Shown here: piece by piece, positions 1 through 64,000 of the stretch | How positions within the stretch are numbered: the stretch's first letter is position 1 | Layout: the number at the start of each line of letters is the position of its first letter | Assembly: GCA_963662285.2 (NCBI GenBank) | Contig: CAXXMV010000001.1 | Location: forward strand, 128,001 to 192,000 | Reading direction: 5' to 3' | DNA from: a bacterium | GTDB lineage: Bacteria > Hinthialibacterota > Hinthialibacteria > Hinthialibacterales > Hinthialibacteraceae | DNA length: 64,000 nucleotides | Program-made: the position numbers and the translations under genes | The notes under the pieces: generated by a model | Database searches by the model: none | Seen by the model: the letters and a program-made list of their open reading frames with translations, nothing else | Told to the model about the DNA's origin: nothing

Positions 1-1
1 T

Positions 2-1861
2 TATCGCTTCGATGACCTATGGAGCGGCTTATATATCCTTTACGTTGATAAAGTTGCAGGATATATCTCAGGAGACGCTTCACTCATCGAACATTCCGGC
101 GCCCAAAAGTTAAAACGCGTCTTGCTTTCACAGGATGAGGATATTGAATCGGTCGATTTCTATTTGAAACAATGCTGGAAAATATCAGGACATGTTTTCG
201 ATCCTGATGGTGAACCACTGGCCGGTATCAATGTCATGGCTCGACTCAGTTATACAAATCCTGCGGAAGGACGCTATAGAACGAGTTTATTAGAAAAAAT
301 TGGCGCTGAATGCATAACTGACGAATCGGGGTATTATGAAATATCCGGTCCAATTGAATTGCTGTCTGATAGTAGTATTTCCAGTCTTTATGTTGAAGGA
401 AATCACGAAAAATACGGGAGGGCGAAGAGCGATAAGTTTTATCTCAATCCTGGAGAATCAAAAGAAGACGTTGATCTTAAATTTACCTATTGTGCGATTG
501 TACAAGGTACGGTCTGCGATGAAGATAACAATCCAATTTCCGGCGCCAAGGTGCTGATCTGGCGGGAACCAAAAATAACAGTGAAAAGAGCAGGAGCGCC
601 AAGACATGAAATTGAATATGAAGACTGGAATAATTTATGGACGCGTACTCAGTCCACAGACGAAAAAGGTTTTTACCAGTTTCATTTAATGGATCAAACA
701 GGAATACATTTTATCTATGCTCTTGCAGAGGGTTATCATAACAGCGCTGAGAACAATCTGGAAAAACAAATTACTTTAGAGTCTGGCGCCGATCCCATTC
801 TATGTAATTTCACGCTCCAAAGTGGGATAACGGAAACGTTGGAAGGCGTGGTAGTGAATGAAGATAACCAACCGCTTCCGGATATCGTTCTAAGTCTTTC
901 AGCGCAAAACACGGGTATTGATACACGCCTAATTTATAAAAAAACGGATATTAATGGCCGTTTCTGCTTCGATCTCGGATTGCATCATCGATCCTTGATG
1001 TCTTTTACGTCCCGGAAAAATCCTAAGATTCTACCTCTTGATTTACGCGCTCCTGAATTACGCAATCCATTTAGTCTCCAGGTTTACGAAACAGATGAAT
1101 ATGAATATACCGGGGATATTAAATATTACGATAATCAACGGGTGCATTTTCCGATATATTATGATTGGGGAGAGAAAGATATCCATATCGTAATGACCCG
1201 CAAGAAGGAAGTCGGCCTTGTTTCTTTCCGGGGGCGGGTTTTGGATTCTAACAGCCAGCCGCTGGTTAATTATGATATTCTCGTCGTCCCCGGCTTTGCG
1301 CCTAATATGTTTGAGCAAGGCAGTATGTATTACCGCTGGACTCCGGTTCATTCAAATGACGGCACGTTCTTTCTCGAAAATATTCCCGCAGAACATGGGT
1401 TGTTCCGCATCGCAGTGCGCTCGAAAGAGCATGGTTTCGCCAGCACCGATTTGTTAAATCCTCAAGCCGATGAAATAATAGAAGATATCGTGATCCAAGT
1501 TGGCAAAGGCGCCATGTTAAGCGGCGTAGTCCGCGACAAAGATACTGGAGAACCTATAGCGGATGCGGAGGTATACACCATGCTGCCGCCTTCCCCATTA
1601 CAGCAACAACAGTTGAATTCACGTCTTGGTATAATGTTTGGCGTCCCCAGGGCGCAAGCGCAACTTACTGGAGACCTGGCATCCACCAAAACCAATGAGA
1701 AAGGTGAATACGAGTTGCATAACGTCTGCGTCCCTGCGGTGCGGCTGCGGGTAATGAAATGGAAATATAACGATTGTTATCTTCCAGTGATGAATTTGCA
1801 GCATGGAGAGATGCGAAATCTGGATGACGCCCACTTAACGCCAAAGAAGAGTCAGCCATGA
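2..1861 (+). CDS. Carboxypeptidase-regulatory-like (Cna-B/transthyretin-like) repeat protein, 5'-partial
   Basis: Frame is open from base 2. Repeated 'GxVxDxxGxPxxGxxV...TDxxGxY/F' modules (ISGHVFDPDGEPLAG, VQGTVCDEDNNPISGA, LSGVVRDKDTGEPIADA). Confidence 0.75.
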   Translation, partial: YRFDDLWSGLYILYVDKVAGYISGDASLIEHSGAQKLKRVLLSQDEDIESVDFYLKQCWKISGHVFDPDGEPLAGINVMARLSYTNPAEGRYRTSLLEKIGAECITDESGYYEISGPIELLSDSSISSLYVEGNHEKYGRAKSDKFYLNPGESKEDVDLKFTYCAIVQGTVCDEDNNPISGAKVLIWREPKITVKRAGAPRHEIEYEDWNNLWTRTQSTDEKGFYQFHLMDQTGIHFIYALAEGYHNSAENNLEKQITLESGADPILCNFTLQSGITETLEGVVVNEDNQPLPDIVLSLSAQNTGIDTRLIYKKTDINGRFCFDLGLHHRSLMSFTSRKNPKILPLDLRAPELRNPFSLQVYETDEYEYTGDIKYYDNQRVHFPIYYDWGEKDIHIVMTRKKEVGLVSFRGRVLDSNSQPLVNYDILVVPGFAPNMFEQGSMYYRWTPVHSNDGTFFLENIPAEHGLFRIAVRSKEHGFASTDLLNPQADEIIEDIVIQVGKGAMLSGVVRDKDTGEPIADAEVYTMLPPSPLQQQQLNSRLGIMFGVPRAQAQLTGDLASTKTNEKGEYELHNVCVPAVRLRVMKWKYNDCYLPVMNLQHGEMRNLDDAHLTPKKSQP

Positions 1862-1891
1862 TTGCAATCATGACTTGATATTATTGATGTA

Positions 1892-1948
1892 CAAACAAAA
1901 AAAACAGGGTGGTATGCGCTATCGCGCTCCCATCCTGTTTTTGTTTTG
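1892..1948. terminator. Probable bidirectional intrinsic terminator
   Basis: aaaacagggtgg...ccatcctgtttt stem flanked by A and T tracts, between convergent genes. Confidence 0.6.
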
Positions 1949-2005
1949 ATAATTGAATTGTCTATCTCTCCACATAGATAACAATGCTTAAGTTGTTATA
2001 TCCTA

Positions 2006-3070
2006 CTAACGGGCTTCAATGATCGATTGGATGAGTTGTTTCATATTTCCTTCCGACGTTTTCAGCGCGCCTTTTAGTTTTTCATCTACAGGTGCGCCTT
2101 TCATGCCGATCAGGGCTTCTTTCGCCGCGTGTTGCACTTTGGGTGAATCATTGCTCAAACCTGATAGGATAATTGATGCGGCGCTGGATGTTCCAGTTTT
2201 CCCAAGGCTGACCATAATAGCGCATTTGATATGTTCTTCATTGGTATAACCTAGAATTTTTTCCAGCGCCTCTTCTCCATCGTAGATATTGCCTTGCTGA
2301 ATCTGCGCATCAATATAGCGTAGCCAACTATCGGCATAAGCTAACTGATCACGATAAGAGAGAGATTCAAAATCAGGCAGCGTAACATCACCTTCAGGTT
2401 GTTTACCGATAGAGGCCACAGCTTTCATGGCCGGGATAGCGATCTTAGCGTCATAAGCCCCCATCTCATTAACCAAAGCATCCTTGGCCAGTTCGTCTTT
2501 GCGGTGGCCAAGGGCGGCGATGATTCGGGGTTTGAAATCTCCGGGGGCGTCTTTGAGCGCTTTAAGCAGCGCGTTGGTAGATTCCTCTCCGGTTATCCGC
2601 TCCAGACAGAATACGGCTTCTTCCCGTAGCGCTTTATCATTCAGCAATTCAGCTGCAGTAGGCGTAGCGTCGGCGTCGCCTATAGTAGAAAGATGGCGCA
2701 GGGCTTCAATGCGCGTCTTTTGGGCTTGATCTTTCGATGTGAGTTTGACTAACGCATTCATCACGTTCTTGCGTTTCTTCTCATCCCAATTCCTGGCGGC
2801 GCTATGAACCAAAACGCGCAACGCTTCGCCCGAAGATTTTGCGATGCCGGGATTTTCAGAAACCAAAAGTTTCCCTAGTTCCAATACGGCTTTGGCGCCG
2901 ACTGTGTTTGCTTTCTGCACCGTGGCGTAACGTACTTCGGCATCGTTGCTTTTAATATTGGTTAGAAATTCATCCAAGCGTTTGCTGGCGGCCTGGCTTT
3001 GGGAGGCAGCTGCGATAAACGCTCCGGTCGAGACGGTCTTGGTAAAGCATTTGGTAGATTGTTTTATCAT
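2006..3070 (-). CDS. HEAT/PBS-lyase repeat protein
   Basis: Helical repeats (LREEAVFCLERI, KPRIIAALGHR, VQHAAKEAL). Start moved to MIKQS at 3070 because of the GGAAAGGAG RBS and no overlap with the upstream gene. Confidence 0.75.
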   Translation of the reverse strand: MIKQSTKCFTKTVSTGAFIAAASQSQAASKRLDEFLTNIKSNDAEVRYATVQKANTVGAKAVLELGKLLVSENPGIAKSSGEALRVLVHSAARNWDEKKRKNVMNALVKLTSKDQAQKTRIEALRHLSTIGDADATPTAAELLNDKALREEAVFCLERITGEESTNALLKALKDAPGDFKPRIIAALGHRKDELAKDALVNEMGAYDAKIAIPAMKAVASIGKQPEGDVTLPDFESLSYRDQLAYADSWLRYIDAQIQQGNIYDGEEALEKILGYTNEEHIKCAIMVSLGKTGTSSAASIILSGLSNDSPKVQHAAKEALIGMKGAPVDEKLKGALKTSEGNMKQLIQSIIEAR

Positions 3071-3095
3071 CGTTTTCTCTTTCTCCTTTCCTGGT

Positions 3096-4376
3096 TTACA
3101 GATGCCAGGGTCCACGGCCGGGACGACTGAGGAGGCGGTTGGCTTCTTCATCGTTTTTCACTTTTTCGGCGACTGGGTCCCACTCCAATGGACGCCCCAA
3201 GACGTAGGCGATGTTGCCCAGGATGCAGAGGGTTGCCACGCGGTGGCCGGCTTCGATGTGCATCAACGGTTTTTCACGGGTCTTGATGCAATCGAGCCAG
3301 TTCTCGAAATGGCCGGGGCTGCGGAAGACTTTGGCGCCGTTGGCTGGCGGTTCATATTTCATGGCTTTTTCTTCAGTGCCGCATCCCCCATCCCCGCCGG
3401 TTACGATAAGGGTGTCCTTATCTCCCCAGTACTTGGCGCCAAAACTCGCATCCATCAATTTTTCCCCTGGCTGAGTCCAGGTCATGGTCCAATCGGGGTT
3501 TTTGAATGTATATTTGATATCCATCTTGGTCGGGCAGTCCCATATTCCTTCACGCGGCGCTTCGCCAGTGGCTTCGACGCGAACCGGACCGGTCTTATCG
3601 GCATCCATACACCAGAAAGCCACGCTCATGACATGAGCGCCCCGGTCGCGGATTTGGCCCCCGCCGAAATCGAGCAGCCAGCGGAAATTGAAATGTACTT
3701 TATTGGGGTTATAGGGCATCCAACGCGCTGGTCCGAGCCATAAATCCCAATCGAGGGTGGGAGGTGGATCACAATCGGGCGTCCAATCTCCTACCGGATT
3801 TTCGTAATGCCAGCATGCAACTTTGCTGATTTTGCCCAGGTTGCCATTCCTGATATAGCGGCAGGCATGATAGGCGGCGTTGGTCGAGCGGCCTTGTGAA
3901 CCGACCTGGACAACCCGCGAATAACGCTTGGCGGCGTTGACCATAGCCCGGCCTTCTTCGATAGTCTTGCTGGCGGGTTTTTCGACGTAAACGTCTTTAC
4001 CCGCCTCGCAGGCGTGAACCATCATCAGTCCATGCCAGTGATCCGGAGCGCCGATGGTGACAGCGTCTATATCTTTGCGGTCAAGCAGGTCACGGTAATC
4101 CTTGTATAAACCGGGATTGCCGCCCACCCGTTCGGCTGCGCTTTTGAGATGATTTTGATCCACGTCACAGATCGCCGCCGTAACGCCGGGTCGAAGAAAT
4201 GCTGAACCGCGCCCTCCCACGCCTATACTGCCCAGTACGATAGTATCGCTCGGCGCAGGATTTCCATCCGCGCCGAGTACGCGGCGCGGTACTATAGAGA
4301 ACGCCAATGCGCCTGCGGACGCTGTAGTGGCGCTTGATAGAAACGAACGTCTGCTGATTTTGCCCTTATTTGTCAT
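3096..4376 (-). CDS. Tat-exported Gfo/Idh/MocA family oxidoreductase
   Basis: SRRSFL twin-arginine signal, GxGGRG Rossmann motif, PDHWH, VEKP, WDLWLGPA. Start set at MTNKGK. Confidence 0.9.
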   Translation of the reverse strand: MTNKGKISRRSFLSSATTASAGALAFSIVPRRVLGADGNPAPSDTIVLGSIGVGGRGSAFLRPGVTAAICDVDQNHLKSAAERVGGNPGLYKDYRDLLDRKDIDAVTIGAPDHWHGLMMVHACEAGKDVYVEKPASKTIEEGRAMVNAAKRYSRVVQVGSQGRSTNAAYHACRYIRNGNLGKISKVACWHYENPVGDWTPDCDPPPTLDWDLWLGPARWMPYNPNKVHFNFRWLLDFGGGQIRDRGAHVMSVAFWCMDADKTGPVRVEATGEAPREGIWDCPTKMDIKYTFKNPDWTMTWTQPGEKLMDASFGAKYWGDKDTLIVTGGDGGCGTEEKAMKYEPPANGAKVFRSPGHFENWLDCIKTREKPLMHIEAGHRVATLCILGNIAYVLGRPLEWDPVAEKVKNDEEANRLLSRPGRGPWHL

Positions 4377-4636
4377 AATTGATTCACCCTTCCTATCGAA
4401 TCCGCTAAATGCGCTTCGATATGATGAATTCAATTCTAACATATATTCAAACGATGAGTAAACCTGAAAGCGTTGGTTCAAGCAGTTATCATGATTATAT
4501 TAGTTTATAGAAATATAATCATTAAAACACTAAAGTATCTTTCAATCATGTTTTTGTTTGTTTACTATTGACAAGATATGTCTACATGTACCATCATCCA
4601 ATCTACAAGTAACAATGACTGTTTCAGGAGAAAATC

Positions 4637-6757
4637 ATGCTAATCAAAACAAAACGTTTATCAATTTTTTTGATATTAACTGTAGTAATCGCAATATCCA
4701 CTATCGCGGAAGAAGCCAAACGAACCGTCATCAACCTGAATGGGACATGGAATATCGCCGAAGGCGGTATGGATGCCGTGCCTGATGCTTTTACCTATAA
4801 GGCGCCAGTTCCGGGATTGGTTGATATGAGTTCGCCTGACTTTTTTGAGGTGGGCATCGAGAGCGAGCGCCGCGAGGCGTTTTGGTATCAACGAACTTTC
4901 AAAGTGGCTGGCGATATCCCGGCTTCGGCGATTTTGAAAATCCATAAAGCCAAGTATGGAACCAAGGTCTACTTAAACGGCAGCCTAGTAGGTCAGCATC
5001 TGCCATGTTTCACTCCCGGATATTTCAATATTAAGCCATATCTCAAAGGCGCCAACCAACCCAACCAATTGGTTATCCGGGTCGGCGCCCATTTAACATC
5101 GGTTCCCAAGTCGATCCCTAACGGGTGGGATTTTGAAAAGTATAAGTATATCCCCGGCATCTATGACGACGTGGAGGTAATTCTGTGCGGCGCCCAGCGC
5201 ATCGTCAACATCCAGACTGCGCCGGATATAGATAAACAGGTGGTGCGCATTCAGGCTGAGATCGAAAGCGAAGAGCAAGACGATAACCTATGCTTGACCT
5301 ATCGCATATCCGAAGTCGCCTCAGGTAATATCGTGGCAACTGGAAAAACGCAAGCCGCCGAAATATCCGCTAATACAATCAAGGTCATTGATTTCAATGT
5401 GCCAATGGCCGATTGTCAACTATGGTCGCCGGAGAATCCCTTTTTGTACAAACTGGAAATAGAGACGCCAGCAGATTCTTTATCAACCAGATTCGCCATG
5501 CGTTCATTCCGTTTTGACGAAAAAACCGGACGGGCCATATTGAATGGCAAGCCCTACATGATGCGAGGTACCAATGTCTGCATCTACCGATTCTTCGAAG
5601 ACGCCGCGCGGGGAAGTTTGCCCTGGAACAAAGAATGGGTTCGCAACCTGCATAAAAAGTTCCAAAGCATGAACTGGAACTGCATACGCTATTGCATCGG
5701 CTTCCCTCCGGAGTTCTGGTATGACATCGCTGACGAGTTAGGAATCCTGATCCAGGATGAATTCCCCATCTGGTCACTCAGTGAATGGCCCAAAGAACTG
5801 AAAGCCGACGCCATTGCACGGGAATATCAAGAATGGATGCGGGAGCGTTGGAATCACCCCTGCGTGGTTTGGTGGGATGCGCAGAATGAATCAGTCACCG
5901 AAGAGACTGGTAAAGCCTTGATGAAAGTTCGCCAACTTGATTTATCCAACCGCCCCTGGGATAACGGCTGGGGAATGCCCCAAGCTAAAAGCGACACTCT
6001 CGAATCGCATCCCTATTATTTCCAACAAGCATGGAAAAAAGTTATTCCTATAAATATGGAGAAATTCGGCGCCGGAAATGGAATTCCAAACGTGCGCAGC
6101 ATCCAGAATGATTTACCAAATCCGATAATTATCAACGAATACGGTTGGTTATGGATCAACCGCGACGCCTCGGTCACCTCGCTGACCAATTATGTATATG
6201 AAAGTCTTCTCGGCCCTGACTCGACTGGCGCCGAGCGGCGGGAGTTATACGCCCGTTATCTGGCCGAATTAACCGAATTCTGGCGGGTCAAACGTAAATG
6301 CGCGGCGGTAATGCACTTTTGTGGATTAGGTTACTCGCGTCCCGGAGGCACAGTACGCCCCGTAGCAGGCGCCACCAGCGACCACTTCACCGATGTAGCC
6401 CATCTAAAATTCGAGCCGAATTTTTGGAAATACGTAAGAGATTCCTTCGCCCCGGTCGGTCTGATGATCGATGTCTGGAAGGAAAAATTCTCATCTGGTC
6501 AATCAATATCAGTCCCGGTCGATGTAATAAATGACCTTAATCCAACCTGGAATGGATTAATCCGTCTACGGATTACACAGGATAACCAAATCCTATCCGA
6601 GCAATCCCAAACCTGCCGCGTCGAGGGGTTAGGTCACGCACGGCTGGAATTTTCAGTAACGCTCCCGAAAGAGCCGGGTAAATACGATATAATCGCAGAA
6701 TTGGTAAAACCTGAAGAAGAATCAGTCTTCAGCTACCGTTTCTTTACCATTGAATAG
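4637..6757 (+). CDS. Secreted glycoside hydrolase family 2
   Basis: Signal peptide, LNGTW, LWSPENPFLY, WNHPCVVWWDAQNE (acid/base), IINEYG (nucleophile). Confidence 0.85.
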   Translation: MLIKTKRLSIFLILTVVIAISTIAEEAKRTVINLNGTWNIAEGGMDAVPDAFTYKAPVPGLVDMSSPDFFEVGIESERREAFWYQRTFKVAGDIPASAILKIHKAKYGTKVYLNGSLVGQHLPCFTPGYFNIKPYLKGANQPNQLVIRVGAHLTSVPKSIPNGWDFEKYKYIPGIYDDVEVILCGAQRIVNIQTAPDIDKQVVRIQAEIESEEQDDNLCLTYRISEVASGNIVATGKTQAAEISANTIKVIDFNVPMADCQLWSPENPFLYKLEIETPADSLSTRFAMRSFRFDEKTGRAILNGKPYMMRGTNVCIYRFFEDAARGSLPWNKEWVRNLHKKFQSMNWNCIRYCIGFPPEFWYDIADELGILIQDEFPIWSLSEWPKELKADAIAREYQEWMRERWNHPCVVWWDAQNESVTEETGKALMKVRQLDLSNRPWDNGWGMPQAKSDTLESHPYYFQQAWKKVIPINMEKFGAGNGIPNVRSIQNDLPNPIIINEYGWLWINRDASVTSLTNYVYESLLGPDSTGAERRELYARYLAELTEFWRVKRKCAAVMHFCGLGYSRPGGTVRPVAGATSDHFTDVAHLKFEPNFWKYVRDSFAPVGLMIDVWKEKFSSGQSISVPVDVINDLNPTWNGLIRLRITQDNQILSEQSQTCRVEGLGHARLEFSVTLPKEPGKYDIIAELVKPEEESVFSYRFFTIE

Positions 6758-6772
6758 GGTTAACTCTAAACG

Positions 6773-6810
6773 ATACAAGCCCTTATCTATCGATAGATAA
6801 GGGCTTGTAT
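6773..6810. terminator. Perfect 38-bp palindrome, probable terminator
   Basis: atacaagcccttatctatcgatagataagggcttgtat equals its own reverse complement and is followed by T residues, just after the GH2 stop. Confidence 0.6.
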
Positions 6811-6849
6811 TTTACTTATAGAACAGTGCAAAAAGGAATTAGAGCAACA

Positions 6850-7578
6850 ATGCCCGAAAATTCAATAATCATTGATATTCCCCTTCTAACATCCAACGCA
6901 AAACCACTTGAACTGGCGTTAATTCCCGCAGGCTCATTCACTATGGGCAGCCCCGATCATGAAAAGGATCGACGTAACGATGAAGGTCCAGTCCATCAAG
7001 TGACAATCACCAAACCATTCTACCTGGGGAAATTCCCCATCACTCAAATCCAATGGCAAACCGTAATGGGTAATAATCCTTCACTTTTCCAGGGAATGAA
7101 CCGTCCGGTTACACGAATATCCTGGGATCATTGTCAAACGTTCATCCATAAAATCAACCAGAAGGGCGCCGGGATATTCCGCTTGCCAACCGAGGCCGAG
7201 TGGGAGTATGCCTGCCGGGCGGGAACATCCACCCGTTTTTATTGGGGGGATGATGCAGATTGCAGAGAAATTGACCTAAATGCCTGGTATTCCAACAATT
7301 CAGGCGGGACGCCCCATGAAGTTGGATTAAAGAAACCCAATCCCTGGGGGTTGTTCGATATGAGCGGCAACGTATGCGAATGGTGTCAGGATTGGAAGGG
7401 AGATTATCCTTCTGCTGATGTAGTTGATCCACAAGGCCCTGATAGCGGCGAGTTCCATGTAATACGCGGCGGCGCCTTTGGCTATTATTCCGGAGACTGC
7501 CGGTCGGCCATACGCTGCTTCGGAAGGCCAGCCTACCTATTTTACGGCAATAGTTTTCGTTTAGTTAAAATGGCATAA
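6850..7578 (+). CDS. FGE-sulfatase / SUMF1-family (C-type lectin fold) domain protein
   Basis: IPAGSFTMGS, EGPVHQV, RLPTEAEWEYACRAG, NPWGLFDMSGNVCEW, RGG...FR. Start at MPENS with an upstream AAGGA. Confidence 0.9.
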   Translation: MPENSIIIDIPLLTSNAKPLELALIPAGSFTMGSPDHEKDRRNDEGPVHQVTITKPFYLGKFPITQIQWQTVMGNNPSLFQGMNRPVTRISWDHCQTFIHKINQKGAGIFRLPTEAEWEYACRAGTSTRFYWGDDADCREIDLNAWYSNNSGGTPHEVGLKKPNPWGLFDMSGNVCEWCQDWKGDYPSADVVDPQGPDSGEFHVIRGGAFGYYSGDCRSAIRCFGRPAYLFYGNSFRLVKMA

Positions 7579-7601
7579 AATGGCAACATCATGCCATTTT
7601 A
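7576..7601 (+). other. 10-bp stem hairpin directly after the FGE-domain gene
   Basis: taaaatggca-acatca-tgccatttta. The left arm is also tandemly duplicated at 7566-7585. Confidence 0.5.
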
Positions 7602-7894
7602 CAATTTTTCCCCTCAATTCCGCTTATGGATGGTTACAAAAACAAGTCTTGTATTATAGAATCTTTTCTAACAATTGTGGAATAAGAAATGATTTTATGG
7701 ATTGGGGATGATTTCGTCTTGCTCTCCTTTTAATTATATTTCTTACCATTTAATTCATCTTGGTTATAGCGGAAGTTTCACCCTCCCCTATTGGCATTAG
7801 GGAAAGAGATGACCGCGCATATTTTTTTAAGTGTGAGAGTTCTTCTACTTTACTAAATTTTACTAAATAAAAGAAACGAGAGGAAAGTATTTCA

Positions 7895-10800
7895 ATGCCC
7901 AGACGCGAAGACATTAAAAAAGTATTGATTATAGGTTCTGGACCCATCGTGATCGGCCAGGCGTGTGAGTTCGACTATTCTGGAACTCAGGCCTGCAAGG
8001 CTCTGCGCGAATTAGGATACGAAATTGTCCTGGTTAACTCCAATCCAGCTACTATTATGACCGATCCGGGAATGGCCGATGTCACCTACATCGAACCGCT
8101 CGAACTAGATTCGATCACCAAGATTATCGAAAAAGAACGCCCCGACGCACTGCTGCCAAACCTGGGCGGGCAATCGGCGTTGAATCTGGCGTCGGAACTC
8201 CACAAGGCCGGCGTTCTGGAAAAGTATGACGTCAAAGTCATCGGCGTTCAGGTAGATGCCATCGAACGCGGCGAAGATCGCGTGGCCTTTAAGCAAACTA
8301 TGGACTCGCTGGGCATCGAAATGCCCAAAAGCACAGCGGTTTACAATGTCGAAGACGCCGAAAAAGTTGCGGCGGAACTGGAATATCCGGTAGTGATTCG
8401 TCCCGCTTACACTATGGGCGGCACCGGAGGCGGTCTGGTATATAACGTGGAAGAGTTACGAGTTATAGCCAGTCGTGGTTTGGCGGTCAGCTTGATCCAT
8501 CAGATTCTGGTTGAAGAATCGGTGCTGGGCTGGGAAGAGTTGGAACTGGAAGTAGTGCGCGACGCCAAGAACCAGTTGATTACTGTCTGCTTCATCGAAA
8601 ACGTTGACGCCATGGGCGTACATACCGGAGATTCATATTGCACCGCCCCCATGTTGACCATCTCTCCAGAACTTCAGGCCAAATTGCAAGATTATTCATA
8701 CCGCATCGTCGAAGCCATTCAAGTTATCGGTGGAACCAATGTCCAGTTCGCCCATAATCCCAAAGACGGACGGGTAGTGGTCATCGAGATTAATCCGCGC
8801 ACCTCACGTTCATCAGCCTTAGCCTCAAAAGCGACTGGATTCCCCATAGCCCTTATTTCATCCAAACTGGCAGCGGGATTAACTATGGATGAAATCCCCT
8901 ATTGGCGCGACGGAACATTGGAAAAGTATACCCCGTCTGGTGATTATGTAGTTGTCAAGTTCGCTCGCTGGGCTTTCGAGAAATTCAAGGACGCGGAAGA
9001 CAAACTAGGAACCCAGATGCGGGCCGTCGGCGAAGTAATGTCCATCGGCAAAAACTATAAAGAAGCATTCCAGAAAGCCATCCGCTCGCTCGAACAAGGG
9101 CGCTATGGGCTTGGATTCGCCAAGGATTTCAACACGCTGCCGCTGGAAAAGTTGATGAAACGGCTCAACGAACCCAGCAGCGAACGCCAGTTCCTGATGT
9201 ACGAAGCGCTTCGTAAAGGAGCGACTGTCGAGGAACTATTCGAAAAAACCTACATCAAAGCCTGGTTCATTGAACAGATGAAGGAACTGGTTGAACTTGA
9301 GGAGCAGATTCTGAAATATAAAGGCAAACTGCCTCCCGACGAGCTGCTGATTCAGGCTAAAAAAGATGGATTCGCTGATAAGTACCTATCGAAACTGCTA
9401 GGCGTCTCAGAAGAGACCATCCGCAATCAACGCATCGCGCTTGGCCTTAAGGAAGCATGGGAGCCAGTCCCGGTATCCGGTGTGGAAGACGCCGCCTATT
9501 ATTTCTCCACCTATAATGCTCCTGACGCAGTTAAGACTACTAGCAACAAGAAAGTCATGGTGCTGGGTGGTGGACCAAACCGCATCGGCCAGGGCATCGA
9601 ATTCGATTACTGCTGCGTCCACGCCGCTTTTGCTGCGCGCGATGCTGGATACGAAACAATTATCGTCAACTGCAATCCGGAAACAGTTTCCACTGATTAT
9701 GACACCTCCGACAAACTCTATTTTGAACCGTTGACGGTTGAGGATGTCTTAAGTATTTACGAAAAAGAGAAGCCCGAAGGCGCAATCGTTCAGTTCGGCG
9801 GCCAGACGCCGCTCAATATCGCTGAAGAGTTAGAGAAGAATGGCGTCAAGATTCTGGGAACCTCGCCCGCCACTATCGAAATGGCTGAGGATCGCGACAT
9901 ATTCCGCAAGATGATGGAAAAACTGGGCATTCCCATGCCAGCGGCCGCGATGGCTTCCAACCTGGAGCAAGCCCTGACAGCGGCGGAACGCATCGGCTAC
10001 CCGCTTATGCTGCGGCCTTCGTTCGTGCTGGGCGGACGCGGTATGGAGATTATCTACGACGAAAATATGCTGCGCGAATACGTAATGACCGCTGTTGGAG
10101 TAACCCCGGAACGTCCTATCCTGATTGACAAGTTCCTGGAGAACGCAGTTGAGATGGAGACCGACGCCATTTCCGATGGAACCGATGTGTTTATTCCAGC
10201 TATCATGGAGCACATCGAACAGGCTGGAGTGCATTCAGGAGATTCGGCCTGCGTCATCCCACCGATCAGCATACCCGAAAAGCACCTGAAGACTATTTCC
10301 GAATACACCAAAAAGATTGCTCAGGAACTAAATGTAGTTGGATTAATGAACATGCAGTACGCCATCGCCGACGAAGTGGTCTACGTGCTCGAAGCCAATC
10401 CACGCGCCTCACGCACCGTGCCGCTGGTTTCTAAAGTATGCAATATCTCCATGGCAAGAATCGCCACTGAGATCATGCTGGGCAAAAAACTGTCCGACAT
10501 GAATTTGACCCACAAAAAGATACCTCATTTCGGCGTCAAGGAATCGGTCTTCCCCTTCTCCATGTTCCCCGAAGTCGATCCGGTCTTAGGGCCGGAAATG
10601 CGTTCTACTGGCGAAGTGCTGGGCATAGCCGATTCGTTCGGAATGGCCTTTTTCAAATCGCAAGCGGGCGCCAAGCAAACCCTGCCTACTGAAGGCGCGG
10701 TTCTTATGAGCCTGACCGACAAGGATAATCCGCAGGTACTAAAGGCGGCGCAGAAATTCGTTGACCTTGGTTTCACCATCAAAGCCACTCAGGGAACTCA

Positions 10801-11095
10801 TGATTACCTGACCAGCAAGGGATTTAAGACAGAGTCGATTCTCAAACTGCACGAAGGACGTCCTAATATCGAGGACGGCATCAAGAACAACGAGATTCAA
10901 TTGGTTATCAACACTCCCATAGGCCGCCTGGGTCAACACGACGATTCATACATCCGTAAGACAGCCGTAAAATACAAAGTGCCATACATCACCACCCTGG
11001 CCGCAGCGGTAGCAGCCGCCGAAGGCATAGCCGCCCGCCGCACCAGCGGAAACGAAGTAAAATCCCTACAAAGATACCACCAGGATATTAAGTAA
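7895..11095 (+). CDS. carB: Carbamoyl-phosphate synthase large subunit
   Basis: [30 protein letters not shown] start, duplicated ATP-grasp domains, [17 protein letters not shown], C-terminal MGS domain. Confidence 0.98.
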   Translation: [1066 protein letters not shown]

Positions 11096-11108
11096 TTAAG
11101 AAAATCAC

Positions 11109-11146
11109 ACCATAATCCTTCCCCTCTATAGGGGGAGGATTATGGT
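11109..11146 (+). terminator. Hairpin terminator after carB
   Basis: accataatcc..ccc / ggg..ggattatggt inverted repeat just after the stop codon. Confidence 0.6.
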
Positions 11147-11256
11147 AATATCATTAAATCCCCTTCCCACTCTTCTGCAATTTATTTACAGGATTGAATT
11201 TCACTTTCATACATCATCTTTTCATTTTTTGTTGCATAACATCATACAAACTCTTT

Positions 11257-11779
11257 GTAACGATTTAGTTGTTTGAAGGCAGGGTAGGCGGTAGAGGGGG
11301 CAATTGACCGGTGCAGATGGCGGTTTTCAGCGCATCCACCACTTCGCCCGACGTATTGTAGCCACGGCGTTTGAGTGTGCGAAAAACCGTCATCAGAATG
11401 GACTGCGTTTTCGCTCCCGCTTCGCTTTGGTTGCCCTGAATCATCTTGCGCATAATGACCTCCGGTTGGATATTGGCCGGAATGTCTTCGATCACGCGGG
11501 TACGTTTGGCGCTTTCGCTTTGGCAAGGCGTGACGGGCCCTCCGCAATCCGGGCATCTCTCCAGCGGAGGATGCTGTACTCGATTCGTGATTTTCGTATT
11601 TTTCTTACGCCCGCTTCCAGGATCTTTCTGAATGAGAGCGAGAATCGCCTCTTCGGTCAGTCCCCTACGCCCTACAGAATTTCCTGGAGAATTCTCTGAG
11701 CGGTTTCTTGGTTATGGTTCATACCACATATAAATTCAAAACCGCCTCTGAAGTAACGCTAGGTGTAATCTATTTTTTT
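11257..11779 (-). mobile_element. Internally deleted remnant of the IS66-family element at 55516-57047
   Basis: Starts with the right TIR gtaacgatttagtt. Pieces match the transposase C-terminus (IMRKMIQGNQSEAGAKTQS), Zn-finger region and 5' leader, with two deletions. The left TIR is missing. Confidence 0.9.
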
Positions 11780-11943
11780 GGATATACAACTACCGTTTTT
11801 TTATGGGAAAAAGGATGCGAATTATTCCATGAAATAATTCATCTAAATCGTTGTTTTAATCTAGTAATGAATCTTCTGTTATGATATAGAATACTCCAAA
11901 AATCGAATTATTTAAATTCCATGACAATTCCAAAGGAAAAACC

Positions 11944-14424
11944 ATGCCAAAGATTCTATTTGCTTTATTAATAAGTTTATTAGTAGTACATAGTTCCATT
12001 GTAATGAGTCAAGATTCAACCTCAGTGATTAACTATATCGGTGTTTTAACTGATGATGGATTGTCGGCCAATGGTGAATATGATCTAATATTTACGCTGT
12101 TTGATAAACAGACAAATGGAGTTCAAATCGGTAACTCTATGACATTTGAAAACGAATACGTTCAAACTGGCCGCATAATTCTTGACCTCGATTTTGGAAT
12201 CGGCGTGTTTGATGGGAATCCCCGATTTCTCCAAATTGCGATTCGAAGAGGAAACGACGAAGGATCGTATACCGAGCTGACTCCCCGGCAAGAAATAAAA
12301 CCCTCCCCTTACGCTATATACGCTCAAAATGCGCCCAGGAAAGTCAATGGAACCGACGGCATCGGTTTTGAGGTCGTCAATAAGAATTCCAGCGGCGTCG
12401 GTATAATCGGGCAAGCGGGAAGTTCCGAGGGTAATTCCCCCATACAGTCCGCTTCGAATAAGAAAGTTTCGGGCTTAGAGAGTTCTACGGAGAGAAACGC
12501 GCCTCTCCTTGATCCAACTCAAGGCATAGGCGTGTTGGGACGCGGGGAAATTGGCGTCAAGGGTGAAGGAAAACTTGGAGTGCTGGGAGAAAGCAGCGCT
12601 GAAAACGGTTCGGGCGTAGGGGGAGCCAGCGAAGGAGCGGAGGGTTCGGGCGTGGAAGGGATGGCGTATCATGCAAGCGCCGTTTCCTATGGCGTCAGAG
12701 GGAGCGCAATCAGTGCATTGGGATACGGGGTATACGGCGAAAACCTCTCGAAATCCGATATAGGAATCGGCGTATACGGTAAAAGCGAAAATGGCTTCGG
12801 CGTCAACGGCGATGGGAAGATCGGCGTCGGGGGCATGAGCGAGGTGGAGGGCGGAATTGGAGTTGCCGGTTCCGCGATTAGCGCTCAAGGCGAATCGTCC
12901 GGGGTGGAAGGCGAAACTAACAGTCCAAGGGGATACGGAGTATTCGGCGTCAATAATTCGCAATTGGAAGGCGGAACGGCTGTGGGAGTAAAAGGTTTGA
13001 GTTCCAAGGGAATCGGCGTACTCGGCGAAGGAGCCGTCGGTGTTTTGGGAGAAAGCAGCGCCGAAAACGGTTCGGGCGTAGGGGGAACCAGCGAAGGATC
13101 GGAGGGCGTGGGTGTGGAAGGGATGGCGTATCACGCAAGCGCCGTTTCCTATGGCGTCAGAGGGAGCGCAATCAGTGCGTTGGGATACGGGGTATACGGC
13201 GAAAACCTCTCGAAATCCGATATAGGAATCGGCGTATACGGTAAAAGCGAAAATGGCTTCGGCGTCACTGGCGATGGGAAGATCGGCGTCGGGGGCATGA
13301 GCGAGGTGGAGGGCGGAATTGGAGTTGCCGGTTCCGCGATTAGCGCTCAAGGCGAATCGTCCGGGGTGGAAGGCGAAACTAACAGTCCAAGGGGATACGG
13401 AGTATTCGGCGTCAATAATTCGCAATTGGAAGGCGGAACGGCTGTGGGAGTAAAAGGTTTGAGTTCCAAGGGAATCGGCGTACTCGGCGAAGGAGCCGTC
13501 GGTGTTTTGGGAGAAAGCAGCGCCGAAAACGGTTCGGGCGTAGGGGGAACCAGCGAAGGAGCGGAGGGCTCGGGCGTGGAAGGGATGGCGTATCATGCAA
13601 GCGCGGTTTCCTACGGCGTCAGAGGGAGCGCAATCAGTGCGTTAGGATACGGAGTGCACGGCGAGAACCTCTCGAAGTCTGATCTGGGAATCGGCGTACA
13701 CGGAAAAAGCGAAAACGGAACCGGCGTTGACGGAGAGGGAAAGATCGGCGTTGCAGGAATGAGCGATAATGAAGAAGGCATTGGTGTTTGCGGCGCTTCA
13801 TTGGGTAAAAATGGAGTCGGCGTTGCAGGAGATGGAGGCGCCAATAACGTGGGTGGGCGTTTTATGAGTACCAATAACGTAGCGCTTCTCGCCCAAAGCG
13901 AGAAAGGAAATCCCTTCGAAGCCTGGAACGGCAACGAAGCGGTATTCCGCGTTAGCAACAGCGGAAATGTCTATGCCGATGGAACGTACCAAAGCCCCGC
14001 TGCCGATTTTGCAGAAATGCTTCCCGCCGCCGAGGGCTTAGAACCGGGAGACGTTCTTTCCATCTCCCCCGAAGGAAAAGCGATCCTATCCGATGTGGAC
14101 AAGGCCAGTTCTATTATGGGCGTCTATTCCACTAAACCAGCCTTTCTTGGAGGAATTTCCGGATCGGAAACAGGAAGCCATAAAGTTCCGGTGGCCATCA
14201 TGGGCGTGGTTCCCGTAAAGACATCGAATGAGAACGGCCCCGTTCGCCCCAACGATGTTTTGACCGCCAGCTCTAAATATCCAGGTCACGCCTGCAAGGC
14301 GAAACCGCTATTGACAACCGAAAACGGACAGGCGATCTATGCGGGGGGAACGATTCTCGGACGTGCTCTATCCTCGCTGGATGGCGAAACAGGTCTGGTG
14401 AAGGCGCTCATTCAATTGCGATAA
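11944..14424 (+). CDS. Secreted Gly-rich fibre-like protein with C-terminal intramolecular-chaperone/autocleavage (peptidase G2-like) domain
   Basis: Signal peptide, N-domain INYIGVL...ANGEYDLIFTLFD, long GVxG repeats, then ADFAE...GVYSTKP...VAIMGVVPVK...GRAL tail resembling phi29/GA-1 appendage chaperones. Confidence 0.7.
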   Translation: MPKILFALLISLLVVHSSIVMSQDSTSVINYIGVLTDDGLSANGEYDLIFTLFDKQTNGVQIGNSMTFENEYVQTGRIILDLDFGIGVFDGNPRFLQIAIRRGNDEGSYTELTPRQEIKPSPYAIYAQNAPRKVNGTDGIGFEVVNKNSSGVGIIGQAGSSEGNSPIQSASNKKVSGLESSTERNAPLLDPTQGIGVLGRGEIGVKGEGKLGVLGESSAENGSGVGGASEGAEGSGVEGMAYHASAVSYGVRGSAISALGYGVYGENLSKSDIGIGVYGKSENGFGVNGDGKIGVGGMSEVEGGIGVAGSAISAQGESSGVEGETNSPRGYGVFGVNNSQLEGGTAVGVKGLSSKGIGVLGEGAVGVLGESSAENGSGVGGTSEGSEGVGVEGMAYHASAVSYGVRGSAISALGYGVYGENLSKSDIGIGVYGKSENGFGVTGDGKIGVGGMSEVEGGIGVAGSAISAQGESSGVEGETNSPRGYGVFGVNNSQLEGGTAVGVKGLSSKGIGVLGEGAVGVLGESSAENGSGVGGTSEGAEGSGVEGMAYHASAVSYGVRGSAISALGYGVHGENLSKSDLGIGVHGKSENGTGVDGEGKIGVAGMSDNEEGIGVCGASLGKNGVGVAGDGGANNVGGRFMSTNNVALLAQSEKGNPFEAWNGNEAVFRVSNSGNVYADGTYQSPAADFAEMLPAAEGLEPGDVLSISPEGKAILSDVDKASSIMGVYSTKPAFLGGISGSETGSHKVPVAIMGVVPVKTSNENGPVRPNDVLTASSKYPGHACKAKPLLTTENGQAIYAGGTILGRALSSLDGETGLVKALIQLR
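12586..13760 (+). repeat. 462-bp (154-aa) in-frame tandem repeat, about 2.5 copies
   Basis: ggagaaagcagcgc starts at 12586, 13048 and 13510. Copies are nearly identical. The end point is approximate. Confidence 0.95.
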
Positions 14425-14477
14425 ATTCAACGCCACTCGACCGGGTCAGTAAAACATCCAGATATTGGGGAAGAACA

Positions 14478-16238
14478 ATGACTGCTTTCAATCGTTATTT
14501 CATGCTATTAATACTATCACTCGTATCACTCGCGACGGCGATACAGACATACGGAGCGGGGGAAACGCCGCCGTTTCCGAAATACACTACAGTCGATTTG
14601 GGAGATTTCGAACCCATCGCGATTAATAATGTGGGGAATGCGATCGGAGCTATTCGCGATACCCAAACTAACGCCGTCAAATACGCATTTTGGAAACAAG
14701 GCGAAACTTTCGAAATAAAGGGCTTGAGCGGAGAAATGATCCAACTGAGGGATATCAACGATCTGGATCAGGTCGTTGGAGGAGATTACAAACTGTTCGA
14801 GGACGGCGCCAAGAAGTTTCACGCGTTTCTTTGGGAAAACGGCGCGACGACCGATCTACATCCCACCGAGTTGGAAGATAAATTCAATTTATATCTAAAC
14901 GATCCAGATTACATCGTTAAAACGGACGTAGCGATGCATAACAGCAGCGACGCGTGGGGGATCAACAATCAGGGCGCGATAGTTGGCTATTCCTTGGGCC
15001 AATTCACAGAGCCATTTTACGAACTCCTCTTCACCGACATAACGAACGATAATAAAGAGGTGAAACACATATCCATTAACTTACAAACTTTAATGGGAGC
15101 GATGTGGCAAAATGGAGAGCAACACGTTGTAGGATATCCGATGAAACAAGACGAGAACAATGTTTACCCATTTTACTTTTATCCCTATTGGTATCCAACG
15201 AGCATTAACGACTTGGGCGACGTAACGGGAAGGATGTTTTTCGGTCGAGGCGCGCCGCCGACGGATTGGACGCTTTTGAATCAAAAATATGCATTTGTTG
15301 TCAGGAACGGATCGATATCGATTTTGAAAGGCCCCGATGGAGAAGAAAGCGAAGGAGTAAAGATCAATAATTCAGGATACGTGCTGGGACATTACGATTC
15401 CAGCTTGGGAGAAGGGTACCGCGTTTGTTATTGGTATGACGGACGATGCGTCTCGTTGCACCAATCCTCGTGGCTAACCGAATATGCCTACGATATCAAC
15501 GACGCCACCCCGTCACCTCAAATCGTAGGATTTGCGATGGACCAAGAGGCAACGAATATGTTCGCCTTTCTGGCGCAAAACGATACTGTCATCAATCTGA
15601 ACGAATTGATCGACGCCGATTCGGGTTGGTATTTAGAAACGGCGCAATCGATCAACGATCAGGGGTGGATAGCCGGTTCGGGTATTTATCAAAACCAACG
15701 ACGGGGATTTCTCTTAAAACCAGAGTCCGGGCCTATATTTAAGATCGACAATAAGGGTAACGTTTTCGCGGATGGAACCTATCAAACGCCCGCCGCCGAT
15801 TTCGCCGAACGATGGCTGGTCAGTTCGTCCATCGATCCAACGGAATTGAGCGCCGGTCACGTTCTGTCTCTGAACTCCGATGGCGGCGTGCAATTAGCCC
15901 ATGCAAGGGAATCCATTGCGATTCTTGGAATCTATGCCTCAAAACCAGGATTGCTTGCGGGTTCGCCAAAATTGCCGACGAAATCAAACCGAGGCGCGGT
16001 GTACGTTCCGGTGGCAATGACAGGCATCGTCCCGGCCAAAGCCTGTTGTGAAAACGGTCCTATCATTCCGGGCGACTTGTTATCAATCAGTCGAGAGAAG
16101 CCAGGATATCTTGCTAAAAGCGTTCCGCAAACATTGGGGGAACTCGACTTTCATCCAGTGGGTTCGATTGTGGGGAAAGCGCTCGCTCCCCTGACGGAAG
16201 AAGAAGGGCTCATTCGAATCCTTCTCATCATGCCTTAG
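14478..16238 (+). CDS. Secreted HAF-repeat protein with the same C-terminal ADFAE chaperone-like domain
   Basis: Signal peptide, 'AxxINxxGxVVG' and FHAFLWENG repeats. The C-terminal GNVFADGTYQTPAADFAE is nearly identical to that of 11944-14424. Confidence 0.75.
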   Translation: MTAFNRYFMLLILSLVSLATAIQTYGAGETPPFPKYTTVDLGDFEPIAINNVGNAIGAIRDTQTNAVKYAFWKQGETFEIKGLSGEMIQLRDINDLDQVVGGDYKLFEDGAKKFHAFLWENGATTDLHPTELEDKFNLYLNDPDYIVKTDVAMHNSSDAWGINNQGAIVGYSLGQFTEPFYELLFTDITNDNKEVKHISINLQTLMGAMWQNGEQHVVGYPMKQDENNVYPFYFYPYWYPTSINDLGDVTGRMFFGRGAPPTDWTLLNQKYAFVVRNGSISILKGPDGEESEGVKINNSGYVLGHYDSSLGEGYRVCYWYDGRCVSLHQSSWLTEYAYDINDATPSPQIVGFAMDQEATNMFAFLAQNDTVINLNELIDADSGWYLETAQSINDQGWIAGSGIYQNQRRGFLLKPESGPIFKIDNKGNVFADGTYQTPAADFAERWLVSSSIDPTELSAGHVLSLNSDGGVQLAHARESIAILGIYASKPGLLAGSPKLPTKSNRGAVYVPVAMTGIVPAKACCENGPIIPGDLLSISREKPGYLAKSVPQTLGELDFHPVGSIVGKALAPLTEEEGLIRILLIMP

Positions 16239-16250
16239 AGAGGTGGAAAG

Positions 16251-16523
16251 ATGAATCAATTGTGTAAATCCATTTTGGGATGCGTCTTGATTTTGGCTGT
16301 GTTGATTCCGTTGCTATCCTTCTCTGCGGAGTCATTCGATATACCGTTCTGGACTTTCCACTCCAACGCGGGAACATCCGAAGGGGGAGAATACAAAATC
16401 CAATCCACAATCGGTCAAACAGTGAGTGAGACATCGCGCGGAGGCTCGTTCGTCATCAAGGCGGGCGTTTTAGATTATTTTTCCGGTTTTGAAGTCGACG
16501 TGAGAGATTGGATGATTTATTAA
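16251..16523 (+). CDS. Small secreted protein (GTSxGGxY..TIGQ type) with W-x-x-Y C-terminal tail
   Basis: GAGG RBS, signal peptide, FWTFHSNAGTSEGGEYKIQSTIGQ...GGSFVIKAG, ends VRDWMIY. Operonic with the two preceding genes. Confidence 0.7.
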   Translation: MNQLCKSILGCVLILAVLIPLLSFSAESFDIPFWTFHSNAGTSEGGEYKIQSTIGQTVSETSRGGSFVIKAGVLDYFSGFEVDVRDWMIY

Positions 16524-17074
16524 AATCTGATACTCAATCGATTATTACTACAATGGTCTAGGATCACGAAATATAATTCATAATCGCCTTGGGAAATCAG
16601 AAAGATTAGTGGTTTCCATGTGGAGTGTGCGGATCACTCGACCGAGTCCTAGACCGGCTCACAGATAGAATCAATAGATATGTTTTGATATGAGAATTAA
16701 ACTTGAGATTCGCCATCATCAGATTCTCGCTCGATACCCCCAATGACAATCAATGAAAGTAAAGGCTTTTCAGTTTGGAGTTTACTGGAACAACATACAA
16801 AGAGCGTTTTGGTAATTCGCTATATATCGATTTGAGCATCGCGAGATGGGTTCGATTCTTTGCTGTGGGATTAACAAGATTTCCCGGAGAAAAGGCTAAG
16901 AATACAAGACTTTCAGAAAGTTATCTACCGGCCAGAGTGTATAGCCAAGGCCATTTGAATGTTTTTTAAACATAGAGTTGACTTAAGGCAAACAATATTG
17001 TCTAATATTAAAGATTAAACAATTTGGTGCTATTTAATTAAGCACATGGAGCTATATAAAAAAAGGTTCGGATC

Positions 17075-20000
17075 ATGAATAACAAATCCTATGTTTTTTC
17101 AGTCTTTTTACTGTTGGTCATATTTTTCTTATTTCCTTCGTCCATTCTTTTGGCGCAGACTGGCCTATTAAAAGGCGATGTTACACGAGATGGAACAATC
17201 GACGGCCGGGATGCTTTACGCATCCTTCAACATATTGAAGGCGTTATTACCCTATCGGACGATCAGGTTCAGCAAGGCGATGTTTATCCATTGCCAGACG
17301 GTAATGGTGCATCCGGCGGCGATGGCATTTTGAGCCAGGATGATGCGCTAACTATTCTGCGAATCGGCGTTGGTTTAATCACTGCTGGAGACATATCGAA
17401 CAATTTTAACGAATCTCCTCCGGTCATCGATGATTTCGAACCCCAAAGCGCAATCTCCGGGGAAACAATAACCATCACAGGTTCGAATTTTCCCACAGCG
17501 CATCCAACGGAAACCATCTTATTGATCGGCAGCCTTCCCGTGGAGATTCTCTCCATCGAAAACAATGCTATAAAATTCCTGATTCCTGAAATAGCCCAAA
17601 GCGGGATTCTTCGCCTTTTTACTCCAGGGGGGGTCGCCGAAAGTTCCAACCCGTTATTCATCCTGACGGGAACGCCAGGCGTCCTGAAACTAGAAGAGAA
17701 TTCCAATCTCAAAGATTTCATGGTATTCACGCCTTATGACGCCGTGGAGATTGAAAATACAAACGGCTTATTTACGCTTCACTTACCACTGGATACGATG
17801 GTGCTTATCGGCGCGTCTTCCAGTGCGGAAAATCGACCGGGCATCTATCTTTACTTGCGTTTGCCTGATGAAGCGGCTTCGACTCAACCGTTTCAGATCG
17901 ATGAGTATTCCACCGCCAAAGCCCTGGTCTTTTTTCATCCCTTTTTATCAACGAGAGATACCAATAGCGCGCGCTACCTTTTTAATCTGATGGAGCAGAC
18001 GCCGGAAGTGCAGGCGCTGGCCGACACCATCGCGCAACGCTATCCCCTTGGAGCCGATGGCCTCGACGACCCGGAAGTTGGCACCGCATGGGAAAAGGCC
18101 GCTTCCGTAATACTGAACAAAGCCATCCAAAATCAAGCAGCCTTAGTGACGCAACAATCCGTATCCGTGAAATCCCCCCGGCGTGCAGCGTCGTATACAC
18201 AGTCCTCCAATATCGCTAACAAAATTAACTCTACGCCAGCTTTTCAAGATTCGGCCAAGATGGTTAAACCAATGGCCGAAGATTCCGGCGAACTACCAGT
18301 AAAAATTTATGGCATAGACGCCTTGTTTATCGCCCCGGAATACATCCCAGAAAAACACGGCATTAAGATGAAACTGGATAATTACAGCCCGATCGATTGG
18401 GTATCCACCCTATACCGTCTGGATACCAACGATATGCCGCGCGGCATCAACGAGTCGTTTCTCGGCATGAGAAACCGGGGCGTTCGCACGACGGGGTACG
18501 AAATATCCACTGTCGTGCCCGCCAATCAATGGACGGCTAAAATCGATCTGTTGTATTTCGCCGTCGATTGGTCGATTAATTCGATCCTGGAAAAATTCGT
18601 GGAAGGGGGAAACGTCCTTCCGCTTGAAGAAGGCGCCTTTAACCGCTTGGAAGACAGCGTGTATCTTCTTCATTCGTTCAGTGGATCGCTCTACACGGGC
18701 CTCGAACATGAAAAACCGGATTTCAAGGCCATCCAAGCGCTTAATACAGGAAATACGATGGCCCTCTATTCCACCTCTATAAACATCACGATCGCCGCCG
18801 TCGATCTCTGGGATCTGCTTACCGGCGAATCCAAGCGTTGGACGCGCGCCGCCATGAAAAAAGGCATTCAAAACGCCGTTCGTAAAATCTCACAACGGCT
18901 TTCCAATGTGTCTTTGGAAACAGTAACAGCTAGTGATATTATCGGAATACTTTTAGAAGGAACCGTTGAAGCCGTCAAAGGCGGTCTTACCTCGGCTCCC
19001 CAGGGCTTAATCACCTGGAGTCATAAAAAACTGGGTGAAGAAGCAGAGGAAAAACTTAAGCAAGCCCAAGGCAAATTACAAAAATCATGCTTGCAATGCA
19101 TGAGCCGCGCCAATGCCGTACTTGGAGCGTTGGACAAAATATCGTCATTCGGCCGCGTCGCCGAGCGGCTTCTGGGATTGATTGGCCGCTTGATCAACGT
19201 CTACGATTTCGAACTGTCCGAAGCTGTTTCGCCGCTCGAATCCCATCTCATTGTTGTCGGCGATCCCTTCAGTCCCTCGGCCTATTCCATGGCGCCCACC
19301 GAAGGCGCACCCGGTACAGAAGTTACCATTCTGGGCTATCTCTTCGCCTCCAAACCCGAAGACAACACTGTTCTGTTCGGCAATAGAGAAGCCAAAGTTT
19401 TATCGGTTGATAAAAGAGAAAAACTAGTGGTGGAGGTTCCTCAAGGCCTGAATTACAACTACGAACAGCAAATCAGCATTGAAACTCCCGCAATGATGAA
19501 AGCGGCCATCGTACCTCAAAAATTCAAGATAAAACGAATTCCCTACATTACATCTGTAACCCCCCTTCGAGTCTTCTCATCTGTTGCCAATGATGATCCC
19601 GGTCCCTTTGCCGGAATGTTTTCCTCCATCTCAATCAAAGGTTCGGGTCTTAGATCGACCACCGAAACGCCCGATAGAGTCTTTCTGGACGATCTGGAAT
19701 TGACGAATCTATACATAACGGCCAATGAGATACAGGCTACGCTTCCGCCGAATCTGCCATCGAAAAACTACCTGGTTACCATTGTTTCTCCCGACAACGA
19801 CGATTATCGAGCTATAGGTCCCTATATCGATATCATGGGCAAACCGGTAGCGCAAAAACTTTCACCCGCCGAAGCCAGAGCCGGACAATACATCACCATC
19901 ACCGGCTATGACTTTGGCTCCACAACCATCGCCGTCAAAGTAGGCGGCGTTCTCTCACCGGAAATCAAGAAAGTCAGTGATACCGAGGTCATCTTTCGCA

Positions 20001-23000
20001 TGCCCACTGTGGGGAAGGAAGGCGAATCCCTGTCGGTCGTCGTAATCACTCCAGCCGGAACCAGCGGCAATCTTTCCATCAAACGCGCGGCGGGTTACGA
20101 AGATACTCTCGCACCTGGCACTGAACGCTTTATTATTAACGTGAATTCTTACAAAAGCGGCGTCGACGCCGACGGCGAATTGACCCTGGATGAAGCCGCA
20201 AACATCGCACGAGGCGATATCGATCCTTTTGCGCCTCCCTGGGACGATAAAAACGAAATCTGGACGCACAACTTTTTTCAGGTTAAACGATACGATGATC
20301 AAGGCAACCCTTATTATATCTGGGAAGAAGGTGATATCGAAAAAGAAATGAAAGCCGGTGGTCTCGGCTTGGAACAAATCGAACATTACCGCATCGATCG
20401 TTATCACATGGATAATGGGGGAACTAAATCCGACAAATATTTCGTAAAAACAGAATCGCTTGACGAGGAAGGCTCTAAGGAAGAGGGCGATTTTGTCTCT
20501 TCTCTGTATACGGGCGAGTATTCCGGTGGACAAGGTTACGCTGACAGGATTCAGATTTCCGACGATATAGACGGAAACAGTACTTTTCATGCGGTTGACC
20601 TGGTCCTTACCGACTACGACTCCTTGATTTTGCCTCACGAATCCCTGCTCTCCCTGGGAGGCCGTGGCATTCAAATTACCAAAGGAAGCCTAATTGATAT
20701 CGGTAAGGTCGTGTGTGAAACTGGTGACGCTCTCACCATCACGGGCATAAAGAATGACGTTAATCTTCATATCCTGAATTCCGGCGCCAACGGAATCATT
20801 ATGCAAGAGGCGGTCGGCAACACAATCCGTGGAGAAGTTGAAAATTGCAAAGAGTATGGCGTAAAGGTTGAAAAAGGCGGAGACAACCGTATTTTCGCCG
20901 ATATCCGCAATGCTGGGAAACACGGTATTTTACTCGACCGCAGCAACCAAAACCGGATTGGAACGTCTTTCGATAAACAGATCATCGAAGGTTGCGGTTC
21001 ACATGGCATCTATATCAAAGAATCCAACCAGACAAGAATCAGCGAGACCGTCGTCTCTGAAAACCAGGGAGACGGTATCGTGCTGGAGAATAGTTCGCTT
21101 TGCGAATTCTACAGTTTACAACTTGCGGGCAACAACAGCGGCTTAGTTTTGTTTGGCCCCAATACCGTCAATAATACCATTTCTTCCGTCTATATCGGTT
21201 ACATCGACTCAAATCTCAAAGACAACCAGACAAAGAAACTGATAAAAATGCACAATCAATACGGAGTGCATCTTTATGGAAAAGCTTCGTCTAATACCTT
21301 GAGCGGCATCAATATCTTTCAGACGGGCGATCATGGCATGTTGATAGAAGACGATGGAACCACCTTGAACTCATTTAACCATTGCTCTGTCGGGATGCCA
21401 TCAGAATGGCTCTCTCTTCTTAATGGCGATGCAATCCAATGGCCAGCCGCCAGCGCCGCAGATGGTCTGGTAGTTCAGAAAGGCGCTAAACAAAACCGCT
21501 TTTATCGAGTAGATATCAATCACCAAACCGGCAACGGCATAGTGTTGAAAGACGCAGGTACAGATAACAATGTCTTCGACAGCCTGCAAATTGGACTATA
21601 CATGGAATCAAATAAGGCCAACAAAAATTTATTTAAAAACGGCGGCTGGGGCGCCGTTGTCAAAGAAGGACCGCTAAACACACTCTTTACCAACTGTTAC
21701 GGCGGGTATAACGAAAAAGGCGGTTTCCAGGTCGATTCCAACCAAATCGATGCACCGGTCGATGCGCACAACACCACCTTCACGTTTTGCTATGCCGGTT
21801 ATACGATGGATGACAACTATAAACCCAAATATTACGTCGAAGGTCTTCCCACTGGGGTTGGATTCGATCTTCTAAATTGTTCGAATGTCTTTGTGGATCG
21901 ATGCAATTCGTGGGGCTATCAATACGGTCTGTCCATTTCCGGCGCCCTGTCCGTCAATAATGACATCTGGTCTGGTCTATACCGCGACGCCGCCGATGCG
22001 GGCATCCTGGCATTTCAACTGACCAGTCCCAACCGGATCGCGAATTCCAGTTTCATGGAATGCAGCAAAGTCGGGATTCTTGTGAAAGAGTGCAGCGATC
22101 AAACTCTGTTGATGTGCCGTTCGTCGGGATTTAACGCCCTCAAGGATAACAGCGTCAATCTTCGAATTGAAAAATCGCAGAACATTCGCGTTGAAGACGC
22201 CAGTTTCGGAAACACCCTGCTGAACGGCGTCGAAATTGATAATTCCAATACCATTTCTTTTCTCGATCTCTGGACGAGTCAAGCCGGGAATCATGGCGTG
22301 ATGATTACGGGAGAATCCCGAAAAATCTCACTAGAGAATTGCACCGTCAACGAGAATTACGGCGACGGACTACATGTTGTCTCCTCCCAGGATATAACAT
22401 TTCTTTCGGGACGCATCGATCGAAACGGTTTGTCCGGTATTTCGTTCGAGAATGTGACTAATGCGCAGATTGTAGACGCAGAGATTAATCAGAATTCCAA
22501 CCACGGTATTACTATTTCCGGCGAAAACACCGAAAACATTTCAGTGCGTGGTTCTTCCATTGCAAGCAATACCTTGAATGGGATATACGCTCTGCAAGGC
22601 AAGGGAATTCACATTGGCGACGCTTTAACCGGTTCTGAGCAGAAAAACTATTTTGAATGCAACGAAGCTGCGGGAATTTACGCGGAAGGAAACGGGACGC
22701 AAATCTCTATCGTGAATAATAAAATCGGATCCGGCCGCTACTCTTCCTCGTACAGTTATAGTTCCGGCAATAAAACAGGAATCGTTCTAGCGAAAGGAAT
22801 CCAATCAACCCTCATCCAGAACAACACCATCACGAAGAATACGGGCGAAGGAATTATACTTCGGGAAGGAGCCAACCGCCATTATATCGTGAATAACGAT
22901 ATCCAACAAAATGGAGGACACGGCGTACTGGTTGACGGATCTGATACCATCCGCAACACCATCACGATGAACTCCATTTCCGAAAATGGGGGAAAAGGCA

Positions 23001-25060
23001 TCGCACTCGTCAACGGCGGTAACGAATCGCTTCAAGCCCCCATTATCGATAAAGTCACCTGGATGGGTGAAAACATCTGGGGCGACGCGTCCGTCCCGGA
23101 TGGAAGCTCCATCGAAGTATATTTCGATCCCGATGACGAAGGACTGTTTGTCGCTGGCGTTGGAAAGGTTTTCAAGGATCGTTTCAACGTGGCGGGCGGG
23201 TACGATCCATCCATGAAACTGCACGGCATCGTCATCGATCCCAGTGGCAACACCTCAGAGTTCGGCCCTACCGATATCCAACCGGAACGATCCGATTCTT
23301 TCGTCTATACCGCCGAACAGAATGGCGGCAAGGATATCTATTATAAACCAAGCGGAAACGAATTACCCATCCAATTGACTACCCATCCTGCGGCGGATTA
23401 CTCGCCCTTCGCTTCCAGCGACGGTTCATCCATCCTCTTCGTTTCAGAACGACAGGGGAATCCCGATCTATGGCTGTACAATACCAAAAATGGCGAAGAA
23501 AGTCCGCTCACCACTTCCACCGCCGCAGAAATCGATCCGTACCTGGAACCGGATGGCGAGAATTTATTGTACGCTTCAAATGAAAGCGGAAAATTCAATA
23601 TTTATCGGATGCCTTTATCCAGCAATGGCTCAGGCAACTCAGTCGCATTCACAGATGGCCCCATAGATAGCGGCATCGCCGCGCTGAAAGATTCTCAATA
23701 CGCCATTCGCATCCTGACCGAAAAAGCAGGCGTGCTGGATAAAATCTCGTTCTTCATTCAAGGCGATCCCGCTCCCTTTGCCTGGATGGTAACCGATTGG
23801 AATGTTTCCGAACCCGGCGAAACTGTTTTTGCCGAAGATATTGCATCGCCAAACGAAACCGGTTGGTTTGAGATCGATATCGAAGACCTTTCTCTTCCCG
23901 CCGATTTCGCTATCCATGTCAAAATGCTCGAAGATAACAAACCAGTGTTGGGGAAAGCGCCGGCTGCGATGGGCATGTTCTCCTGGACTTATTTTCTCTC
24001 TTCCTTGGATTCCTGGAACACCTTAGGCATGGAAATCATGCTCCGGGCCGATTTCTTGTCTTCTGAACCTCCGCGATTAACCCAAAACGATGGAGACAAT
24101 CGGCAACCCGCTGTATCGCCGGAAGGAAACGAAATCGCATACTCTTCCAATAGCGCAGGTTCTTTCGATATTTGGATCATGGATTCTAACGGTTTGAATC
24201 CCCGCAAAATCACCGATGGCAAGGGTAGTAATACACATCCTGTATGGACTTCCGACAGTGAGAAAATCGTCTTCGCTTCTGATCGGGACGGTCAATCCGA
24301 TCTGTATCAAATCAACGCCGACGGCAGTGGTTTAATCCGCTTAACCCAGAACCAAGGCTTCGACGGTGATCCGGCATGGAGCCTCGATGGCAAACGGATT
24401 CTCTTCACTTCCGATCGGGATGCAGGAGCGGAAATTTACTCGATGATATCAGGAGAAACCCGCATCGAACGCCTGACGTTTTCGATCGACGGAGTAAGTC
24501 AACCCCATGCCGCGCCCTCGATTACGATAGTTACAGTGAATACAAAGTCGATGATCGTATCAAAGGCCGCTGCAACGGACGAAAATCTGCTGAATCCAAT
24601 GAGCGCACCGACCGAACTCTACTTAGAAGTCTCTCCCGCTAAAGCCAAACCCGGCGAGACCGTCAAACTTTCCATTCAGGCCGTCAATGCTGAAAAACTT
24701 GGGAATGTCGCATTCGATGTGAGATTCGATCCCGATTTATTGAACCTGTCTAAAATGACGCTGAGTTCAACATTCCAATCCGGTTCGCTTCATGTCATGA
24801 ACCCGGAATCTCTGTCTGATGTCAATGGTATATTGCGATGGAACTGGATTCATTCCTTTGGCGCTTCGGGTGATCCCGAAATAATGTCACTGGAATTCGA
24901 AATCGATGGCAATGCGGATAGTGAAACTACTTATGTTAAGATATCCAATGCGCATTGGTTCAACGCAGATATATATCCTTTGGATATTCAACCGGCCAGT
25001 ATCCAGGTTGTTATCGAAAAAGAAGAAACGTCTATCGAGCAATGGTTTCTCTATGAATAA
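17075..25060 (+). CDS. Giant secreted protein: dockerin - IPT/TIG - helical region - IPT/TIG - right-handed beta-helix - TolB/PD40 propeller - cohesin
   Basis: GDVTRDGTIDGRDA / GDGILSQDDA EF-hand pair, GTEVTILG TIG motifs, N/G-rich beta-helix repeats, GNTSEFG, PxWSxDGxxIxFxSDRDG repeats, AKPGETVKL...FDVRFDPDLL cohesin-like end. Confidence 0.8.
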   Translation: MNNKSYVFSVFLLLVIFFLFPSSILLAQTGLLKGDVTRDGTIDGRDALRILQHIEGVITLSDDQVQQGDVYPLPDGNGASGGDGILSQDDALTILRIGVGLITAGDISNNFNESPPVIDDFEPQSAISGETITITGSNFPTAHPTETILLIGSLPVEILSIENNAIKFLIPEIAQSGILRLFTPGGVAESSNPLFILTGTPGVLKLEENSNLKDFMVFTPYDAVEIENTNGLFTLHLPLDTMVLIGASSSAENRPGIYLYLRLPDEAASTQPFQIDEYSTAKALVFFHPFLSTRDTNSARYLFNLMEQTPEVQALADTIAQRYPLGADGLDDPEVGTAWEKAASVILNKAIQNQAALVTQQSVSVKSPRRAASYTQSSNIANKINSTPAFQDSAKMVKPMAEDSGELPVKIYGIDALFIAPEYIPEKHGIKMKLDNYSPIDWVSTLYRLDTNDMPRGINESFLGMRNRGVRTTGYEISTVVPANQWTAKIDLLYFAVDWSINSILEKFVEGGNVLPLEEGAFNRLEDSVYLLHSFSGSLYTGLEHEKPDFKAIQALNTGNTMALYSTSINITIAAVDLWDLLTGESKRWTRAAMKKGIQNAVRKISQRLSNVSLETVTASDIIGILLEGTVEAVKGGLTSAPQGLITWSHKKLGEEAEEKLKQAQGKLQKSCLQCMSRANAVLGALDKISSFGRVAERLLGLIGRLINVYDFELSEAVSPLESHLIVVGDPFSPSAYSMAPTEGAPGTEVTILGYLFASKPEDNTVLFGNREAKVLSVDKREKLVVEVPQGLNYNYEQQISIETPAMMKAAIVPQKFKIKRIPYITSVTPLRVFSSVANDDPGPFAGMFSSISIKGSGLRSTTETPDRVFLDDLELTNLYITANEIQATLPPNLPSKNYLVTIVSPDNDDYRAIGPYIDIMGKPVAQKLSPAEARAGQYITITGYDFGSTTIAVKVGGVLSPEIKKVSDTEVIFRMPTVGKEGESLSVVVITPAGTSGNLSIKRAAGYEDTLAPGTERFIINVNSYKSGVDADGELTLDEAANIARGDIDPFAPPWDDKNEIWTHNFFQVKRYDDQGNPYYIWEEGDIEKEMKAGGLGLEQIEHYRIDRYHMDNGGTKSDKYFVKTESLDEEGSKEEGDFVSSLYTGEYSGGQGYADRIQISDDIDGNSTFHAVDLVLTDYDSLILPHESLLSLGGRGIQITKGSLIDIGKVVCETGDALTITGIKNDVNLHILNSGANGIIMQEAVGNTIRGEVENCKEYGVKVEKGGDNRIFADIRNAGKHGILLDRSNQNRIGTSFDKQIIEGCGSHGIYIKESNQTRISETVVSENQGDGIVLENSSLCEFYSLQLAGNNSGLVLFGPNTVNNTISSVYIGYIDSNLKDNQTKKLIKMHNQYGVHLYGKASSNTLSGINIFQTGDHGMLIEDDGTTLNSFNHCSVGMPSEWLSLLNGDAIQWPAASAADGLVVQKGAKQNRFYRVDINHQTGNGIVLKDAGTDNNVFDSLQIGLYMESNKANKNLFKNGGWGAVVKEGPLNTLFTNCYGGYNEKGGFQVDSNQIDAPVDAHNTTFTFCYAGYTMDDNYKPKYYVEGLPTGVGFDLLNCSNVFVDRCNSWGYQYGLSISGALSVNNDIWSGLYRDAADAGILAFQLTSPNRIANSSFMECSKVGILVKECSDQTLLMCRSSGFNALKDNSVNLRIEKSQNIRVEDASFGNTLLNGVEIDNSNTISFLDLWTSQAGNHGVMITGESRKISLENCTVNENYGDGLHVVSSQDITFLSGRIDRNGLSGISFENVTNAQIVDAEINQNSNHGITISGENTENISVRGSSIASNTLNGIYALQGKGIHIGDALTGSEQKNYFECNEAAGIYAEGNGTQISIVNNKIGSGRYSSSYSYSSGNKTGIVLAKGIQSTLIQNNTITKNTGEGIILREGANRHYIVNNDIQQNGGHGVLVDGSDTIRNTITMNSISENGGKGIALVNGGNESLQAPIIDKVTWMGENIWGDASVPDGSSIEVYFDPDDEGLFVAGVGKVFKDRFNVAGGYDPSMKLHGIVIDPSGNTSEFGPTDIQPERSDSFVYTAEQNGGKDIYYKPSGNELPIQLTTHPAADYSPFASSDGSSILFVSERQGNPDLWLYNTKNGEESPLTTSTAAEIDPYLEPDGENLLYASNESGKFNIYRMPLSSNGSGNSVAFTDGPIDSGIAALKDSQYAIRILTEKAGVLDKISFFIQGDPAPFAWMVTDWNVSEPGETVFAEDIASPNETGWFEIDIEDLSLPADFAIHVKMLEDNKPVLGKAPAAMGMFSWTYFLSSLDSWNTLGMEIMLRADFLSSEPPRLTQNDGDNRQPAVSPEGNEIAYSSNSAGSFDIWIMDSNGLNPRKITDGKGSNTHPVWTSDSEKIVFASDRDGQSDLYQINADGSGLIRLTQNQGFDGDPAWSLDGKRILFTSDRDAGAEIYSMISGETRIERLTFSIDGVSQPHAAPSITIVTVNTKSMIVSKAAATDENLLNPMSAPTELYLEVSPAKAKPGETVKLSIQAVNAEKLGNVAFDVRFDPDLLNLSKMTLSSTFQSGSLHVMNPESLSDVNGILRWNWIHSFGASGDPEIMSLEFEIDGNADSETTYVKISNAHWFNADIYPLDIQPASIQVVIEKEETSIEQWFLYE

Positions 25061-25249
25061 TGCTGAAAATTGATCGCCAATGATTTCGAAGAAGATATGA
25101 AAGCCGAACGCAATCTCTGTTGCATCCGCGTACGGATATTCTCAATACCATTATTAGTAATTGCTTCTGATTCGCTGCAAATCAAGATCAAACAAATTTA
25201 CAACAAATATCTACTACCAAGACCGTAAATAAGGGCTTATTCATCCTTA

Positions 25250-25587
25250 GTAACGATTTAGTCTTCCAAAAAAATAAAATACACTAAGCGTTACTTCTAA
25301 GCTGGTTTTGAAGTTATATGTGGTATGAACCGTAACCAAGAAACCGCTCTGCAAATTCTCCAGGAAATTCTGGAGAGCGTACGGGAAATGACCGAAGAGG
25401 CGATTCCCCCTCTCATTCAGGAAGCGGGAGCGAGAACACAGTCCGTTCTGATGACGGTTTTTCGCACACTCAAACGTCGTGGCTACAATCCGTCGGACGA
25501 AGTGGTAGACGCTCTAAAAACCGCCATCCGCACCAGTCAATTACCCCCTCTACCGCCTCCCCTGCCTTCAAACAACTAAATCGTTAC
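25250..25587 (+). mobile_element. 338-bp MITE-like deletion derivative of the IS66 element, both TIRs intact
   Basis: Starts gtaacgatttagt and ends actaaatcgttac. The 84-aa ORF at 25325-25579 fuses the transposase N- and C-termini at a gaag microhomology. No matching TSD. Confidence 0.92.
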
Positions 25588-25589
25588 AG

Positions 25590-25760
25590 TTTTTTATTGG
25601 CCATCCAGGGGTAGTTGATATTTTGGTATTTCTCCATTTCACTCAATAATGCGGGTCGCCAGTTGCCGGATGGGTTTATCATAATCTTTGATCATCACTT
25701 TTTCTTCATGAATTTTCAAGAGCCTTCCTTTACCATCCGATCCCATAACCCGTATTTGGC
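25590..25760 (-). pseudogene. Possible fragment of an unrelated transposase
   Basis: Minus-strand pieces GKGRLLKIHEEKVMIKDYDKPIRQL and PALLSEMEKYQNINYPWMANKK look like joined internal and C-terminal transposase segments. Recognition is tentative. Confidence 0.3.
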
Positions 25761-26235
25761 GTTGGCTTCGCCTGTGGTTTATATACCAAAATATATTCTG
25801 AAACGGTCATACGATTCTTAAACCTATAACATTGATTTGTTAAAACTTAGGCGAGAGTTGTGGGAAATTAATGATAGAATAATTTGGGGTGGATAGTCTC
25901 ATGAAAATCGGTGATTATGAATGGATTATGCAAGTCTGGAGATACATTTTGCTTAGAGGTATTGCCGGTTGATCTGAGATCATTTCTAGTAATCCCGTTT
26001 AAATTCCTCCGTTATCTCCCCCATCCAATCAAAAAAATCATCGCCCAATAGGCTTTCCCCCAACTATTGCCCACTATGCCGCTTCATCGCGGCATAAATC
26101 AAACCGCCCTAAACGGAATAAAAATATTAGAGAGCAACAACAGCCGATAATTTATTAACAATTGTATCCATAGATCATGAAACAGAAAAATACTATGAAC
26201 ACATCATTCTTCGCTTGGGAACAAAAAATAATAGA

Positions 26236-29200
26236 TTAATACAACATCCAAGAATTCACACTTGTTTCATTCCCGCTAATTGTGATAACTGCATCTTTTG
26301 CAATTACAGATACGGGCGTTAAATTCACACTGTATGCTTCTGCGTTATTGATAGAAACTACCGTGTCAGGATGAATCGTTTTTTCGTTAATCATGAAATT
26401 CAAACGGATTTCCGAGAGGTCTGACGTCAATCCTTCCGCGCCAATCCAATTCAACCGTACGGGTGTTAAGTGAGCCGGATAATCGGGCGGATTGATTTCA
26501 TAAAGAGAATGTTCCGTTTGAAATTCCAGCGATGGAGATTCAACAAGACTGAGAATAACGGGATTATAGGCAATTTCCAAATCTAAATTACCGAGGGATT
26601 GAGCCCCGATTAATTGAAGAAGAATTTCCGCCACCGATCCCGGTTTGGCTTCCGCATCCATCATTTGCAAAGCGATCTCACCTACTGTCAGCGGTTCCAA
26701 TACGCTCATGGTTTGAGTTGTTTTTGTCAGCATGGGTTTGTTGGGAATCCGATTTTCCAGACTCTGAGCTTCAAATGCACCCGTTTCGGGATATCGCGCA
26801 TCCAATGTTCCGATCGTCACACGATGGGGAACGGGATTGTAAACGTTCAACGAATTGATTTCATAATTCCCCAAGCGGTTCGTTGAATAGAGTATGCGGT
26901 CGCCGCTCTGGCTCCATCCCGGATCCGTGTCATCCGCTTCATTCTGAGTCAATCGAACGGCGTCGCCGCCATCCACGTTCATCATGTAGATTTCCGGGTT
27001 TCCATCTCGATCCGATACAAAACCGATCTTCGAGCCTTGTGGAGACCAGGAAGGCTGACGGCTGTTGCCATTGCCCTGGGTGAGGTTGATAAGATTGCTG
27101 CCATCCGTATTCATCAGCCAGATGTCCTCATTCCCCGCCCGGGTGGAAGTAAAAGCGACCGTATTCCCGTCTGGAGAAATGGCCGGATACCGGTCGATGC
27201 CGGGATCATTGGTAAGCCGCGTTGGACCCGCAGGTGCAGGATCTACAGCAATGGCCTTCATCATGACGTACTGAGCGAACGATTTGGATAAATTCCATTG
27301 ATCGAAATTCTCAAAATACCGGTGCATCCAGGTATGCCCCTCTTCGCCAGCGCTGGCGATTCCCAACTGAGGTTTGTAATCTTCCTCAAAATAAATCATG
27401 ACAATATATTGCTCGGGCACTTGCAATTCCCCAACGCTGATCGTGTGCCAGCCTGTCTCCGTGATATTCTCTTCACCTTCCGCGAGTATTTCATCCGGCT
27501 TGGCTTGCCAATTCGCATACGGGAAGATTTTCCACCGGATGGGCGCTGGATCGGCGGAAATGTATACCTGAAATTCAGTAAGCAATTCCGGTCCATAATT
27601 AAACTGAGTTCCCAGGCCATTCCCCATCGTATCAGACCGCGCGTAAATCTCGGCGTTGGGATCGTCTCCTCCGCTAAAATAAGAAAGTACGATACTGTCC
27701 CCGCCTTCTCCTCCACCGGATTCCGAAACGGCTTGCATGTAAATTTCGGGATTCCCATCCCGGTCTGAAACAAAAAGAAAATGATCGCCGTCCGCCATCC
27801 AAACGGGATCGTAATCGGGCGCCGTATTGTTCGTGAGCGAAGTGAGATCGAACGAATCCAATGTCAAATGCCAGATATCTGGATTGCCGCTCCGGCTGGA
27901 AACAAACAATACGTTATTCTGATCTTCGGATAGGCTTGGATCGTAATCTTTCGCGGGATCGTTCGTAATCCGCGCGGGACGTTTCAGCGTATCGTTGTAC
28001 AAATACAGATCGGTATTTCCGCCTGACGTTTCCGAGAATAGGAATGGATCGGTTTTGATATCGATAACGGTAGGCCCAAACTCAGATGTGTTGCCGTCAG
28101 GATGAGTGATGGTAGCATGGTATTTCATCCCTTTCGGGACAAATCCTTGGCAGATAAATTTCTTGCCAAACAGCATTCCAAGCCCAATCAGGATTTCTCC
28201 TTCATCATCCATATCGGCAAACACTTCGACAATGCTTCCATCGGGCGCGTCTTGGTTTACTTTTCCAAACACCTGGCGTTGTTGACGCTCGACTTTGGTA
28301 ATGATCGGAGACTCGACCATGTCGTTGCCCCCGTTCAGCCGAATCCCCGCTCCATCGTTGTTGTATATGCTGTTTTGCGAGATATGATTAAACCGGGAAG
28401 CCGCTCCTTCAACATGGATGCCATTCTCTCCATTCGACTTGATTCGATTTCTCGTAATCGAGTTCGTGTTGGCGCCATCTCTGATGTAAATGCCATGACG
28501 CTTATTCAAGAGAAAAAGATTGCCTTGAATCAGATTGTGCTTTGCGCCTTGCTCTAAGACCACTCCGTCCTGATTTCCCCAGGAGGCCATGGGATCTTTT
28601 TCATACCGTGCGGGAACGCCAATCGCGTTCCCTAGAATGCGGACTCTTGTATTCTCTCCCTGAACGAGAACGCCTGCGTTGTCGTTCATCTCGATGTAAT
28701 TGCCCCACTTATCATTGTTCGAGCCGATGGTGATATCCTGTCCTCCCTGAATCAAGCAAGCGGCTTCGTTTTCCGAGCGGTGAATATTGCAATTTATCAC
28801 TTGTACGTTTCTGGTTTGATCGCCGGTAATCCATAGACTTGTTCCTCCACCGGATAACGAGCCTCCCAAGCCGTTTTCGCCCATGATAATGTCCTGGCAA
28901 TTATCGATTTTAATACAGCCTTCTTCATTTTGGTTCATTTGGAATCCCCATTTAAAGTTCAAAGAACGTGATTCACCGATGAGTTCGACGTTCTTGGAAT
29001 TCTCCATCCAAATTCCCCAGGCTAGACTCTTCACGATTTCAAACATATCGAATACGAAATTCTTACAACCATTCAAAACGAAACCGTTTTGATCACTTTC
29101 GGATACCCAGAAATCCTTGAAATTGACCGTATCGCAATTGACCGCCCGAACTCCGTCTTTCCCATTGCGAGAAATATAGGCGTTTGTTACGCTGATATTT

Positions 29201-32200
29201 TTACAATCTTCCATATACAGGCCGTATCCATCATTGCCGCCAGTGGAATTGTTCCAGAAGTTATATAAAGGAAGCAATTCCGACAAGAATTCCGCGTTTT
29301 CTATATTCGATAAGTGAATGCCATCATCACCCGCGCCATTAACCGTAAACAGTTCAATATGGAAACCATCCGTATTTGTGACGTATAGCCCTTTCCCTTC
29401 CGGGAAATACACATAGGTATTATCAAAACGCAGTGATTCGTTGTTGCCGACAATCTTTATCCCGTCTTCATGAAGAAAGGTGAAGATAGTATCAAACTCT
29501 GCATATTTAACGTTCTCGCATTCAATCGCCGATCCACCGGTTTTGGTTCTTTTTGTTAACCGGACCTCTGATTTTTGCAAGTTCGTGCCGATCTTGCAAT
29601 TCCGCATGAGGATCGAAATGTTCTCTTCAGAGTAATCGGAACTGTCCAAATTCCGAATTAACACGCCGCCCTCTGCGTTGTAACCCAAGGTGCACGAATT
29701 GATGTAGGTTCCGACAGCGTTGTTGGTTATGATGATTCCCCGACCCTTGTTATACCAGGCTATATCATCATCCTCATTATACACACGCCCGATCCAGCAT
29801 TCTTCAATGATGGTCTCTACACCGCCGTCGATGTAAATCCCATTGTTGACCGTTGAAATTTCAGAATCCCGAATAACTGTTTCACTGGCTCCATTTTCAA
29901 TATGGATGCCGTCACCTGTCATTGTATTGACAAAATCCAGGTCAAAATCTTTCTTGTAATCCATATCCGTTATTCTGTTCCCGGTTGTGTTAGGGCCGGA
30001 AATCAGAATTGCATGACCTTTGTTCAACGAGGCTATGAATCCGTTGATGGAATTGTGGGATGCGCCATTCATCAGCACTAAACCGTGCCCGTTGCCCATA
30101 GGACTTCCATTACCCTCAACTTCCATCCATTCAAAAATATTTTGCGCGTTGCCTTCTCCGCTTAAAACAATACCGTTTTTATCGTTGTTCCTTACATGAA
30201 CACTCGTAAACCGGTTGCCTCCCGATTCGTCTTCCATCAAAAAACCATTCTTTTTATTTCCTTCCACAATGACGCTTTCAAAAACATTGCCGTCTCCATT
30301 CACTATGTGGATGCCTTCTCCTCCGTTATTCATAACATGGATATTTTCAAATTTATGAAATCCTCCGCCAGTCAAATCGATTCCATTTTCACGGCAGTTC
30401 CGGATGCCGTGTTCGTCATCAATACTGGAAAGCGTGATATTTTCGGAATTCGTCCCATAAATTCCGTTCTGGCAGGAATCGATTGACAGGCGCAGCGTAA
30501 TAGCCTGAATGTCCTCCAGTGTTACGCCATTCCCGCTGCACTTAGAGATTGAATTATAAATGTTGATATTGTTTTGCTGGCTGCTGGTAATTCGGACTCC
30601 ATCGCCATTTGCGTCTTGAATCTTTTCCACGGAAATTTCATTCAGACCGCCGTTCTTGATATCAATGGCGTGACCCGGTGAATTAAGTATTGTATCTACC
30701 GTAACCTTCGCGCCAATCGCATCCTGCAACAGAATCTGAGCGTTTTCCACTGTTGCGGCGGAAATGGATGAACTATTTCCTAACTCAATGGAACCTTCCA
30801 TCTGTATTGAACCGGTTTTCATCAAACCCATGGGGATTTTTATAGCGCCAGTAACTTGAAGGCTCGATTTCCTGTCGATCTCGATTTCATCCTGGGGACC
30901 CAATTCAAATCCTGGACTGCGTATGGCATGTTCTCCTTGGATAGATATCCGTTCCCGTTTTTCGGCTGAAGGAATGCCCGAAAACCGGTCGCCTTCTTCC
31001 CGGTCGTCATCGGTTGCATCTTTCGATTCTGTTCGAATATTGGTCCGGGAGATTTCATTTCCTTGTTCGTCTCTGAGGACTTTCTCATATACTCTATATT
31101 CTAAGCCCACTCCGCCCGGAGACCGACTCGATCTATCTCCAACCTTGACTTCGACATAGTAATAGATGGGATTGTGATCGTCATCGTACCGGACGCGCCT
31201 TTCATTCTCCCAGATTTCTTCATGCAGTTCGTTGTCGTCGTCCCACCCATCAAGAAAAGGATTCGCCTCACCTTTTGCGAACATCACCGCCTCCGCGAGA
31301 GAAAGATGGCCATTTTTTACGATTCCATTCGTATAATCGGTTACGGTGATTCCACTTCCGGATGGCAGTCTTTCATAATCGGGACGCTCCAAACCCGGTT
31401 CCCGGATGATTTGCGTCCGGGCGGAACCACTCGGCGTCCAGATCGTGATTGGGACCGGCTCATTCTCCTCCCCCGATCCATTCATTTCGACGATAATTCG
31501 ATTCACAAACGTCTGGTAAACGGTTGCAAAATAATCCCCGATCATCACTTTGGCGTTGAGCAGATTATCACCGGCTATTTCAAAACGCTGTCCTTCTTTC
31601 GCTCGCTCCGCGGATAATCGGCTAATTTCAGGTTGGTCGAAAATATGGAAGGTCAGTTCGTTGCTCCTCTCGCCAGTATTTGGATTGAGAACATGTACCG
31701 GTACGTCTCCCCTCAGGCCTTCATGAACGTAGGAATACATCAGGTGATCATATCGACCGATTGTGTCTGTTTGACGCCAATCAAAAAACACCTCGTAAGG
31801 TTCTTCATCCGCGTCTTCTTGAAAGTTCATGCCTTCAATGCTGACCAGAGTTGAATCTTCATCATAAAATGGATTATCCGGATCGGTGGGTTTTGAATAT
31901 CCCCAATTGGGTTCGAGACGGCTAATAATGGGCTGGGCAGTTACATAAAACCGTTCACTGGCCGTCGCCCCGCTAGACGCCGCCGTCGTCTCTAAGCGGA
32001 CGCTGTAATCCTGGTGTTTCGTTAAGAAAGATGGCGCTTCAACCACCATTTCTCCCCGGTTGATTATTTCTACGATTCGGGCGCTGTAATTTCCAAAACG
32101 GACAGTGTTATCCCCCGGATCTAACTGAAAATTATTACCAAATATCCTGACCTGAGAATTCACGGGGCCTTCGGAAGGCGTAATACGTGTAATCGATGGA

Positions 32201-34389
32201 GAAAACGGATCGCCGATTTGCACGAAGCAACTCTCCAGCGGCGTCGGACCGGCGGGCGACAATTCGAGACCAAATACGTTGATTAAATATCCCATCAACG
32301 CTGCCGTGCGTTCAGCAACTTTTCCTATGGTAGAGATAGTTTCCAGAGTTCCTAGAACGCGGCTGTACGGAATCAGTAGAGAAGCGATCTCCTCTTTAAT
32401 GGCATCGGAAACGCTTGGCATGGCGAGAGCGTTTTCTACGATCTTTTCAGCGATTACTCTAATAATCGTAAAGATAATCTGTACTTGTTGCTCTTCATCC
32501 TGGGGCAGCGGATAAATCCGGAGTCCTTGAGCGTTCAAGGACAAAATTGATTCGTGAACGCTTTCGTCAATAATAGAAGTAACGTCGTCTCCCAATAGAT
32601 CGCCCAATACGTCCAGCATCCCGGCGGAAATATTCAAGATCAACGCCATCATAGCGTAGTTTGGTCCGTTGTCGATCGATTGGATTATTTCATGATCGCG
32701 GGGATCGTTATTACCCAGTGCGCCGCTATAAGCCCGGCACTCATATACACCCATGAATGAATCATTGATAGGGATCAAACGCTCCAGAGGTTCTTCCACA
32801 CCCAAAATGCTCGATAGCGCCACAATCGGCGCATCAACAATTACGTCGATCGCCTGCGAGGGAGAGATGTTTGACGCCCATAAGTTGGATGGCAGGAACA
32901 CGAGCGTATCGTTTGCCCAGGTTTCCGTTCTGCGGATACCGCGCCGGGCGGTCAAAAACGGATTTTTAAGTCCATCTGGCATATCCGTATAATCGACCGG
33001 GTAGAATGTCACAATCCATTCCAAAGGATTGTAATCATTCTGTACGCGATATTGTACTTGAACCGCGTCTTCATTGGAAATATTTCCCAAATCGACAAAA
33101 TCCATATCGGCCCGTTTTATCGTTGTTAAATTCGACGATGACTGGGCGGGTTGATTGAATTTCTCTGTATTGTGGTCGGGCAGGGAGAATGGCGAACTTA
33201 ACGGAATGGACCAGGGACGGTTCATGCTCTGCGATTGAATCTTCGCGGGCGGACTTCCCAAGTGAAGCACCATACTATCCGGCAGTTCCGTTAATATGGC
33301 GTAGATTGCTTCTTCCCATGCAGTTCCCACCTGATCGTCGTTCAATCCATCCGCGCCTTGGGGATAACGGTTGGCGATCGTTCTGGCAAATTCCTGTACT
33401 TCGGGAACCGTGTCGAGTTTGTCCATCACCCAACGGGCCGCATAAACGTTATTGGTTGCAAAGAAGGGATGCAAAAAAATCAGCGCTTTCGCTGTGGATA
33501 AGGCATTAATCTCCAGCGAATCGGCAACCTGACGCGTTCTAACTTTACCTGTCTGCTCATCAACTTCGATTTCGGGGAAAAGGAAAGCAAAATAGGTATT
33601 CTTACTGTCACCCGCAGGAACCGCTCCAACCAGGGACACGCTGTCCTGAGCGACAGTGACATCAAAATTACCTTCTGCATCGATATCACTCGTCTCATCA
33701 AAACGGTTCACGATAGTCAAATCAGAAAGATTGATACCGTCACCGGTTTCGATGACGCCCTGCACGGTTTTCGTTACGGTAAACGAATCGAGGCTGCTTG
33801 CCTCTCCGCCGGGTGTTATGATTTCAATAATTCCCGATTCCATATCACTGGATATTTCAATCAATAGGGATGAACTGGTTACCTCTAAAACAGGAACAGG
33901 AACGCCTCCCACTTCGACGATATTCAAATCGGGAGCCGTGCGTATAAAATTCCCGCCTTCGATCAATACACGCGTTCCTGGATTTCCAAATTTTGGATCG
34001 AATTGATGAATCACTGGTGCGGAAGCGTATAAGTTGCCATTTAATTCGGCTTCCGGGATCAGGCGTACGGAATAACGCAGAATCTGCCGGACGTCGTCTT
34101 CTGTTAATTGCCCGTCGCCAATAGGCCTGTCACCCGTTCCAGGATTGGGATAAACATCCCCTTGATCTTTTTGATCGTCAGTTAGTGTTTCCAGCCCGGC
34201 GATGGACCGGAGAAGTAGAAGAGCATCCCGGCCATCTATACGCCCATCTCCAGATACGTCTCCACGTTCAACCAGGATCTGCCCATTCAAGCATGGAGAA
34301 AAAAGAACGAAGAGCCCTAAAACGAAAAACACAAAAATTATTCTTTTTACGTGAAAAGAAATGAGTGATCCCCAATTACTCATGGCCAT
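26236..34389 (-). CDS. Giant secreted paralogue of 17075-25060 (dockerin ... beta-helix, TolB propeller, cohesin)
   Basis: GDVSGDGRIDGRDA and GDVYP...GDGQL dockerin. Shares STAKALxFxHPF, GRVAER/GKVAER, GDPFSP and GNTSEFGPT motifs with its paralogue. Ends TSVNSWMLY. The true start may be 34383. Confidence 0.8.
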   Translation of the reverse strand: MAMSNWGSLISFHVKRIIFVFFVLGLFVLFSPCLNGQILVERGDVSGDGRIDGRDALLLLRSIAGLETLTDDQKDQGDVYPNPGTGDRPIGDGQLTEDDVRQILRYSVRLIPEAELNGNLYASAPVIHQFDPKFGNPGTRVLIEGGNFIRTAPDLNIVEVGGVPVPVLEVTSSSLLIEISSDMESGIIEIITPGGEASSLDSFTVTKTVQGVIETGDGINLSDLTIVNRFDETSDIDAEGNFDVTVAQDSVSLVGAVPAGDSKNTYFAFLFPEIEVDEQTGKVRTRQVADSLEINALSTAKALIFLHPFFATNNVYAARWVMDKLDTVPEVQEFARTIANRYPQGADGLNDDQVGTAWEEAIYAILTELPDSMVLHLGSPPAKIQSQSMNRPWSIPLSSPFSLPDHNTEKFNQPAQSSSNLTTIKRADMDFVDLGNISNEDAVQVQYRVQNDYNPLEWIVTFYPVDYTDMPDGLKNPFLTARRGIRRTETWANDTLVFLPSNLWASNISPSQAIDVIVDAPIVALSSILGVEEPLERLIPINDSFMGVYECRAYSGALGNNDPRDHEIIQSIDNGPNYAMMALILNISAGMLDVLGDLLGDDVTSIIDESVHESILSLNAQGLRIYPLPQDEEQQVQIIFTIIRVIAEKIVENALAMPSVSDAIKEEIASLLIPYSRVLGTLETISTIGKVAERTAALMGYLINVFGLELSPAGPTPLESCFVQIGDPFSPSITRITPSEGPVNSQVRIFGNNFQLDPGDNTVRFGNYSARIVEIINRGEMVVEAPSFLTKHQDYSVRLETTAASSGATASERFYVTAQPIISRLEPNWGYSKPTDPDNPFYDEDSTLVSIEGMNFQEDADEEPYEVFFDWRQTDTIGRYDHLMYSYVHEGLRGDVPVHVLNPNTGERSNELTFHIFDQPEISRLSAERAKEGQRFEIAGDNLLNAKVMIGDYFATVYQTFVNRIIVEMNGSGEENEPVPITIWTPSGSARTQIIREPGLERPDYERLPSGSGITVTDYTNGIVKNGHLSLAEAVMFAKGEANPFLDGWDDDNELHEEIWENERRVRYDDDHNPIYYYVEVKVGDRSSRSPGGVGLEYRVYEKVLRDEQGNEISRTNIRTESKDATDDDREEGDRFSGIPSAEKRERISIQGEHAIRSPGFELGPQDEIEIDRKSSLQVTGAIKIPMGLMKTGSIQMEGSIELGNSSSISAATVENAQILLQDAIGAKVTVDTILNSPGHAIDIKNGGLNEISVEKIQDANGDGVRITSSQQNNINIYNSISKCSGNGVTLEDIQAITLRLSIDSCQNGIYGTNSENITLSSIDDEHGIRNCRENGIDLTGGGFHKFENIHVMNNGGEGIHIVNGDGNVFESVIVEGNKKNGFLMEDESGGNRFTSVHVRNNDKNGIVLSGEGNAQNIFEWMEVEGNGSPMGNGHGLVLMNGASHNSINGFIASLNKGHAILISGPNTTGNRITDMDYKKDFDLDFVNTMTGDGIHIENGASETVIRDSEISTVNNGIYIDGGVETIIEECWIGRVYNEDDDIAWYNKGRGIIITNNAVGTYINSCTLGYNAEGGVLIRNLDSSDYSEENISILMRNCKIGTNLQKSEVRLTKRTKTGGSAIECENVKYAEFDTIFTFLHEDGIKIVGNNESLRFDNTYVYFPEGKGLYVTNTDGFHIELFTVNGAGDDGIHLSNIENAEFLSELLPLYNFWNNSTGGNDGYGLYMEDCKNISVTNAYISRNGKDGVRAVNCDTVNFKDFWVSESDQNGFVLNGCKNFVFDMFEIVKSLAWGIWMENSKNVELIGESRSLNFKWGFQMNQNEEGCIKIDNCQDIIMGENGLGGSLSGGGTSLWITGDQTRNVQVINCNIHRSENEAACLIQGGQDITIGSNNDKWGNYIEMNDNAGVLVQGENTRVRILGNAIGVPARYEKDPMASWGNQDGVVLEQGAKHNLIQGNLFLLNKRHGIYIRDGANTNSITRNRIKSNGENGIHVEGAASRFNHISQNSIYNNDGAGIRLNGGNDMVESPIITKVERQQRQVFGKVNQDAPDGSIVEVFADMDDEGEILIGLGMLFGKKFICQGFVPKGMKYHATITHPDGNTSEFGPTVIDIKTDPFLFSETSGGNTDLYLYNDTLKRPARITNDPAKDYDPSLSEDQNNVLFVSSRSGNPDIWHLTLDSFDLTSLTNNTAPDYDPVWMADGDHFLFVSDRDGNPEIYMQAVSESGGGEGGDSIVLSYFSGGDDPNAEIYARSDTMGNGLGTQFNYGPELLTEFQVYISADPAPIRWKIFPYANWQAKPDEILAEGEENITETGWHTISVGELQVPEQYIVMIYFEEDYKPQLGIASAGEEGHTWMHRYFENFDQWNLSKSFAQYVMMKAIAVDPAPAGPTRLTNDPGIDRYPAISPDGNTVAFTSTRAGNEDIWLMNTDGSNLINLTQGNGNSRQPSWSPQGSKIGFVSDRDGNPEIYMMNVDGGDAVRLTQNEADDTDPGWSQSGDRILYSTNRLGNYEINSLNVYNPVPHRVTIGTLDARYPETGAFEAQSLENRIPNKPMLTKTTQTMSVLEPLTVGEIALQMMDAEAKPGSVAEILLQLIGAQSLGNLDLEIAYNPVILSLVESPSLEFQTEHSLYEINPPDYPAHLTPVRLNWIGAEGLTSDLSEIRLNFMINEKTIHPDTVVSINNAEAYSVNLTPVSVIAKDAVITISGNETSVNSWMLY

Positions 34390-34659
34390 ATTCCTCCGAA
34401 TGCTATTTATTTAGAAAATAATATAAAATGTAAAAAATTTTAAATAATCATTATTTATATTAACAGATTTATTTGTATAAAAACACTGAAAAATTCAATT
34501 TTGCATAGGAAAATTTGCAGTCCAGTTTTACCCCAAATCTGTTACTAAATTCTCAAGATACTAAGTAACTCATGTTACGTACCAATAACGTAAACAGGAT
34601 GGTAAGAGAGATGGATTGTATTTCGACTGTTTTTTTATTGAGATGATTAGTAGAAAAAT

Positions 34660-36168
34660 ATGTTTGAATCAAGAACACCCATTTTGCATCCGTGTACCAT
34701 AATAATTGCATTATATTTCTATCTGTTTGCATCGGCATCTATGATAATGGCAACGGAGTTGTTTCCGCTATCTGTGCAAGGGAAAGATATTGTCAATAGT
34801 GAAGGTGATGTCATGTCAATGCGGGGAACAAATTTTGGCGGTTGGTTGATGATGGAAACATGGATTCCCAGCATCGAGATGGAATGGCACGATCACCTTC
34901 CTCGATTAGCCAAAGAAGCCGGAATCGAAAAAGAACTTCATCAAGCCATTAAACACATTGGTGAATTTAATGATGATGATGAAAACATACACGATTATAT
35001 CGAACGGCTGCATCAAACGATTCAGTCATTGGTTGACGCGTCGCGTTATGAACGTTATATGATGTTGTTTCAAAAAGAACCGCCGATTTATGCGGCAAAA
35101 GAGCTCGATGAAGTATTACGGAAACGGTTCGGTGTGTATGGCGCCGCCGAAATATGGAACGCGTTTCATGATGTGTGGATCACTGAAACCGACTTTCAAC
35201 TGTCAAAAGCCTTAGGATTTAATTTTGTGCGCATCCCGTTTTGGTACAAATGGTTTGAGAATGAAGAGAATCCCTATGAATACAGCGATTACGGATTTCA
35301 ATATCTCGACAAAGCCATTGCATGGGCGGAAGAGCATGGTCTTTATATCATGTTGGATTTTCATGGAGCGATAGGTGGTCAAAGCCCGTGGGATCATACC
35401 GGCGAATTGAGCCGTGGAGAATTCTTTGAAAATGAAGAATATCAAAAACGTACTGCATCGTTGTGGCGGGAAATTGCAAAACGCTATGCTGGAAATACAA
35501 CCGTTTTTTCCTATGATTTATTGAATGAACCATTCAGCGCCAAAGGAATTGAGGATTGGACAAAGGCGCATGATTTGATGTATGACATGATTCGTGAAGT
35601 GGATACCGACACCATCATTATAATGGAAGACGGCTATAAGTTAGAAACAGAACCGTGGAAAGAAAAAGGATTTTTCCCGAAACCTGAAGAACAAGGTTGG
35701 AAGCAAATTGTCTATTCCATCCATTTTTATTCCGGTTCCGATCCATTGTTTTCAAGTGATGAAGTATTAGACGAACACATACAATTCGCAGAAGATCTAT
35801 TCCGAATCACAAAGAGGGAACAAGACCGTACCGGAGTTCCCATCTATTTCGGAGAATTCAGTACAATGGATGACCGCCCGAACGATATAGAAGGCATGAA
35901 GCTATTTTTAGAAATGTTTAACAGAGAAGGGTGGCATTGGTCTCCTTGGACATTCAAATATGTGGATGACAACAATGAAGGAACCATTTGGGGAATCTAT
36001 CAATATAATGAGCCTTGGAAAAGAACGCCTAATTTTCACCGCGATTCAAAAGAGTCCATCCTGAACACAATTTCTCAATTGACAATAGATCGTTTCAGTT
36101 TACAGGAAAAGTATGGAAAAATCTTGCAGGAATGTCTATCTCAACCAATCTCATCAGCGAATGAATAG
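34660..36168 (+). CDS. Glycoside hydrolase family 5
   Basis: GTNFGGWL, GFNFVRIP, LDFHG, YDLLNEP, YSIHFY, YFGEF motifs. Confidence 0.9.
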   Translation: MFESRTPILHPCTIIIALYFYLFASASMIMATELFPLSVQGKDIVNSEGDVMSMRGTNFGGWLMMETWIPSIEMEWHDHLPRLAKEAGIEKELHQAIKHIGEFNDDDENIHDYIERLHQTIQSLVDASRYERYMMLFQKEPPIYAAKELDEVLRKRFGVYGAAEIWNAFHDVWITETDFQLSKALGFNFVRIPFWYKWFENEENPYEYSDYGFQYLDKAIAWAEEHGLYIMLDFHGAIGGQSPWDHTGELSRGEFFENEEYQKRTASLWREIAKRYAGNTTVFSYDLLNEPFSAKGIEDWTKAHDLMYDMIREVDTDTIIIMEDGYKLETEPWKEKGFFPKPEEQGWKQIVYSIHFYSGSDPLFSSDEVLDEHIQFAEDLFRITKREQDRTGVPIYFGEFSTMDDRPNDIEGMKLFLEMFNREGWHWSPWTFKYVDDNNEGTIWGIYQYNEPWKRTPNFHRDSKESILNTISQLTIDRFSLQEKYGKILQECLSQPISSANE

Positions 36169-36176
36169 AGTGAAAT

Positions 36177-37133
36177 ATGAAGAGAATCTGGAATATACCA
36201 ATTGTTGAATACATACCTGTGCAAGAGATTGATGAGGCAGCCGATGTAGCGCTTGTTTATACAAAAGGTGCATTGGATGCAGTGGAACATAGTCTTCCAT
36301 TTAAGCCATCATCAAAAATTGAAGTTACACTAGCGGAAGAAGATCATTGGAAGCAATTGATATCTAATATCCAAGGAGATGTGATCTATGCCGTCGGCGG
36401 CGGACTTGCCGTTGATGCAGCTAAGTATATCGCTTGTAAAACTAACAAGCCGCTGAAATGCATTCCAACGGCCATGTCGGTAGACGCATTTTTTACTTGG
36501 GCTTCCGGTTATCGCCAAGATGGATGCGTGGAGTATATGGCTACCAAGCCTCCGGATATCACATTTATCGACCTCGATTTGATTGCGCAAGCTCCAGAGC
36601 CGATCAAAGCAGCAGGGATATGCGATATTCTTTCCATCGCTACGGGCAGTTGGGATTGGAAATACGCACACGACAACGACCGGTTAGATCGTGAAACCCG
36701 ATTTATTCCCTTCGTTTATGACAACGCCGCATCCATTTTACAAGGCGCCTTAGACTGCGCAGAAGCAGCGGGAAAAAGTGATCATGATGGAATGAAACAA
36801 TTGATCGACTGTCTTGCCCTAGAAGTGCAATTGTGCAACCAGATTGGGCATTCGCGTCCGGAAGAAGGCAGTGAACATTATTTCGCTTATTCCGTTGAGA
36901 ATGTAATGGGTAAAGGATTACCACATGGCGATTTGGTGGGTCCAGGAATTTTGATAATGGCTCAATTGCAAGGGCTGGATATCGGCCCCTTGGAAAAGGC
37001 TTTGCGGTCATGTAATATCCCGCTTCATTCTATTCCTGACAATATCATCCAGCAAACGCTATATCGATTGCCGGATTATTGTAATAAACATAAATTTCCT
37101 TTTGGAATCGCACATACTTTGAATGCTCAATAG
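36177..37133 (+). CDS. sn-glycerol-1-phosphate dehydrogenase-like (AraM/EgsA) metal-dependent dehydrogenase
   Basis: GGGLAVDAAKY, IPTAMSVDA, SRPEEGSEH, HGDLVG metal-ligand motifs. Confidence 0.75.
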   Translation: MKRIWNIPIVEYIPVQEIDEAADVALVYTKGALDAVEHSLPFKPSSKIEVTLAEEDHWKQLISNIQGDVIYAVGGGLAVDAAKYIACKTNKPLKCIPTAMSVDAFFTWASGYRQDGCVEYMATKPPDITFIDLDLIAQAPEPIKAAGICDILSIATGSWDWKYAHDNDRLDRETRFIPFVYDNAASILQGALDCAEAAGKSDHDGMKQLIDCLALEVQLCNQIGHSRPEEGSEHYFAYSVENVMGKGLPHGDLVGPGILIMAQLQGLDIGPLEKALRSCNIPLHSIPDNIIQQTLYRLPDYCNKHKFPFGIAHTLNAQ

Positions 37134-37138
37134 GTGAG

Positions 37139-39133
37139 ATGATGAATACTATTTCCAAATTAACCATGGTATCTCTCTTTTTTGTATTTCAATGTCTCTT
37201 CTCTTTCGGAGATTCTTTGTCTATCAAAGGCATGTCTGTCATCCCACACGTACAGTCCCCTGAAATGAAATATAGGAAAGAAGCTAACTTTAGTTTGGGA
37301 GCACGTGTCCAAATCTTTCTGCAAAATATTTCAGACGAAACGCAAACGGTGGATGCCTGCACGGATATTCGATTAAGAGGCAAAACGCCAAAACAACTAA
37401 TAACAAATGATAAATGGTCTTGGCATGATTTTCCCAGTGCTTACGCTGAGAACTCTTTGAGTCTTCCTCCTGATACACTAACGGTATGGACTTGGAATGG
37501 TAATTATGAAGAATGGGGCGTTGTTGAAACGGTCAACATAGCGATTCCCGATATGCTAGACGCCGAGATCAGAATTGAAACGCCTAAAACCTATCTTTCT
37601 GCCATTACTTTTTTAAGTTGTGAGAATAGTCCTTTCCCTGATTCAATGGTTTTTCATATTGCTAACGATTCCGCATCTGATATTTCCATTGAATCAAGCC
37701 GTTTGTGGCTGCCAAAAACCAATGAAACTTGGAGAACTTTATACCCGCAATCCTGGAACAATGAGTTTAAGCCATTTTCTAAAGGTGGATTTATCTCCTC
37801 AAATGATAAAGGTGGTGCAACAGTTAAAACTGGACGATTACCTTTGACCTATGCTGCAGTCGAAGTGCGGGTGAAAGATGATCAGGGGCAAGTGCAATCT
37901 ATTTGGGGGTATTTGCGAATAAAACGTGAAGTTTTTGATATCAGTGGAGGGTGGGTGAATTCTAATATCAATGGACAAAAATCGCTGACCTACGAGCCTT
38001 ATCTAAAATTATTAAAGCGTATGCACATCAACACCGGGCACATTGCCGATACTTCTGGATATACCGACAATCCCGCTCTCTATACCAAATATCCTCTTAA
38101 ATATTTTAATAAACTCGACAATTTCGACTGGTACGATTCAGATGAAATGCTCCCCAGAATTCATGCTGTAGAGTTTTTGGGGGAACCTCAATATGGCGGC
38201 GGTAAACCCGTTGCTCCGATGGAGGTTTGGAAAGCGTTCTTACCTTACCAAGCCACCCGGCTGCCGACTACGGTTACGCATAGCGAAGAACGAATTTGGC
38301 GGTTTTATTCAGGGCTATCCGATTATCCCCATTTTGATGCTTACCGTGTGACGGCTCCCTCACCAGACAATTGGCGATTATATGATCGTTGGGGGGAAAA
38401 ACGCATTCGCTGGGGAGCGCCGTTAGAAACGATCGGCGTTATGACACGCAGTTTGCGCGATTTGAATCGTCCAATGCCAATCGCGTATTGGTCGCAAGGT
38501 GCGCATGACGGTTGGGGACGTTCTGGGGGACGGGAACGGACTTCACCAACGCCAGTTGAATTACGCGCTCAAGCCTACCACGCTCTCGCGGCTCGAATCA
38601 CATCGTTGTATTGGTTTAATTTAAGTTTTAAGTCGTTGAAGAAATTCCCCGATCTCATTGATCCAATTACGGAAATTGGCCGGGAAATAAAAACGCTTGA
38701 AGATTATTATTTACGTGGTGATGCATATCACTATGAGCGAGTCATCGTTAATCAAACTCCTCAATGGGATTTATCCGTCATTGCGGCCCCGCAAGGCGCC
38801 TTGCTCTTTGCATTGGATTTGAATTATGAAGCCGATGATGATGAAAAAGTATTTCAATTTCAGAATTCAAGAAAGGCAGAATTAGAATTTCCTTTACCGG
38901 AATATTTAAGGAATCCCATTCAAGTGCTTCAAGTTGATGCACATAAAATTACAAAAGCACCATTTGAGACAACCCGAAATGGAGTTCGTTTGAAACAATC
39001 TTTTGGGCCTGTAAATATTTTCGTCGTTACACATGATTCAAAACTGAAGGAAACTTTAGAATCTAAGAGACAATCTCTCATCAAATATGAAGAGTCATTT
39101 GAATTAGAACGAGAAACATTATTTGAAAAATAA
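37139..39133 (+). CDS. Secreted hypothetical protein, possibly with a glycoside-hydrolase-like barrel
   Basis: Signal peptide, 664-aa ORF operonic with GH5, FLGEPQ and HFDAYR motifs. Confidence 0.6.
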   Translation: MMNTISKLTMVSLFFVFQCLFSFGDSLSIKGMSVIPHVQSPEMKYRKEANFSLGARVQIFLQNISDETQTVDACTDIRLRGKTPKQLITNDKWSWHDFPSAYAENSLSLPPDTLTVWTWNGNYEEWGVVETVNIAIPDMLDAEIRIETPKTYLSAITFLSCENSPFPDSMVFHIANDSASDISIESSRLWLPKTNETWRTLYPQSWNNEFKPFSKGGFISSNDKGGATVKTGRLPLTYAAVEVRVKDDQGQVQSIWGYLRIKREVFDISGGWVNSNINGQKSLTYEPYLKLLKRMHINTGHIADTSGYTDNPALYTKYPLKYFNKLDNFDWYDSDEMLPRIHAVEFLGEPQYGGGKPVAPMEVWKAFLPYQATRLPTTVTHSEERIWRFYSGLSDYPHFDAYRVTAPSPDNWRLYDRWGEKRIRWGAPLETIGVMTRSLRDLNRPMPIAYWSQGAHDGWGRSGGRERTSPTPVELRAQAYHALAARITSLYWFNLSFKSLKKFPDLIDPITEIGREIKTLEDYYLRGDAYHYERVIVNQTPQWDLSVIAAPQGALLFALDLNYEADDDEKVFQFQNSRKAELEFPLPEYLRNPIQVLQVDAHKITKAPFETTRNGVRLKQSFGPVNIFVVTHDSKLKETLESKRQSLIKYEESFELERETLFEK

Positions 39134-39282
39134 ATTCATATAAACTTCTTCTTTCTATTTTTAGTTCCCACACGATCGAAACTTTGCGAAATGGAGGTTC
39201 GGTTGTAACCGGCGCTAAACATATTGAGGGAGGCGCATACTTGTATATATCCCAGATTGGCACATATACGCCGTTTTTCACT

Positions 39283-40593
39283 TTACAATTCCCATCCTTT
39301 GCGCGGTTTGGGTTTGATATGGCGGTTGGCTTCCCAGTTATTCGTCACCCGCATGTTTGGCCCGTCCCAAAGCAGTTCCCCCTCAGTTCTCAATGCCAGA
39401 TTTCCCAGCAGAACTATTTCGGTATACGGCCCGGAGTAATCGAAATTTGAGCAGGCGGGAATGCCTCCCTTGCAGGCCTGAATCCAATCCTTGTAATGCC
39501 CCATTGAACGTGGAATCACAGCATCCGGTTTCTCATAGTCCTTTGGAAATACTTGGAAATCATCCGCATATTCTTTGCTGATGATGCAGCCCTTTTCACC
39601 GATAAACAGATTACCACTATGAAAGTTCACAAGCGGGTCGTTTTGCACTACCTTCGGAAATTGCGGCTTATAACCACCGTCATACCAATACAGCGTAACT
39701 GCAGGCATGCTGCCCCGTTTTGGGAACTTATAGCGGATAATCGATTTATTCGGATAGGTCTGATCGTTCTTTCCGTCCTGTGTCAGGCATTCCACGCTGA
39801 TCGGATCGCCCAATCGAAGCGCCCAGTATGGAGCATCCATTATATGACAGCCCATGTCTCCCAATGCTCCGGTTCCGAAATCCCACCAGCCCCGCCATTT
39901 GAAGGGCGTGTAGTTCGAATTAAAAGGCCGCCAAGGCGCGGGGCCAAGCCATAAATCCCAATCGATATGATCCGGGACATCCTCTTCCGGCAATGGTTTT
40001 GTGATCCCCTGCGGCCAAATTGGGCGGTCGGTCCAGCAATGCACTTCCCGTACATCTCCAATGATTCCTGCCCACAACACCTCGCAGAATTCACGCAGTT
40101 TGCTGCTGGAATGTCCCTGATTTCCCATTTGTGTTGCGACGTTATATTTCCGCGCCGCAAAGGTCAGCTGCCGCGATTCCCAGATCGAATGCGTCAGCGG
40201 CTTCTGTACGTAAACGTGAATTCCCCGCTCCATACACCTCATCGCAGCAAACGCGTGCATATGATCGGCCGTGGAAATGGTGCAGGCGTCAATATTCTCC
40301 TTGTCCAGCATCTCAAGCAGGTTTTTATACTTATTTGCCTTCGGATAACACTGGAACGTTTCCGCCCCGCGCCTCCAATCGACGTCGCACAGCGCAACGA
40401 TATTTTCGCTTTCGCAGCGTTTTAGATCAGACGCCCCTTTTCCTCCAACGCCGATCCCGGCCACGTTTAGTTTTTCATTTGGGGATTTATAACCGAGCTG
40501 CGTAAGTGACTTCCGGCGTTGAGTCGCGCATCCAGCGAGCGTCCCGATTGATCCCATGAAAAATAAACGTCGAGAAAAAGTTGTTTTCTTCAT
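39283..40593 (-). CDS. Tat/lipoprotein Gfo/Idh/MocA oxidoreductase
   Basis: SRRLFF, LAGC lipobox, GIGVGGKG, QKPL, WDFGTGALGDMGCH. Confidence 0.9.
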   Translation of the reverse strand: MKKTTFSRRLFFMGSIGTLAGCATQRRKSLTQLGYKSPNEKLNVAGIGVGGKGASDLKRCESENIVALCDVDWRRGAETFQCYPKANKYKNLLEMLDKENIDACTISTADHMHAFAAMRCMERGIHVYVQKPLTHSIWESRQLTFAARKYNVATQMGNQGHSSSKLREFCEVLWAGIIGDVREVHCWTDRPIWPQGITKPLPEEDVPDHIDWDLWLGPAPWRPFNSNYTPFKWRGWWDFGTGALGDMGCHIMDAPYWALRLGDPISVECLTQDGKNDQTYPNKSIIRYKFPKRGSMPAVTLYWYDGGYKPQFPKVVQNDPLVNFHSGNLFIGEKGCIISKEYADDFQVFPKDYEKPDAVIPRSMGHYKDWIQACKGGIPACSNFDYSGPYTEIVLLGNLALRTEGELLWDGPNMRVTNNWEANRHIKPKPRKGWEL

Positions 40594-40607
40594 TAGAGCG
40601 CCAAGCC

Positions 40608-41510
40608 TTACTCAGTATTTTTTTTATGACATTTAAGAATTTCAATAACAGCGGAATTATCTAAATCACCCAAATCCATCTCAACTCCTTTATTCAAAAT
40701 GGATTCATGCAAATTACTCAAAGGGAGTTGAACATTGTGCTCTAATCCGAGTGTATTGATGATCTTTACATCTTTTAGATGTTGGCGAAGACGGGCCTGA
40801 GGATTAAAATCGCGTTCGATCATTTTTTCCCCTTTTGTATCCATCACTTTTGAGTAGGAAACGCCTGATTTTAACACGTCCAAAATTGTATGCAAATCTA
40901 ACCCAAGCGATTCAGCGAAAACCAGACTTTCACTTAATACCAGGCGGTTTAAACCAATGACAAGATTAACCACTAATTTCGCATCGCTCCCTGTTCCGAC
41001 ATCCCCCATGTGGAATATTTGATTCGTCCAAGAATTTAATAAATCTAGAATTGATTCTAATACATTTTCCTGGGAGCCAATCACAACAACGCTGTCTCCC
41101 TTTTGAATCATCGTGGATGAACCAATAAGACAAGCATCACAATATATAGAATTCCTTTGGGATATTTCTTTTGAAATTTGGCGTACATGAGGAGGATTTC
41201 CTGTTGTTGTATCAATAATTATTCTTGAGATAGAGGTATCTTGCAGGAGCCCATTCTTATCCAGCAGTGCGTTCTCAACAATATAGGAATCAGGAAGTGA
41301 CAACACGATGCGGGAGCATTGTTGTGCAATATCAGAGAGGAACTCTGCAATTTGAATACCTGATTCTTGATTTTTTCGGCATTGATGATGATCGATATCA
41401 AAGCCAAGAATGGAAAAACCGGCTTCTTTCATGCGATATGCTAAAGCGCTGCCTACTAAGCCTAGTCCGATCAAGCCAATTGGTTGAGAACTATTTGCTT
41501 CATCATTCAT
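40608..41510 (-). CDS. NAD(P)-dependent 3-hydroxyisobutyrate/6-phosphogluconate dehydrogenase family protein
   Basis: IGLIGLGLVG, IIDTTT, GTGSDAKLVVN, KD motif. Confidence 0.85.
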   Translation of the reverse strand: MNDEANSSQPIGLIGLGLVGSALAYRMKEAGFSILGFDIDHHQCRKNQESGIQIAEFLSDIAQQCSRIVLSLPDSYIVENALLDKNGLLQDTSISRIIIDTTTGNPPHVRQISKEISQRNSIYCDACLIGSSTMIQKGDSVVVIGSQENVLESILDLLNSWTNQIFHMGDVGTGSDAKLVVNLVIGLNRLVLSESLVFAESLGLDLHTILDVLKSGVSYSKVMDTKGEKMIERDFNPQARLRQHLKDVKIINTLGLEHNVQLPLSNLHESILNKGVEMDLGDLDNSAVIEILKCHKKNTE

Positions 41511-41522
41511 GTTTGCTGAATC

Positions 41523-43181
41523 CTATAGCATAAGAATTAACTGCGTACCACCAATAAGAAGAAGGACAACGCCCCATGCCGCCACAAATCCCAAACACGA
41601 TACACGATCTGGTTTAACAATGAACAATCCCCCACGATTAAACAAACGCTGTGAAGGAGGAATCGCTTCTGCTAAAGGCAGCGATAATTTGTTTTCTTGG
41701 CCGATGGGTGTATGAATTTTGACGAAAAAGGAATCTACTCGATCTGCTTCTGGCTTTTGAGTGCAAAGACTTATGATCCATCCTGCAATAATTCCAGCAG
41801 GGATAAAGAGCATGGTTTGATACGCGATTGCCGGTGCTACACCAAATTGGGATACAGGGAAAATAAATAGTTTGGCTGTATAAAGTACTGTTGTCGCGAT
41901 TATAAAACTGGCAAAAACACCTGCTGTATTCATTCTTCGCCAGAATATCCCCATCCAGAACGCAATACCGATCGAGGCTGTGGTTTGAAAGAAAGTAAAA
42001 GCTCCTTCAAGGACTGTCGGGAATAAAGATGAAAAAAGGATAGCGGTAACAACAATAACAACACTTGCAATACGTGCAACAAAGAGGTAATGCGCTTCCG
42101 TTTTTCCAGTGTTGAGATGAGCACGATAGAGATTGTCTGTGAATAAAGCAGAGGTCGATATCATCAGGGCATCACATGTGGACATCGCTGCTGACATGAT
42201 ACTGGCCAGCATGATCCCTCGCAGTCCAATAGGTAACAGATCCGCTACGGCATAACCAAACGCATGCTCGGATTGATTTTCCAGACCCAAATTTGGATAA
42301 AGTACAATGGCGCAAACACCGATCAACGCCCATCCAAGCGTGCATATCCGTTTAAGAAAATTTCCATACGTCATACCGACGCGGCCTTCCCATTCGGTTT
42401 TGCCCGCTGATGTCGTAGCCATGACTTGCGATTGCGCAACAATCCCAACCATGGCGTTCAATGATAAAAGAGCAATGACTGGAACTGTTATCGTATGTGC
42501 GGAAATCAGGTTAAGAATATCGGGACCAGCCTGATCACGAATGGCTTGGAATCCTCCAACCGAATACAACGCATATGGCACCATAAGAAACGAGAGTATA
42601 ATAATGAAGATGCCTTGAATCATATCGGTAATAACGGCTGCAACCAAACCGCCCGCAATGCCGTACACAATGAAGGATACAGTCATAAACCCGATGGCCG
42701 TGGATTGGGAGATGGCTCCATCCGTCATGGAAGAGATTACCAATCCTGTCCCTTGAAGCATGATCCCAATATTTAGGGTGATCGAAATAACACTGACAAA
42801 AACGAAAAGTAACGATGCCGATGATCCGTAACGATCATGGAATAATTCGGCAGTAGTAAGACAACGGCTTCGCCGGAACACGGGAGCAAGAAGCCAATAA
42901 AAAGGCGTGGTAAACATCCATTGCCATTGCGCCCATATCCCCGACATTCCATTGCGGTAACACGCGCCTGTTACGGCGACGGCTTGATCGGTATGGGTTC
43001 CAGCGCCAAATGAATGAAAGATCATCAGAACCTTTCCAAAACGGCGTCCGGCCATGTAAAAATCTTCACGAGACCGTATAGACGATTTCGTACGATACCC
43101 GATCCAGGTGATACAAACCAAATAAACGGCAATTGCCGTCCAATCCAAGGAGTGAAGGCCAAACAGATTCATCGCAATCAA
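41523..43181 (-). CDS. Sodium:solute symporter family transporter
   Basis: Many TM helices, DFYMAGR, GGLVAAVITD, SAAMST. Confidence 0.9.
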   Translation of the reverse strand: MIAMNLFGLHSLDWTAIAVYLVCITWIGYRTKSSIRSREDFYMAGRRFGKVLMIFHSFGAGTHTDQAVAVTGACYRNGMSGIWAQWQWMFTTPFYWLLAPVFRRSRCLTTAELFHDRYGSSASLLFVFVSVISITLNIGIMLQGTGLVISSMTDGAISQSTAIGFMTVSFIVYGIAGGLVAAVITDMIQGIFIIILSFLMVPYALYSVGGFQAIRDQAGPDILNLISAHTITVPVIALLSLNAMVGIVAQSQVMATTSAGKTEWEGRVGMTYGNFLKRICTLGWALIGVCAIVLYPNLGLENQSEHAFGYAVADLLPIGLRGIMLASIMSAAMSTCDALMISTSALFTDNLYRAHLNTGKTEAHYLFVARIASVVIVVTAILFSSLFPTVLEGAFTFFQTTASIGIAFWMGIFWRRMNTAGVFASFIIATTVLYTAKLFIFPVSQFGVAPAIAYQTMLFIPAGIIAGWIISLCTQKPEADRVDSFFVKIHTPIGQENKLSLPLAEAIPPSQRLFNRGGLFIVKPDRVSCLGFVAAWGVVLLLIGGTQLILML

Positions 43182-44111
43182 TTACCTTTTAACAATTTCC
43201 GAAATATACGTTTGGTATTTAGAAATGAGGAAATCATCAGTTATGTTCTTGTTTTGGAAAATATATAAACCGAAACTCAAGGAGAAGCGTTCGCCTTTTT
43301 GGATAGAAATAGTGCTTTTTTCTTTTTGGGTGAATGCGTTTCGCCCAAAGGGATTCGCTGTCAATAATCCATAGTCTCTTGCGTGAAACCATGACGATCG
43401 AAAATTACCTGGTGCGGTCATTAGAAGCGCTCCCAAGAATTCTCCGGAAGTATTTTTTCCATAGTATGCACACCAAGGCGATTGAACTCCCCATACTTTC
43501 TTTTCATTCTGGTATCCCTGCTGATTAAGAATTGTACCGCCATTCTTGGCGATCAAAGGAGTTGCCATCCGAATTCCGAATCCCATTTCTTCCTGATCAC
43601 CAAAGTAGAATGGATCATTTGTTGAAAAGAAAACTGAATCCCAAAAAATATAAACGCCATTATTATCATACGATACACGAATCGAACATTCTTCCTGACA
43701 AATGATTGTGGCATCATTCATATAATGATTTAAAACGGAAAACGAACCTTGCTTGTTTCCTGGTTTTGGTTGTTCGACAAAGCGGACATGCTTAACGTGA
43801 GATTTATTACGCCAAAAGTCATGCCCGTTAAGATCGCCGAATGCCATCCACAAACCGGGATGATATTCGGCATGATCGGTACGGTCTTTTCCTTCGATGG
43901 GAGGATGGTTCCGGGTGATTTGCTCACCTTGAAGCGTTCGTATGGTATGGAAATAGGGCCGGTATATTTGTTTATCCTGGAATACATAGGTGGCAAGCGG
44001 TTTTGTGTTTACGGTGATATCTAACGAATTTGAATTTCGTGAAAATTCAACTTGAGCATACACGAGTGGTGAAACACAAACCAACAAAAAAAGTATAAGT
44101 GTCAATCTCAT
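43182..44111 (-). CDS. Secreted PmoA-like (DUF6807-type) protein
   Basis: RPYFH, DHAEYHPGLW, DFW, WFHARDYGLLTANPFG motifs. Confidence 0.7.
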   Translation of the reverse strand: MRLTLILFLLVCVSPLVYAQVEFSRNSNSLDITVNTKPLATYVFQDKQIYRPYFHTIRTLQGEQITRNHPPIEGKDRTDHAEYHPGLWMAFGDLNGHDFWRNKSHVKHVRFVEQPKPGNKQGSFSVLNHYMNDATIICQEECSIRVSYDNNGVYIFWDSVFFSTNDPFYFGDQEEMGFGIRMATPLIAKNGGTILNQQGYQNEKKVWGVQSPWCAYYGKNTSGEFLGALLMTAPGNFRSSWFHARDYGLLTANPFGRNAFTQKEKSTISIQKGERFSLSFGLYIFQNKNITDDFLISKYQTYISEIVKR

Positions 44112-44114
44112 GAT

Positions 44115-45389
44115 TTATCCTATCTTGGGCAATTCATAGCCTTTTCGATATTCTCGTCCTAATAGTTTCGCAGCGGAAGAATCATTCGTGATTTCATAAT
44201 TCGAAGAATTAACAAGCAGTTGATTCTGGATTCGAGTGGAAATGTTGCCCAAATGACAAAGCGCAACGGAAAAGAAGCCTTCCGTAATTGGAGCGTTTAA
44301 TGCTTTTGGATTGTTTTCTTTTACACTCAAAATAAAATTTTTGATGTTTGCATCTAAATCACCGCTGCCGCCAAGTTTTTCGCGTGCGCCGTCTTTCCAA
44401 ATGACATGACTGCCATCCCTCCCAATTTCCAGTCGGCCTTCATCGCCGTAGAAGACCGTGCCGTTATCATGGCCTTCCAATTTGTAATCGGTCCATAAAC
44501 GCATTTCATAAACCAAGTGGATACCATTATATTCATAGATTATGGTTTGAGTATCCGGGGTTTGGTGATCGTCTTGATAAAACAGTTGTCCACCGCTTCC
44601 AGATACCCGAGAAGGGTGGATTACCTTAAGGCCCCACCGGGCCACGTCGATTTGATGCGTCCCGTCGTTGCCGATGTCGCCGGTTCCATAATCCCAAAAC
44701 CAATGCCAGTTATAATGCCATCGATTTGGGGTGAAAGCATGAACCGGCGCCGGTCCAAGCCATAAATCATAGTTAACGCCTTGAGGTGGTGATTCAGGAT
44801 TCGCTGTTCCGATTGGTTTGCGCAATTGATGATTGATTGCTTTAGCCATACGGATTTTACCTAACTTGCCGCTTTGTAAAAATTTCATGGATTTTTTAAC
44901 ACCTTCGCCACTGCGGCTTTGGGTTCCATGCTGAATACATTTATTTTCTTGCTTGGCACATTGAACGAGCTGTAAACCTTCATGAATATTGTGGCAGCAG
45001 GGCTTTTCTACATAAACATGCTTTCCCGCCAGCATGGCTTCCATGGCAATTTTTGCGTGCCAATGGTCTGGAGTGGCAATACTTACTGTATCGATTGACG
45101 GATCGGCGAGCAGTTTGCGGTAATCCCCATATATATTTTGCTCTTGGGTGATATTTACCAATCTAGCAGCTTTAACTCTTCGTTTAGGATCGACATCACA
45201 TACCGCAACCACTTGGCAATGGTCGGAAAAAGAGTGAAACCTTTGGCAATGATTCTGCCCCTGATTCCCTAAACCAATTACAGCGTGATTGATTCTTTCA
45301 TTGGCTGTAGAATAAGTTGATTTAGTTGACAAGACCAAGGGCGCCATGGTCGCTATTTTGATCATTCGGCGTCGATTGGTTTTTCTCAT
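44115..45389 (-). CDS. Tat-exported Gfo/Idh/MocA oxidoreductase
   Basis: NRRRMIK signal, IGLGNQG, TPDHWH, VEKP, WDYGTGDIGNDGTH. Confidence 0.9.
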   Translation of the reverse strand: MRKTNRRRMIKIATMAPLVLSTKSTYSTANERINHAVIGLGNQGQNHCQRFHSFSDHCQVVAVCDVDPKRRVKAARLVNITQEQNIYGDYRKLLADPSIDTVSIATPDHWHAKIAMEAMLAGKHVYVEKPCCHNIHEGLQLVQCAKQENKCIQHGTQSRSGEGVKKSMKFLQSGKLGKIRMAKAINHQLRKPIGTANPESPPQGVNYDLWLGPAPVHAFTPNRWHYNWHWFWDYGTGDIGNDGTHQIDVARWGLKVIHPSRVSGSGGQLFYQDDHQTPDTQTIIYEYNGIHLVYEMRLWTDYKLEGHDNGTVFYGDEGRLEIGRDGSHVIWKDGAREKLGGSGDLDANIKNFILSVKENNPKALNAPITEGFFSVALCHLGNISTRIQNQLLVNSSNYEITNDSSAAKLLGREYRKGYELPKIG

Positions 45390-45426
45390 GTTACCCTCCT
45401 GCTTTTCTACAGTTTTTAGATAATTT

Positions 45427-45611
45427 GTAACTGGTCAGCCAATTGAAGTGCGTTATCCCTCCCCCAAGCCTGGGGGAAGTCAGGTGGGGGTTGATTCGTT
45501 GAAACGCAACCCCCCCTCTAACTCCCCCCAAACTTGTGGGAAAATTTTAATAAAAAAGCCTTGGATAAAACATAGTTATAGTGTTACTACTTCATATGGC
45601 TGACCTGTTAC
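45427..45611. mobile_element. 185-bp MITE with GTAA ends and 8-bp target duplication
   Basis: Left end gtaactggtcagccaattgaagt versus reverse complement of right end gtaacaggtcagccatatgaagt. Flanked on both sides by gataattt (45419-45426 and 45612-45619). Confidence 0.88.
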
Positions 45612-45899
45612 GATAATTTTTATTGCTTAACACTATTGCAAATAGTTCTTAGATGGTTGAATTATCTGAGTTTAATATTCAATCACAACAATCTGTTTTT
45701 TTCAATAGGACTCAAAAGAATTCAGATGAAGATTCGTTTTGATTATGTGATTTCTATACAGTTCCACATAATATTGAGCGTTTTATTCCTCAATATCGAT
45801 TGATTGGCGTGTTTATTTAAGGTGGTGAGAGTTTTATAATGGATAAATTCATGATGAACTGAATATCGATTTTTGGAATTTAGATAAATGGGATTCGAG

Positions 45900-46405
45900 A
45901 TGAAATATACTTTGTTTGTTTTGTTGATTATGCTTGTCGGCGTTTTTGCCAATGTGGGCCTTAGTACTGAACTAGATTGGAATGATGTTGAAAGATTGTA
46001 ACCGCCGAGACTGTATAGTCCTCAGCCTGAGCGTTACCGCTTTGGCCATGTCGATATCCATAATCCAGAGTTTTATCCAATTCCACAAACTCCAGTTACC
46101 CGCGATGCCTATATGAAATGGCTGGAAGATTCGGGAATGTTGGATTATGTGAAACAGCCCAAACACGGACTCAACGGACCGACTCAACTATTGCCTTGTC
46201 TGGCGAAACTCGTTCAAACAGATGACCCCAAATGGGGCGAGGCTTGTATCGTCATGCTGAAGGATTTTCATCGTGCGCTGATTCAAGAAGTAAACGAAAA
46301 AGGTTGGACGGAACAGTTCGCGGAGCCTCCCGCATTTCTTCCCCTGTATAGAAAATACCTCATTTAAGCAAACTTGATGCAGCCGGATGAACCTTGGTTT
46401 AAGGA
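45900..46405 (+). pseudogene. Truncated secreted-protein pseudogene
   Basis: MKYTLFVLLIMLVGVFA signal peptide, in-frame TAA at 45999 and 46365, cut off at the IS200 end. Confidence 0.7.
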
Positions 46406-46590
46406 GTCATCTACCTCCGGCAAAGCCGGAGGCTTGATATTGTGAACCGCTCAAAGCGGATTATTTTATGCGCCGCCTAAAGGCGACATCTACTATTCAA
46501 ACAAATTCGTCTGATCCAAACGTTTATCCTCTTTCTCCTGTTCCTGAATATATTTTCGAATCATTGCTTCATCTCTTCCTACAGTAGAAA
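46406..46590 (-). mobile_element. tnpA: IS200/IS605-family remnant (tnpA 3' end and right-end hairpins)
   Basis: Minus strand VSTVGRDEAMIRKYIQEQEKEDKRLDQTNLFE* is a typical Y1 TnpA C-terminus. Hairpin cctccggc-aaa-gccggagg at 46414-46432. Confidence 0.8.
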
Positions 46591-47793
46591 CTAAATAACT
46601 GATCCTCGATATCAGACACATACAAAAGAATCATGTGAACTTTGATTTAGGATATGGACTTACATCCTCAAGAAACTGTTCAACCGACTGCATTAGCTTT
46701 TCCATTGATGGAAATTGATGATTTCTGGTAATGTTATCATGCAATTGCTTCCAAAGCGTTTCTATCTTGTTTTCGACTGGACTATAGGGAGGGAGAAAAT
46801 GGAGTTTTAATCGTTCTCCATGTTTTTTCATCCAACGCATTGTCTCCTGGCTCTTGTGGATAATGTAATTATCCAAGATAAGGTGAATCACGCGATATCG
46901 ACGATAGCGATAGAGAAGGTCCTTCAACATATCAATGAATAATTTGCTGTTCTTTCGTTTCTCCACCGTCCAAGTCACATTTCCCGTTTTTATATTCAAT
47001 GTCCCGGCGATATAACGTTTTTCATTGACGCCCGGTGTGGGTATTTTTTTTTGTTGATTGGGCAACATATAATCACTTCCTATTCGAGGATTGAGATCAA
47101 CATCTGCTTCATCCTGATAAAAAATCGTTTCGTCATGCGGCATATTTTCCACTAAACGGTGAATCTCTTCAATTCGTTTTTTACGCCCTTTAATAGGGAG
47201 CCTGAGCACCGGACACGCTCGTCTGCGATGGATGTTCAGCCTACGAAGCATTTTCCCCAAGTAGGTTCGCGATAATTCTATCCCGGTTAATTTTTTCATC
47301 TGTTTGGTTAGAAGTTCCTGAGTCCAGGTACTGCGATTCCAACCATAATCTCGAGGAGATTTAGGTATTAATTGTAATAAAGTTGTCAAATAATCAGATG
47401 TGACTTTGCTGGGATGAGCCTCCAATCGTTGATCTTTTAATCCTTGTTCTCCTTCTTCCCGGAACTGGTTGAAAGTTTTGTACACCATTGATCGGGCGCA
47501 CTTTACAGTACGTCGAATATCAGTAGGCGATCTGTTTTCAGCTAACAAAATGATGATTTGATATCGCTGACGAGTATCGGCGCAACGGATTTTTTTTGAT
47601 TGACGCATCAATTTCCTTTTGACTTGCCGTGATATTTTGAATATAATTTGTAACATCAGAAGGCCTCCTTTGGGATTATGATTGATGTCATATCCACATT
47701 ATAAGGGAGGTCTTTTGACTTGTCTGGCCTTTCTGTAACTTATTAGTTTGTTTTTACTTACATAGTGTCCGAGATTTTAAATCATCTATTTAG
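46591..47793 (-). mobile_element. IS630-family insertion sequence
   Basis: Imperfect terminal IRs ctaaataactgat...cagacac and ctaaatagatgat...cggacac around the transposase. Ends are accurate to a few bp. Confidence 0.8.
46631..47656 (-). CDS. IS630-family DDE transposase
   Basis: HTH region with WT motif, YQDEAD, LILDNYIIHK, FLPPYSPVENKIE. Confidence 0.93.
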   Translation of the reverse strand: MLQIIFKISRQVKRKLMRQSKKIRCADTRQRYQIIILLAENRSPTDIRRTVKCARSMVYKTFNQFREEGEQGLKDQRLEAHPSKVTSDYLTTLLQLIPKSPRDYGWNRSTWTQELLTKQMKKLTGIELSRTYLGKMLRRLNIHRRRACPVLRLPIKGRKKRIEEIHRLVENMPHDETIFYQDEADVDLNPRIGSDYMLPNQQKKIPTPGVNEKRYIAGTLNIKTGNVTWTVEKRKNSKLFIDMLKDLLYRYRRYRVIHLILDNYIIHKSQETMRWMKKHGERLKLHFLPPYSPVENKIETLWKQLHDNITRNHQFPSMEKLMQSVEQFLEDVSPYPKSKFT

Positions 47794-49226
47794 GCGAAGG
47801 CGTCATGTTCCTTCTCCAGGAAGCCCTGGATGCGGTTTATAAAGCCTTTAATGTTTACCCAGGTAAACCGGAGAAATACCCTACCTTCGAAGACATTCTG
47901 GAATGGCTGGAAAAACACCCTGCCAAAGGCCGAAAAGCTCTTTGGATGGATTCCACCATGCGAGGCGTAAAATCCATCTGCTTCGGTCACATGGGAAAAG
48001 TCGTCAACACCGCCGTTCAACCAAACCTCGCGTCGCTCCTAGAGAAAAACGTGATCCTGGAATTAGACGGCCTCACCAATGCCGATAAAACCTTCATCAT
48101 CGAATCACTATTGCTCTGGATTCACCATTACCGCCTAGCACAACCACAACGGGAAACCTTCAAGCACGCCATGATCATCGAAGAAGCCCACCACATCCTT
48201 TTAAAAAGAACTGGCGGTCAGGGAGGAGAAGCAGTCACCGACACTATCCTGCGAGAAATCCGCGAACTAGGCGAAGCCATCATCCTGGTCGATCAACACC
48301 CCAGCCTGATCTCCATCCCCGCCTTGGGAAACACCTACACAACCATCGCCATGAACCTTAAACATCGATCAGATGTCAACGCCATCGGAGCAGCCATGTT
48401 GATGGATAACGAAGAAAAAGACATCTTTGGACGTCTCCCCATCGGAATGGCGGTCATCAAACTCCAAGGGCGCTGGCTACAACCATTCCAAATCAAGATC
48501 CCACACCGAAACATACCAAAAGGAGCAATCAACGATTCAAAACTCGCCTGCATCATGAAAGAGAGAAATCCCTTTTCGAATCAAAAACCAGATAAATCGA
48601 GCGTAAGTATCCAACCGGAAGAACAACCAATCGAATTATCCGAGAAAGAACTCGGATTCCTCGTTCACGTACACGAGCAACCGTTCCTCGGAACTGTCGA
48701 GCGCTACCGGCAATTAAACCTAAGCCGCCGTAAAGGAAACGCGATCCGGCAGCAATGTCTGGATAAAGGCCTACTTAAAACAGTCGATATCCCCACTAAA
48801 AGCGGCAAAGTTGTCCTCGTCGAGTTATCCGAGAAAGGAAGAAAACAACTCGTCTTACTCGGACACACCATCCCGAATCGATCTCGCTGGGGAAGCACGG
48901 AACACGAGTTCTGGAAACACAAAGCCGCAAGAAAAATCAGAGATCGAGGATGGAAAGCGGCAATCGAAGAATCCAACCAAGGATTTACCGATATCGTTGC
49001 AACAAAAGCAAAACACAAAATCGCGGTTGAAATCGAAACCGGCAAGTCAGACTGGCGATCCAACATTCAAAAAAACATCCAAAGCGGATTCAAAAACATA
49101 CTGATCCTGGCCACAAACCAAACCACACTCCAAAAAATCACCCAAGAAATCCTGGAAATGAAAACCAAAATCAACATCAAAACCATAACAGCCCAAGAAT
49201 TCCTGGAATTACCCGAAACAAAATGA
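47794..49226 (+). pseudogene. 5'-truncated HerA/VirB4-like P-loop ATPase fused to winged-helix and PD-(D/E)xK-like domains
   Basis: Walker B IIEEAH, LREIRELG, VDQHP, C-terminal GFTDIV...IAVEIETG. No Walker A, and the reading frame runs directly into the IS630 end. Confidence 0.7.
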
Positions 49227-49469
49227 AATAAGTCAAAACTCGAAAAAGAAGGATGAATTGAAGAGATATCACCGATTCCAAAGCGAAATGGTCGATTAAA
49301 CTGATATAGAGATAGTATTAGGTCATTCCCTCTAATGATAAGAATCTTGGAATCCAAGCGGAATCTCCGATTCAGACTTCAATTCCAAGATTCTATGATC
49401 AATATCCAAAGAGGATATCTCTGTATTTATAAAAATCTGACTACATTTTTTTCCTTCTCTGTTATTTCG

Positions 49470-49496
49470 ATTGAGTGATTAAAAAGTGTGTTAAGA
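49470..49496 (+). other. attI-like site / 5' core site of the first gene cassette
   Basis: GATTAAAAAGTGT-GTTAAGA. GTTAAGA (49490-49496) is the exact reverse complement of TCTTAAC, which opens the attC at 51620. Confidence 0.55.
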
Positions 49497-49506
49497 CAAT
49501 AAAATC

Positions 49507-49535
49507 TTGAAATTCACTAAAATGTGTCGTAACAT
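49507..49535 (+). promoter_or_regulatory. Sigma70-like promoter inside the first cassette
   Basis: TTGAAA - 17 bp - TAACAT, about 45 bp upstream of the GTG start. Confidence 0.45.
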
Positions 49536-49580
49536 ACTTAAAACATTTAATTAATTGAAAGTCGAAGAACAAAGGTTCTA

Positions 49581-51596
49581 GTGAAAAGAACACCAATCAG
49601 TCAAAAAACAGTGAAACGTCTTTTCGCGGCCTCTGGCGGAATTTGTGCATTTCCAGGTTGCAATACGAGACTGGTTGATCCAGATTCTGGTGCACTACTC
49701 GGTGAGATGTGCCATATTCACGCTGCTTCACTTGGCGGTCCGCGATATGATCCTTCATTATCTGACGATGATCGAAATAAAGACAGCAACTTGATTATTC
49801 TCTGCCCTACCCATCACAGCCTAATCGATCAGGATGAGGAGACTTATACCTCAGCAAAGTTGAAATCCATCAAAAATACCCACGAAGAGACTGTAATTGC
49901 GATTTTATCCGCAAGCAACACATCGACTATCAAAGAAACTCAGACTTCAGACCTTGCTCGCCAAATTGATTCTGAGTCGGTTGATTTTGCTATTGTGGTA
50001 GCACTCAAAAAAGAATTTGAGGCATTACAACACTACATACCTGAACTTGAACAAGTCACAAGTACCAACGAAGACATGCGGTCATATTACAAAGCAACAC
50101 TTTCTGCAGTTGGAGGTAGCTGTTACAGAATAGTTGTTACCCTATTACCAACTATGGGTAATCTCGATGCTGCACATGCAACAGCTGATTTAATCAATCG
50201 CTGGAATCCACGATACATTCTTGTTACGGGATTAGCAGGAGGTCTGAACCGACAATCTCAGAATTTTGGTGATATTGTTGCTTCTGAAGCGATTGTTTAC
50301 TACGAGCCGGGGAAAGTGCAAGATGGCACAATTGAACCTAGAAACAGACAGTTCTTAGCAGACCGTCGGCTTCTCGATGGATTGCAGAATCTTCGGGACA
50401 CAAACTGGAAGTATTCACTTCCAGAACGCCCTGATGGTAAACCTTCATCCATTGAAATTCCGAGAATACACATTGGCCCAATCGCATCTGGTGAGAAGGT
50501 TATTGCATCGGATGAAGAAGTTTCCAGGCTTTTGTCAAGTCAACGTAACCTAATCGGTATTGAAATGGAGAGCGCAGGAGTGGCTTCCGCCGCTTTTAGT
50601 GCTTTAAAAAAGATTGGATTTATCACCATTAGATCGATTTGTGACTTCGCAGATAACCAGAAAAACGACAACTGGCATTCATATGCGGCACATGCAGCCG
50701 CGGCTTGTCTCCGAGCATTCCTAGTGAGTCGTCCAGTTGGACCATCCGAAGGAGATTGGCCCACACCCCAAACCAGAGGTGAATCTCTTTCGGAAGATCC
50801 TTTAAAACAGAGAAAATTACTTTTTAATGAATTATGCTCGGCTTTTGATATGGAAGATTTTAAGAGTTTTTGCTTCGTCCTTGGGGTGGACGTAGATGAA
50901 TTACCTGGTGATAAGAAATCGGCAAGAGTAAGGGAACTGATATTGCTTTTCGAGCGACAAGGACAAATAGATGCCTTGGAGGAAGCGTTCAGCGATTTCC
51001 GTTTTAATTCAATCGATACTCAGATTAACAACGTAGAAATTATTCAATCAGAGAAAAAAGATAGCATACTACTTAAAGATTACTTTTTAATTGGATGTGG
51101 GATTGGAAATCGCATGGTTATTTTACCAGTTCCACCAGGAAACGCTGAAGACAAAGCTTTATCTGAGTTTGCAGAAAAACTTCATAAACTTGATTTAGGC
51201 AATTCCGAAATACCACAACGGCTTTCAAATATCGCGAAAACTTTGGCAGACAATGAAAACAAGGAAAAAGTCAAATCTGCTTTAGATCAATATTTTGATA
51301 TAATGAACGACTTACCAGATCTTATACACAAAGTAAGTACAGATGAACAGTATAAAGTTATGAACCTTGGTAAACTACTTTTTGAAATTCCAACACTTGC
51401 ATATATTGAAAAAAATAATAATGAGTTGTTACCAACAATTATTGCGTTAGAATCAATAGTGGCACAAGTCGAAATAACCCCAAATATAAAAAAAGAACTA
51501 CTAAATCATATAAAATCTATTCGTGAAGAAGAAGATTATGAATTGTTGATGGATCAGACAAACAAACTTTCAAGAACTATTTACATGGTGCTCTAA
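49581..51596 (+). CDS. HNH endonuclease - purine nucleoside phosphorylase/MTAN - effector-associated (EAD7-like) domain fusion, candidate defence protein
   Basis: SGGICAFPGC...CHIHA...GPRYD...NLIILCPTHH (HNH). AIVVALKKEF, TGLAGG, IASGEKVI, IEMESAG, IRSICDFAD (PNP_UDP_1). FDMEDFKSFCFVLGVDVDELPGDKKSARVRELI (EAD7-like). Confidence 0.85.
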   Translation: MKRTPISQKTVKRLFAASGGICAFPGCNTRLVDPDSGALLGEMCHIHAASLGGPRYDPSLSDDDRNKDSNLIILCPTHHSLIDQDEETYTSAKLKSIKNTHEETVIAILSASNTSTIKETQTSDLARQIDSESVDFAIVVALKKEFEALQHYIPELEQVTSTNEDMRSYYKATLSAVGGSCYRIVVTLLPTMGNLDAAHATADLINRWNPRYILVTGLAGGLNRQSQNFGDIVASEAIVYYEPGKVQDGTIEPRNRQFLADRRLLDGLQNLRDTNWKYSLPERPDGKPSSIEIPRIHIGPIASGEKVIASDEEVSRLLSSQRNLIGIEMESAGVASAAFSALKKIGFITIRSICDFADNQKNDNWHSYAAHAAAACLRAFLVSRPVGPSEGDWPTPQTRGESLSEDPLKQRKLLFNELCSAFDMEDFKSFCFVLGVDVDELPGDKKSARVRELILLFERQGQIDALEEAFSDFRFNSIDTQINNVEIIQSEKKDSILLKDYFLIGCGIGNRMVILPVPPGNAEDKALSEFAEKLHKLDLGNSEIPQRLSNIAKTLADNENKEKVKSALDQYFDIMNDLPDLIHKVSTDEQYKVMNLGKLLFEIPTLAYIEKNNNELLPTIIALESIVAQVEITPNIKKELLNHIKSIREEEDYELLMDQTNKLSRTIYMVL

Positions 51597-51619
51597 ACAT
51601 GCAACAATTTCTAAAAATA

Positions 51620-51726
51620 TCTTAACAATGCTGAGCGGTTCGTACCTTTGCTCCCTCGCTAAGCTTCGGGAGAACAAAAACACTCGATCGGAATCCCTAC
51701 GGGCATCGCTCAGCGCCGCATTATCT
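51620..51726 (+). other. attC site 1 (107 bp, core G mutated to A)
   Basis: TCTTAAC...GCTGAGCG...tttgctccc/gggagaacaaa...CGCTCAGC...ATTATCT forms an extended imperfect hairpin. Confidence 0.7.
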
Positions 51727-51732
51727 CCTAAT

Positions 51733-52746
51733 ATGATGCCACAAGAATATTCAGAAGATTTTGAGACTAAAAATGCAAACTTTGACCGACCCCATATAAT
51801 TTTGCTGGGCGCTGGTGCAAGTTATGCGGCATTTCCTAATGGGGATCGTAATGGTAATAAGTTACCTTTACTTAGAGATTTTGTGAATGTAATTGGCTTA
51901 GAAAAAGAAATGAAGGAAGCAAAAGTTTCTCCACCATATAAGGATTTTGAAAGCATCTATTCAGCAATACATTCTAATCCAGACTTAATACGAGTCAAAG
52001 AATCTATTGATAAGAAAGTTACCGACTACTTTTCAAACTTAGAATTACCCGATGAACCAACCCTGTATGATCACTTGGTTCTTTCTTTAAGGCCAAAAGA
52101 TGTAATCGCTACTTTTAACTGGGATCCTTTTCTATGGGATGCCCTTCATCGTAATCATAAATTTACAGAGGGCCCCTGTGCTCTTTTTTTACATGGTTCG
52201 GTAGCAATATCCAGGTGCCCTGCTTGTGAAATAGTGGTTTCTCGTAGCGCTATAAGATGCCATAAATGTGCTGTCGATCTTGAAAATATTCCCATTCTTT
52301 TCCCTGTAGACAAAAAAGAATATATAACAGATCCTGTTATTGCTGGTTACTGGCGTACTTTAAAAAGAGCCATGAAGATTGCTTGGGTATTTACCGTATT
52401 CGGTTATAGCGCACCAAAGACTGACGTGGAAGCTATAGCACTTCTAAAAGAAGGATGGGGTAGTGCTAATAATCGAGAGTTAGAACAGATAGAAATTATT
52501 GATATCGTAGATGAAGATGCTCTAATAAAATCATGGGAAGAGTTTATACATACTCATCATTATTCTGTTTTAGATGATTTTTATAAATCTTTTGTTGGTG
52601 AGCATCCTCGAAGGAGTTGCGAGGCGTATTGGAATCAAAATATGGAATGCATGTTTATAGAGCCTTACCCAATGCCTCATAATGTACAATTCAATGAACT
52701 TTATGATTGGTTACGACCTCGAATAAATGCTGAGAAAAAGAGATAA
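51733..52746 (+). CDS. SIR2-like (sirtuin-fold NADase) protein with CxxC/CxxC insert, candidate defence protein
   Basis: LLGAGAS, ATFNWD, LHGSV, CPAC...CHKC, FGYS. Start moved to MMPQ because the longer ORF runs through attC1. Confidence 0.82.
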   Translation: MMPQEYSEDFETKNANFDRPHIILLGAGASYAAFPNGDRNGNKLPLLRDFVNVIGLEKEMKEAKVSPPYKDFESIYSAIHSNPDLIRVKESIDKKVTDYFSNLELPDEPTLYDHLVLSLRPKDVIATFNWDPFLWDALHRNHKFTEGPCALFLHGSVAISRCPACEIVVSRSAIRCHKCAVDLENIPILFPVDKKEYITDPVIAGYWRTLKRAMKIAWVFTVFGYSAPKTDVEAIALLKEGWGSANNRELEQIEIIDIVDEDALIKSWEEFIHTHHYSVLDDFYKSFVGEHPRRSCEAYWNQNMECMFIEPYPMPHNVQFNELYDWLRPRINAEKKR

Positions 52747-52807
52747 CAAAGCGCTCGTTCGGACGCAAACTACTCTTCGCTTGCGCCGCACATCTTAAAC
52801 GTTAAGG
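52741..52807 (+). other. attC site 2 (67 bp)
   Basis: AGATAAC (contains the SIR2 stop) aaagcgctcgttcggacgcaa...ttgcgccgcacatcttaaac GTTAAGG, a typical attC layout. Confidence 0.85.
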
Positions 52808-52820
52808 AGGAATCACAGCC

Positions 52821-53861
52821 ATGAGCAGGCCGATCTTCATAAGTCATACCGTAGCGAACAAAGAGTTGGCCGATAAGTTTGTGGATCTCCTTGAGACCGG
52901 CGTCGGAATTCCCGACCGTGATATCTTCTGTTCGTCGTTGGAAGGCATGGGAATCCCAAGTGGCCGAAACTTCGTGGATTTCATTCGCGCCCAAATCAAA
53001 GAGCCACGTGTTGTGATACTCCTGCTGTCGCCACAGTATTTTGATAGCCAATTTTGCCTCTGTGAGCTGGGAGCTGCTTGGGTTCTTACCCACCAGCTCA
53101 TCCCACTGCTTGTCCCGCCTCTGGAGTTCAGTGACGTGAAAGCTGTTCTTACAGGAGTCCAAGTCCTCAAGATCAATGACGGTGCCGCGCTCAACCAAAT
53201 GCAGCAGGACTTGATTGATGGCTTGAGTATCAAGGGCAAAGCATTTGCCCGATGGGAGGCCAAGAGGAACAAGTTTTTGGAGTCTATTGAGGGAATCGAG
53301 AAGAGTAGCCCGGTTGCTTCTACAGTCAGCCGAAAAGAATATGACGAACTGAAGCAAAAGTATGATGGCGCTGTGTCCGAAATCGAGTATATGGGTGAAG
53401 AGATTGAGGAGAAAGACGGACTGATAGAGAAACTAAAATCTGCGAAAGACTCAGAGGATGTGAAGGCCATTGTCGCAGAATCTCTCAGCGAAAGAGAGCA
53501 ATTTGATGAGATTGTCTATCGGGCGAAGAACGCTCTGAAACCGTTGCCCTCAATTGTGGAAGAAGCACTGTATTACCATTTCCGAGATGAGTATCTCCCT
53601 TGGCCAAACCCGTTAGATAACGACCGAAAAGACGAAGTCAATCAGGCTATCGAGGAGGACTATTTGGAGGGCCGTGATGAAGGTGTCGAAGTGGTTGAGG
53701 AGGATCCTCGGATTGCCGGGGCCCGCTCGGAACTCTGGGAACTCCGGTCATTTGTGAGCAGTATTGACGAGGAATCAGAATTCAACGACTACTATTCAGA
53801 AACGTATAGTCACCGACTCAATTTCGAGTCGAGACGCTTTTGGGATACACATCTATTTTGA
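52821..53861 (+). CDS. TIR-domain protein with coiled coil and acidic C-terminal domain, candidate defence protein
   Basis: IFISH, IFCSS, GRNFVDFI, SPQYFDSQFCLCELGAAW (catalytic Glu). The AGGAGG RBS overlaps the cassette core site. Confidence 0.9.
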   Translation: MSRPIFISHTVANKELADKFVDLLETGVGIPDRDIFCSSLEGMGIPSGRNFVDFIRAQIKEPRVVILLLSPQYFDSQFCLCELGAAWVLTHQLIPLLVPPLEFSDVKAVLTGVQVLKINDGAALNQMQQDLIDGLSIKGKAFARWEAKRNKFLESIEGIEKSSPVASTVSRKEYDELKQKYDGAVSEIEYMGEEIEEKDGLIEKLKSAKDSEDVKAIVAESLSEREQFDEIVYRAKNALKPLPSIVEEALYYHFRDEYLPWPNPLDNDRKDEVNQAIEEDYLEGRDEGVEVVEEDPRIAGARSELWELRSFVSSIDEESEFNDYYSETYSHRLNFESRRFWDTHLF

Positions 53862-53905
53862 CCTTAACAATGCCTTACACCCGGACGGTGAAGGCCGCGT
53901 TCAGT
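53862..53905 (+). other. attC site 3 (shortened, 44 bp)
   Basis: CCTTAAC aat GCCTTACACC cggac GGTGAAGGC cgc GTT. The inner arms pair with one extra (extrahelical) base and the central loop looks deleted. Confidence 0.75.
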
Positions 53906-54032
53906 AAAAGAAGATGTAAAAGAAGAAGATGATGTTGATCTTGAAAAGGAAAAGAAAGAAGCAGAAAAAACAATTATCAAATACTGGAATGAAACAAAAT
54001 AAAATGGCCTAATCCGCGGTTCCACCTGCCCG
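53906..54032 (+). pseudogene. Remnant of a fourth cassette (gene 3' end plus left half of an attC)
   Basis: KEDVKEEDDVDLEKEKKEAEKTIIKYWNETK* ends at 54002, then GCCTAATccgcggttccacctg resembles an attC left arm with no right arm. Confidence 0.45.
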
Positions 54033-54198
54033 CTTCAACATCTTTTTAACCAATCAATAATTAGAAAATCGTTACTTTTATATAGTAGTGACAATTCTCC
54101 TTTTCTCATGGAAAAGGAAACCACTAAACAACGATATTATCATATCTCGGACTTCTTGGAGCAGCAGCTGAGAGAGATCAACCTGAAAGTCGAACATC

Positions 54199-54795
54199 TC
54201 ATTTTCCGGTTGCGGTATGAAGATCCACCAATCTGGATGAAACGCGATGAGAACAGAGAAAGCGATCAAGGTTGACGGTTTCCCCTTGCAGAACGGAAAC
54301 AACTGCGTCTTCTAATTCATTCTTCCAAGTTTCGATCCCCGATTCATTTATCTGAAAGACGCCGCCGTGATATTGAATGACTCCCTCTGAATCGAGTACA
54401 AAAACCTCCGGCGTAATTGTGGCTCCAAAATATTTCGCCGTTCCCCCCGAAGGATCTCGGTATATAGGGAAAATGATGCCGTTGTTTTGAGCGTACTCTC
54501 TGAGTTCATCACCGGTCTCTTCTTCATTGAAACAGAGGCCGACAAACAAGAATTCTTGTAAACGGTATTCGTTGTGTATGGTGATGACGGCGTCCAAAAC
54601 ATGATCGGTATACTCACAACGACTCGACAGGAAGACAATCGCTATCCCTTTTCGCTCGTTAAAATTATCAAGGGAAATGCTGGCACCGTTGATCGTTAAA
54701 ACATCGAAGGATTCAATGCGTCTTTCTTCAGCAGTAAAAGCATTGGGTATTGAAATAAAAAAGATAGCAATTGCGACCATGAGTGTCTGAAACAT
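54199..54795 (-). CDS. Secreted redoxin/thioredoxin-like (AhpC-TSA) protein, C-terminus possibly disrupted
   Basis: Signal peptide, VFLSSRC, FPIYRD, FGATITPEVFVLD, YHG. GGAG RBS before MFQT. Confidence 0.7.
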   Translation of the reverse strand: MFQTLMVAIAIFFISIPNAFTAEERRIESFDVLTINGASISLDNFNERKGIAIVFLSSRCEYTDHVLDAVITIHNEYRLQEFLFVGLCFNEEETGDELREYAQNNGIIFPIYRDPSGGTAKYFGATITPEVFVLDSEGVIQYHGGVFQINESGIETWKNELEDAVVSVLQGETVNLDRFLCSHRVSSRLVDLHTATGK

Positions 54796-55090
54796 AGCAT
54801 CTCCCAATTTGTCTTTTTCACATTTTCAATACATAATAGTATATTCAGACAACTTACTCAATTTTATATTCTTAGGTTATTACAGAAACATCCAGCTAAT
54901 CGAGCTGAAGCTCTATTCGGCCAGAAATTATTGAATTAGATAACATGCTGATTTGTATACAATTAAAGAAAATCCAAAAGCAGAGGATTAATGATTTTAG
55001 ATTCAATATTTTAAAAAAGAGTGGTCAGAAGGGTGGATAGCGATAAATAATAAATTTTAAAACAACACCATAAGTTCAATAAAATCTAAT

Positions 55091-55132
55091 AGCGGGAGAC
55101 GGGGTTCGAACCCGCGACCCTCAGCTTGGGAA
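55091..55132 (-). other. 3' half of tRNA-Gly(CCC), att-site-like fragment
   Basis: ttcccaagctgagggtcgcgggttcgaaccccgtctcccgct covers anticodon loop, T arm and acceptor 3' strand. There is no D arm or 5' half and no CCA. Confidence 0.8.
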
Positions 55133-55462
55133 TAAGGTCTCCCGGTGGTGGAATATGGAGGAATATCGTGCTAAATGACGTACTTTCAGACTCTTCTGAA
55201 GAGCACGAATCCGAAACATAGTTGACTTTGGAGCCCTTAGAGGGAACCGAAGGGTTCCCAAAAGGGTTCCTGGCAGAATCACTCAACATACTCGAAATAG
55301 AATTGTTATTTCGGGGTAGATTGATAAGAAATGTATATGGCCCTCAGCCTAACTAGCTGATGTCCTCTTTGATATGATCACTCTGGTCGTGTATCTTTTT
55401 AATATGAAGAAATTCCATTTTATATGCTGAAATTCTTTTCAAATCTATAACATTCTGAGATT

Positions 55463-55495
55463 AAAAAAGCCCTTCCAACAATTGATAGGGCTTTT
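55463..55495 (-). terminator. Probable terminator of the 57061-58476 gene, displaced by IS66
   Basis: aaaagccct...agggctttt stem with a T-tract on the minus strand. Confidence 0.5.
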
Positions 55496-55515
55496 CTATT
55501 TAACATTTAAATATC

Positions 55516-57047
55516 GTAACGATTTAGTCTTCTGAAAAAATAAATTACACCGAGCGTTACTTCAGGGGCGGTTTCGAAGTTTTATGTAGTATGAACCGAA
55601 ACAAGGAAACCGCGCAGAGAATTCTCCAGGAAATCCTGAAAGGCGTACGGGAACTGACCGAAGAGTCGATTCGCGATCTCATTCAGGAAGACCCGGAAGC
55701 AGCAGTTTTTCTCATTCTCGAACAGGCCCTCCGACTCAAGAAGGCTCTGGCGGCGCAACAAACCAAGAAAATCAGTACGCCATCCGGGATGGTTCCTCCA
55801 TACGAGAAAACCGCCAAAGAAAAAAAGGATAAAAAACGCGGGCGAAAACGGGGACATCCTGGAAGCGGGCGCAAGAAAAACACGAAAATCACGAATCGAG
55901 TACAGCATCCTCCACTGGAGCGATGCCCGGATTGCGGAGGACCCGTCACTCCTTGCCAGGGCGAAACCGCCAAACGAACCCGCGTGATCGAAGACATCCC
56001 GGCGAATATCGAACCGGAGGTCACCGAACACGAAATTCCCCGCTGTTATTGCCCGCACTGCAAAAAACTGGTGGAGCCCAAAGTCGAAGACGCGCTGCCC
56101 AACGCGCGATTGGGAAATCGGGCGCTGGCTCTGTCCGCCCATTGGCACTATGGACTGGGAATGCCCTCCCGGCAGATTGTCGACCTCCTGAGCGGACACC
56201 TAAACACCGTCGTCTCTCCGGGAGGATTGTTCGGTATGTGGAAACGCCTAGCCGATTGGCTGCAACCGTGGTGCGAGCAGTTGATTGATGAAATGCTGGA
56301 AAGCACGGTCCTGCATGCGGATGAGACAGGCTGGCGCGTCAACGGGAAAACGCACTGGCTCTGGTGTTTCACCAACCCGGATGCCACGTTTTACATGATT
56401 CATCCCAGCCGGGGCGATCCAGCGCTGTTCGAATTTTTTCGGGAGACCTTCGAGGGCGTTCTGGTAAGCGATTTCTGGGCGTGTTACGCGCACGTCGACT
56501 CGACGCATCAGTATTGCCTGGCGCATTTGTTGCGCGAATTCAAAAAGGTGGATGGAACCAACGCATCGGCGGTTTGGAAAGAGTTTTCCAAGAAAGCGAA
56601 GCGGCTGTTTGGCGATGCGCTTCGATTGTACCATCGGGAGGGATACGATCCCCAACGGTTTCAATCGCGCATCGACCGGCTCCACGAACGCTTGATTGAT
56701 TTGATGCTGATTCAATCTACAGACAAGGATGTCAAGCGGATCGCCAAACGCCTGGAAAAATACTGGGACGAACTGTTGGTCTTTTTGACTCACCCGGAAG
56801 TTCCTCCCACCAACAATCACGGCGAACGGGAAATTCGCCCGGCGGTGATTATGCGCAAGATGATTCAAGGAAACCAAAGCGAAGCGGGAGCGAAAACGCA
56901 GTCGATTCTGATGACGGTTTTTCGCACTCTCAAACGCCGCGGCTACAATCCGGTGGACGCGGTGGTGGATTCGCTGAAAACCGCCATCCGCACCGGTCAA
57001 TTGCCCCCTTTACCATTTCCACTGCCTTCAAACAACTAAATCGTTAC
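55516..57047 (+). mobile_element. Intact single-ORF IS66-family element (ISBst12-like organisation)
   Basis: 13-bp perfect TIRs gtaacgatttagt / actaaatcgttac and 8-bp TSD taaatatc at 55508-55515 and 57048-57055. Confidence 0.95.
55591..57039 (+). CDS. IS66-family DDE transposase
   Basis: STPSG, GRKRGHPG, CPDCG/CPHC Zn finger, HADETGW, VSDF, QYCLAHLLR, TNNHGEREIR. Confidence 0.95.
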   Translation: MNRNKETAQRILQEILKGVRELTEESIRDLIQEDPEAAVFLILEQALRLKKALAAQQTKKISTPSGMVPPYEKTAKEKKDKKRGRKRGHPGSGRKKNTKITNRVQHPPLERCPDCGGPVTPCQGETAKRTRVIEDIPANIEPEVTEHEIPRCYCPHCKKLVEPKVEDALPNARLGNRALALSAHWHYGLGMPSRQIVDLLSGHLNTVVSPGGLFGMWKRLADWLQPWCEQLIDEMLESTVLHADETGWRVNGKTHWLWCFTNPDATFYMIHPSRGDPALFEFFRETFEGVLVSDFWACYAHVDSTHQYCLAHLLREFKKVDGTNASAVWKEFSKKAKRLFGDALRLYHREGYDPQRFQSRIDRLHERLIDLMLIQSTDKDVKRIAKRLEKYWDELLVFLTHPEVPPTNNHGEREIRPAVIMRKMIQGNQSEAGAKTQSILMTVFRTLKRRGYNPVDAVVDSLKTAIRTGQLPPLPFPLPSNN

Positions 57048-57060
57048 TAAATATCAAGGT

Positions 57061-58476
57061 TTAGATTGTATAACCATTAAAATATTCGGGTTTGAGAAAC
57101 GGTTCTGCTCTATCGGTATTGGTTGCTTTCATGTTTTCACTATCCCAATAAAGTATCTCGCGTGTTCCAATTGCCGCGTTGCCAAGCATCGCCATTTCTG
57201 TTAAATACGCGCCATACTCAAAATTAGCGCTTGCCGGTTCGCCGCCTTTGCACGCATTAATCCAATCGCGCATATGGCCCTTCGAGCGCTTAATGGTCTT
57301 TGGTGGACGTTTATAATTTTCATTCAATGAATGAGGCAATAGAACTGGATCTCCCGCCCAACCAGGACACATTATCTTACCCTTGCTCCCACAAAACAGA
57401 ATCCCATTTCCACGGCCAACAAGTCTTTCTCTCGGACCGAGTTCTTCCGGTTTTGGCGGGTCCATTTCGGTGTACCAAGTCAATTTGACAGGAGGCTTAT
57501 TGGCTCGTGCCGGGAACTGATAATAGATGATATATGCCAGCGGGAAAGTGTATTTAGTAACACCATATTGCGTTGCCTGGACAGTGGTTGGTTGTCCCAG
57601 GTCAAGCGAATAAAATGCGGGATCGGCATTATGGCAGAAGAAATCGCCCATTGAGCCGGTGCCGAAATCCCACCAGCCGCGCCATGTATATGGCGTATAG
57701 TCGCTATGATAGGGACGTTTCTTTGCAGGACCAAGCCAGAGGTCCCAATCCATGCCTTCAGGAACAGTCATTTCTTCTGCTGGAAAACTATCACGACGAC
57801 CGACGCGAGCACGGCTATTTGTCCAGGCATGCACTTCCGTTACTTCTCCAATCACTCCATCGTCAATCCATTCTTTCGTAGCGCGAATCCCCTCACCGCT
57901 GTGGCCTTGGTTACCCAACTGGGTGGCGACACCATTTTTCTTTGCGCATTCAGCGATTTTACGGCATTCATAGACTGTGCGTGCAAGAGGTTTTTCGCAA
58001 TAAATGTGTTTACCAAGATTCATTGAATCGATCGCAATAACCGCGTGAGTGTGATCCGGTGTTGCAATGACGCAAGCATCAATCTCTTTCTCTTGTTCGA
58101 GCATCTTACGATAATCAAGATACTCCTTACATTTTGGATAATCCGTCGATTCGTAACGAGTGTTAACCATTTCCAATGCGGGGATACGGCCTGCTTTCCC
58201 TCGGTAGTAAAAGCGGCTGTAGTCATTGGTTGCAGAAACATCACATATCGCAACGATTCGGCAATCGTCTTCCCGAGTAATTGATCTCGTATGCTGTAAA
58301 CCGCGACCACCAGTTCCGATCATGGCAATGTTTAATAAGTCGCTTGGAGGAGTATTTCCTTCTCCACCAAGCACGTGCCGTGGCATAAACGCTATCGAAG
58401 AAAGCGCCACTCCACTGATTAATGCTTCTCGACGAGATATTTTATTGCTCGGTTCTTTGTTTTTATTCGATTTCAT
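57061..58476 (-). CDS. Tat-exported Gfo/Idh/MocA oxidoreductase (RBS separated by IS4)
   Basis: SRREAL, IGTGGRG, TPDHTH, CEKPL, WDFGTGSMGD. Confidence 0.9.
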   Translation of the reverse strand: MKSNKNKEPSNKISRREALISGVALSSIAFMPRHVLGGEGNTPPSDLLNIAMIGTGGRGLQHTRSITREDDCRIVAICDVSATNDYSRFYYRGKAGRIPALEMVNTRYESTDYPKCKEYLDYRKMLEQEKEIDACVIATPDHTHAVIAIDSMNLGKHIYCEKPLARTVYECRKIAECAKKNGVATQLGNQGHSGEGIRATKEWIDDGVIGEVTEVHAWTNSRARVGRRDSFPAEEMTVPEGMDWDLWLGPAKKRPYHSDYTPYTWRGWWDFGTGSMGDFFCHNADPAFYSLDLGQPTTVQATQYGVTKYTFPLAYIIYYQFPARANKPPVKLTWYTEMDPPKPEELGPRERLVGRGNGILFCGSKGKIMCPGWAGDPVLLPHSLNENYKRPPKTIKRSKGHMRDWINACKGGEPASANFEYGAYLTEMAMLGNAAIGTREILYWDSENMKATNTDRAEPFLKPEYFNGYTI

Positions 58477-58483
58477 AGTGGCC

Positions 58484-59995
58484 CACTACTGTCCCAACAT
58501 TTGAAACAAAAAATGCTGTAAGTATCTTAAATGCATGAGAATAGGTGCTCTCGTGAGCGTAATCGATTTGAAAACCATTTGGTCCGTGCCCCATAATTCC
58601 ACAAACGAGTGGAAGGAGAATGGGGTTGAATTCAGGCCAAACCGTCTTTTCTCAAATCATGGATTTCCTCCCGAAGCACGAATTTCGGCGATTCGTCAAA
58701 CGCTATCGGGGGCATTACAAAGTCAAATCGTTTTCCTGCATGGATCAGTACCTTTGTATGGCGTTCGCCCAACTCACGTATCGAGAAAGTTTGCGAGATA
58801 TAGAAGCGTGTCTTCGATCCGTGCCAAGCAAACTGTACCACATGGGCTTCCGAAGCATCGTTTCACGCAATACATTGGCCAATGCCAACGAACAACGCGA
58901 TTGGCGCATCTACGCCGACCTGGCTCAGGTTCTGATTCGACAGGCGCGCGAGTTATACGCGGGCGAGCCGACCTTCTCAGATCTCGACCAAACCGTTTAC
59001 GCGTTCGATGCCTCTACCATCGACCTTTGCTTATCTCTTTTTCCTTGGGCTCGATTTCGAAAGCGCAAAGCCGCCGTCAAACTCCACACGCTGATCGATC
59101 TGCGTGGCAACATTCCCGTGTTTATTCGGATAACCGATGGAAAAGTTCACGACGTCAATGCGCTGGACAACCTGGTTTTCGAACCCGGTTCGATTTATGT
59201 AATGGACCGGGGATATCTCGATTTCGCACGTCTATACCGCATCCATCAGCATCAAGCGGTTTTTGTCATCCGGGCCAAATCCAACATGCAATACCGCCGT
59301 TTGTATTCCCATCCCGTCGACAAGGCGACCGGATTGCGAAGCGATCAAACCATCAAACTCAAGGGATACTATCCCTCACAAGACTATCCCGACACGCTTC
59401 GCCGGATTCGGTATTTCGACGCCGTAAAAGAGAAGCATCTCACCTTTCTCACAAATCAGTTGACCTATCCCGCCCTCACGATAGCCGACTTGTACCGGAG
59501 TCGCTGGCAGGTGGAACTCTTTTTCAAATGGATCAAACAACACCTTCGCATCAAAGCCTTTTTCGGGACGTCCGAGAATGCCGTCAAGACGCAAATTTGG
59601 ATCGCCGTATCGGTTTACGTTCTCGTCGCGATTCTCAAGAAGCGGTTGAATTTGGAGACCAGCCTTTACTCCATCCTTCAAATCTTGAGCGTGACGCTGT
59701 TCGAAAAAAACTCTCTTCTCCAGTTATTTACCGAACCGGAAACGAAAATTCCCGGTCTCGACGATTTAGATCGCTTTCCTTTATTCGAAGATCTTTGAGC
59801 CATGTCCAAGAAGATTATTTTTTTCTCAGACGCAAATTGAATCCGTTTAATTTCTACACTTTTTGGCAACGTCGAAACGATGTAGAAACGCGAAAAAGGC
59901 CTATTTTCGGGCTTTTCGAAATGCAGTTTACACTTTTTCAGATACTGCATTTTGTAAATCCTTTAAAATCAATCACTAATACTGGGACACTAGTG
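58484..59995 (+). mobile_element. IS4-family insertion sequence
   Basis: TIRs cactactgtccc / gggacactagtg and 9-bp TSD atagtggcc at 58475-58483 and 59996-60004. Confidence 0.92.
58620..59798 (+). CDS. IS4-family transposase (DUF4372-type N-terminus plus DDE)
   Basis: SLRDIE, FDASTIDL, KLHTL, MDRGY, YRSRWQVELFFKWIKQHL (YREK motif). Confidence 0.95.
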   Translation: MGLNSGQTVFSQIMDFLPKHEFRRFVKRYRGHYKVKSFSCMDQYLCMAFAQLTYRESLRDIEACLRSVPSKLYHMGFRSIVSRNTLANANEQRDWRIYADLAQVLIRQARELYAGEPTFSDLDQTVYAFDASTIDLCLSLFPWARFRKRKAAVKLHTLIDLRGNIPVFIRITDGKVHDVNALDNLVFEPGSIYVMDRGYLDFARLYRIHQHQAVFVIRAKSNMQYRRLYSHPVDKATGLRSDQTIKLKGYYPSQDYPDTLRRIRYFDAVKEKHLTFLTNQLTYPALTIADLYRSRWQVELFFKWIKQHLRIKAFFGTSENAVKTQIWIAVSVYVLVAILKKRLNLETSLYSILQILSVTLFEKNSLLQLFTEPETKIPGLDDLDRFPLFEDL

Positions 59996-60133
59996 ATAGT
60001 GGCCATCTCCTAATATAGTTTAAGATTGCCTATGATGGTGATTAAACGACTGCCAGGATAAGCATCTTATTTATTTTCACAGAATTTCCTTATTGCTTAC
60101 TGAAGCCTTAATACATGGCAACTATACGAAAAA

Positions 60134-63100
60134 TTATTCAGGTTCATCGATACGGACATGAGGTCCAACAATGGCACCAAGAAACATACCATCACGAACA
60201 GCGGATGTGATGATTGTAGCGTCAGCATCGCCTACAAGAGTTTTCCAGTCACTGTCCTTCGTCTTGTATTCAAAAGAACAGGTAGCCTTATCTGCTTTAA
60301 CACGTAAATCGATTTCATTTAGCGACGATAACTCTACTTCACCGACTCGGTTTACATCCCGGCCTTCGACTTTTTCGAGATAGAGTTGAGTCTTACCGTT
60401 TTTATACTGTACCGCCAGAAAATAGTGATATCTCTCATTCATGAAAAGCACTAATCCCGAAGAAATCCCCTCATTCTTTGGAATGCCAACTGATAGAGCA
60501 GCCATGTACTTAGCATGTCGAACTCGTCGTCCCAAAAAGCTGGGATTGCCAGAACCTCTTAGTGTTTCTGAACGGGGAGTTAATTCGAGTCGTTCGGTTG
60601 TTGTATTTACGTTCCACCATTCCTCCTCAGGTTCACGGAGCATAATCCACTCCAATGAAAGATCCTTCTGTTTGAAATCATCACTCCAAGTAAAACTGCC
60701 ATTGAGAGGTGCATCTGATGCTTGAATTTCAACGCCATTGGGTGATTTGCTTACAAGTGGCACTCGCTCGCCCGGCGGCAAGATGATCGGCCAATCATCA
60801 TCTGTCCAATTGACTGGCAGCAAGAACGTTTCTCGTCCCATTGGAGAAAGCCCATTTTTGTATGGACGCACGGCAAGAAATACTGCCCACCAATTATTGT
60901 CCGGCCCAATAACCAAATCGGCATGTCCCGTACAAGTAACAGCGTTGGGTGCATTGCTATCCAAATCACGTTGAGTTAGGATCGGATTCTTATCCCAAGG
61001 GATGTAGGGACCATCGACTTCTTTGCTGCGAAAAATGACTTGTGAATGCTGCGTACTCGTGCCACCCTCAGCACAGCAGAGATAGTACCAACCTTTGAGT
61101 TTATAGATATGCGGTCCTTCTATCCAAACCGGCTTTTTTGAAATATCGACACCGCCATTAATGAGCAACTTACGCGACTCATACATTTTTTTGTTTTTAG
61201 GATCAAACTGCTGAATCCAAACTGCACGGTGCCCATCATATAATGGTCTGCCTTCAGGAGCATCATTATAGACAATCCAGGCTGTTCCATCTTCATCAAA
61301 GAAGATCGAAGGATCAATTCCGCCAAACCTTAAGGGCATGGGATCAGACCAAGGGCCAGCCGGATTTTCAGCTGTTACTACGAAATTGCCTGGGCCGTCG
61401 ATCTTGGTACATACAACGTAAAAAAGTCCATCATGATAAGTGATAGCTGGGGCGAATAGTCCTGCACTTACTCGGCGGTTCCTAAAGTTGAGTTGTTCAG
61501 GGCGATGAATAACATGGCCAATCTGTTTCCAATTTACAAGATCGGTACTATGAAAGATCGGTAAACCAGGAAAGTATTCGAAGGTCGAATTAATCAGGTA
61601 GTAGTCCTTGCCTGCGCGGCAAATACTCGGATCAGGGTGAAAACCGGCGAGAATCGGATTACGATACTGATCGGAAGAAAGTGGAGCAGTTGCATTGATA
61701 TCTTCTCCCGTGTATTCGAAATTATCGAAAAATACTGGCTTTATTTGTTGCGCGGACTTATCATCCGTCAAAATAAAGGAATCTACATCAACAAAACCCG
61801 CACTAGACTCAGGATTATAGTAAAAGATAGCGAACTGCTGTCCTTGAAATGTTCCGGTTTGCCAATCGAATTGGAGTGGAAATTCTTGTCCTGCATCAGA
61901 CCAATTCTGACCATCCAAACTATATGAACATTTTCCCTTATGGATTTCGAAGTCCATCTCCGTGCGGAGCATAATAAAATCGGTTTGAATGGAAGTTAGT
62001 ATTTCGCTTTCATGTGTTTTCTGACCGTTTTTTATATCTTCTATCACTTGTTTTCCAAGAGTTAATTCACCTTGTTCATTGCAAGTAATGAATATGTGTC
62101 CGTTAAATTTCCCTAATGTTCCAAAACCGCAGATGTCTCCAGGCTTGAGATGACTCAAATCCAAAGTCACGGTACCTTGGCACCACGGCCCCCATCCCTT
62201 TTGGGTGAGCGTATTGCGTGCTGTCCAAAATTGATCGGATTGTGTTGCTTTGAGACGAAGATAGCCGGGCCGTTCGGTAAGCGACCAGCGATTATCGTCA
62301 GGATTGTGATTCCACTGCCATTGCAATCCCAATATATCAGAATCGAATTGATCCGATGTTGCTGGCTCTAAGACCGGTTTGCCTTGAATTGGTTTGGTTG
62401 CAACATCCGGCACAGTGCCTGGAGCGTCTGGCGTTCCCCACATGGGCCAATCATCTTGCCAAAAGATGGGACTGATATTAGTGATTCTGCCCACCGACTT
62501 GAAATCACACATCACGAATCCGTACCAACTCCCATCAGGCAGATCGACAATGGCTCCCTGATGACCACCGGTTCTATCGTCGATAGACCGTTTTGTTTCC
62601 CAAGGGCCATTTAGACTTTTAGCACGCGATATATCCATTCCCAATCTTCTGGGTATGGATTGAAACAAGTAGTACCAATCTCCACGTTTGATAATCTTTG
62701 ATCCTTCAGCGCCTCTGTTAAAAAAAACCTTTTTTGCTTCTTCTATTTCAGTGTAATCTTCATTTAGAGTTAATAGAGTGAGTGTTCCGTCGTATCCAGC
62801 CGATGTCGCAACATAACCCTTGCCGTCATCATCGAAAAATAAGGCTGGATCAAATGCACCGCGGTCTAATTCTATATAATTCCATGGGCCTCTTGCATCT
62901 TTGGCTGTGTATATTCTTGTCTTTTGTCCCACTGGAGTTACAGCCACATAGAAAGTGCCATTATGGTATCGAAGGCTTGGTGCAAATATTCCAGATCGGT
63001 AGGCTGTACCTTTTTGAAGATCGTATTCTGACCGTCCATTCAACCGTTTGATGACATGGGAAAGATATCTCCAGTTAACTAAATCTTGCGAGTGCAGAAT

Positions 63101-63316
63101 CGTTAATCCTGGTGTGTTCACAAAGGTGGTTGTCGCAAAATAAAAATCATCACCAACTCTAATGATGTCTGGATCTGGGAAATCGGCATAAAGAGGTGGA
63201 TTGGAATAGGTTCCGTCACCATTGTCCGATTGCCTTGCCAAAAGAGTACTTGTGAAAACAACAAGTAAGCAAAAGAGTGTGAGTGATGATATAAGTTTCT
63301 TGAAAAGATTTTCCAC
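60134..63316 (-). CDS. Secreted tandem GH43 beta-xylosidase/arabinofuranosidase (two catalytic plus C-terminal modules)
   Basis: NPPLYADFPDPDI and NPILAGFHPDPSI, FDPAL/IDPSI, AEG/IEGPH motifs. GTG start at 63316 after an AGGAG RBS. Confidence 0.9.
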   Translation of the reverse strand: MENLFKKLISSLTLFCLLVVFTSTLLARQSDNGDGTYSNPPLYADFPDPDIIRVGDDFYFATTTFVNTPGLTILHSQDLVNWRYLSHVIKRLNGRSEYDLQKGTAYRSGIFAPSLRYHNGTFYVAVTPVGQKTRIYTAKDARGPWNYIELDRGAFDPALFFDDDGKGYVATSAGYDGTLTLLTLNEDYTEIEEAKKVFFNRGAEGSKIIKRGDWYYLFQSIPRRLGMDISRAKSLNGPWETKRSIDDRTGGHQGAIVDLPDGSWYGFVMCDFKSVGRITNISPIFWQDDWPMWGTPDAPGTVPDVATKPIQGKPVLEPATSDQFDSDILGLQWQWNHNPDDNRWSLTERPGYLRLKATQSDQFWTARNTLTQKGWGPWCQGTVTLDLSHLKPGDICGFGTLGKFNGHIFITCNEQGELTLGKQVIEDIKNGQKTHESEILTSIQTDFIMLRTEMDFEIHKGKCSYSLDGQNWSDAGQEFPLQFDWQTGTFQGQQFAIFYYNPESSAGFVDVDSFILTDDKSAQQIKPVFFDNFEYTGEDINATAPLSSDQYRNPILAGFHPDPSICRAGKDYYLINSTFEYFPGLPIFHSTDLVNWKQIGHVIHRPEQLNFRNRRVSAGLFAPAITYHDGLFYVVCTKIDGPGNFVVTAENPAGPWSDPMPLRFGGIDPSIFFDEDGTAWIVYNDAPEGRPLYDGHRAVWIQQFDPKNKKMYESRKLLINGGVDISKKPVWIEGPHIYKLKGWYYLCCAEGGTSTQHSQVIFRSKEVDGPYIPWDKNPILTQRDLDSNAPNAVTCTGHADLVIGPDNNWWAVFLAVRPYKNGLSPMGRETFLLPVNWTDDDWPIILPPGERVPLVSKSPNGVEIQASDAPLNGSFTWSDDFKQKDLSLEWIMLREPEEEWWNVNTTTERLELTPRSETLRGSGNPSFLGRRVRHAKYMAALSVGIPKNEGISSGLVLFMNERYHYFLAVQYKNGKTQLYLEKVEGRDVNRVGEVELSSLNEIDLRVKADKATCSFEYKTKDSDWKTLVGDADATIITSAVRDGMFLGAIVGPHVRIDEPE

Positions 63317-63365
63317 GTTTTTCTCCTCTAAGCGGATAACAACTGTCAAAAAAGTTGTGTTTTGA

Positions 63366-64000
63366 TTATTTCTGATTTAGTTTCAAGAGACCAAGCCGAT
63401 AGGGTAAAAGTTCGTATCGACCACCGGACGATGGATAGCGTCCCTGAAAAAGCAACTGTAGGTTATTGGGATCAATTGTCATCGTTTCATCATATCCATC
63501 GCGGAGTAATTCTCCATGACTGATATCCTTAGTCCAGGCTTCAACCCCTTCTGTAAAGGAGACATTGTTGATCCCGGCAAACGGTGTATCCCATGTGTTC
63601 GCGTTAGTTACTTCCGTCCAATCTCCATTTAGGTGATCAGCAATCCAGGCACGGTAATAGCGGGCAGGACCAATCGCTTCGACAAGTGTTATATATTTAT
63701 CAGTGCCTTTGATTTTGTAGGTCATGCTGCCTTCAAAAACATCAAATCGTCTTCCTTCAATAATAACTTCCGGTTCGCTCATGCCTTTGGGGAAATCTTC
63801 GATCTTGGTTTGGCTACGATACGTACGTCCGTTATCACCAGTGAAAAACAGATAGGCGTGTGTATCGTCACAAATCACCCAATAGTCAATCCATAAGCGT
63901 GGAGCGGTGGTAGGTTTTGAATCAAAAAAGTCTTGCGGCTTGGTCCAGGTTTCCGGTTTGGAAAGATCATCCGTTGTACAATACTGAGGCTGTTGCGATT
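63366..64000 (-). CDS. GH62 alpha-L-arabinofuranosidase, 5'-partial
   Basis: IDYWVICDD, LFFTGDNG, FEGS, WTKDISHGELLR, LPYRLGLL. The frame continues past the window end. Confidence 0.88.
   Translation of the reverse strand, partial: SQQPQYCTTDDLSKPETWTKPQDFFDSKPTTAPRLWIDYWVICDDTHAYLFFTGDNGRTYRSQTKIEDFPKGMSEPEVIIEGRRFDVFEGSMTYKIKGTDKYITLVEAIGPARYYRAWIADHLNGDWTEVTNANTWDTPFAGINNVSFTEGVEAWTKDISHGELLRDGYDETMTIDPNNLQLLFQGRYPSSGGRYELLPYRLGLLKLNQK

Follow-up and report, generated by a model that had tools for sequence, protein, structure and literature searches.

The 64-kb stretch of DNA analyzed in the current study, hereafter the window, is likely to contain a small CALIN (cluster of attC sites lacking an integron integrase), in which three single-gene integron cassettes are arranged head to tail on the + strand and each gene encodes one predicted cell-suicide (abortive-infection) enzyme. 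The array comprises the following features:

49490..49496, + strand: proposed left junction of cassette 1, GTTAAGA (from the sequence)
About 49491-51720, + strand: cassette 1, with the HNH-PNP gene
49581..51596, + strand: cassette 1 gene, 671 aa (Pfam, PADLOC and PDB sequence matches)
51620..51726, + strand: attC-like site 1, atypical (from the sequence)
About 51721-52801, + strand: cassette 2, with the SIR2-fold gene
51733..52746, + strand: cassette 2 gene, 337 aa, SIR2-fold with a four-cysteine ribbon (AF2, Foldseek)
52741..52807, + strand: attC site 2 (R1, R2 and R3 covariance models)
About 52802-53899, + strand: cassette 3, with the TIR gene
52821..53861, + strand: cassette 3 gene, 346 aa, TIR at residues 2-157 (Pfam TIR_2, PADLOC spbK, PDB SpbK)
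53862..53905, + strand: attC site 3, 44 nt (R3 covariance model)

An initial annotation of this DNA had proposed three unrelated genes bounded by complementary heptamers. The genes are real open reading frames, and re-reading the sequence found all seven heptamers in place, namely GTTAAGA at 49490 and TCTTAAC at 51620 for cassette 1, (A)TTATCT at 51720/51721 and AGATAAC at 52741 for cassette 2, and GTTAAGG at 52801 and CCTTAAC at 53862, then GTTCAGT at 53899, for cassette 3. Their pairing had been taken as the footprint of cassette integration. The positions are exact, but the chance controls are weaker than had been assumed, as the same start/end complement rule holds at 7 of 7 bases for 82 of the 5212 genome ORFs of at least 150 aa (1.6%) and at 6 of 6 bases for 381 of them (7.3%). 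Upstream of 49490 there is no hairpin, and this position may therefore represent an attI-like or secondary-site junction; the preceding 100 nt fold like their shuffles (z 0.03), and none of the R1, R2 and R3 covariance models matches upstream of it. Base composition does shift between cassettes as claimed, with 36.7% GC in the SIR2 gene and 48.8% in the TIR gene (GC3 25% vs 54%), while gene 1 has 43.5% overall and only 31.1% in its last 579 bases. The three genes lack a DNA match in 40 related genomes, among which the sole match to the array is the site-1 hairpin, found in genome G014. No Pc promoter was recognized at the array, and promoter-like sites are not above chance (8 found, 11.1 expected).

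An attC-type hairpin had also been proposed behind each gene, which stands for sites 2 and 3, but not as readily for site 1. Covariance models R1, R2 and R3, built solely from attC sites of other genomes, were run on the 64-kb window, where they matched the former two sites and left site 1 unrecognized. Site 2, with R' GTTAAGG and with an R'' (AGATAAC) that includes the TAA stop of gene 2, scored 45.8 bits with R1 (E 3.1e-8), 43.5 bits with R2 and 42.3 bits with R3 (E 1e-7), and it reached E 3.6e-6 in a whole-genome R2 search. Its inner stem contains mismatches, and it is very like the attC behind a homologous gene at locus L038. Site 3 consists of R'' CCTTAAC, L'' GCCTTACACC, L' GGTGAAGGC and R' GTTCAGT, with one unpaired T on the bottom strand, and scored 22.8 bits with R3 (E 0.0051), 16.8 bits with R2 (E 0.12) and 14.3 bits with R1 (E 0.76). 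The two sites, 1055 bases apart on the same strand, are the window's two best R2 and R3 matches, with exact predicted ends on the gene strand, and neither model found any other place in the 64 kb below E 2.3. With R1 they rank 1st and 4th of 9, two unrelated sites (E 0.14 and 0.43) standing above site 3. The E of 0.005 for site 3 applies to the window and becomes about 0.6 when scaled to the 7.3-Mb genome, and this site is not among the four matches of the whole-genome R2 search, in which 150 of 1482 candidates were scored. Folding of the bottom strands, a check suggested by the annotation, yielded a mixed outcome: site 3 beats its shuffles (z -2.13; 6 of 200 as stable), but sites 1 and 2 (z -0.69) are no stabler than theirs. 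A crude scan for stems across contig C1 places sites 2 and 3 within the top 1.9% and 1.3%, respectively, of 79236 AAC...GTT candidates. Site 1 is built from R'' TCTTAAC, the spacer AAT, a perfect 8-bp stem (GCTGAGCG/CGCTCAGC) with no unpaired base, GCCGC and then ATTATCT where GTTRRRY is expected, which places ATT at the crossover triplet; a local model search gave a 6.7-bit partial match and nothing more.

The text of Cury et al. 2016 (PMC4889954) defines a CALIN as at least two same-strand attC sites separated by under 4 kb, with no intI nearby. Since the locus has two model-supported attC sites and no integrase, it is a CALIN. The annotation had called the array integrase-less and proposed a genome search for IntI, which found none: TIGR02249 (integron integrase) has no match in the window, and its highest score genome-wide is 73.6 bits (cut-off 265). 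Like the CALINs of that account, this array comprises few cassettes, has IS elements nearby and differs in its cargo from clinical integrons, whereas one of its three sites is atypical (ATT, unrecognized by R1-R3) and one is very short (44 nt). The same genome encodes a second CALIN on contig C6.

Domain and fold analyses support a cargo of three unrelated genes with defense-type domains, largely as the annotation had named them. Pfam identified HNH_2 and PNP_UDP_1, together with EAD7, in gene 1 and TIR_2 in gene 3, and PADLOC candidate-defense models match both of these genes and not gene 2. The cassette 1 product is predicted to be an HNH DNase (residues 1-110) fused to a PNP/MTA-nucleosidase-type domain (118-381), then an EAD7 adaptor (414-470) and a helical C-terminal domain, here termed X (residues about 480-671, bases 51018-51596). 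Its PADLOC matches are PDC-M60C (4.4e-43) and PDC-M68A (1.2e-32), and its PDB sequence matches include an HNH endonuclease, SAVED-HNH proteins and MTA/SAH nucleosidases. The nine closest relatives among the matches listed are 68-78% identical and 473-484 aa long, and the seven of these that were aligned end at about residue 479. Domain X is a new helical C-terminal domain; it is C-terminal in every one of its 47 relatives, is fused to TIR in 7 of the 20 scanned, and in single relatives is fused to a trypsin-like peptidase, an alpha/beta hydrolase or Trans_reg_C (winged-helix DNA-binding), and this variety of partners fits a shared regulatory module. In the sections of Kaur et al. 2020 (PMC7159879) that deal with it, EAD7 acts as an adaptor, pairing with another EAD7 carried by a partner protein. 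Gene 1 is the only EAD7 carrier in this genome, and thus the suggestion that each gene is self-contained, plausible for the SIR2 and TIR genes, is weakened for cassette 1. The EAD-linked effectors of the vWA-MoxR and NTPase conflict systems in that account are similar in joining an effector to EAD7, but gene 1 has no second EAD7 in the genome, and within the same protein its EAD7 precedes the helical domain X, which in other proteins is joined to different effectors. The PNP family includes the ATP nucleosidases Cap17 and DtcC, according to the portion of Rousset et al. (bioRxiv 10.1101/2023.01.24.525353) concerned with them. Gene 1 shares with these PNP_UDP_1 in an immune-type architecture, and its HNH is related to SAVED-HNH as in Cap5-type effectors; unlike them, it lacks a SAVED or SLOG sensor and a cyclase and carries both effector domains in one protein, the likeness being one of domains.

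Gene 2, which has no Pfam, PADLOC or NCBIfam match, had been called SIR2, and its AlphaFold model (pLDDT 87.3) and Foldseek search confirm this assignment: the best matches are the SIR2 of the SIR2/HerA antiphage complex (PDB 8w9l, 8wld) and sirtuins (E 3.5e-8, TM about 0.5). The product is thus a SIR2-fold protein and a predicted NADase with 4575 homologues. Like these proteins, it has a four-cysteine ribbon and invariant Asn and His residues, the invariant positions in its own alignment including N129, H154, C162, C165, C176 and C179, but it is only about 15% identical to them, matches neither Pfam SIR2 nor SIR2_2 at E <= 0.01 and has no HerA partner; at other loci, the gene forms a cassette by itself. 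Cassette 3 would produce a protein with an SpbK-like TIR domain, also a predicted NADase. Its TIR_2 match scores 47.6 bits against a cut-off of 28, and it matches PADLOC spbK (PDLC03825) at 8.2e-36 and PDB SpbK 9phb at E 1.1e-13, whereas its conserved C-terminal half has no family match; it has 257 homologues, the close ones of equal length. SpbK, a single-gene TIR abortive-infection protein, is clearly related in its TIR domain and likewise stands alone. However, its TIR is C-terminal (residues 137-306) rather than N-terminal, and because only the TIR domain matches and the C-terminal 190 residues of gene 3 do not, gene 3 was rejected as an SpbK orthologue. Alignments show invariant motif residues in gene 1 (HNH H45, N70 and H79; PNP E328-S331 and D355), and E82 is invariant in the TIR; together with N129 and H154 of gene 2, these are the residues we take to be catalytic.

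The families travel independently of each other. Relatives of gene 1 or gene 3 occur at 0 of 80 SIR2-family loci, and relatives of gene 1 or gene 2 at 0 of 80 TIR-family loci, as expected from the annotation's claim that this is no fixed three-gene operon. The SIR2 and TIR families nonetheless recur near attC sites in many phyla, never adjacent to each other, and 44 of 44 gene-oriented model matches at their loci lie on the gene's strand. Model-supported attC sites are present at 15 of the 80 genome loci with a SIR2-family homologue and begin within 6 nt of the stop codon at 11 of them, and homologues of the attC that follows the SIR2 gene stand behind homologous genes in other phyla. At locus L047, eight attC sites lie in the 6 kb around the gene, and at L059 an attC on either side delimits a cassette of 1083 bp (1081 bp here). 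The SIR2 family is therefore a recurrent cassette. For the TIR family, attC matches were found at 6 of the 51 metagenome loci searched, and an attC stands at the stop codon in 4 of 33 full-length loci. CALINs with toxin-antitoxin cassettes are present in related genomes (G014:C89, G014:C112 and G001:C119); the pairs there are ParE/RelE, HigBA and HepT/MNT, as read from translated ORFs without a family scan.

The weakest point of the array is site 1. If the hairpin at 51620-51726 were no attC, or a dead one, only two true cassettes would remain, and the HNH-PNP and SIR2 genes would form a composite unit closed by site 2 whose products might cooperate. Such an arrangement would suit a site that all three models miss, whose R' is ATT and whose stem has no unpaired base and an unremarkable fold. 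Yet GTTAAGA, with which cassette 1 opens, pairs exactly with TCTTAAC at 51620 and not with AGATAAC in site 2, whose complement is instead TTATCT at 51721. Considering also that the SIR2-family gene is a single-gene cassette with attC on both sides at L059 and L047, that gene 1 relatives are missing from all 80 loci of that family, and that a copy 88% identical to site 1 fills an attC position in the G014:C89 array, we regard a two-cassette structure as quite unlikely. An ordinary three-gene operon or single system, its hairpins being terminators or generic palindromic repeats that resemble attC by chance, is very improbable. Models built from foreign attC sites match sites 2 and 3 with exact ends, the site behind the SIR2 gene has homologues in the same position in other phyla, the three families never co-occur, GC3 differs sharply, and only the site-1 hairpin, not the genes, is matched in the related genomes; what speaks for an operon is that the genes share one strand with short spacers, that the hairpin folds are weak and that the start/end rule has a non-trivial background.

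Genuine cassettes could, of course, carry something other than anti-phage functions, such as addiction or toxin modules stabilizing the array or island, or metabolic enzymes acting on NAD or nucleosides. This seems rather unlikely, even though the chromosomal arrays of relatives carry toxin-antitoxin pairs, the functions of all three proteins are predictions, and the SIR2-like family is without a PADLOC match. In NCBIfam, the PNP domain comes closest to a housekeeping MTA/SAH nucleosidase, but at 92 bits this match falls far below the cut-off of 169. Genes 1 and 3 match candidate-defense models, the ORF list contains no antitoxin-like small ORF beside any of the three genes, and the HNH, PNP and EAD7 fusion is of a conflict-system architecture in the relevant sections of Kaur et al. 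2020. We accordingly favor three cassettes of candidate abortive-infection genes, in which the C-terminal halves might sense phage and which, if expressed, might confer phage protection.

Darracq and co-workers are said to have presented sedentary chromosomal integrons as defense biobanks in Science in 2025. In mobile integrons, the BRiCs are phage-defense cassettes, according to Kieffer et al. (bioRxiv 10.1101/2024.07.02.601719), whose main text contains neither "SIR2" nor "TIR". The cassettes described there resemble ours in being compact, mostly single-gene functions packaged with attC and stacked in arrays, whereas the present array has no integrase, no recognized Pc and only predicted functions, and it comes from an environmental bacterium belonging to a small phylum. 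With cassette-borne immunity already in print (Kieffer 2025, Darracq 2025), the array adds a tidy but ordinary case.

The annotation's view of the surroundings as a decayed mobile island is borne out by the flanking features:

46631..47656, - strand: IS630-type transposase gene, DDE_3 and HTH (Pfam DDE_3, E 7.2e-27)
47805..49226, + strand: 5'-truncated HerA/TraG-type P-loop ATPase gene with a tail that we read as nuclease-like (weak HerA and CedD matches)
49192..49432: left flank repeat, containing an inverted repeat of 18 nt at 49341-49358 / 49377-49394 (DNA matches in relatives)
54046..54270: right flank repeat, multi-copy, about 225 bp (DNA matches in relatives)
55091..55132, - strand: tRNA-Gly(CCC) 3' fragment (26-mer match to the full tRNA gene)
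55591..57039, + strand: IS66-family transposase gene (Pfam DDE_Tnp_IS66, E 1.2e-43)

The tRNA-Gly(CCC) fragment is an attachment-site scar of integrative elements. The window has no complete tRNA gene, and the 26-mer has four copies on contig C1, one in the full tRNA-Gly gene (C1:299180-299252) and two adjoining tyrosine recombinase genes. Presumably, an integron integrase of an ancestor or donor inserted the cassettes by attC recombination, an event after which the six bases opening a cassette are the complement of R'' in the attC that it carries. The array would now persist in mobile-element debris beside a tRNA-Gly island hotspot. Given this setting and the absence of IntI from the genome, it is probably frozen, not active. 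The earlier description of it as shufflable is at odds with the lack of IntI in an assembly that is 92.5% complete, with the ATT and failed model matches of site 1, and with the inner-stem mismatches of site 2.

The IS630-type transposase gene lies directly upstream of the truncated ATPase gene. The latter was considered as a HerA partner of the SIR2 gene and rejected, being the remnant of a multi-copy mobile element. Relatives with 72-80% DNA identity occur in G017, G012 and, in four copies, G016. Both of the G016 copies for which ORFs were listed encode 660 aa; the one subjected to a domain scan contains DUF87 and TraG P-loop domains and adjoins ArdC and MoxR/vWA genes. The left flank repeat has an 85% match at G001:C95 and a 91% match at G014:C112:2245-2445, where it lies upstream of a cassette and a model-supported attC comes some 1.3 kb further on. 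Matches of 84-87% to the right flank repeat lie at G014:C89:2010-2236 and at two places in G001:C119, and G017 and G016 contain weaker ones. In relatives this repeat stands after attC sites, and at L019 it begins 32 nt past a model-supported attC.

The three + strand open reading frames lying between 49.5 and 54.0 kb of the window (G000:C1:128001-192000, G000 being the host assembly GCA_963662285.2 and C1 its contig CAXXMV010000001.1) form a real, partly decayed CALIN, i.e. a cluster of attC sites lacking an integron integrase, and its three cassettes are of defence type. The array is composed as follows.

49581-51596, +, gene 1, ORF of 671 aa (HNH-PNP-EAD7)
51620-51726, site 1, attC-type hairpin behind gene 1
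51733-52746, +, gene 2, ORF of 337 aa with its start at the in-frame ATG 51733 (SIR2-fold)
52741-52807, +, site 2, attC-type hairpin behind gene 2
52821-53861, +, gene 3, ORF of 346 aa (TIR)
53862-53905, +, site 3, attC-type hairpin behind gene 3

This array fits the published CALIN definition (PMC4889954), because it combines model-supported attC sites, namely sites 2 and 3 on the + strand, with the lack of an integrase gene. The whole 7.29-Mb assembly (92.5% complete) was searched in six frames with the IntI model TIGR02249 (cut-off 265 bits), and nothing exceeded the cut-off genome-wide. The best match reached 73.6 bits, the stronger matches aligned only to the model regions flanking positions about 182-243, and none of the 15 matches fell inside the window. 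As the initial annotation had proposed, the array is thus integrase-less, with neither an IntI above the cut-off in the genome nor an integrase remnant in the window. The same search speaks against the accompanying proposal that the array can be shuffled, as the genome is without IntI and no means of shuffling is seen in the host cell. Nor is this an active integron with IntI and attI beside the array, since the genome has no IntI.

The attC calls were made with three covariance models, R1-R3, serving as a stand-in for the curated model of IntegronFinder, and the 64-kb window was searched with filters off. The models were drawn from 80 genome loci carrying relatives of gene 2 and 80 metagenome loci carrying relatives of gene 3, in which the stop codon of many SIR2- and TIR-family genes overlaps a TAAC box, with a hairpin and then a GTT box behind it. 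Seven such sites seeded R1, a locus search with R1 supplied 18 sites for R2, and a locus search with R2 supplied 50 sites for R3; the window sequence is absent from all three models, which contain foreign attC sites only. The seven-site seed was iterated in place of MAFFT alignments of 13 and 10 attC sites, which were too poor centrally for modelling. Two other approaches were dropped for the covariance models: the first version of a strict pattern scanner, whose rules were too tight and missed all three sites, and a fold-based picker, which yielded downstream attC candidates in only 7 of 80 cases, some of them doubtful.

Matches of the attC covariance models to sites 2 and 3 in the window
R1: site 2 (52741-52807, +), 45.8 bits, E 3.1e-8; site 3 (53862-53905, +), 14.3 bits, E 0.76, fourth of nine matches
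R2: site 2 (+), 43.5 bits, E 3.2e-8; site 3 (+), 16.8 bits, E 0.12, second of seven matches
R3: site 2 (+), 42.3 bits, E 1e-7; site 3 (+), 22.8 bits, E 0.0051, second of eight matches

After sites 2 and 3, the best R3 match in the window has an E of 3.5. The matches end exactly where the initial annotation had predicted the two sites to end, and its view of the hairpins as attC sites therefore holds for sites 2 and 3, whereas site 1 was reported by none of R1, R2 or R3 and gave only a 6.7-bit partial match at its R'' end in a local search. An Rfam search of the window returned no match. By eye, site 1 has the R'' box TCTTAAC, an AAT spacer like that of site 3, a perfect 8-bp stem, GCCGC, and ATT in place of the expected GTT. 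The AAC/GTT boxes are thus found in two of the three sites, site 1 having AAC but ATT, and an unpaired T is present on the bottom strand of site 3, with none in the perfect stem of site 1. In the cassette array of a related genome (G014:C89), the place of an attC is taken by a copy of site 1 with 88% identity that likewise ends in ATT. Site 1 is read here as an atypical attC, probably a disabled one.

The initial annotation had pointed to heptamers pairing each cassette start with the bases behind its gene, and all of these (GTTAAGA 49490/TCTTAAC 51620, (A)TTATCT 51720/AGATAAC 52741 and GTTAAGG 52801/CCTTAAC 53862) are present at the coordinates given. Among the 5212 long ORFs of the genome, the start is the complement of the ORF's own R'' box at seven of seven positions in 82 and at six of six positions in 381, and many of these background cases are A-rich words. 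The expected bottom-strand folding was likewise upheld in part: compared with shuffled sequences, site 3 stands out (z -2.13), while sites 1 and 2 do not (z -0.69). A crude stem scan ranks site 2 among the best 1.9% of candidates and site 3 among the best 1.3%. As the heptamer rule is less rare than it looks and the folding signal is weak, the case rests upon the covariance models and the comparative evidence, not upon the heptamers alone. Two further motifs were set aside. The shared 10-mer YTAACAAWGC occurs 57 times in the genome, about the number estimated by chance, and is not enriched; a 26-nt palindrome at 1976-2001 of the window (AGATAACAATGC...GTTATAT) mimics both attC R boxes on both strands at an E of about 3 and is too short for an attC site.

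The relatives of these genes indicate that the gene 2 family travels as a one-gene integron cassette. The family comprises 4575 homologues, with relatives in 379 species genomes of many phyla. Of the 80 gene 2-family loci, 15 have attC sites according to R2, and 11 have one whose start is no more than 6 nt from the stop codon. One locus (L047) holds eight attC sites within 6 kb, and in another (L059) attC sites on both sides of the gene 2 homologue delimit a cassette of 1083 bp, as compared with 1081 bp here; site 2 itself closely resembles the attC behind the homologous gene in a third (L038). For the TIR family, attC matches were found in 6 of 51 loci searched, and the attC lies at the stop codon in 4 of 33 full-length loci. 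Across the SIR2- and TIR-family loci, all 44 gene-oriented attC matches are on the strand of the gene. The three genes do not form a fixed operon, which had been named as the reading that would undo the cassette interpretation: relatives of gene 1 or 3 occur in 0/80 SIR2-family loci and relatives of gene 1 or 2 in 0/80 TIR-family loci. Among 40 related genomes, genes 1-3 have no DNA match, and the only part of the array matched is the site 1 hairpin, in G014. The reported shift in base composition between genes was also confirmed, with 36.7% GC in the SIR2-like gene and 48.8% in the TIR gene (GC3 25% and 54%, respectively).

Integron integrases are scarce in the phylum sample, in which 1 of 35 genomes (G019) encodes a full IntI (484 bits) and 1 of 35 a partial one. 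The host genome holds a second, small integrase-less array, in which the attC sites number three or four (80.4, 49.8, 20.8 and 11 bits) and the ORFs are of 166, 218, 416 and 142 aa, for which PADLOC matches are marginal (E 0.002-0.007) and Pfam gives no match.

G019:C28:20641-21585 (locus L024), the only full integron integrase in the phylum sample
G000:C6:1800745-1803410 (L189 2246-4911), -, the second integrase-less array of the host genome

The G019 integrase adjoins an AlpA-like ORF and, by eye, an apparent tRNA gene; the 18-kb stretch searched, of which about 16.6 kb is upstream, gave no attC match. A HigB/HTH pair adjoins the second host array. Elsewhere on C1, an isolated attC-like match (772067-772141, -, 32.8 bits) is located some 1 kb downstream of a Xer-like recombinase gene, the gene that scored highest in the genome against the IntI model, with a score below the cut-off.

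The gene 2 protein has no family match in Pfam, PADLOC or NCBIfam, including no Pfam SIR2 or SIR2_2 at E <=0.01, and a PDB sequence search found nothing relevant. Its predicted structure is a confident fold, for which Foldseek returns the SIR2 of the SIR2/HerA complex and sirtuins (E 3.5e-8). N129 and H154 are invariant among 27 sequences together with four Cys, the Asn and His being presumably catalytic residues of the NAD pocket. On the basis of this model, gene 2 belongs to the SIR2 superfamily, having a Rossmann-type fold with conserved Asn and His. A SIR2-HerA system would require an adjacent HerA partner, which gene 2 does not have, as cassette 1 separates it from a HerA-like ORF. That ORF (47805-49226) was rejected as the HerA of such a pair: it retains the 3' two-thirds of the gene for a DUF87/TraG-type ATPase of 660 aa, and this truncated copy is mobile-element debris. 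The ATPase has four copies in G016, and the two G016 loci scanned have ArdC and MoxR/vWA genes alongside and no SIR2-domain gene. Gene 3 has an N-terminal TIR domain (Pfam TIR_2, 47.6 bits vs a cut-off of 28), in which E82, presumably catalytic, is invariant among 23 sequences; its C-terminal half is conserved and has no family match. Its residues 4-157 align with positions 150-306 of the 308-position PADLOC spbK model, and residues 2-150 with 137-286 of SpbK in PDB 9phb. The likeness is confined to the TIR domain, which is C-terminal in SpbK but N-terminal in gene 3, and this difference in domain order indicates that gene 3 is not an SpbK orthologue.

Gene 1 encodes HNH, PNP_UDP_1 (75.3 bits) and EAD7 domains according to Pfam. 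It matches the PADLOC candidate models PDC-M60C (4.4e-43) and PDC-M68A as well as a 'PN-superfamily' effector (4e-25), and its PDB sequence matches are an HNH endonuclease, SAVED-HNH proteins and MTA/SAH nucleosidases. PNP domains of the PNP_UDP_1 Pfam family have been described as ATP nucleosidases of CBASS and Detocs (10.1101/2023.01.24.525353). The likeness of gene 1 to the defensive Cap17/DtcC nucleosidases is at the level of PNP_UDP_1 and the PADLOC matches. EADs are described as adaptors, one copy pairing with another carried by a partner protein (PMC7159879). Unlike such EAD-coupled effector systems, the whole genome (92.5% complete) contains no second EAD7 (PF19960), gene 1 being the sole match. 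Either the partner has been replaced by the C-terminal domain of gene 1 (domain X, residues about 480-671), or the effector has been orphaned.

The nine closest gene 1 relatives listed are 68-78% identical and 473-484 aa long, and the seven aligned close relatives end at about residue 479 of gene 1. The extra 190 residues are AT-rich (31.1% GC over the last 579 bases, against 43.5% for gene 1), yet they constitute a real domain. Domain X has 47 relatives and is C-terminal in every one; it follows a TIR domain in 7 of the 20 relatives scanned and, in single relatives, a peptidase, hydrolase or Trans_reg_C (winged-helix DNA-binding) domain. Its AF2 model is all-helical (pLDDT 87.3). No convincing fold match was obtained with Foldseek (best E 0.57), a wide VIA-align search gave Z scores of up to 8.6, a range called common for helical bundles, and a protein atlas search gave no usable match. 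A resemblance to the C-terminal half of the TIR protein was considered and rejected (no similarity, E 1.4). Judged from sequence, gene 1 may have arisen when two former cassettes fused in frame; a model search detects no vestigial attC inside gene 1 where its relatives end. Window positions 51018-51032, just past the end point of the close relatives, read GATTAACAACG, which by eye resembles an attC R'' box and spacer, and GC falls there from 43.5% to 31.1%. No gene 1 relatives were found in a sample of 400 genomes centred on a Vibrio genome, in five genomes with SIR2 cassettes or in viral contigs. A gene 1 copy is present in 20 plasmid records, 14 of them from Agrobacterium (44% identical in the ten listed). 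In the one plasmid record examined, its neighbour is a protein of 1155 aa for which no similarity to either EAD7 or domain X could be detected.

That integron cassettes can carry defence systems is established (Kieffer et al., 10.1101/2024.07.02.601719) and is reportedly also the subject of work by Darracq et al. (Science, 2025). Among the papers listed in a literature search, none concerned a SIR2 cassette. The array leaves current understanding of integrons and defence islands unchanged. It adds a clear-cut case, from a phylum with little sampling, in which immunity-type genes are kept as cassettes after loss of the integrase. It also provides two practical leads for defence-gene discovery: a widespread SIR2-fold cassette family missed by current family libraries, the Pfam and PADLOC models included, and a C-terminal helical domain common to several effector types, including TIR, peptidase and hydrolase proteins. 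We tentatively suggest, at somewhat less than even odds, that the gene 2 family could represent an as yet uncharacterised anti-phage system that depletes NAD and stands alone, and that domain X could serve as a new module for phage sensing or regulation, replacing the usual EAD7 partner.

The surroundings of the array are rich in mobile-element traces. Upstream lie an IS630-type transposase gene and then the truncated ATPase ORF. The array is bracketed by two repeats, one of 240 bp before it and one of 225 bp after it, which also flank cassettes or toxin-antitoxin genes in relatives; no terminal inverted repeats link the two. The left repeat (49192-49432) carries an 18-nt inverted repeat and contributes the final 11 codons of the truncated ATPase ORF. 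In G014:C112, too, it lies upstream of a cassette, and it could conceivably be a leftover attI or promoter region. A promoter scan found promoter-like sites at no more than chance frequency. The right element (54046-54270) is multi-copy, about 225 bp long, has a possible ORF of 55-58 codons (MEKETTKQRYYHISDFLEQQL...) and overlaps the final 23 codons of an AhpC-like gene in the window; in relatives, it is located after attC sites and before reverse-oriented toxin-antitoxin genes.

About 1.2 kb downstream of the array lies a 3' fragment of tRNA-Gly(CCC) (window 55091-55132), which accounts for a core of 42 nt shared by dozens of genomes at 95-100% identity. Further copies are found at G000:C1:205572, 277989 and 299183, the last of them within the intact gene at C1:299180-299252, and tyrosine recombinase genes adjoin two of the tRNA-Gly copies. 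Together, the three fragments and the intact gene mark out integrative islands arranged in tandem, about 21, 72 and 22 kb in length, and the cassette array lies immediately beyond the outermost of the fragments. A repeat of about 190 bp (window 45420-45622), with at least six more copies in the genome at 92-95% identity and weaker ones in relatives, is probably a small non-autonomous mobile element. The window also contains two giant ORFs, one of 2661 aa at 17075-25060 (+) and one of 2717 aa at 26236-34389 (-).

Follow-up and report, generated by a model that had tools for sequence, protein, structure and literature searches.

A predicted two-warhead immune effector of the HNH-PNP-EAD7 family fused to a conserved helical domain

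The window (the whole 64,000-nt stretch of bacterial DNA analyzed here) encodes, at 49581..51596 of the forward strand, a 671-aa protein in which an HNH nuclease domain, a PNP/MTAN-fold nucleosidase domain, an EAD7 adaptor and a conserved all-helical domain, termed here X, follow one another in one chain. We regard it as a little better than an even bet that this gene is a single-chain, horizontally acquired abortive-infection effector that carries two warheads, would be activated by assembly and would be regulated by X. The family to which its HNH-PNP-EAD7 part belongs would couple the destruction of DNA with the depletion of ATP/dATP in a single polypeptide, both activities being predicted. 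If it works in this way, a compact single-gene dual-mode effector is added to the catalogue of bacterial immunity, and the family offers a handle on the action of small death-fold-like adaptors in bacteria. X represents a new helical family; it follows TIR and other killing modules and could be a trigger domain of a new kind.

The gene and its two predicted catalytic domains

The frame 49581..51596 (+) is the sole long one at this locus. It is free of internal stops, it opens with a GTG codon that aligns with the Met of the homologues, and the opposite strand is interrupted by many stops throughout. A protein record with 100% identity is that of the window's own protein. The region 49400-51800 is present intact, with zero differences, in two Logan assemblies, which are runs of a single sample that may be the window's own source; this rules out an artefact of one assembly and nothing wider. 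Upstream of the gene there is an AT-rich intergenic region (49227..49580, +; GC 0.30-0.39), where a consensus scan identified two sigma-70-like sites (49371-49399 and 49507-49535). The gene may thus have its own promoter, for which the evidence is weak, since shuffled sequence gives at least as many such sites. The motifs reported in an earlier note on this DNA, which was made from the sequence alone, are all found in the translation: CAFPGC (aa 22-27), CHI (aa 44-46), CPTHH (aa 75-79), EME (aa 328-330), and the D, which is D355 within ICDFAD.

The N-terminal region (aa 1-115; 49581..49925, +) is an HNH (ββα-Me) nuclease domain of the Cap5/SPARHA type. The Pfam HNH_2 match (aa 22-84) lies close to the cut-off (E 1.8e-4, 21.7 bits vs 21), but the domain is matched far more strongly by the PADLOC profiles PDC-M68A (2.2e-32), CBASS endonuclease effector (7.6e-27) and SAVED_HNH (3.4e-24), as well as by the N-terminus of SduA (6.8e-23). 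Among solved structures it matches the HNH effector of SPARHA best (9om4, 8.3e-17, aa 7-111), with Cap5 chains next (7rwk, 7rwm, 8fm1 and 8ysq, from 4.5e-9 for 7rwk to 7.5e-4). The CBASS effector profile and the Cap5 chains bear out the Cap5-type assignment that had been proposed for this domain. In an alignment of 82 sequences of the cassette family, the characteristic residues are conserved nearly wherever the position is present: H45 in 74/74, N70 in 74/75, and both H78 and H79 in 75/75.

The PNP/MTAN-fold nucleosidase domain, probably of the immune-effector kind (aa 136-380; 49986..50720, +), is covered by the Pfam PNP_UDP_1 match (aa 136-380, 6.2e-21), in agreement with the full PNP domain seen earlier. 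PADLOC identified it as PDC-M60C (4.4e-43) and as a CBASS PN-superfamily effector (4e-25), and PNP-SAVED proteins match it at 1.7e-48 to 5e-26; the NCBIfam MTAN equivalog remains below its cut-off (92 bits vs 169). These comparisons indirectly support a closer relationship to immune effector PNPs than to the housekeeping MTAN, and are in line with the idea that this PNP is of the nucleotide-degrading effector kind. Other PNP relatives include PNP-NB-ARC, TIR-PNP-NACHT-TPR (P0269), REC-PNP-EAD7 (P0083) and dCTP-deaminase-PNP. In the aligned cassette sequences E328 is kept in 82/82, E330 in 80/82 and D355 in 82/82; D355 presumably corresponds, in a manual alignment to MTAN, to the Asp mutated in Cap17 and DtcC. 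By analogy with the PNP domains of Cap17 and DtcC, which are ATP/dATP nucleosidases according to the text of bioRxiv 10.1101/2023.01.24.525353 considered here, we infer the same activity for this domain. The near-invariance of both catalytic centers across the 82 sequences fits the proposal of the earlier note that two effector activities reside in one chain. Its other proposal, that PNP is a mere sensor or oligomerizer, is disfavored, since E328, E330 and D355 are so rarely replaced.

The solitary EAD7 and domain X

EAD7 (aa 414-470; 50820..50990, +) is a small helical bundle, predicted to be death-fold-like. It was identified with Pfam well above the cut-off (aa 414-470, 1.9e-17, 63.2 bits vs 32), and its AF2 model (core pLDDT about 88) has 4-5 helices, compared with six in the death fold. 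The top VIA-align match of the model is the NOD1 CARD (Z 7.5, 84 residues, rmsd 3.4); CARD, PYD, DD or DED titles make up 28 of the 50 matches listed, all with Z <8, and a bacterial death-like domain is found among the matches listed with Z 6.1. Foldseek gave no match to this model at E<=1e-3. Of the "death-like EAD7" reported earlier, the EAD7 call therefore stands on the Pfam match, and the death-like character holds as a predicted fold only, with individually weak scores.

A Pfam-level search of the whole 7.29-Mb assembly, which is 92.5% complete, so that a partner could sit in unassembled sequence, revealed one EAD7 match at E<=0.01, namely the gene itself. The lack of an EAD partner, previously stated for the window, thus extends to the entire assembly. 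In 8 further genomes with an EAD7-bearing family member, nothing but this member matches over the cut-off, with the proviso that divergent EADs may fall below the reach of Pfam; the one extra sub-threshold match in those genomes falls in the HAMP linker of a receptor of the Cache-HAMP-cyclase type. The EAD7 of the query is internal, being followed by X, and does not lie at a terminus, while 72/82 aligned cassette sequences have <=30 aa after EAD7. In the portions of Kaur et al. considered here (PMC7159879, PMC8195603), EAD7 is counted among the EADs that recruit effectors, and an EAD7 without a cognate partner across the 9 genomes checked is contrary to the published expectation for effector-associated domains. 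Such a lone EAD7 points to self-assembly or to an unknown ligand.

The C-terminal part of about 190 aa had been described as helical, which is correct, and as of unknown nature; it is not a featureless tail, but contains a conserved domain that forms a family of its own, with a separate range of effector fusions. This domain X (51072..51590, +; aa ~498-670, ~175 aa) has no Pfam model. Its relatives comprise 47 representatives at E<=1e-3 (best 4.7e-23). Scored with the family HMM, the query gives 5.2e-57 and covers positions 3-188 of the 188 in the profile; the motif F-L-x-G-C-G-[VI]-G-N-R lies close to the domain start. The AF2 model (mean pLDDT 88.1, pTM 0.84) consists of ten helices. In the relatives X is found behind TIR, hydrophobic helices, peptidase, hydrolase, wHTH or EAD4 modules: among the 47 there are TIR_2 (8), CAP12-type TIR (2) and Trans_reg_C (2), and one case each of a trypsin-like domain (below cut-off), a DUF676 hydrolase and EAD4, and 12/21 short forms carry a strongly hydrophobic N-terminal 19-mer. 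X is most likely regulatory, as a sensor or as a switch of assembly, because it recurs elsewhere as the constant element joined to TIR, membrane-helix, peptidase and hydrolase modules. The X-family context was obtained for the query alone, and thus does not separate the role of a sensor from that of an adaptor to a partner.

To judge from its model, X resembles no solved fold convincingly. Foldseek against the PDB yielded no match at E<=1e-3, and the best match in the VIA-align wide search (Z 9.0), to cytochrome bd subunits and generic helical bundles, is not meaningful for helical proteins. The profile search against PDB sequences gave at best a designed protein (E 0.011), the ESM Atlas search with X returned nothing usable, and the names obtained in the cluster look-up of X relatives were uninformative. 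A predicted homodimer of two X copies scored 0.00 vs the mark of 0.42, which is uninformative either way.

The fusion of X to the cassette occurs once among the 82 members of the cassette family and once among 48 members of the X family. In a search of other cassette-family members with X, the best E was 0.89, and the X HMM, applied to the 33,730 six-frame ORFs from the own genome, matched only the query. X was found neither in 34 other genomes of the phylum nor in a scan of viral contigs; a metagenome scan with a smaller X alignment gave 24 pattern matches and zero relatives, and one with the X protein P0106 gave 38 loci, all matching the TIR part only. Judged by these comparisons, X is what makes the query copy unique within the cassette family. 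The GC content falls from 0.40-0.47 in the core to 0.28-0.37 in X, with the drop at the junction. Being a singleton at a GC drop, the fusion may have arisen recently by recombination and may lack function.

The cassette family, its island setting and related systems

The HNH-PNP-EAD7 core has a length of ~477 aa, and all three domains are present in 69/82 aligned sequences. The hosts include Bradyrhizobium, Agrobacterium/Rhizobium, Acidobacteriota, Planctomycetota, Desulfobacteraceae and many metagenomes. The architecture, which the earlier note considered unusual, is therefore that of a widespread and strongly conserved family, and only the fusion to X is singular. The source names shown for these relatives are only "nucleoside phosphorylase" or "hypothetical", and our literature search found no report of activity, toxicity or phage protection for any member. 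Searches of PADLOC, the PDB and the literature gave no full-length match, in accord with the earlier note, which knew of no named system with this architecture. The free-standing 477-aa relatives have neither X nor a detectable partner, and a C-terminal extension of >30 aa is present in 10/82 sequences. P0268 (1305 aa) continues after HNH-PNP-EAD7 with a NACHT match that is weak (below cut-off, E 1.5e-3) and with TPR, and P0011 has an added TIR in the position that X takes in the query; placed ahead of other modules in these two proteins, the cassette serves there as the effector. In 11/82 sequences, all of which keep PNP, the HNH region is incomplete or absent; some of them may be truncated gene calls, and 7 of the 11 (373-399 aa) have hardly any HNH region. 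The neighborhoods differ among six homologue loci, which share no partner gene and contain no small conserved neighbor as a candidate antitoxin or immunity gene. Among 60 related genomes we found no full-length homologue.

In the window the gene resides in an island flanked by two transposase genes, one of the IS630 type on the left (46631..47656, -; Pfam DDE_3 7.2e-27) and one of the IS66 family on the right (55591..57039, +; Pfam DDE_Tnp_IS66 1.2e-43). Between the former and our gene there is a 473-aa ORF (47805..49226, +) that corresponds only to the C-terminal part of HerA (PADLOC HerA 4.6e-7); its aa 84-217 match profile positions 404-541 of 580, and it has no Pfam match. This ORF is probably a truncated gene for a HerA-like ATPase adjoining the IS. 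Located 136 bp downstream of the 671-aa ORF is a gene for a SIR2-like protein of 337 aa (51733..52746, +), counted from M36, at which P0148 aligns from its residue 1 with 86% identity. Its Atlas clusters bear sirtuin-type names or SIR2_2 (score 0.91-0.97), and no Pfam, PADLOC or PDB sequence match was obtained for it. We rejected it as a specific partner because of the 136-bp gap and because its relatives (4527 at E<=1e-3) are typically stand-alone proteins of about 336 aa. The next gene encodes a SpbK-like TIR-domain protein (52821..53861, +; Pfam TIR_2 2.8e-12, PADLOC spbK 8.2e-36), in which neither BLASTP nor the X HMM found domain X. The possibility that X is common to the neighbors was rejected, the BLASTP E-values being 1.5 for the TIR protein and 8.2 for the SIR2-like protein.

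Among characterized systems, CBASS Cap5 shares the N-terminal HNH type, placed ahead of a regulatory or second domain, but the query has no SAVED (none in Pfam at E<=1), and a PNP enzyme takes its place. The PADLOC SAVED_HNH profiles match only to about position 174, i.e. in the HNH part. No CD-NTase (SMODS, PF18144) was matched in the own genome (92.5% complete), and no nucleotidyltransferase family was seen among the Pfam/PADLOC matches of the island ORFs. With neither SAVED nor a CD-NTase found, we rejected membership in CBASS. The SPARHA HNH-APAZ protein (9om4) shares the HNH domain over aa 7-111 only, and no APAZ/Argonaute family was seen among the Pfam/PADLOC matches of the query and its neighbors. 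In Shedu, PADLOC SduA is matched over positions 15-135 of 326 only (its N-terminal HNH part), and Pfam gave no DUF4263 match. The strongest PADLOC matches of all, PDC-M60 (C) and PDC-M68 (A), which are candidate systems by PADLOC's naming, concern single domains only, the PDC-M60C profile being covered at positions 135-398 of 407 and that of PDC-M68A at 5-113 of 253.

With Cap17 and DtcC the query shares PNP_UDP_1 with intact catalytic residues, the defense-island setting, and PNP-SAVED and REC-PNP kin. Unlike Cap17 and Detocs, it lacks a cyclic-oligonucleotide sensor, a receiver domain and two-component partners (no Response_reg in the query, and no kinase or receiver families seen among the matches of its neighbors), and it adds HNH and EAD7. 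The main text of bioRxiv 10.1101/2023.01.24.525353 names neither HNH nor EAD. The EAD-coupled conflict systems of Kaur, Burroughs, Iyer and Aravind (2020/2021) likewise join an effector to EAD7, and the sections of these papers considered here list PNPase and HNH among the effector domains. They do not name HNH-PNPase-EAD7, which may be listed in Figure 1-source data 1. Our query differs from these systems in that neither its own genome nor 8 others yielded a core component with a cognate EAD7, and in that its EAD is internal. The bNACHT/Avs proteins are approached by P0268, with the cassette ahead of its weak NACHT and TPR, and by P0269, which is likewise a double effector; the query itself has no NTPase module in Pfam, and the helical X (~175 aa) occupies the position of the NTPase-repeat sensor.

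Proposed mode of action and competing readings

In the reading that we favor, the 477-aa cassette would consist of an HNH DNase of the Cap5/SPARHA kind, a PNP nucleosidase of the Cap17/DtcC kind and an EAD7 bundle. A trigger, presumably a phage cue, would cause X and/or EAD7 to drive self-assembly, which would bring HNH into the oligomeric state known from Cap5 and SPARHA and switch on PNP. The joint action of the two enzymes would destroy the DNA, drain ATP/dATP and so stop the infected cell. The activation step is modeled on the assembly of SPARHA, whose HNH becomes active once HNH tetramers have formed filaments, as described in the part of PMC12738770 considered here. The enzymatic parts are known from Cap5/SPARHA and Cap17/Detocs, and therefore the cassette would not be a new principle. 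We also put forward, more tentatively and as less probable than not, a broader interpretation in which HNH-PNP-EAD7 is a partner-independent self-assembling suicide cassette and X a new switch of one-protein immune systems. The solitary EAD7 would then nucleate assembly as CARD/PYD filaments do, in departure from the rule of homotypic EAD pairs, and X would define a set of minimal systems: TIR-X, TM-X, peptidase-X, hydrolase-X and HNH-PNP-EAD7-X.

A classical EAD coupling we consider unlikely. Here the cassette would be recruited, by homotypic EAD7-EAD7 contact, to a separately encoded sensor (a STAND NTPase or vWA-MoxR-VMAP system, for instance), with X as an extra adaptor. The EAD principle set out in the considered parts of Kaur et al. 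(PMC7159879, PMC8195603) speaks for it, as do the incompleteness of the assembly and P0268, where the cassette and the weak NACHT and TPR are joined in a single chain; against it stand the failure to find a second EAD7 in the own genome (E<=0.01) or over the cut-off in 8 others, the six homologue loci without a common partner gene, and the internal rather than terminal position of the EAD in the query. We assign a rather small probability to a reading in which PNP is a regulator that replaces SAVED behind a Cap5-type HNH, and its binding or cleavage of nucleotides gates the nuclease by oligomerization. PNP-fold enzymes are obligate oligomers, and the order HNH-then-PNP mirrors the HNH-then-SAVED of Cap5. 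Generation of a signal by base release has been proposed for PNPase domains in the part of PMC7159879 considered here and in older studies to which it refers. A pure regulator is nevertheless hard to reconcile with catalytic residues kept in 80-82 of 82 sequences, with the 11 sequences, some perhaps truncated gene calls, that lack HNH region but keep PNP, and with the nearest relatives, where this PNP is the only effector and is placed behind SAVED, REC or STAND sensors; moreover, the PNP of Cap17 and DtcC depletes ATP directly, according to the considered text of bioRxiv 10.1101/2023.01.24.525353.

It is improbable, in our opinion, that the fusion to X is an accident in a decaying, IS-ridden island whose product is inactive or mis-regulated. 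The singleton architecture, the GC drop at the junction, the two transposases with the probably truncated HerA-like gene, and independent sequence support limited to runs of one sample, possibly the source itself, all speak for it, but the frame is open throughout with all catalytic residues intact, X is complete (3-188 of 188, 5.2e-57) with a confidently predicted fold, and fusions of effectors to X are the rule in the X family. Very improbable is a non-immune role, in which the protein would be a toxin, either of an addiction or toxin-antitoxin module or of inter-bacterial competition: both domains are predicted to be toxic and the gene is sporadic and mobile, yet the six loci offer no conserved small neighbor as a candidate antitoxin or immunity gene, and Rhs, PAAR or T6SS/T7SS delivery domains were not seen among the Pfam/PADLOC matches of the query. 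The fusions to NACHT-TPR, TIR, REC and in SAVED-type relatives are rather those of immune sensors.

The HNH-PNP-EAD7 cassette and its family

The single long ORF of this region (49581..51596, forward strand) starts with GTG, encodes a protein of 671 aa without an internal stop and has no open counterpart on the opposite strand. The whole gene also stands, with zero differences, in Logan contigs of two runs, both of a single sample that may itself be the source. The composition proposed in the earlier note is borne out by Pfam, which detects HNH_2 (aa 22–84, E-value 1.8e-4), PNP_UDP_1 (aa 136–380, 6.2e-21) and EAD7 (aa 414–470, 1.9e-17), as well as by PADLOC and PDB sequence matches. The HNH assignment becomes much firmer than by Pfam with the PADLOC profiles that match the N-terminus: PDC-M68A (2.2e-32), the CBASS endonuclease effector (7.6e-27), SAVED_HNH (3.4e-24) and the SduA N-terminus (6.8e-23). 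Among PDB sequences the solved structure nearest to this part is the SPARHA HNH effector (9om4_A, 8.3e-17), followed by Cap5 chains. For the PNP part, the matches are PDC-M60C (4.4e-43), the CBASS "PN-superfamily" effector (4e-25) and, among solved structures, MTA/SAH nucleosidases (~1e-10). The best NCBIfam match, the MTAN equivalog, stays below its cut-off of 169 bits with a score of 92, hence we do not regard this domain as a housekeeping MTAN. No CD-NTase was found in the genome, and we therefore reject the identification as a CBASS effector.

The earlier note had also left room for a full-length match to a described system; there is none among PADLOC profiles and PDB sequences. Nor did the papers listed by full-text search on EAD7, ATP nucleosidase or HNH contain a description of HNH-PNP-EAD7, although it may be listed in a supplementary table. 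In the relevant sections of Kaur 2020/2021, Rousset 2023, Kibby 2022, an amyloid-signalling preprint and Altae-Tran 2023, the components are mentioned, though never in combination. The effector domains (HNH and PNP) and the adaptor (EAD7) are already known, while their arrangement is widespread and apparently uncharacterized, and the present copy adds a new domain family, here called X.

A search of 5.8 billion proteins (7999 candidates scored) yielded 96 homologs at E ≤ 1e-3, typically of 470–480 aa, with PF01048 and PF19960, ~70% query coverage and identity of up to 77%. Few of them bear a name, which is then "nucleoside phosphorylase", "phosphorylase family protein" or "hypothetical"; the sources identified among the 96 include Bradyrhizobium elkanii, Candidatus Thiodiazotropha, Geobacter, Anaerolineae and Planctomycetota. 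We aligned 82 sequences (the query and relatives P0003–P0083), excluding P0084–P0097, which have the PNP domain or less in common with it. All three domains are covered in 69 of the 82, the HNH region is partly or wholly missing in 11 and EAD7 in two; the homologs end a few residues past EAD7. Where the position is present, the HNH residues H45 (74/74), N70 (74/75), H78 and H79 (75/75 each) are retained, as are E328 (82/82), E330 (80/82) and D355 (82/82) of PNP. Such strong constraint on both catalytic centers across the family favors a pair of active enzymes over a single enzyme with a scaffold. A full-length homolog was found in none of 60 related genomes (five have partial HNH-like or MTAN-like matches), and neither the cassette nor X was detected in the 34 other genomes of the phylum, which comprises only 35 species genomes in the collection.

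Judged by their domains, relatives that have only PNP in common with the query are typical immune architectures: PNP-SAVED (P0084), REC-PNP-EAD7, i.e. a DtcC-like protein with an EAD (P0083), dCTP-deaminase-PNP (P0087), PNP-STAND (P0088, P0270) and TIR-PNP-NACHT-TPR (P0269). P0087, P0269 and P0083 are further double-effector or hybrid architectures around the same PNP domain.

EAD7 and the C-terminal domain X

EADs are described by Kaur et al. (PMC7159879, PMC8195603) as small adaptors whose homotypic contacts join effectors to a core system; they are stated to be multi-copy within a locus or genome and to tend towards a terminal position, and EAD7 is counted there among the effector-recruiting EADs. 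The earlier note had seen no EAD partner in the window, and the same holds genome-wide (7.29 Mb, 92.5% complete), where the query is the sole EAD7 match at E ≤ 0.01. We searched ten further genomes, each with a cassette relative: in eight, nothing but the cassette member with EAD7 exceeds the cut-off, and the other two have none, the relative lacking EAD7 in one and the gene being cut by the contig end in the other. The nine genomes with EAD7 are not independent, because they include three of Bradyrhizobium and two of Agrobacterium/Rhizobium. We dismiss as spurious the sole extra match, a weak one (22 bits) to the HAMP-cyclase linker of a Cache-HAMP-adenylate-cyclase receptor. The multi-copy expectation for EADs fails for this EAD7.

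The helical core of a model of aa 385–490 is well predicted (pLDDT near 88). Its top structural match by VIA-align is the NOD1 CARD (Z 7.5, with an rmsd of 3.4 over 84 aligned residues), followed by the ARC CARD (6.8), the NLRP14 pyrin domain (6.2), the bacterial death-like domain 8ss1 and Fas/FADD (6.1 each). By title, 28 of the 50 entries listed are CARD, PYD, DD or DED, every Z being below 8, and Foldseek gave no significant match; on this model, the term "death-fold-like" is reasonable but unproven.

The query continues where its cassette homologs end, and this C-terminus is a separate, new domain. Of the 82 aligned sequences, 10 extend >30 aa beyond EAD7; P0011 adds a TIR domain. P0268 (1305 aa), which came from a search for longer proteins, carries a weak NACHT match (E-value 1.5e-3, below the cut-off) and then TPR repeats behind HNH-PNP-EAD7. 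The remaining extensions match no Pfam family. Within the family X occurs in the query only (next best E-value 0.89). Aa 476–671, searched alone against 1.84 billion representative proteins, gave 47 matches at E ≤ 1e-3 (25 at E ≤ 1e-10, best 4.7e-23), nearly all covering the C-terminal ~170–190 residues of proteins of 185–650 aa. No Pfam model covers X in the query or in these 47. Beside it, Pfam detects TIR_2 in eight, a CAP12/Pycsar-type TIR, C-terminal to X, in two, Trans_reg_C in two, and Trypsin_2 (25.9 bits, slightly below the cut-off), DUF676/α/β-hydrolase and EAD4 in one each, and no meaningful domain in the other 32. Among 21 short forms examined, 12 look membrane-anchored, since they have an N-terminal 19-residue stretch with a mean Kyte-Doolittle hydropathy above the threshold of 1.6.

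The alignment of X shows a glycine-rich F-L-x-G-C-G-[VI]-G-N-R motif near the domain start and W-F-x-L-G-x-L-L in mid-domain. Its AlphaFold2 model, built with this alignment, is confident and all-helical (ten helices, mean pLDDT 88.1, pTM 0.84). Foldseek found no PDB match at E ≤ 1e-3, VIA-align reached at best Z 9.0, too low to count for helical bundles, with generic helical membrane subunits, and neither the profile against PDB sequences nor a search of the ESM Atlas gave a usable match. None of these searches hinted at a function. EACC1 was rejected as a candidate, being a single-TM domain in the description of Kaur et al.

Proposed mode of action

In the cassette family, the slot behind EAD7 takes sensor-like or additional effector modules, and in the X family, the slot ahead of X takes effectors. 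Together, these views point to an effector role for the cassette and a regulatory one for X. On balance, the most likely reading of the sequence is that the protein would act as a stand-alone abortive-infection effector. HNH domains of the type found in Cap5 are inactive until assembled. The SPARHA paper (PMC12738770), which cites 9om4, describes a short-Argonaute HNH effector that becomes active within filaments consisting of HNH tetramers. By analogy with both, the HNH domain would be inactive until assembly, and EAD7 and X would provide the assembly or trigger function, X as a putative sensor. The PNP domains of Cap17 and DtcC cleave the N-glycosidic bond of ATP and dATP, as shown in a preprint (bioRxiv 10.1101/2023.01.24.525353); extending this to the query, we infer that its PNP domain would deplete ATP and dATP.

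Recruitment in trans, through an EAD partner that escaped recognition, would agree with the described role of EADs; with EAD7 solitary in nine genomes, we consider it unlikely. A slightly smaller chance is given to PNP as a regulator of the HNH nuclease, given the constraint on both catalytic centers. GC content falls from 0.40–0.47 over the core to 0.28–0.37 over X, as expected for a recombinational fusion, and such a fusion might be accidental and non-functional; X also stands beside TIR domains elsewhere, and we regard an accident as improbable. That the protein is a non-immune toxin appears very improbable beside the immune architectures of its PNP relatives.

Genomic neighbors

The gene is flanked on the left by an IS630-type transposase (46631-47656, reverse strand) and on the right by an IS66 transposase (55591-57039, forward strand). 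Upstream, a 473-aa ORF (47805-49226, forward) matches HerA profiles over the last quarter only (positions 404–541 of 580); it abuts the IS630-type transposase and is thus probably a truncated HerA-type ATPase gene. By eye, it runs on into a winged-helix and PD-(D/E)xK-like C-terminus.

Downstream, a SIR2-like gene (51733-52746, forward, ~337 aa) has its real start at M36 (51733), 136 bp past the stop of the cassette gene. Its product has no match in Pfam, PADLOC or PDB sequences and is identified as sirtuin-like only through the ESM Atlas and the names of two sources; by eye, it contains two CxxC pairs as well as the motifs GAGAS, FNWD and LHGS. With 4527 matches at E ≤ 1e-3 (typical length ~336 aa), its family far exceeds the cassette family, and we therefore reject it as a partner and regard it as an independent module, possibly a stand-alone defence gene of the SIR2 type that no model covers. 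It is followed by an SpbK-like TIR protein (52821-53861, forward, PADLOC SpbK 8.2e-36), in which X is absent and ~190 aa of coiled-coil-like sequence without a family follow the TIR part.

At six loci from other phyla the neighbors of the cassette differ from locus to locus and include IS elements, a methylase, a STAND NTPase, KaiC-like ATPases and other PNP proteins (PNP-TPR; PNP with SLATT and receiver). In a Desulfobacteraceae MAG (L010:932-3692) an ISL3-family transposase splits the HNH-PNP-EAD7 gene between HNH and the rest of PNP. Behind the cassette member of Agrobacterium larrymoorei (L007:9688-15538) come an ORF of 1157 aa without a Pfam family, a receiver-domain protein, another PNP protein and one with SLATT_1; this stretch may be a nucleotide-signalling conflict locus.
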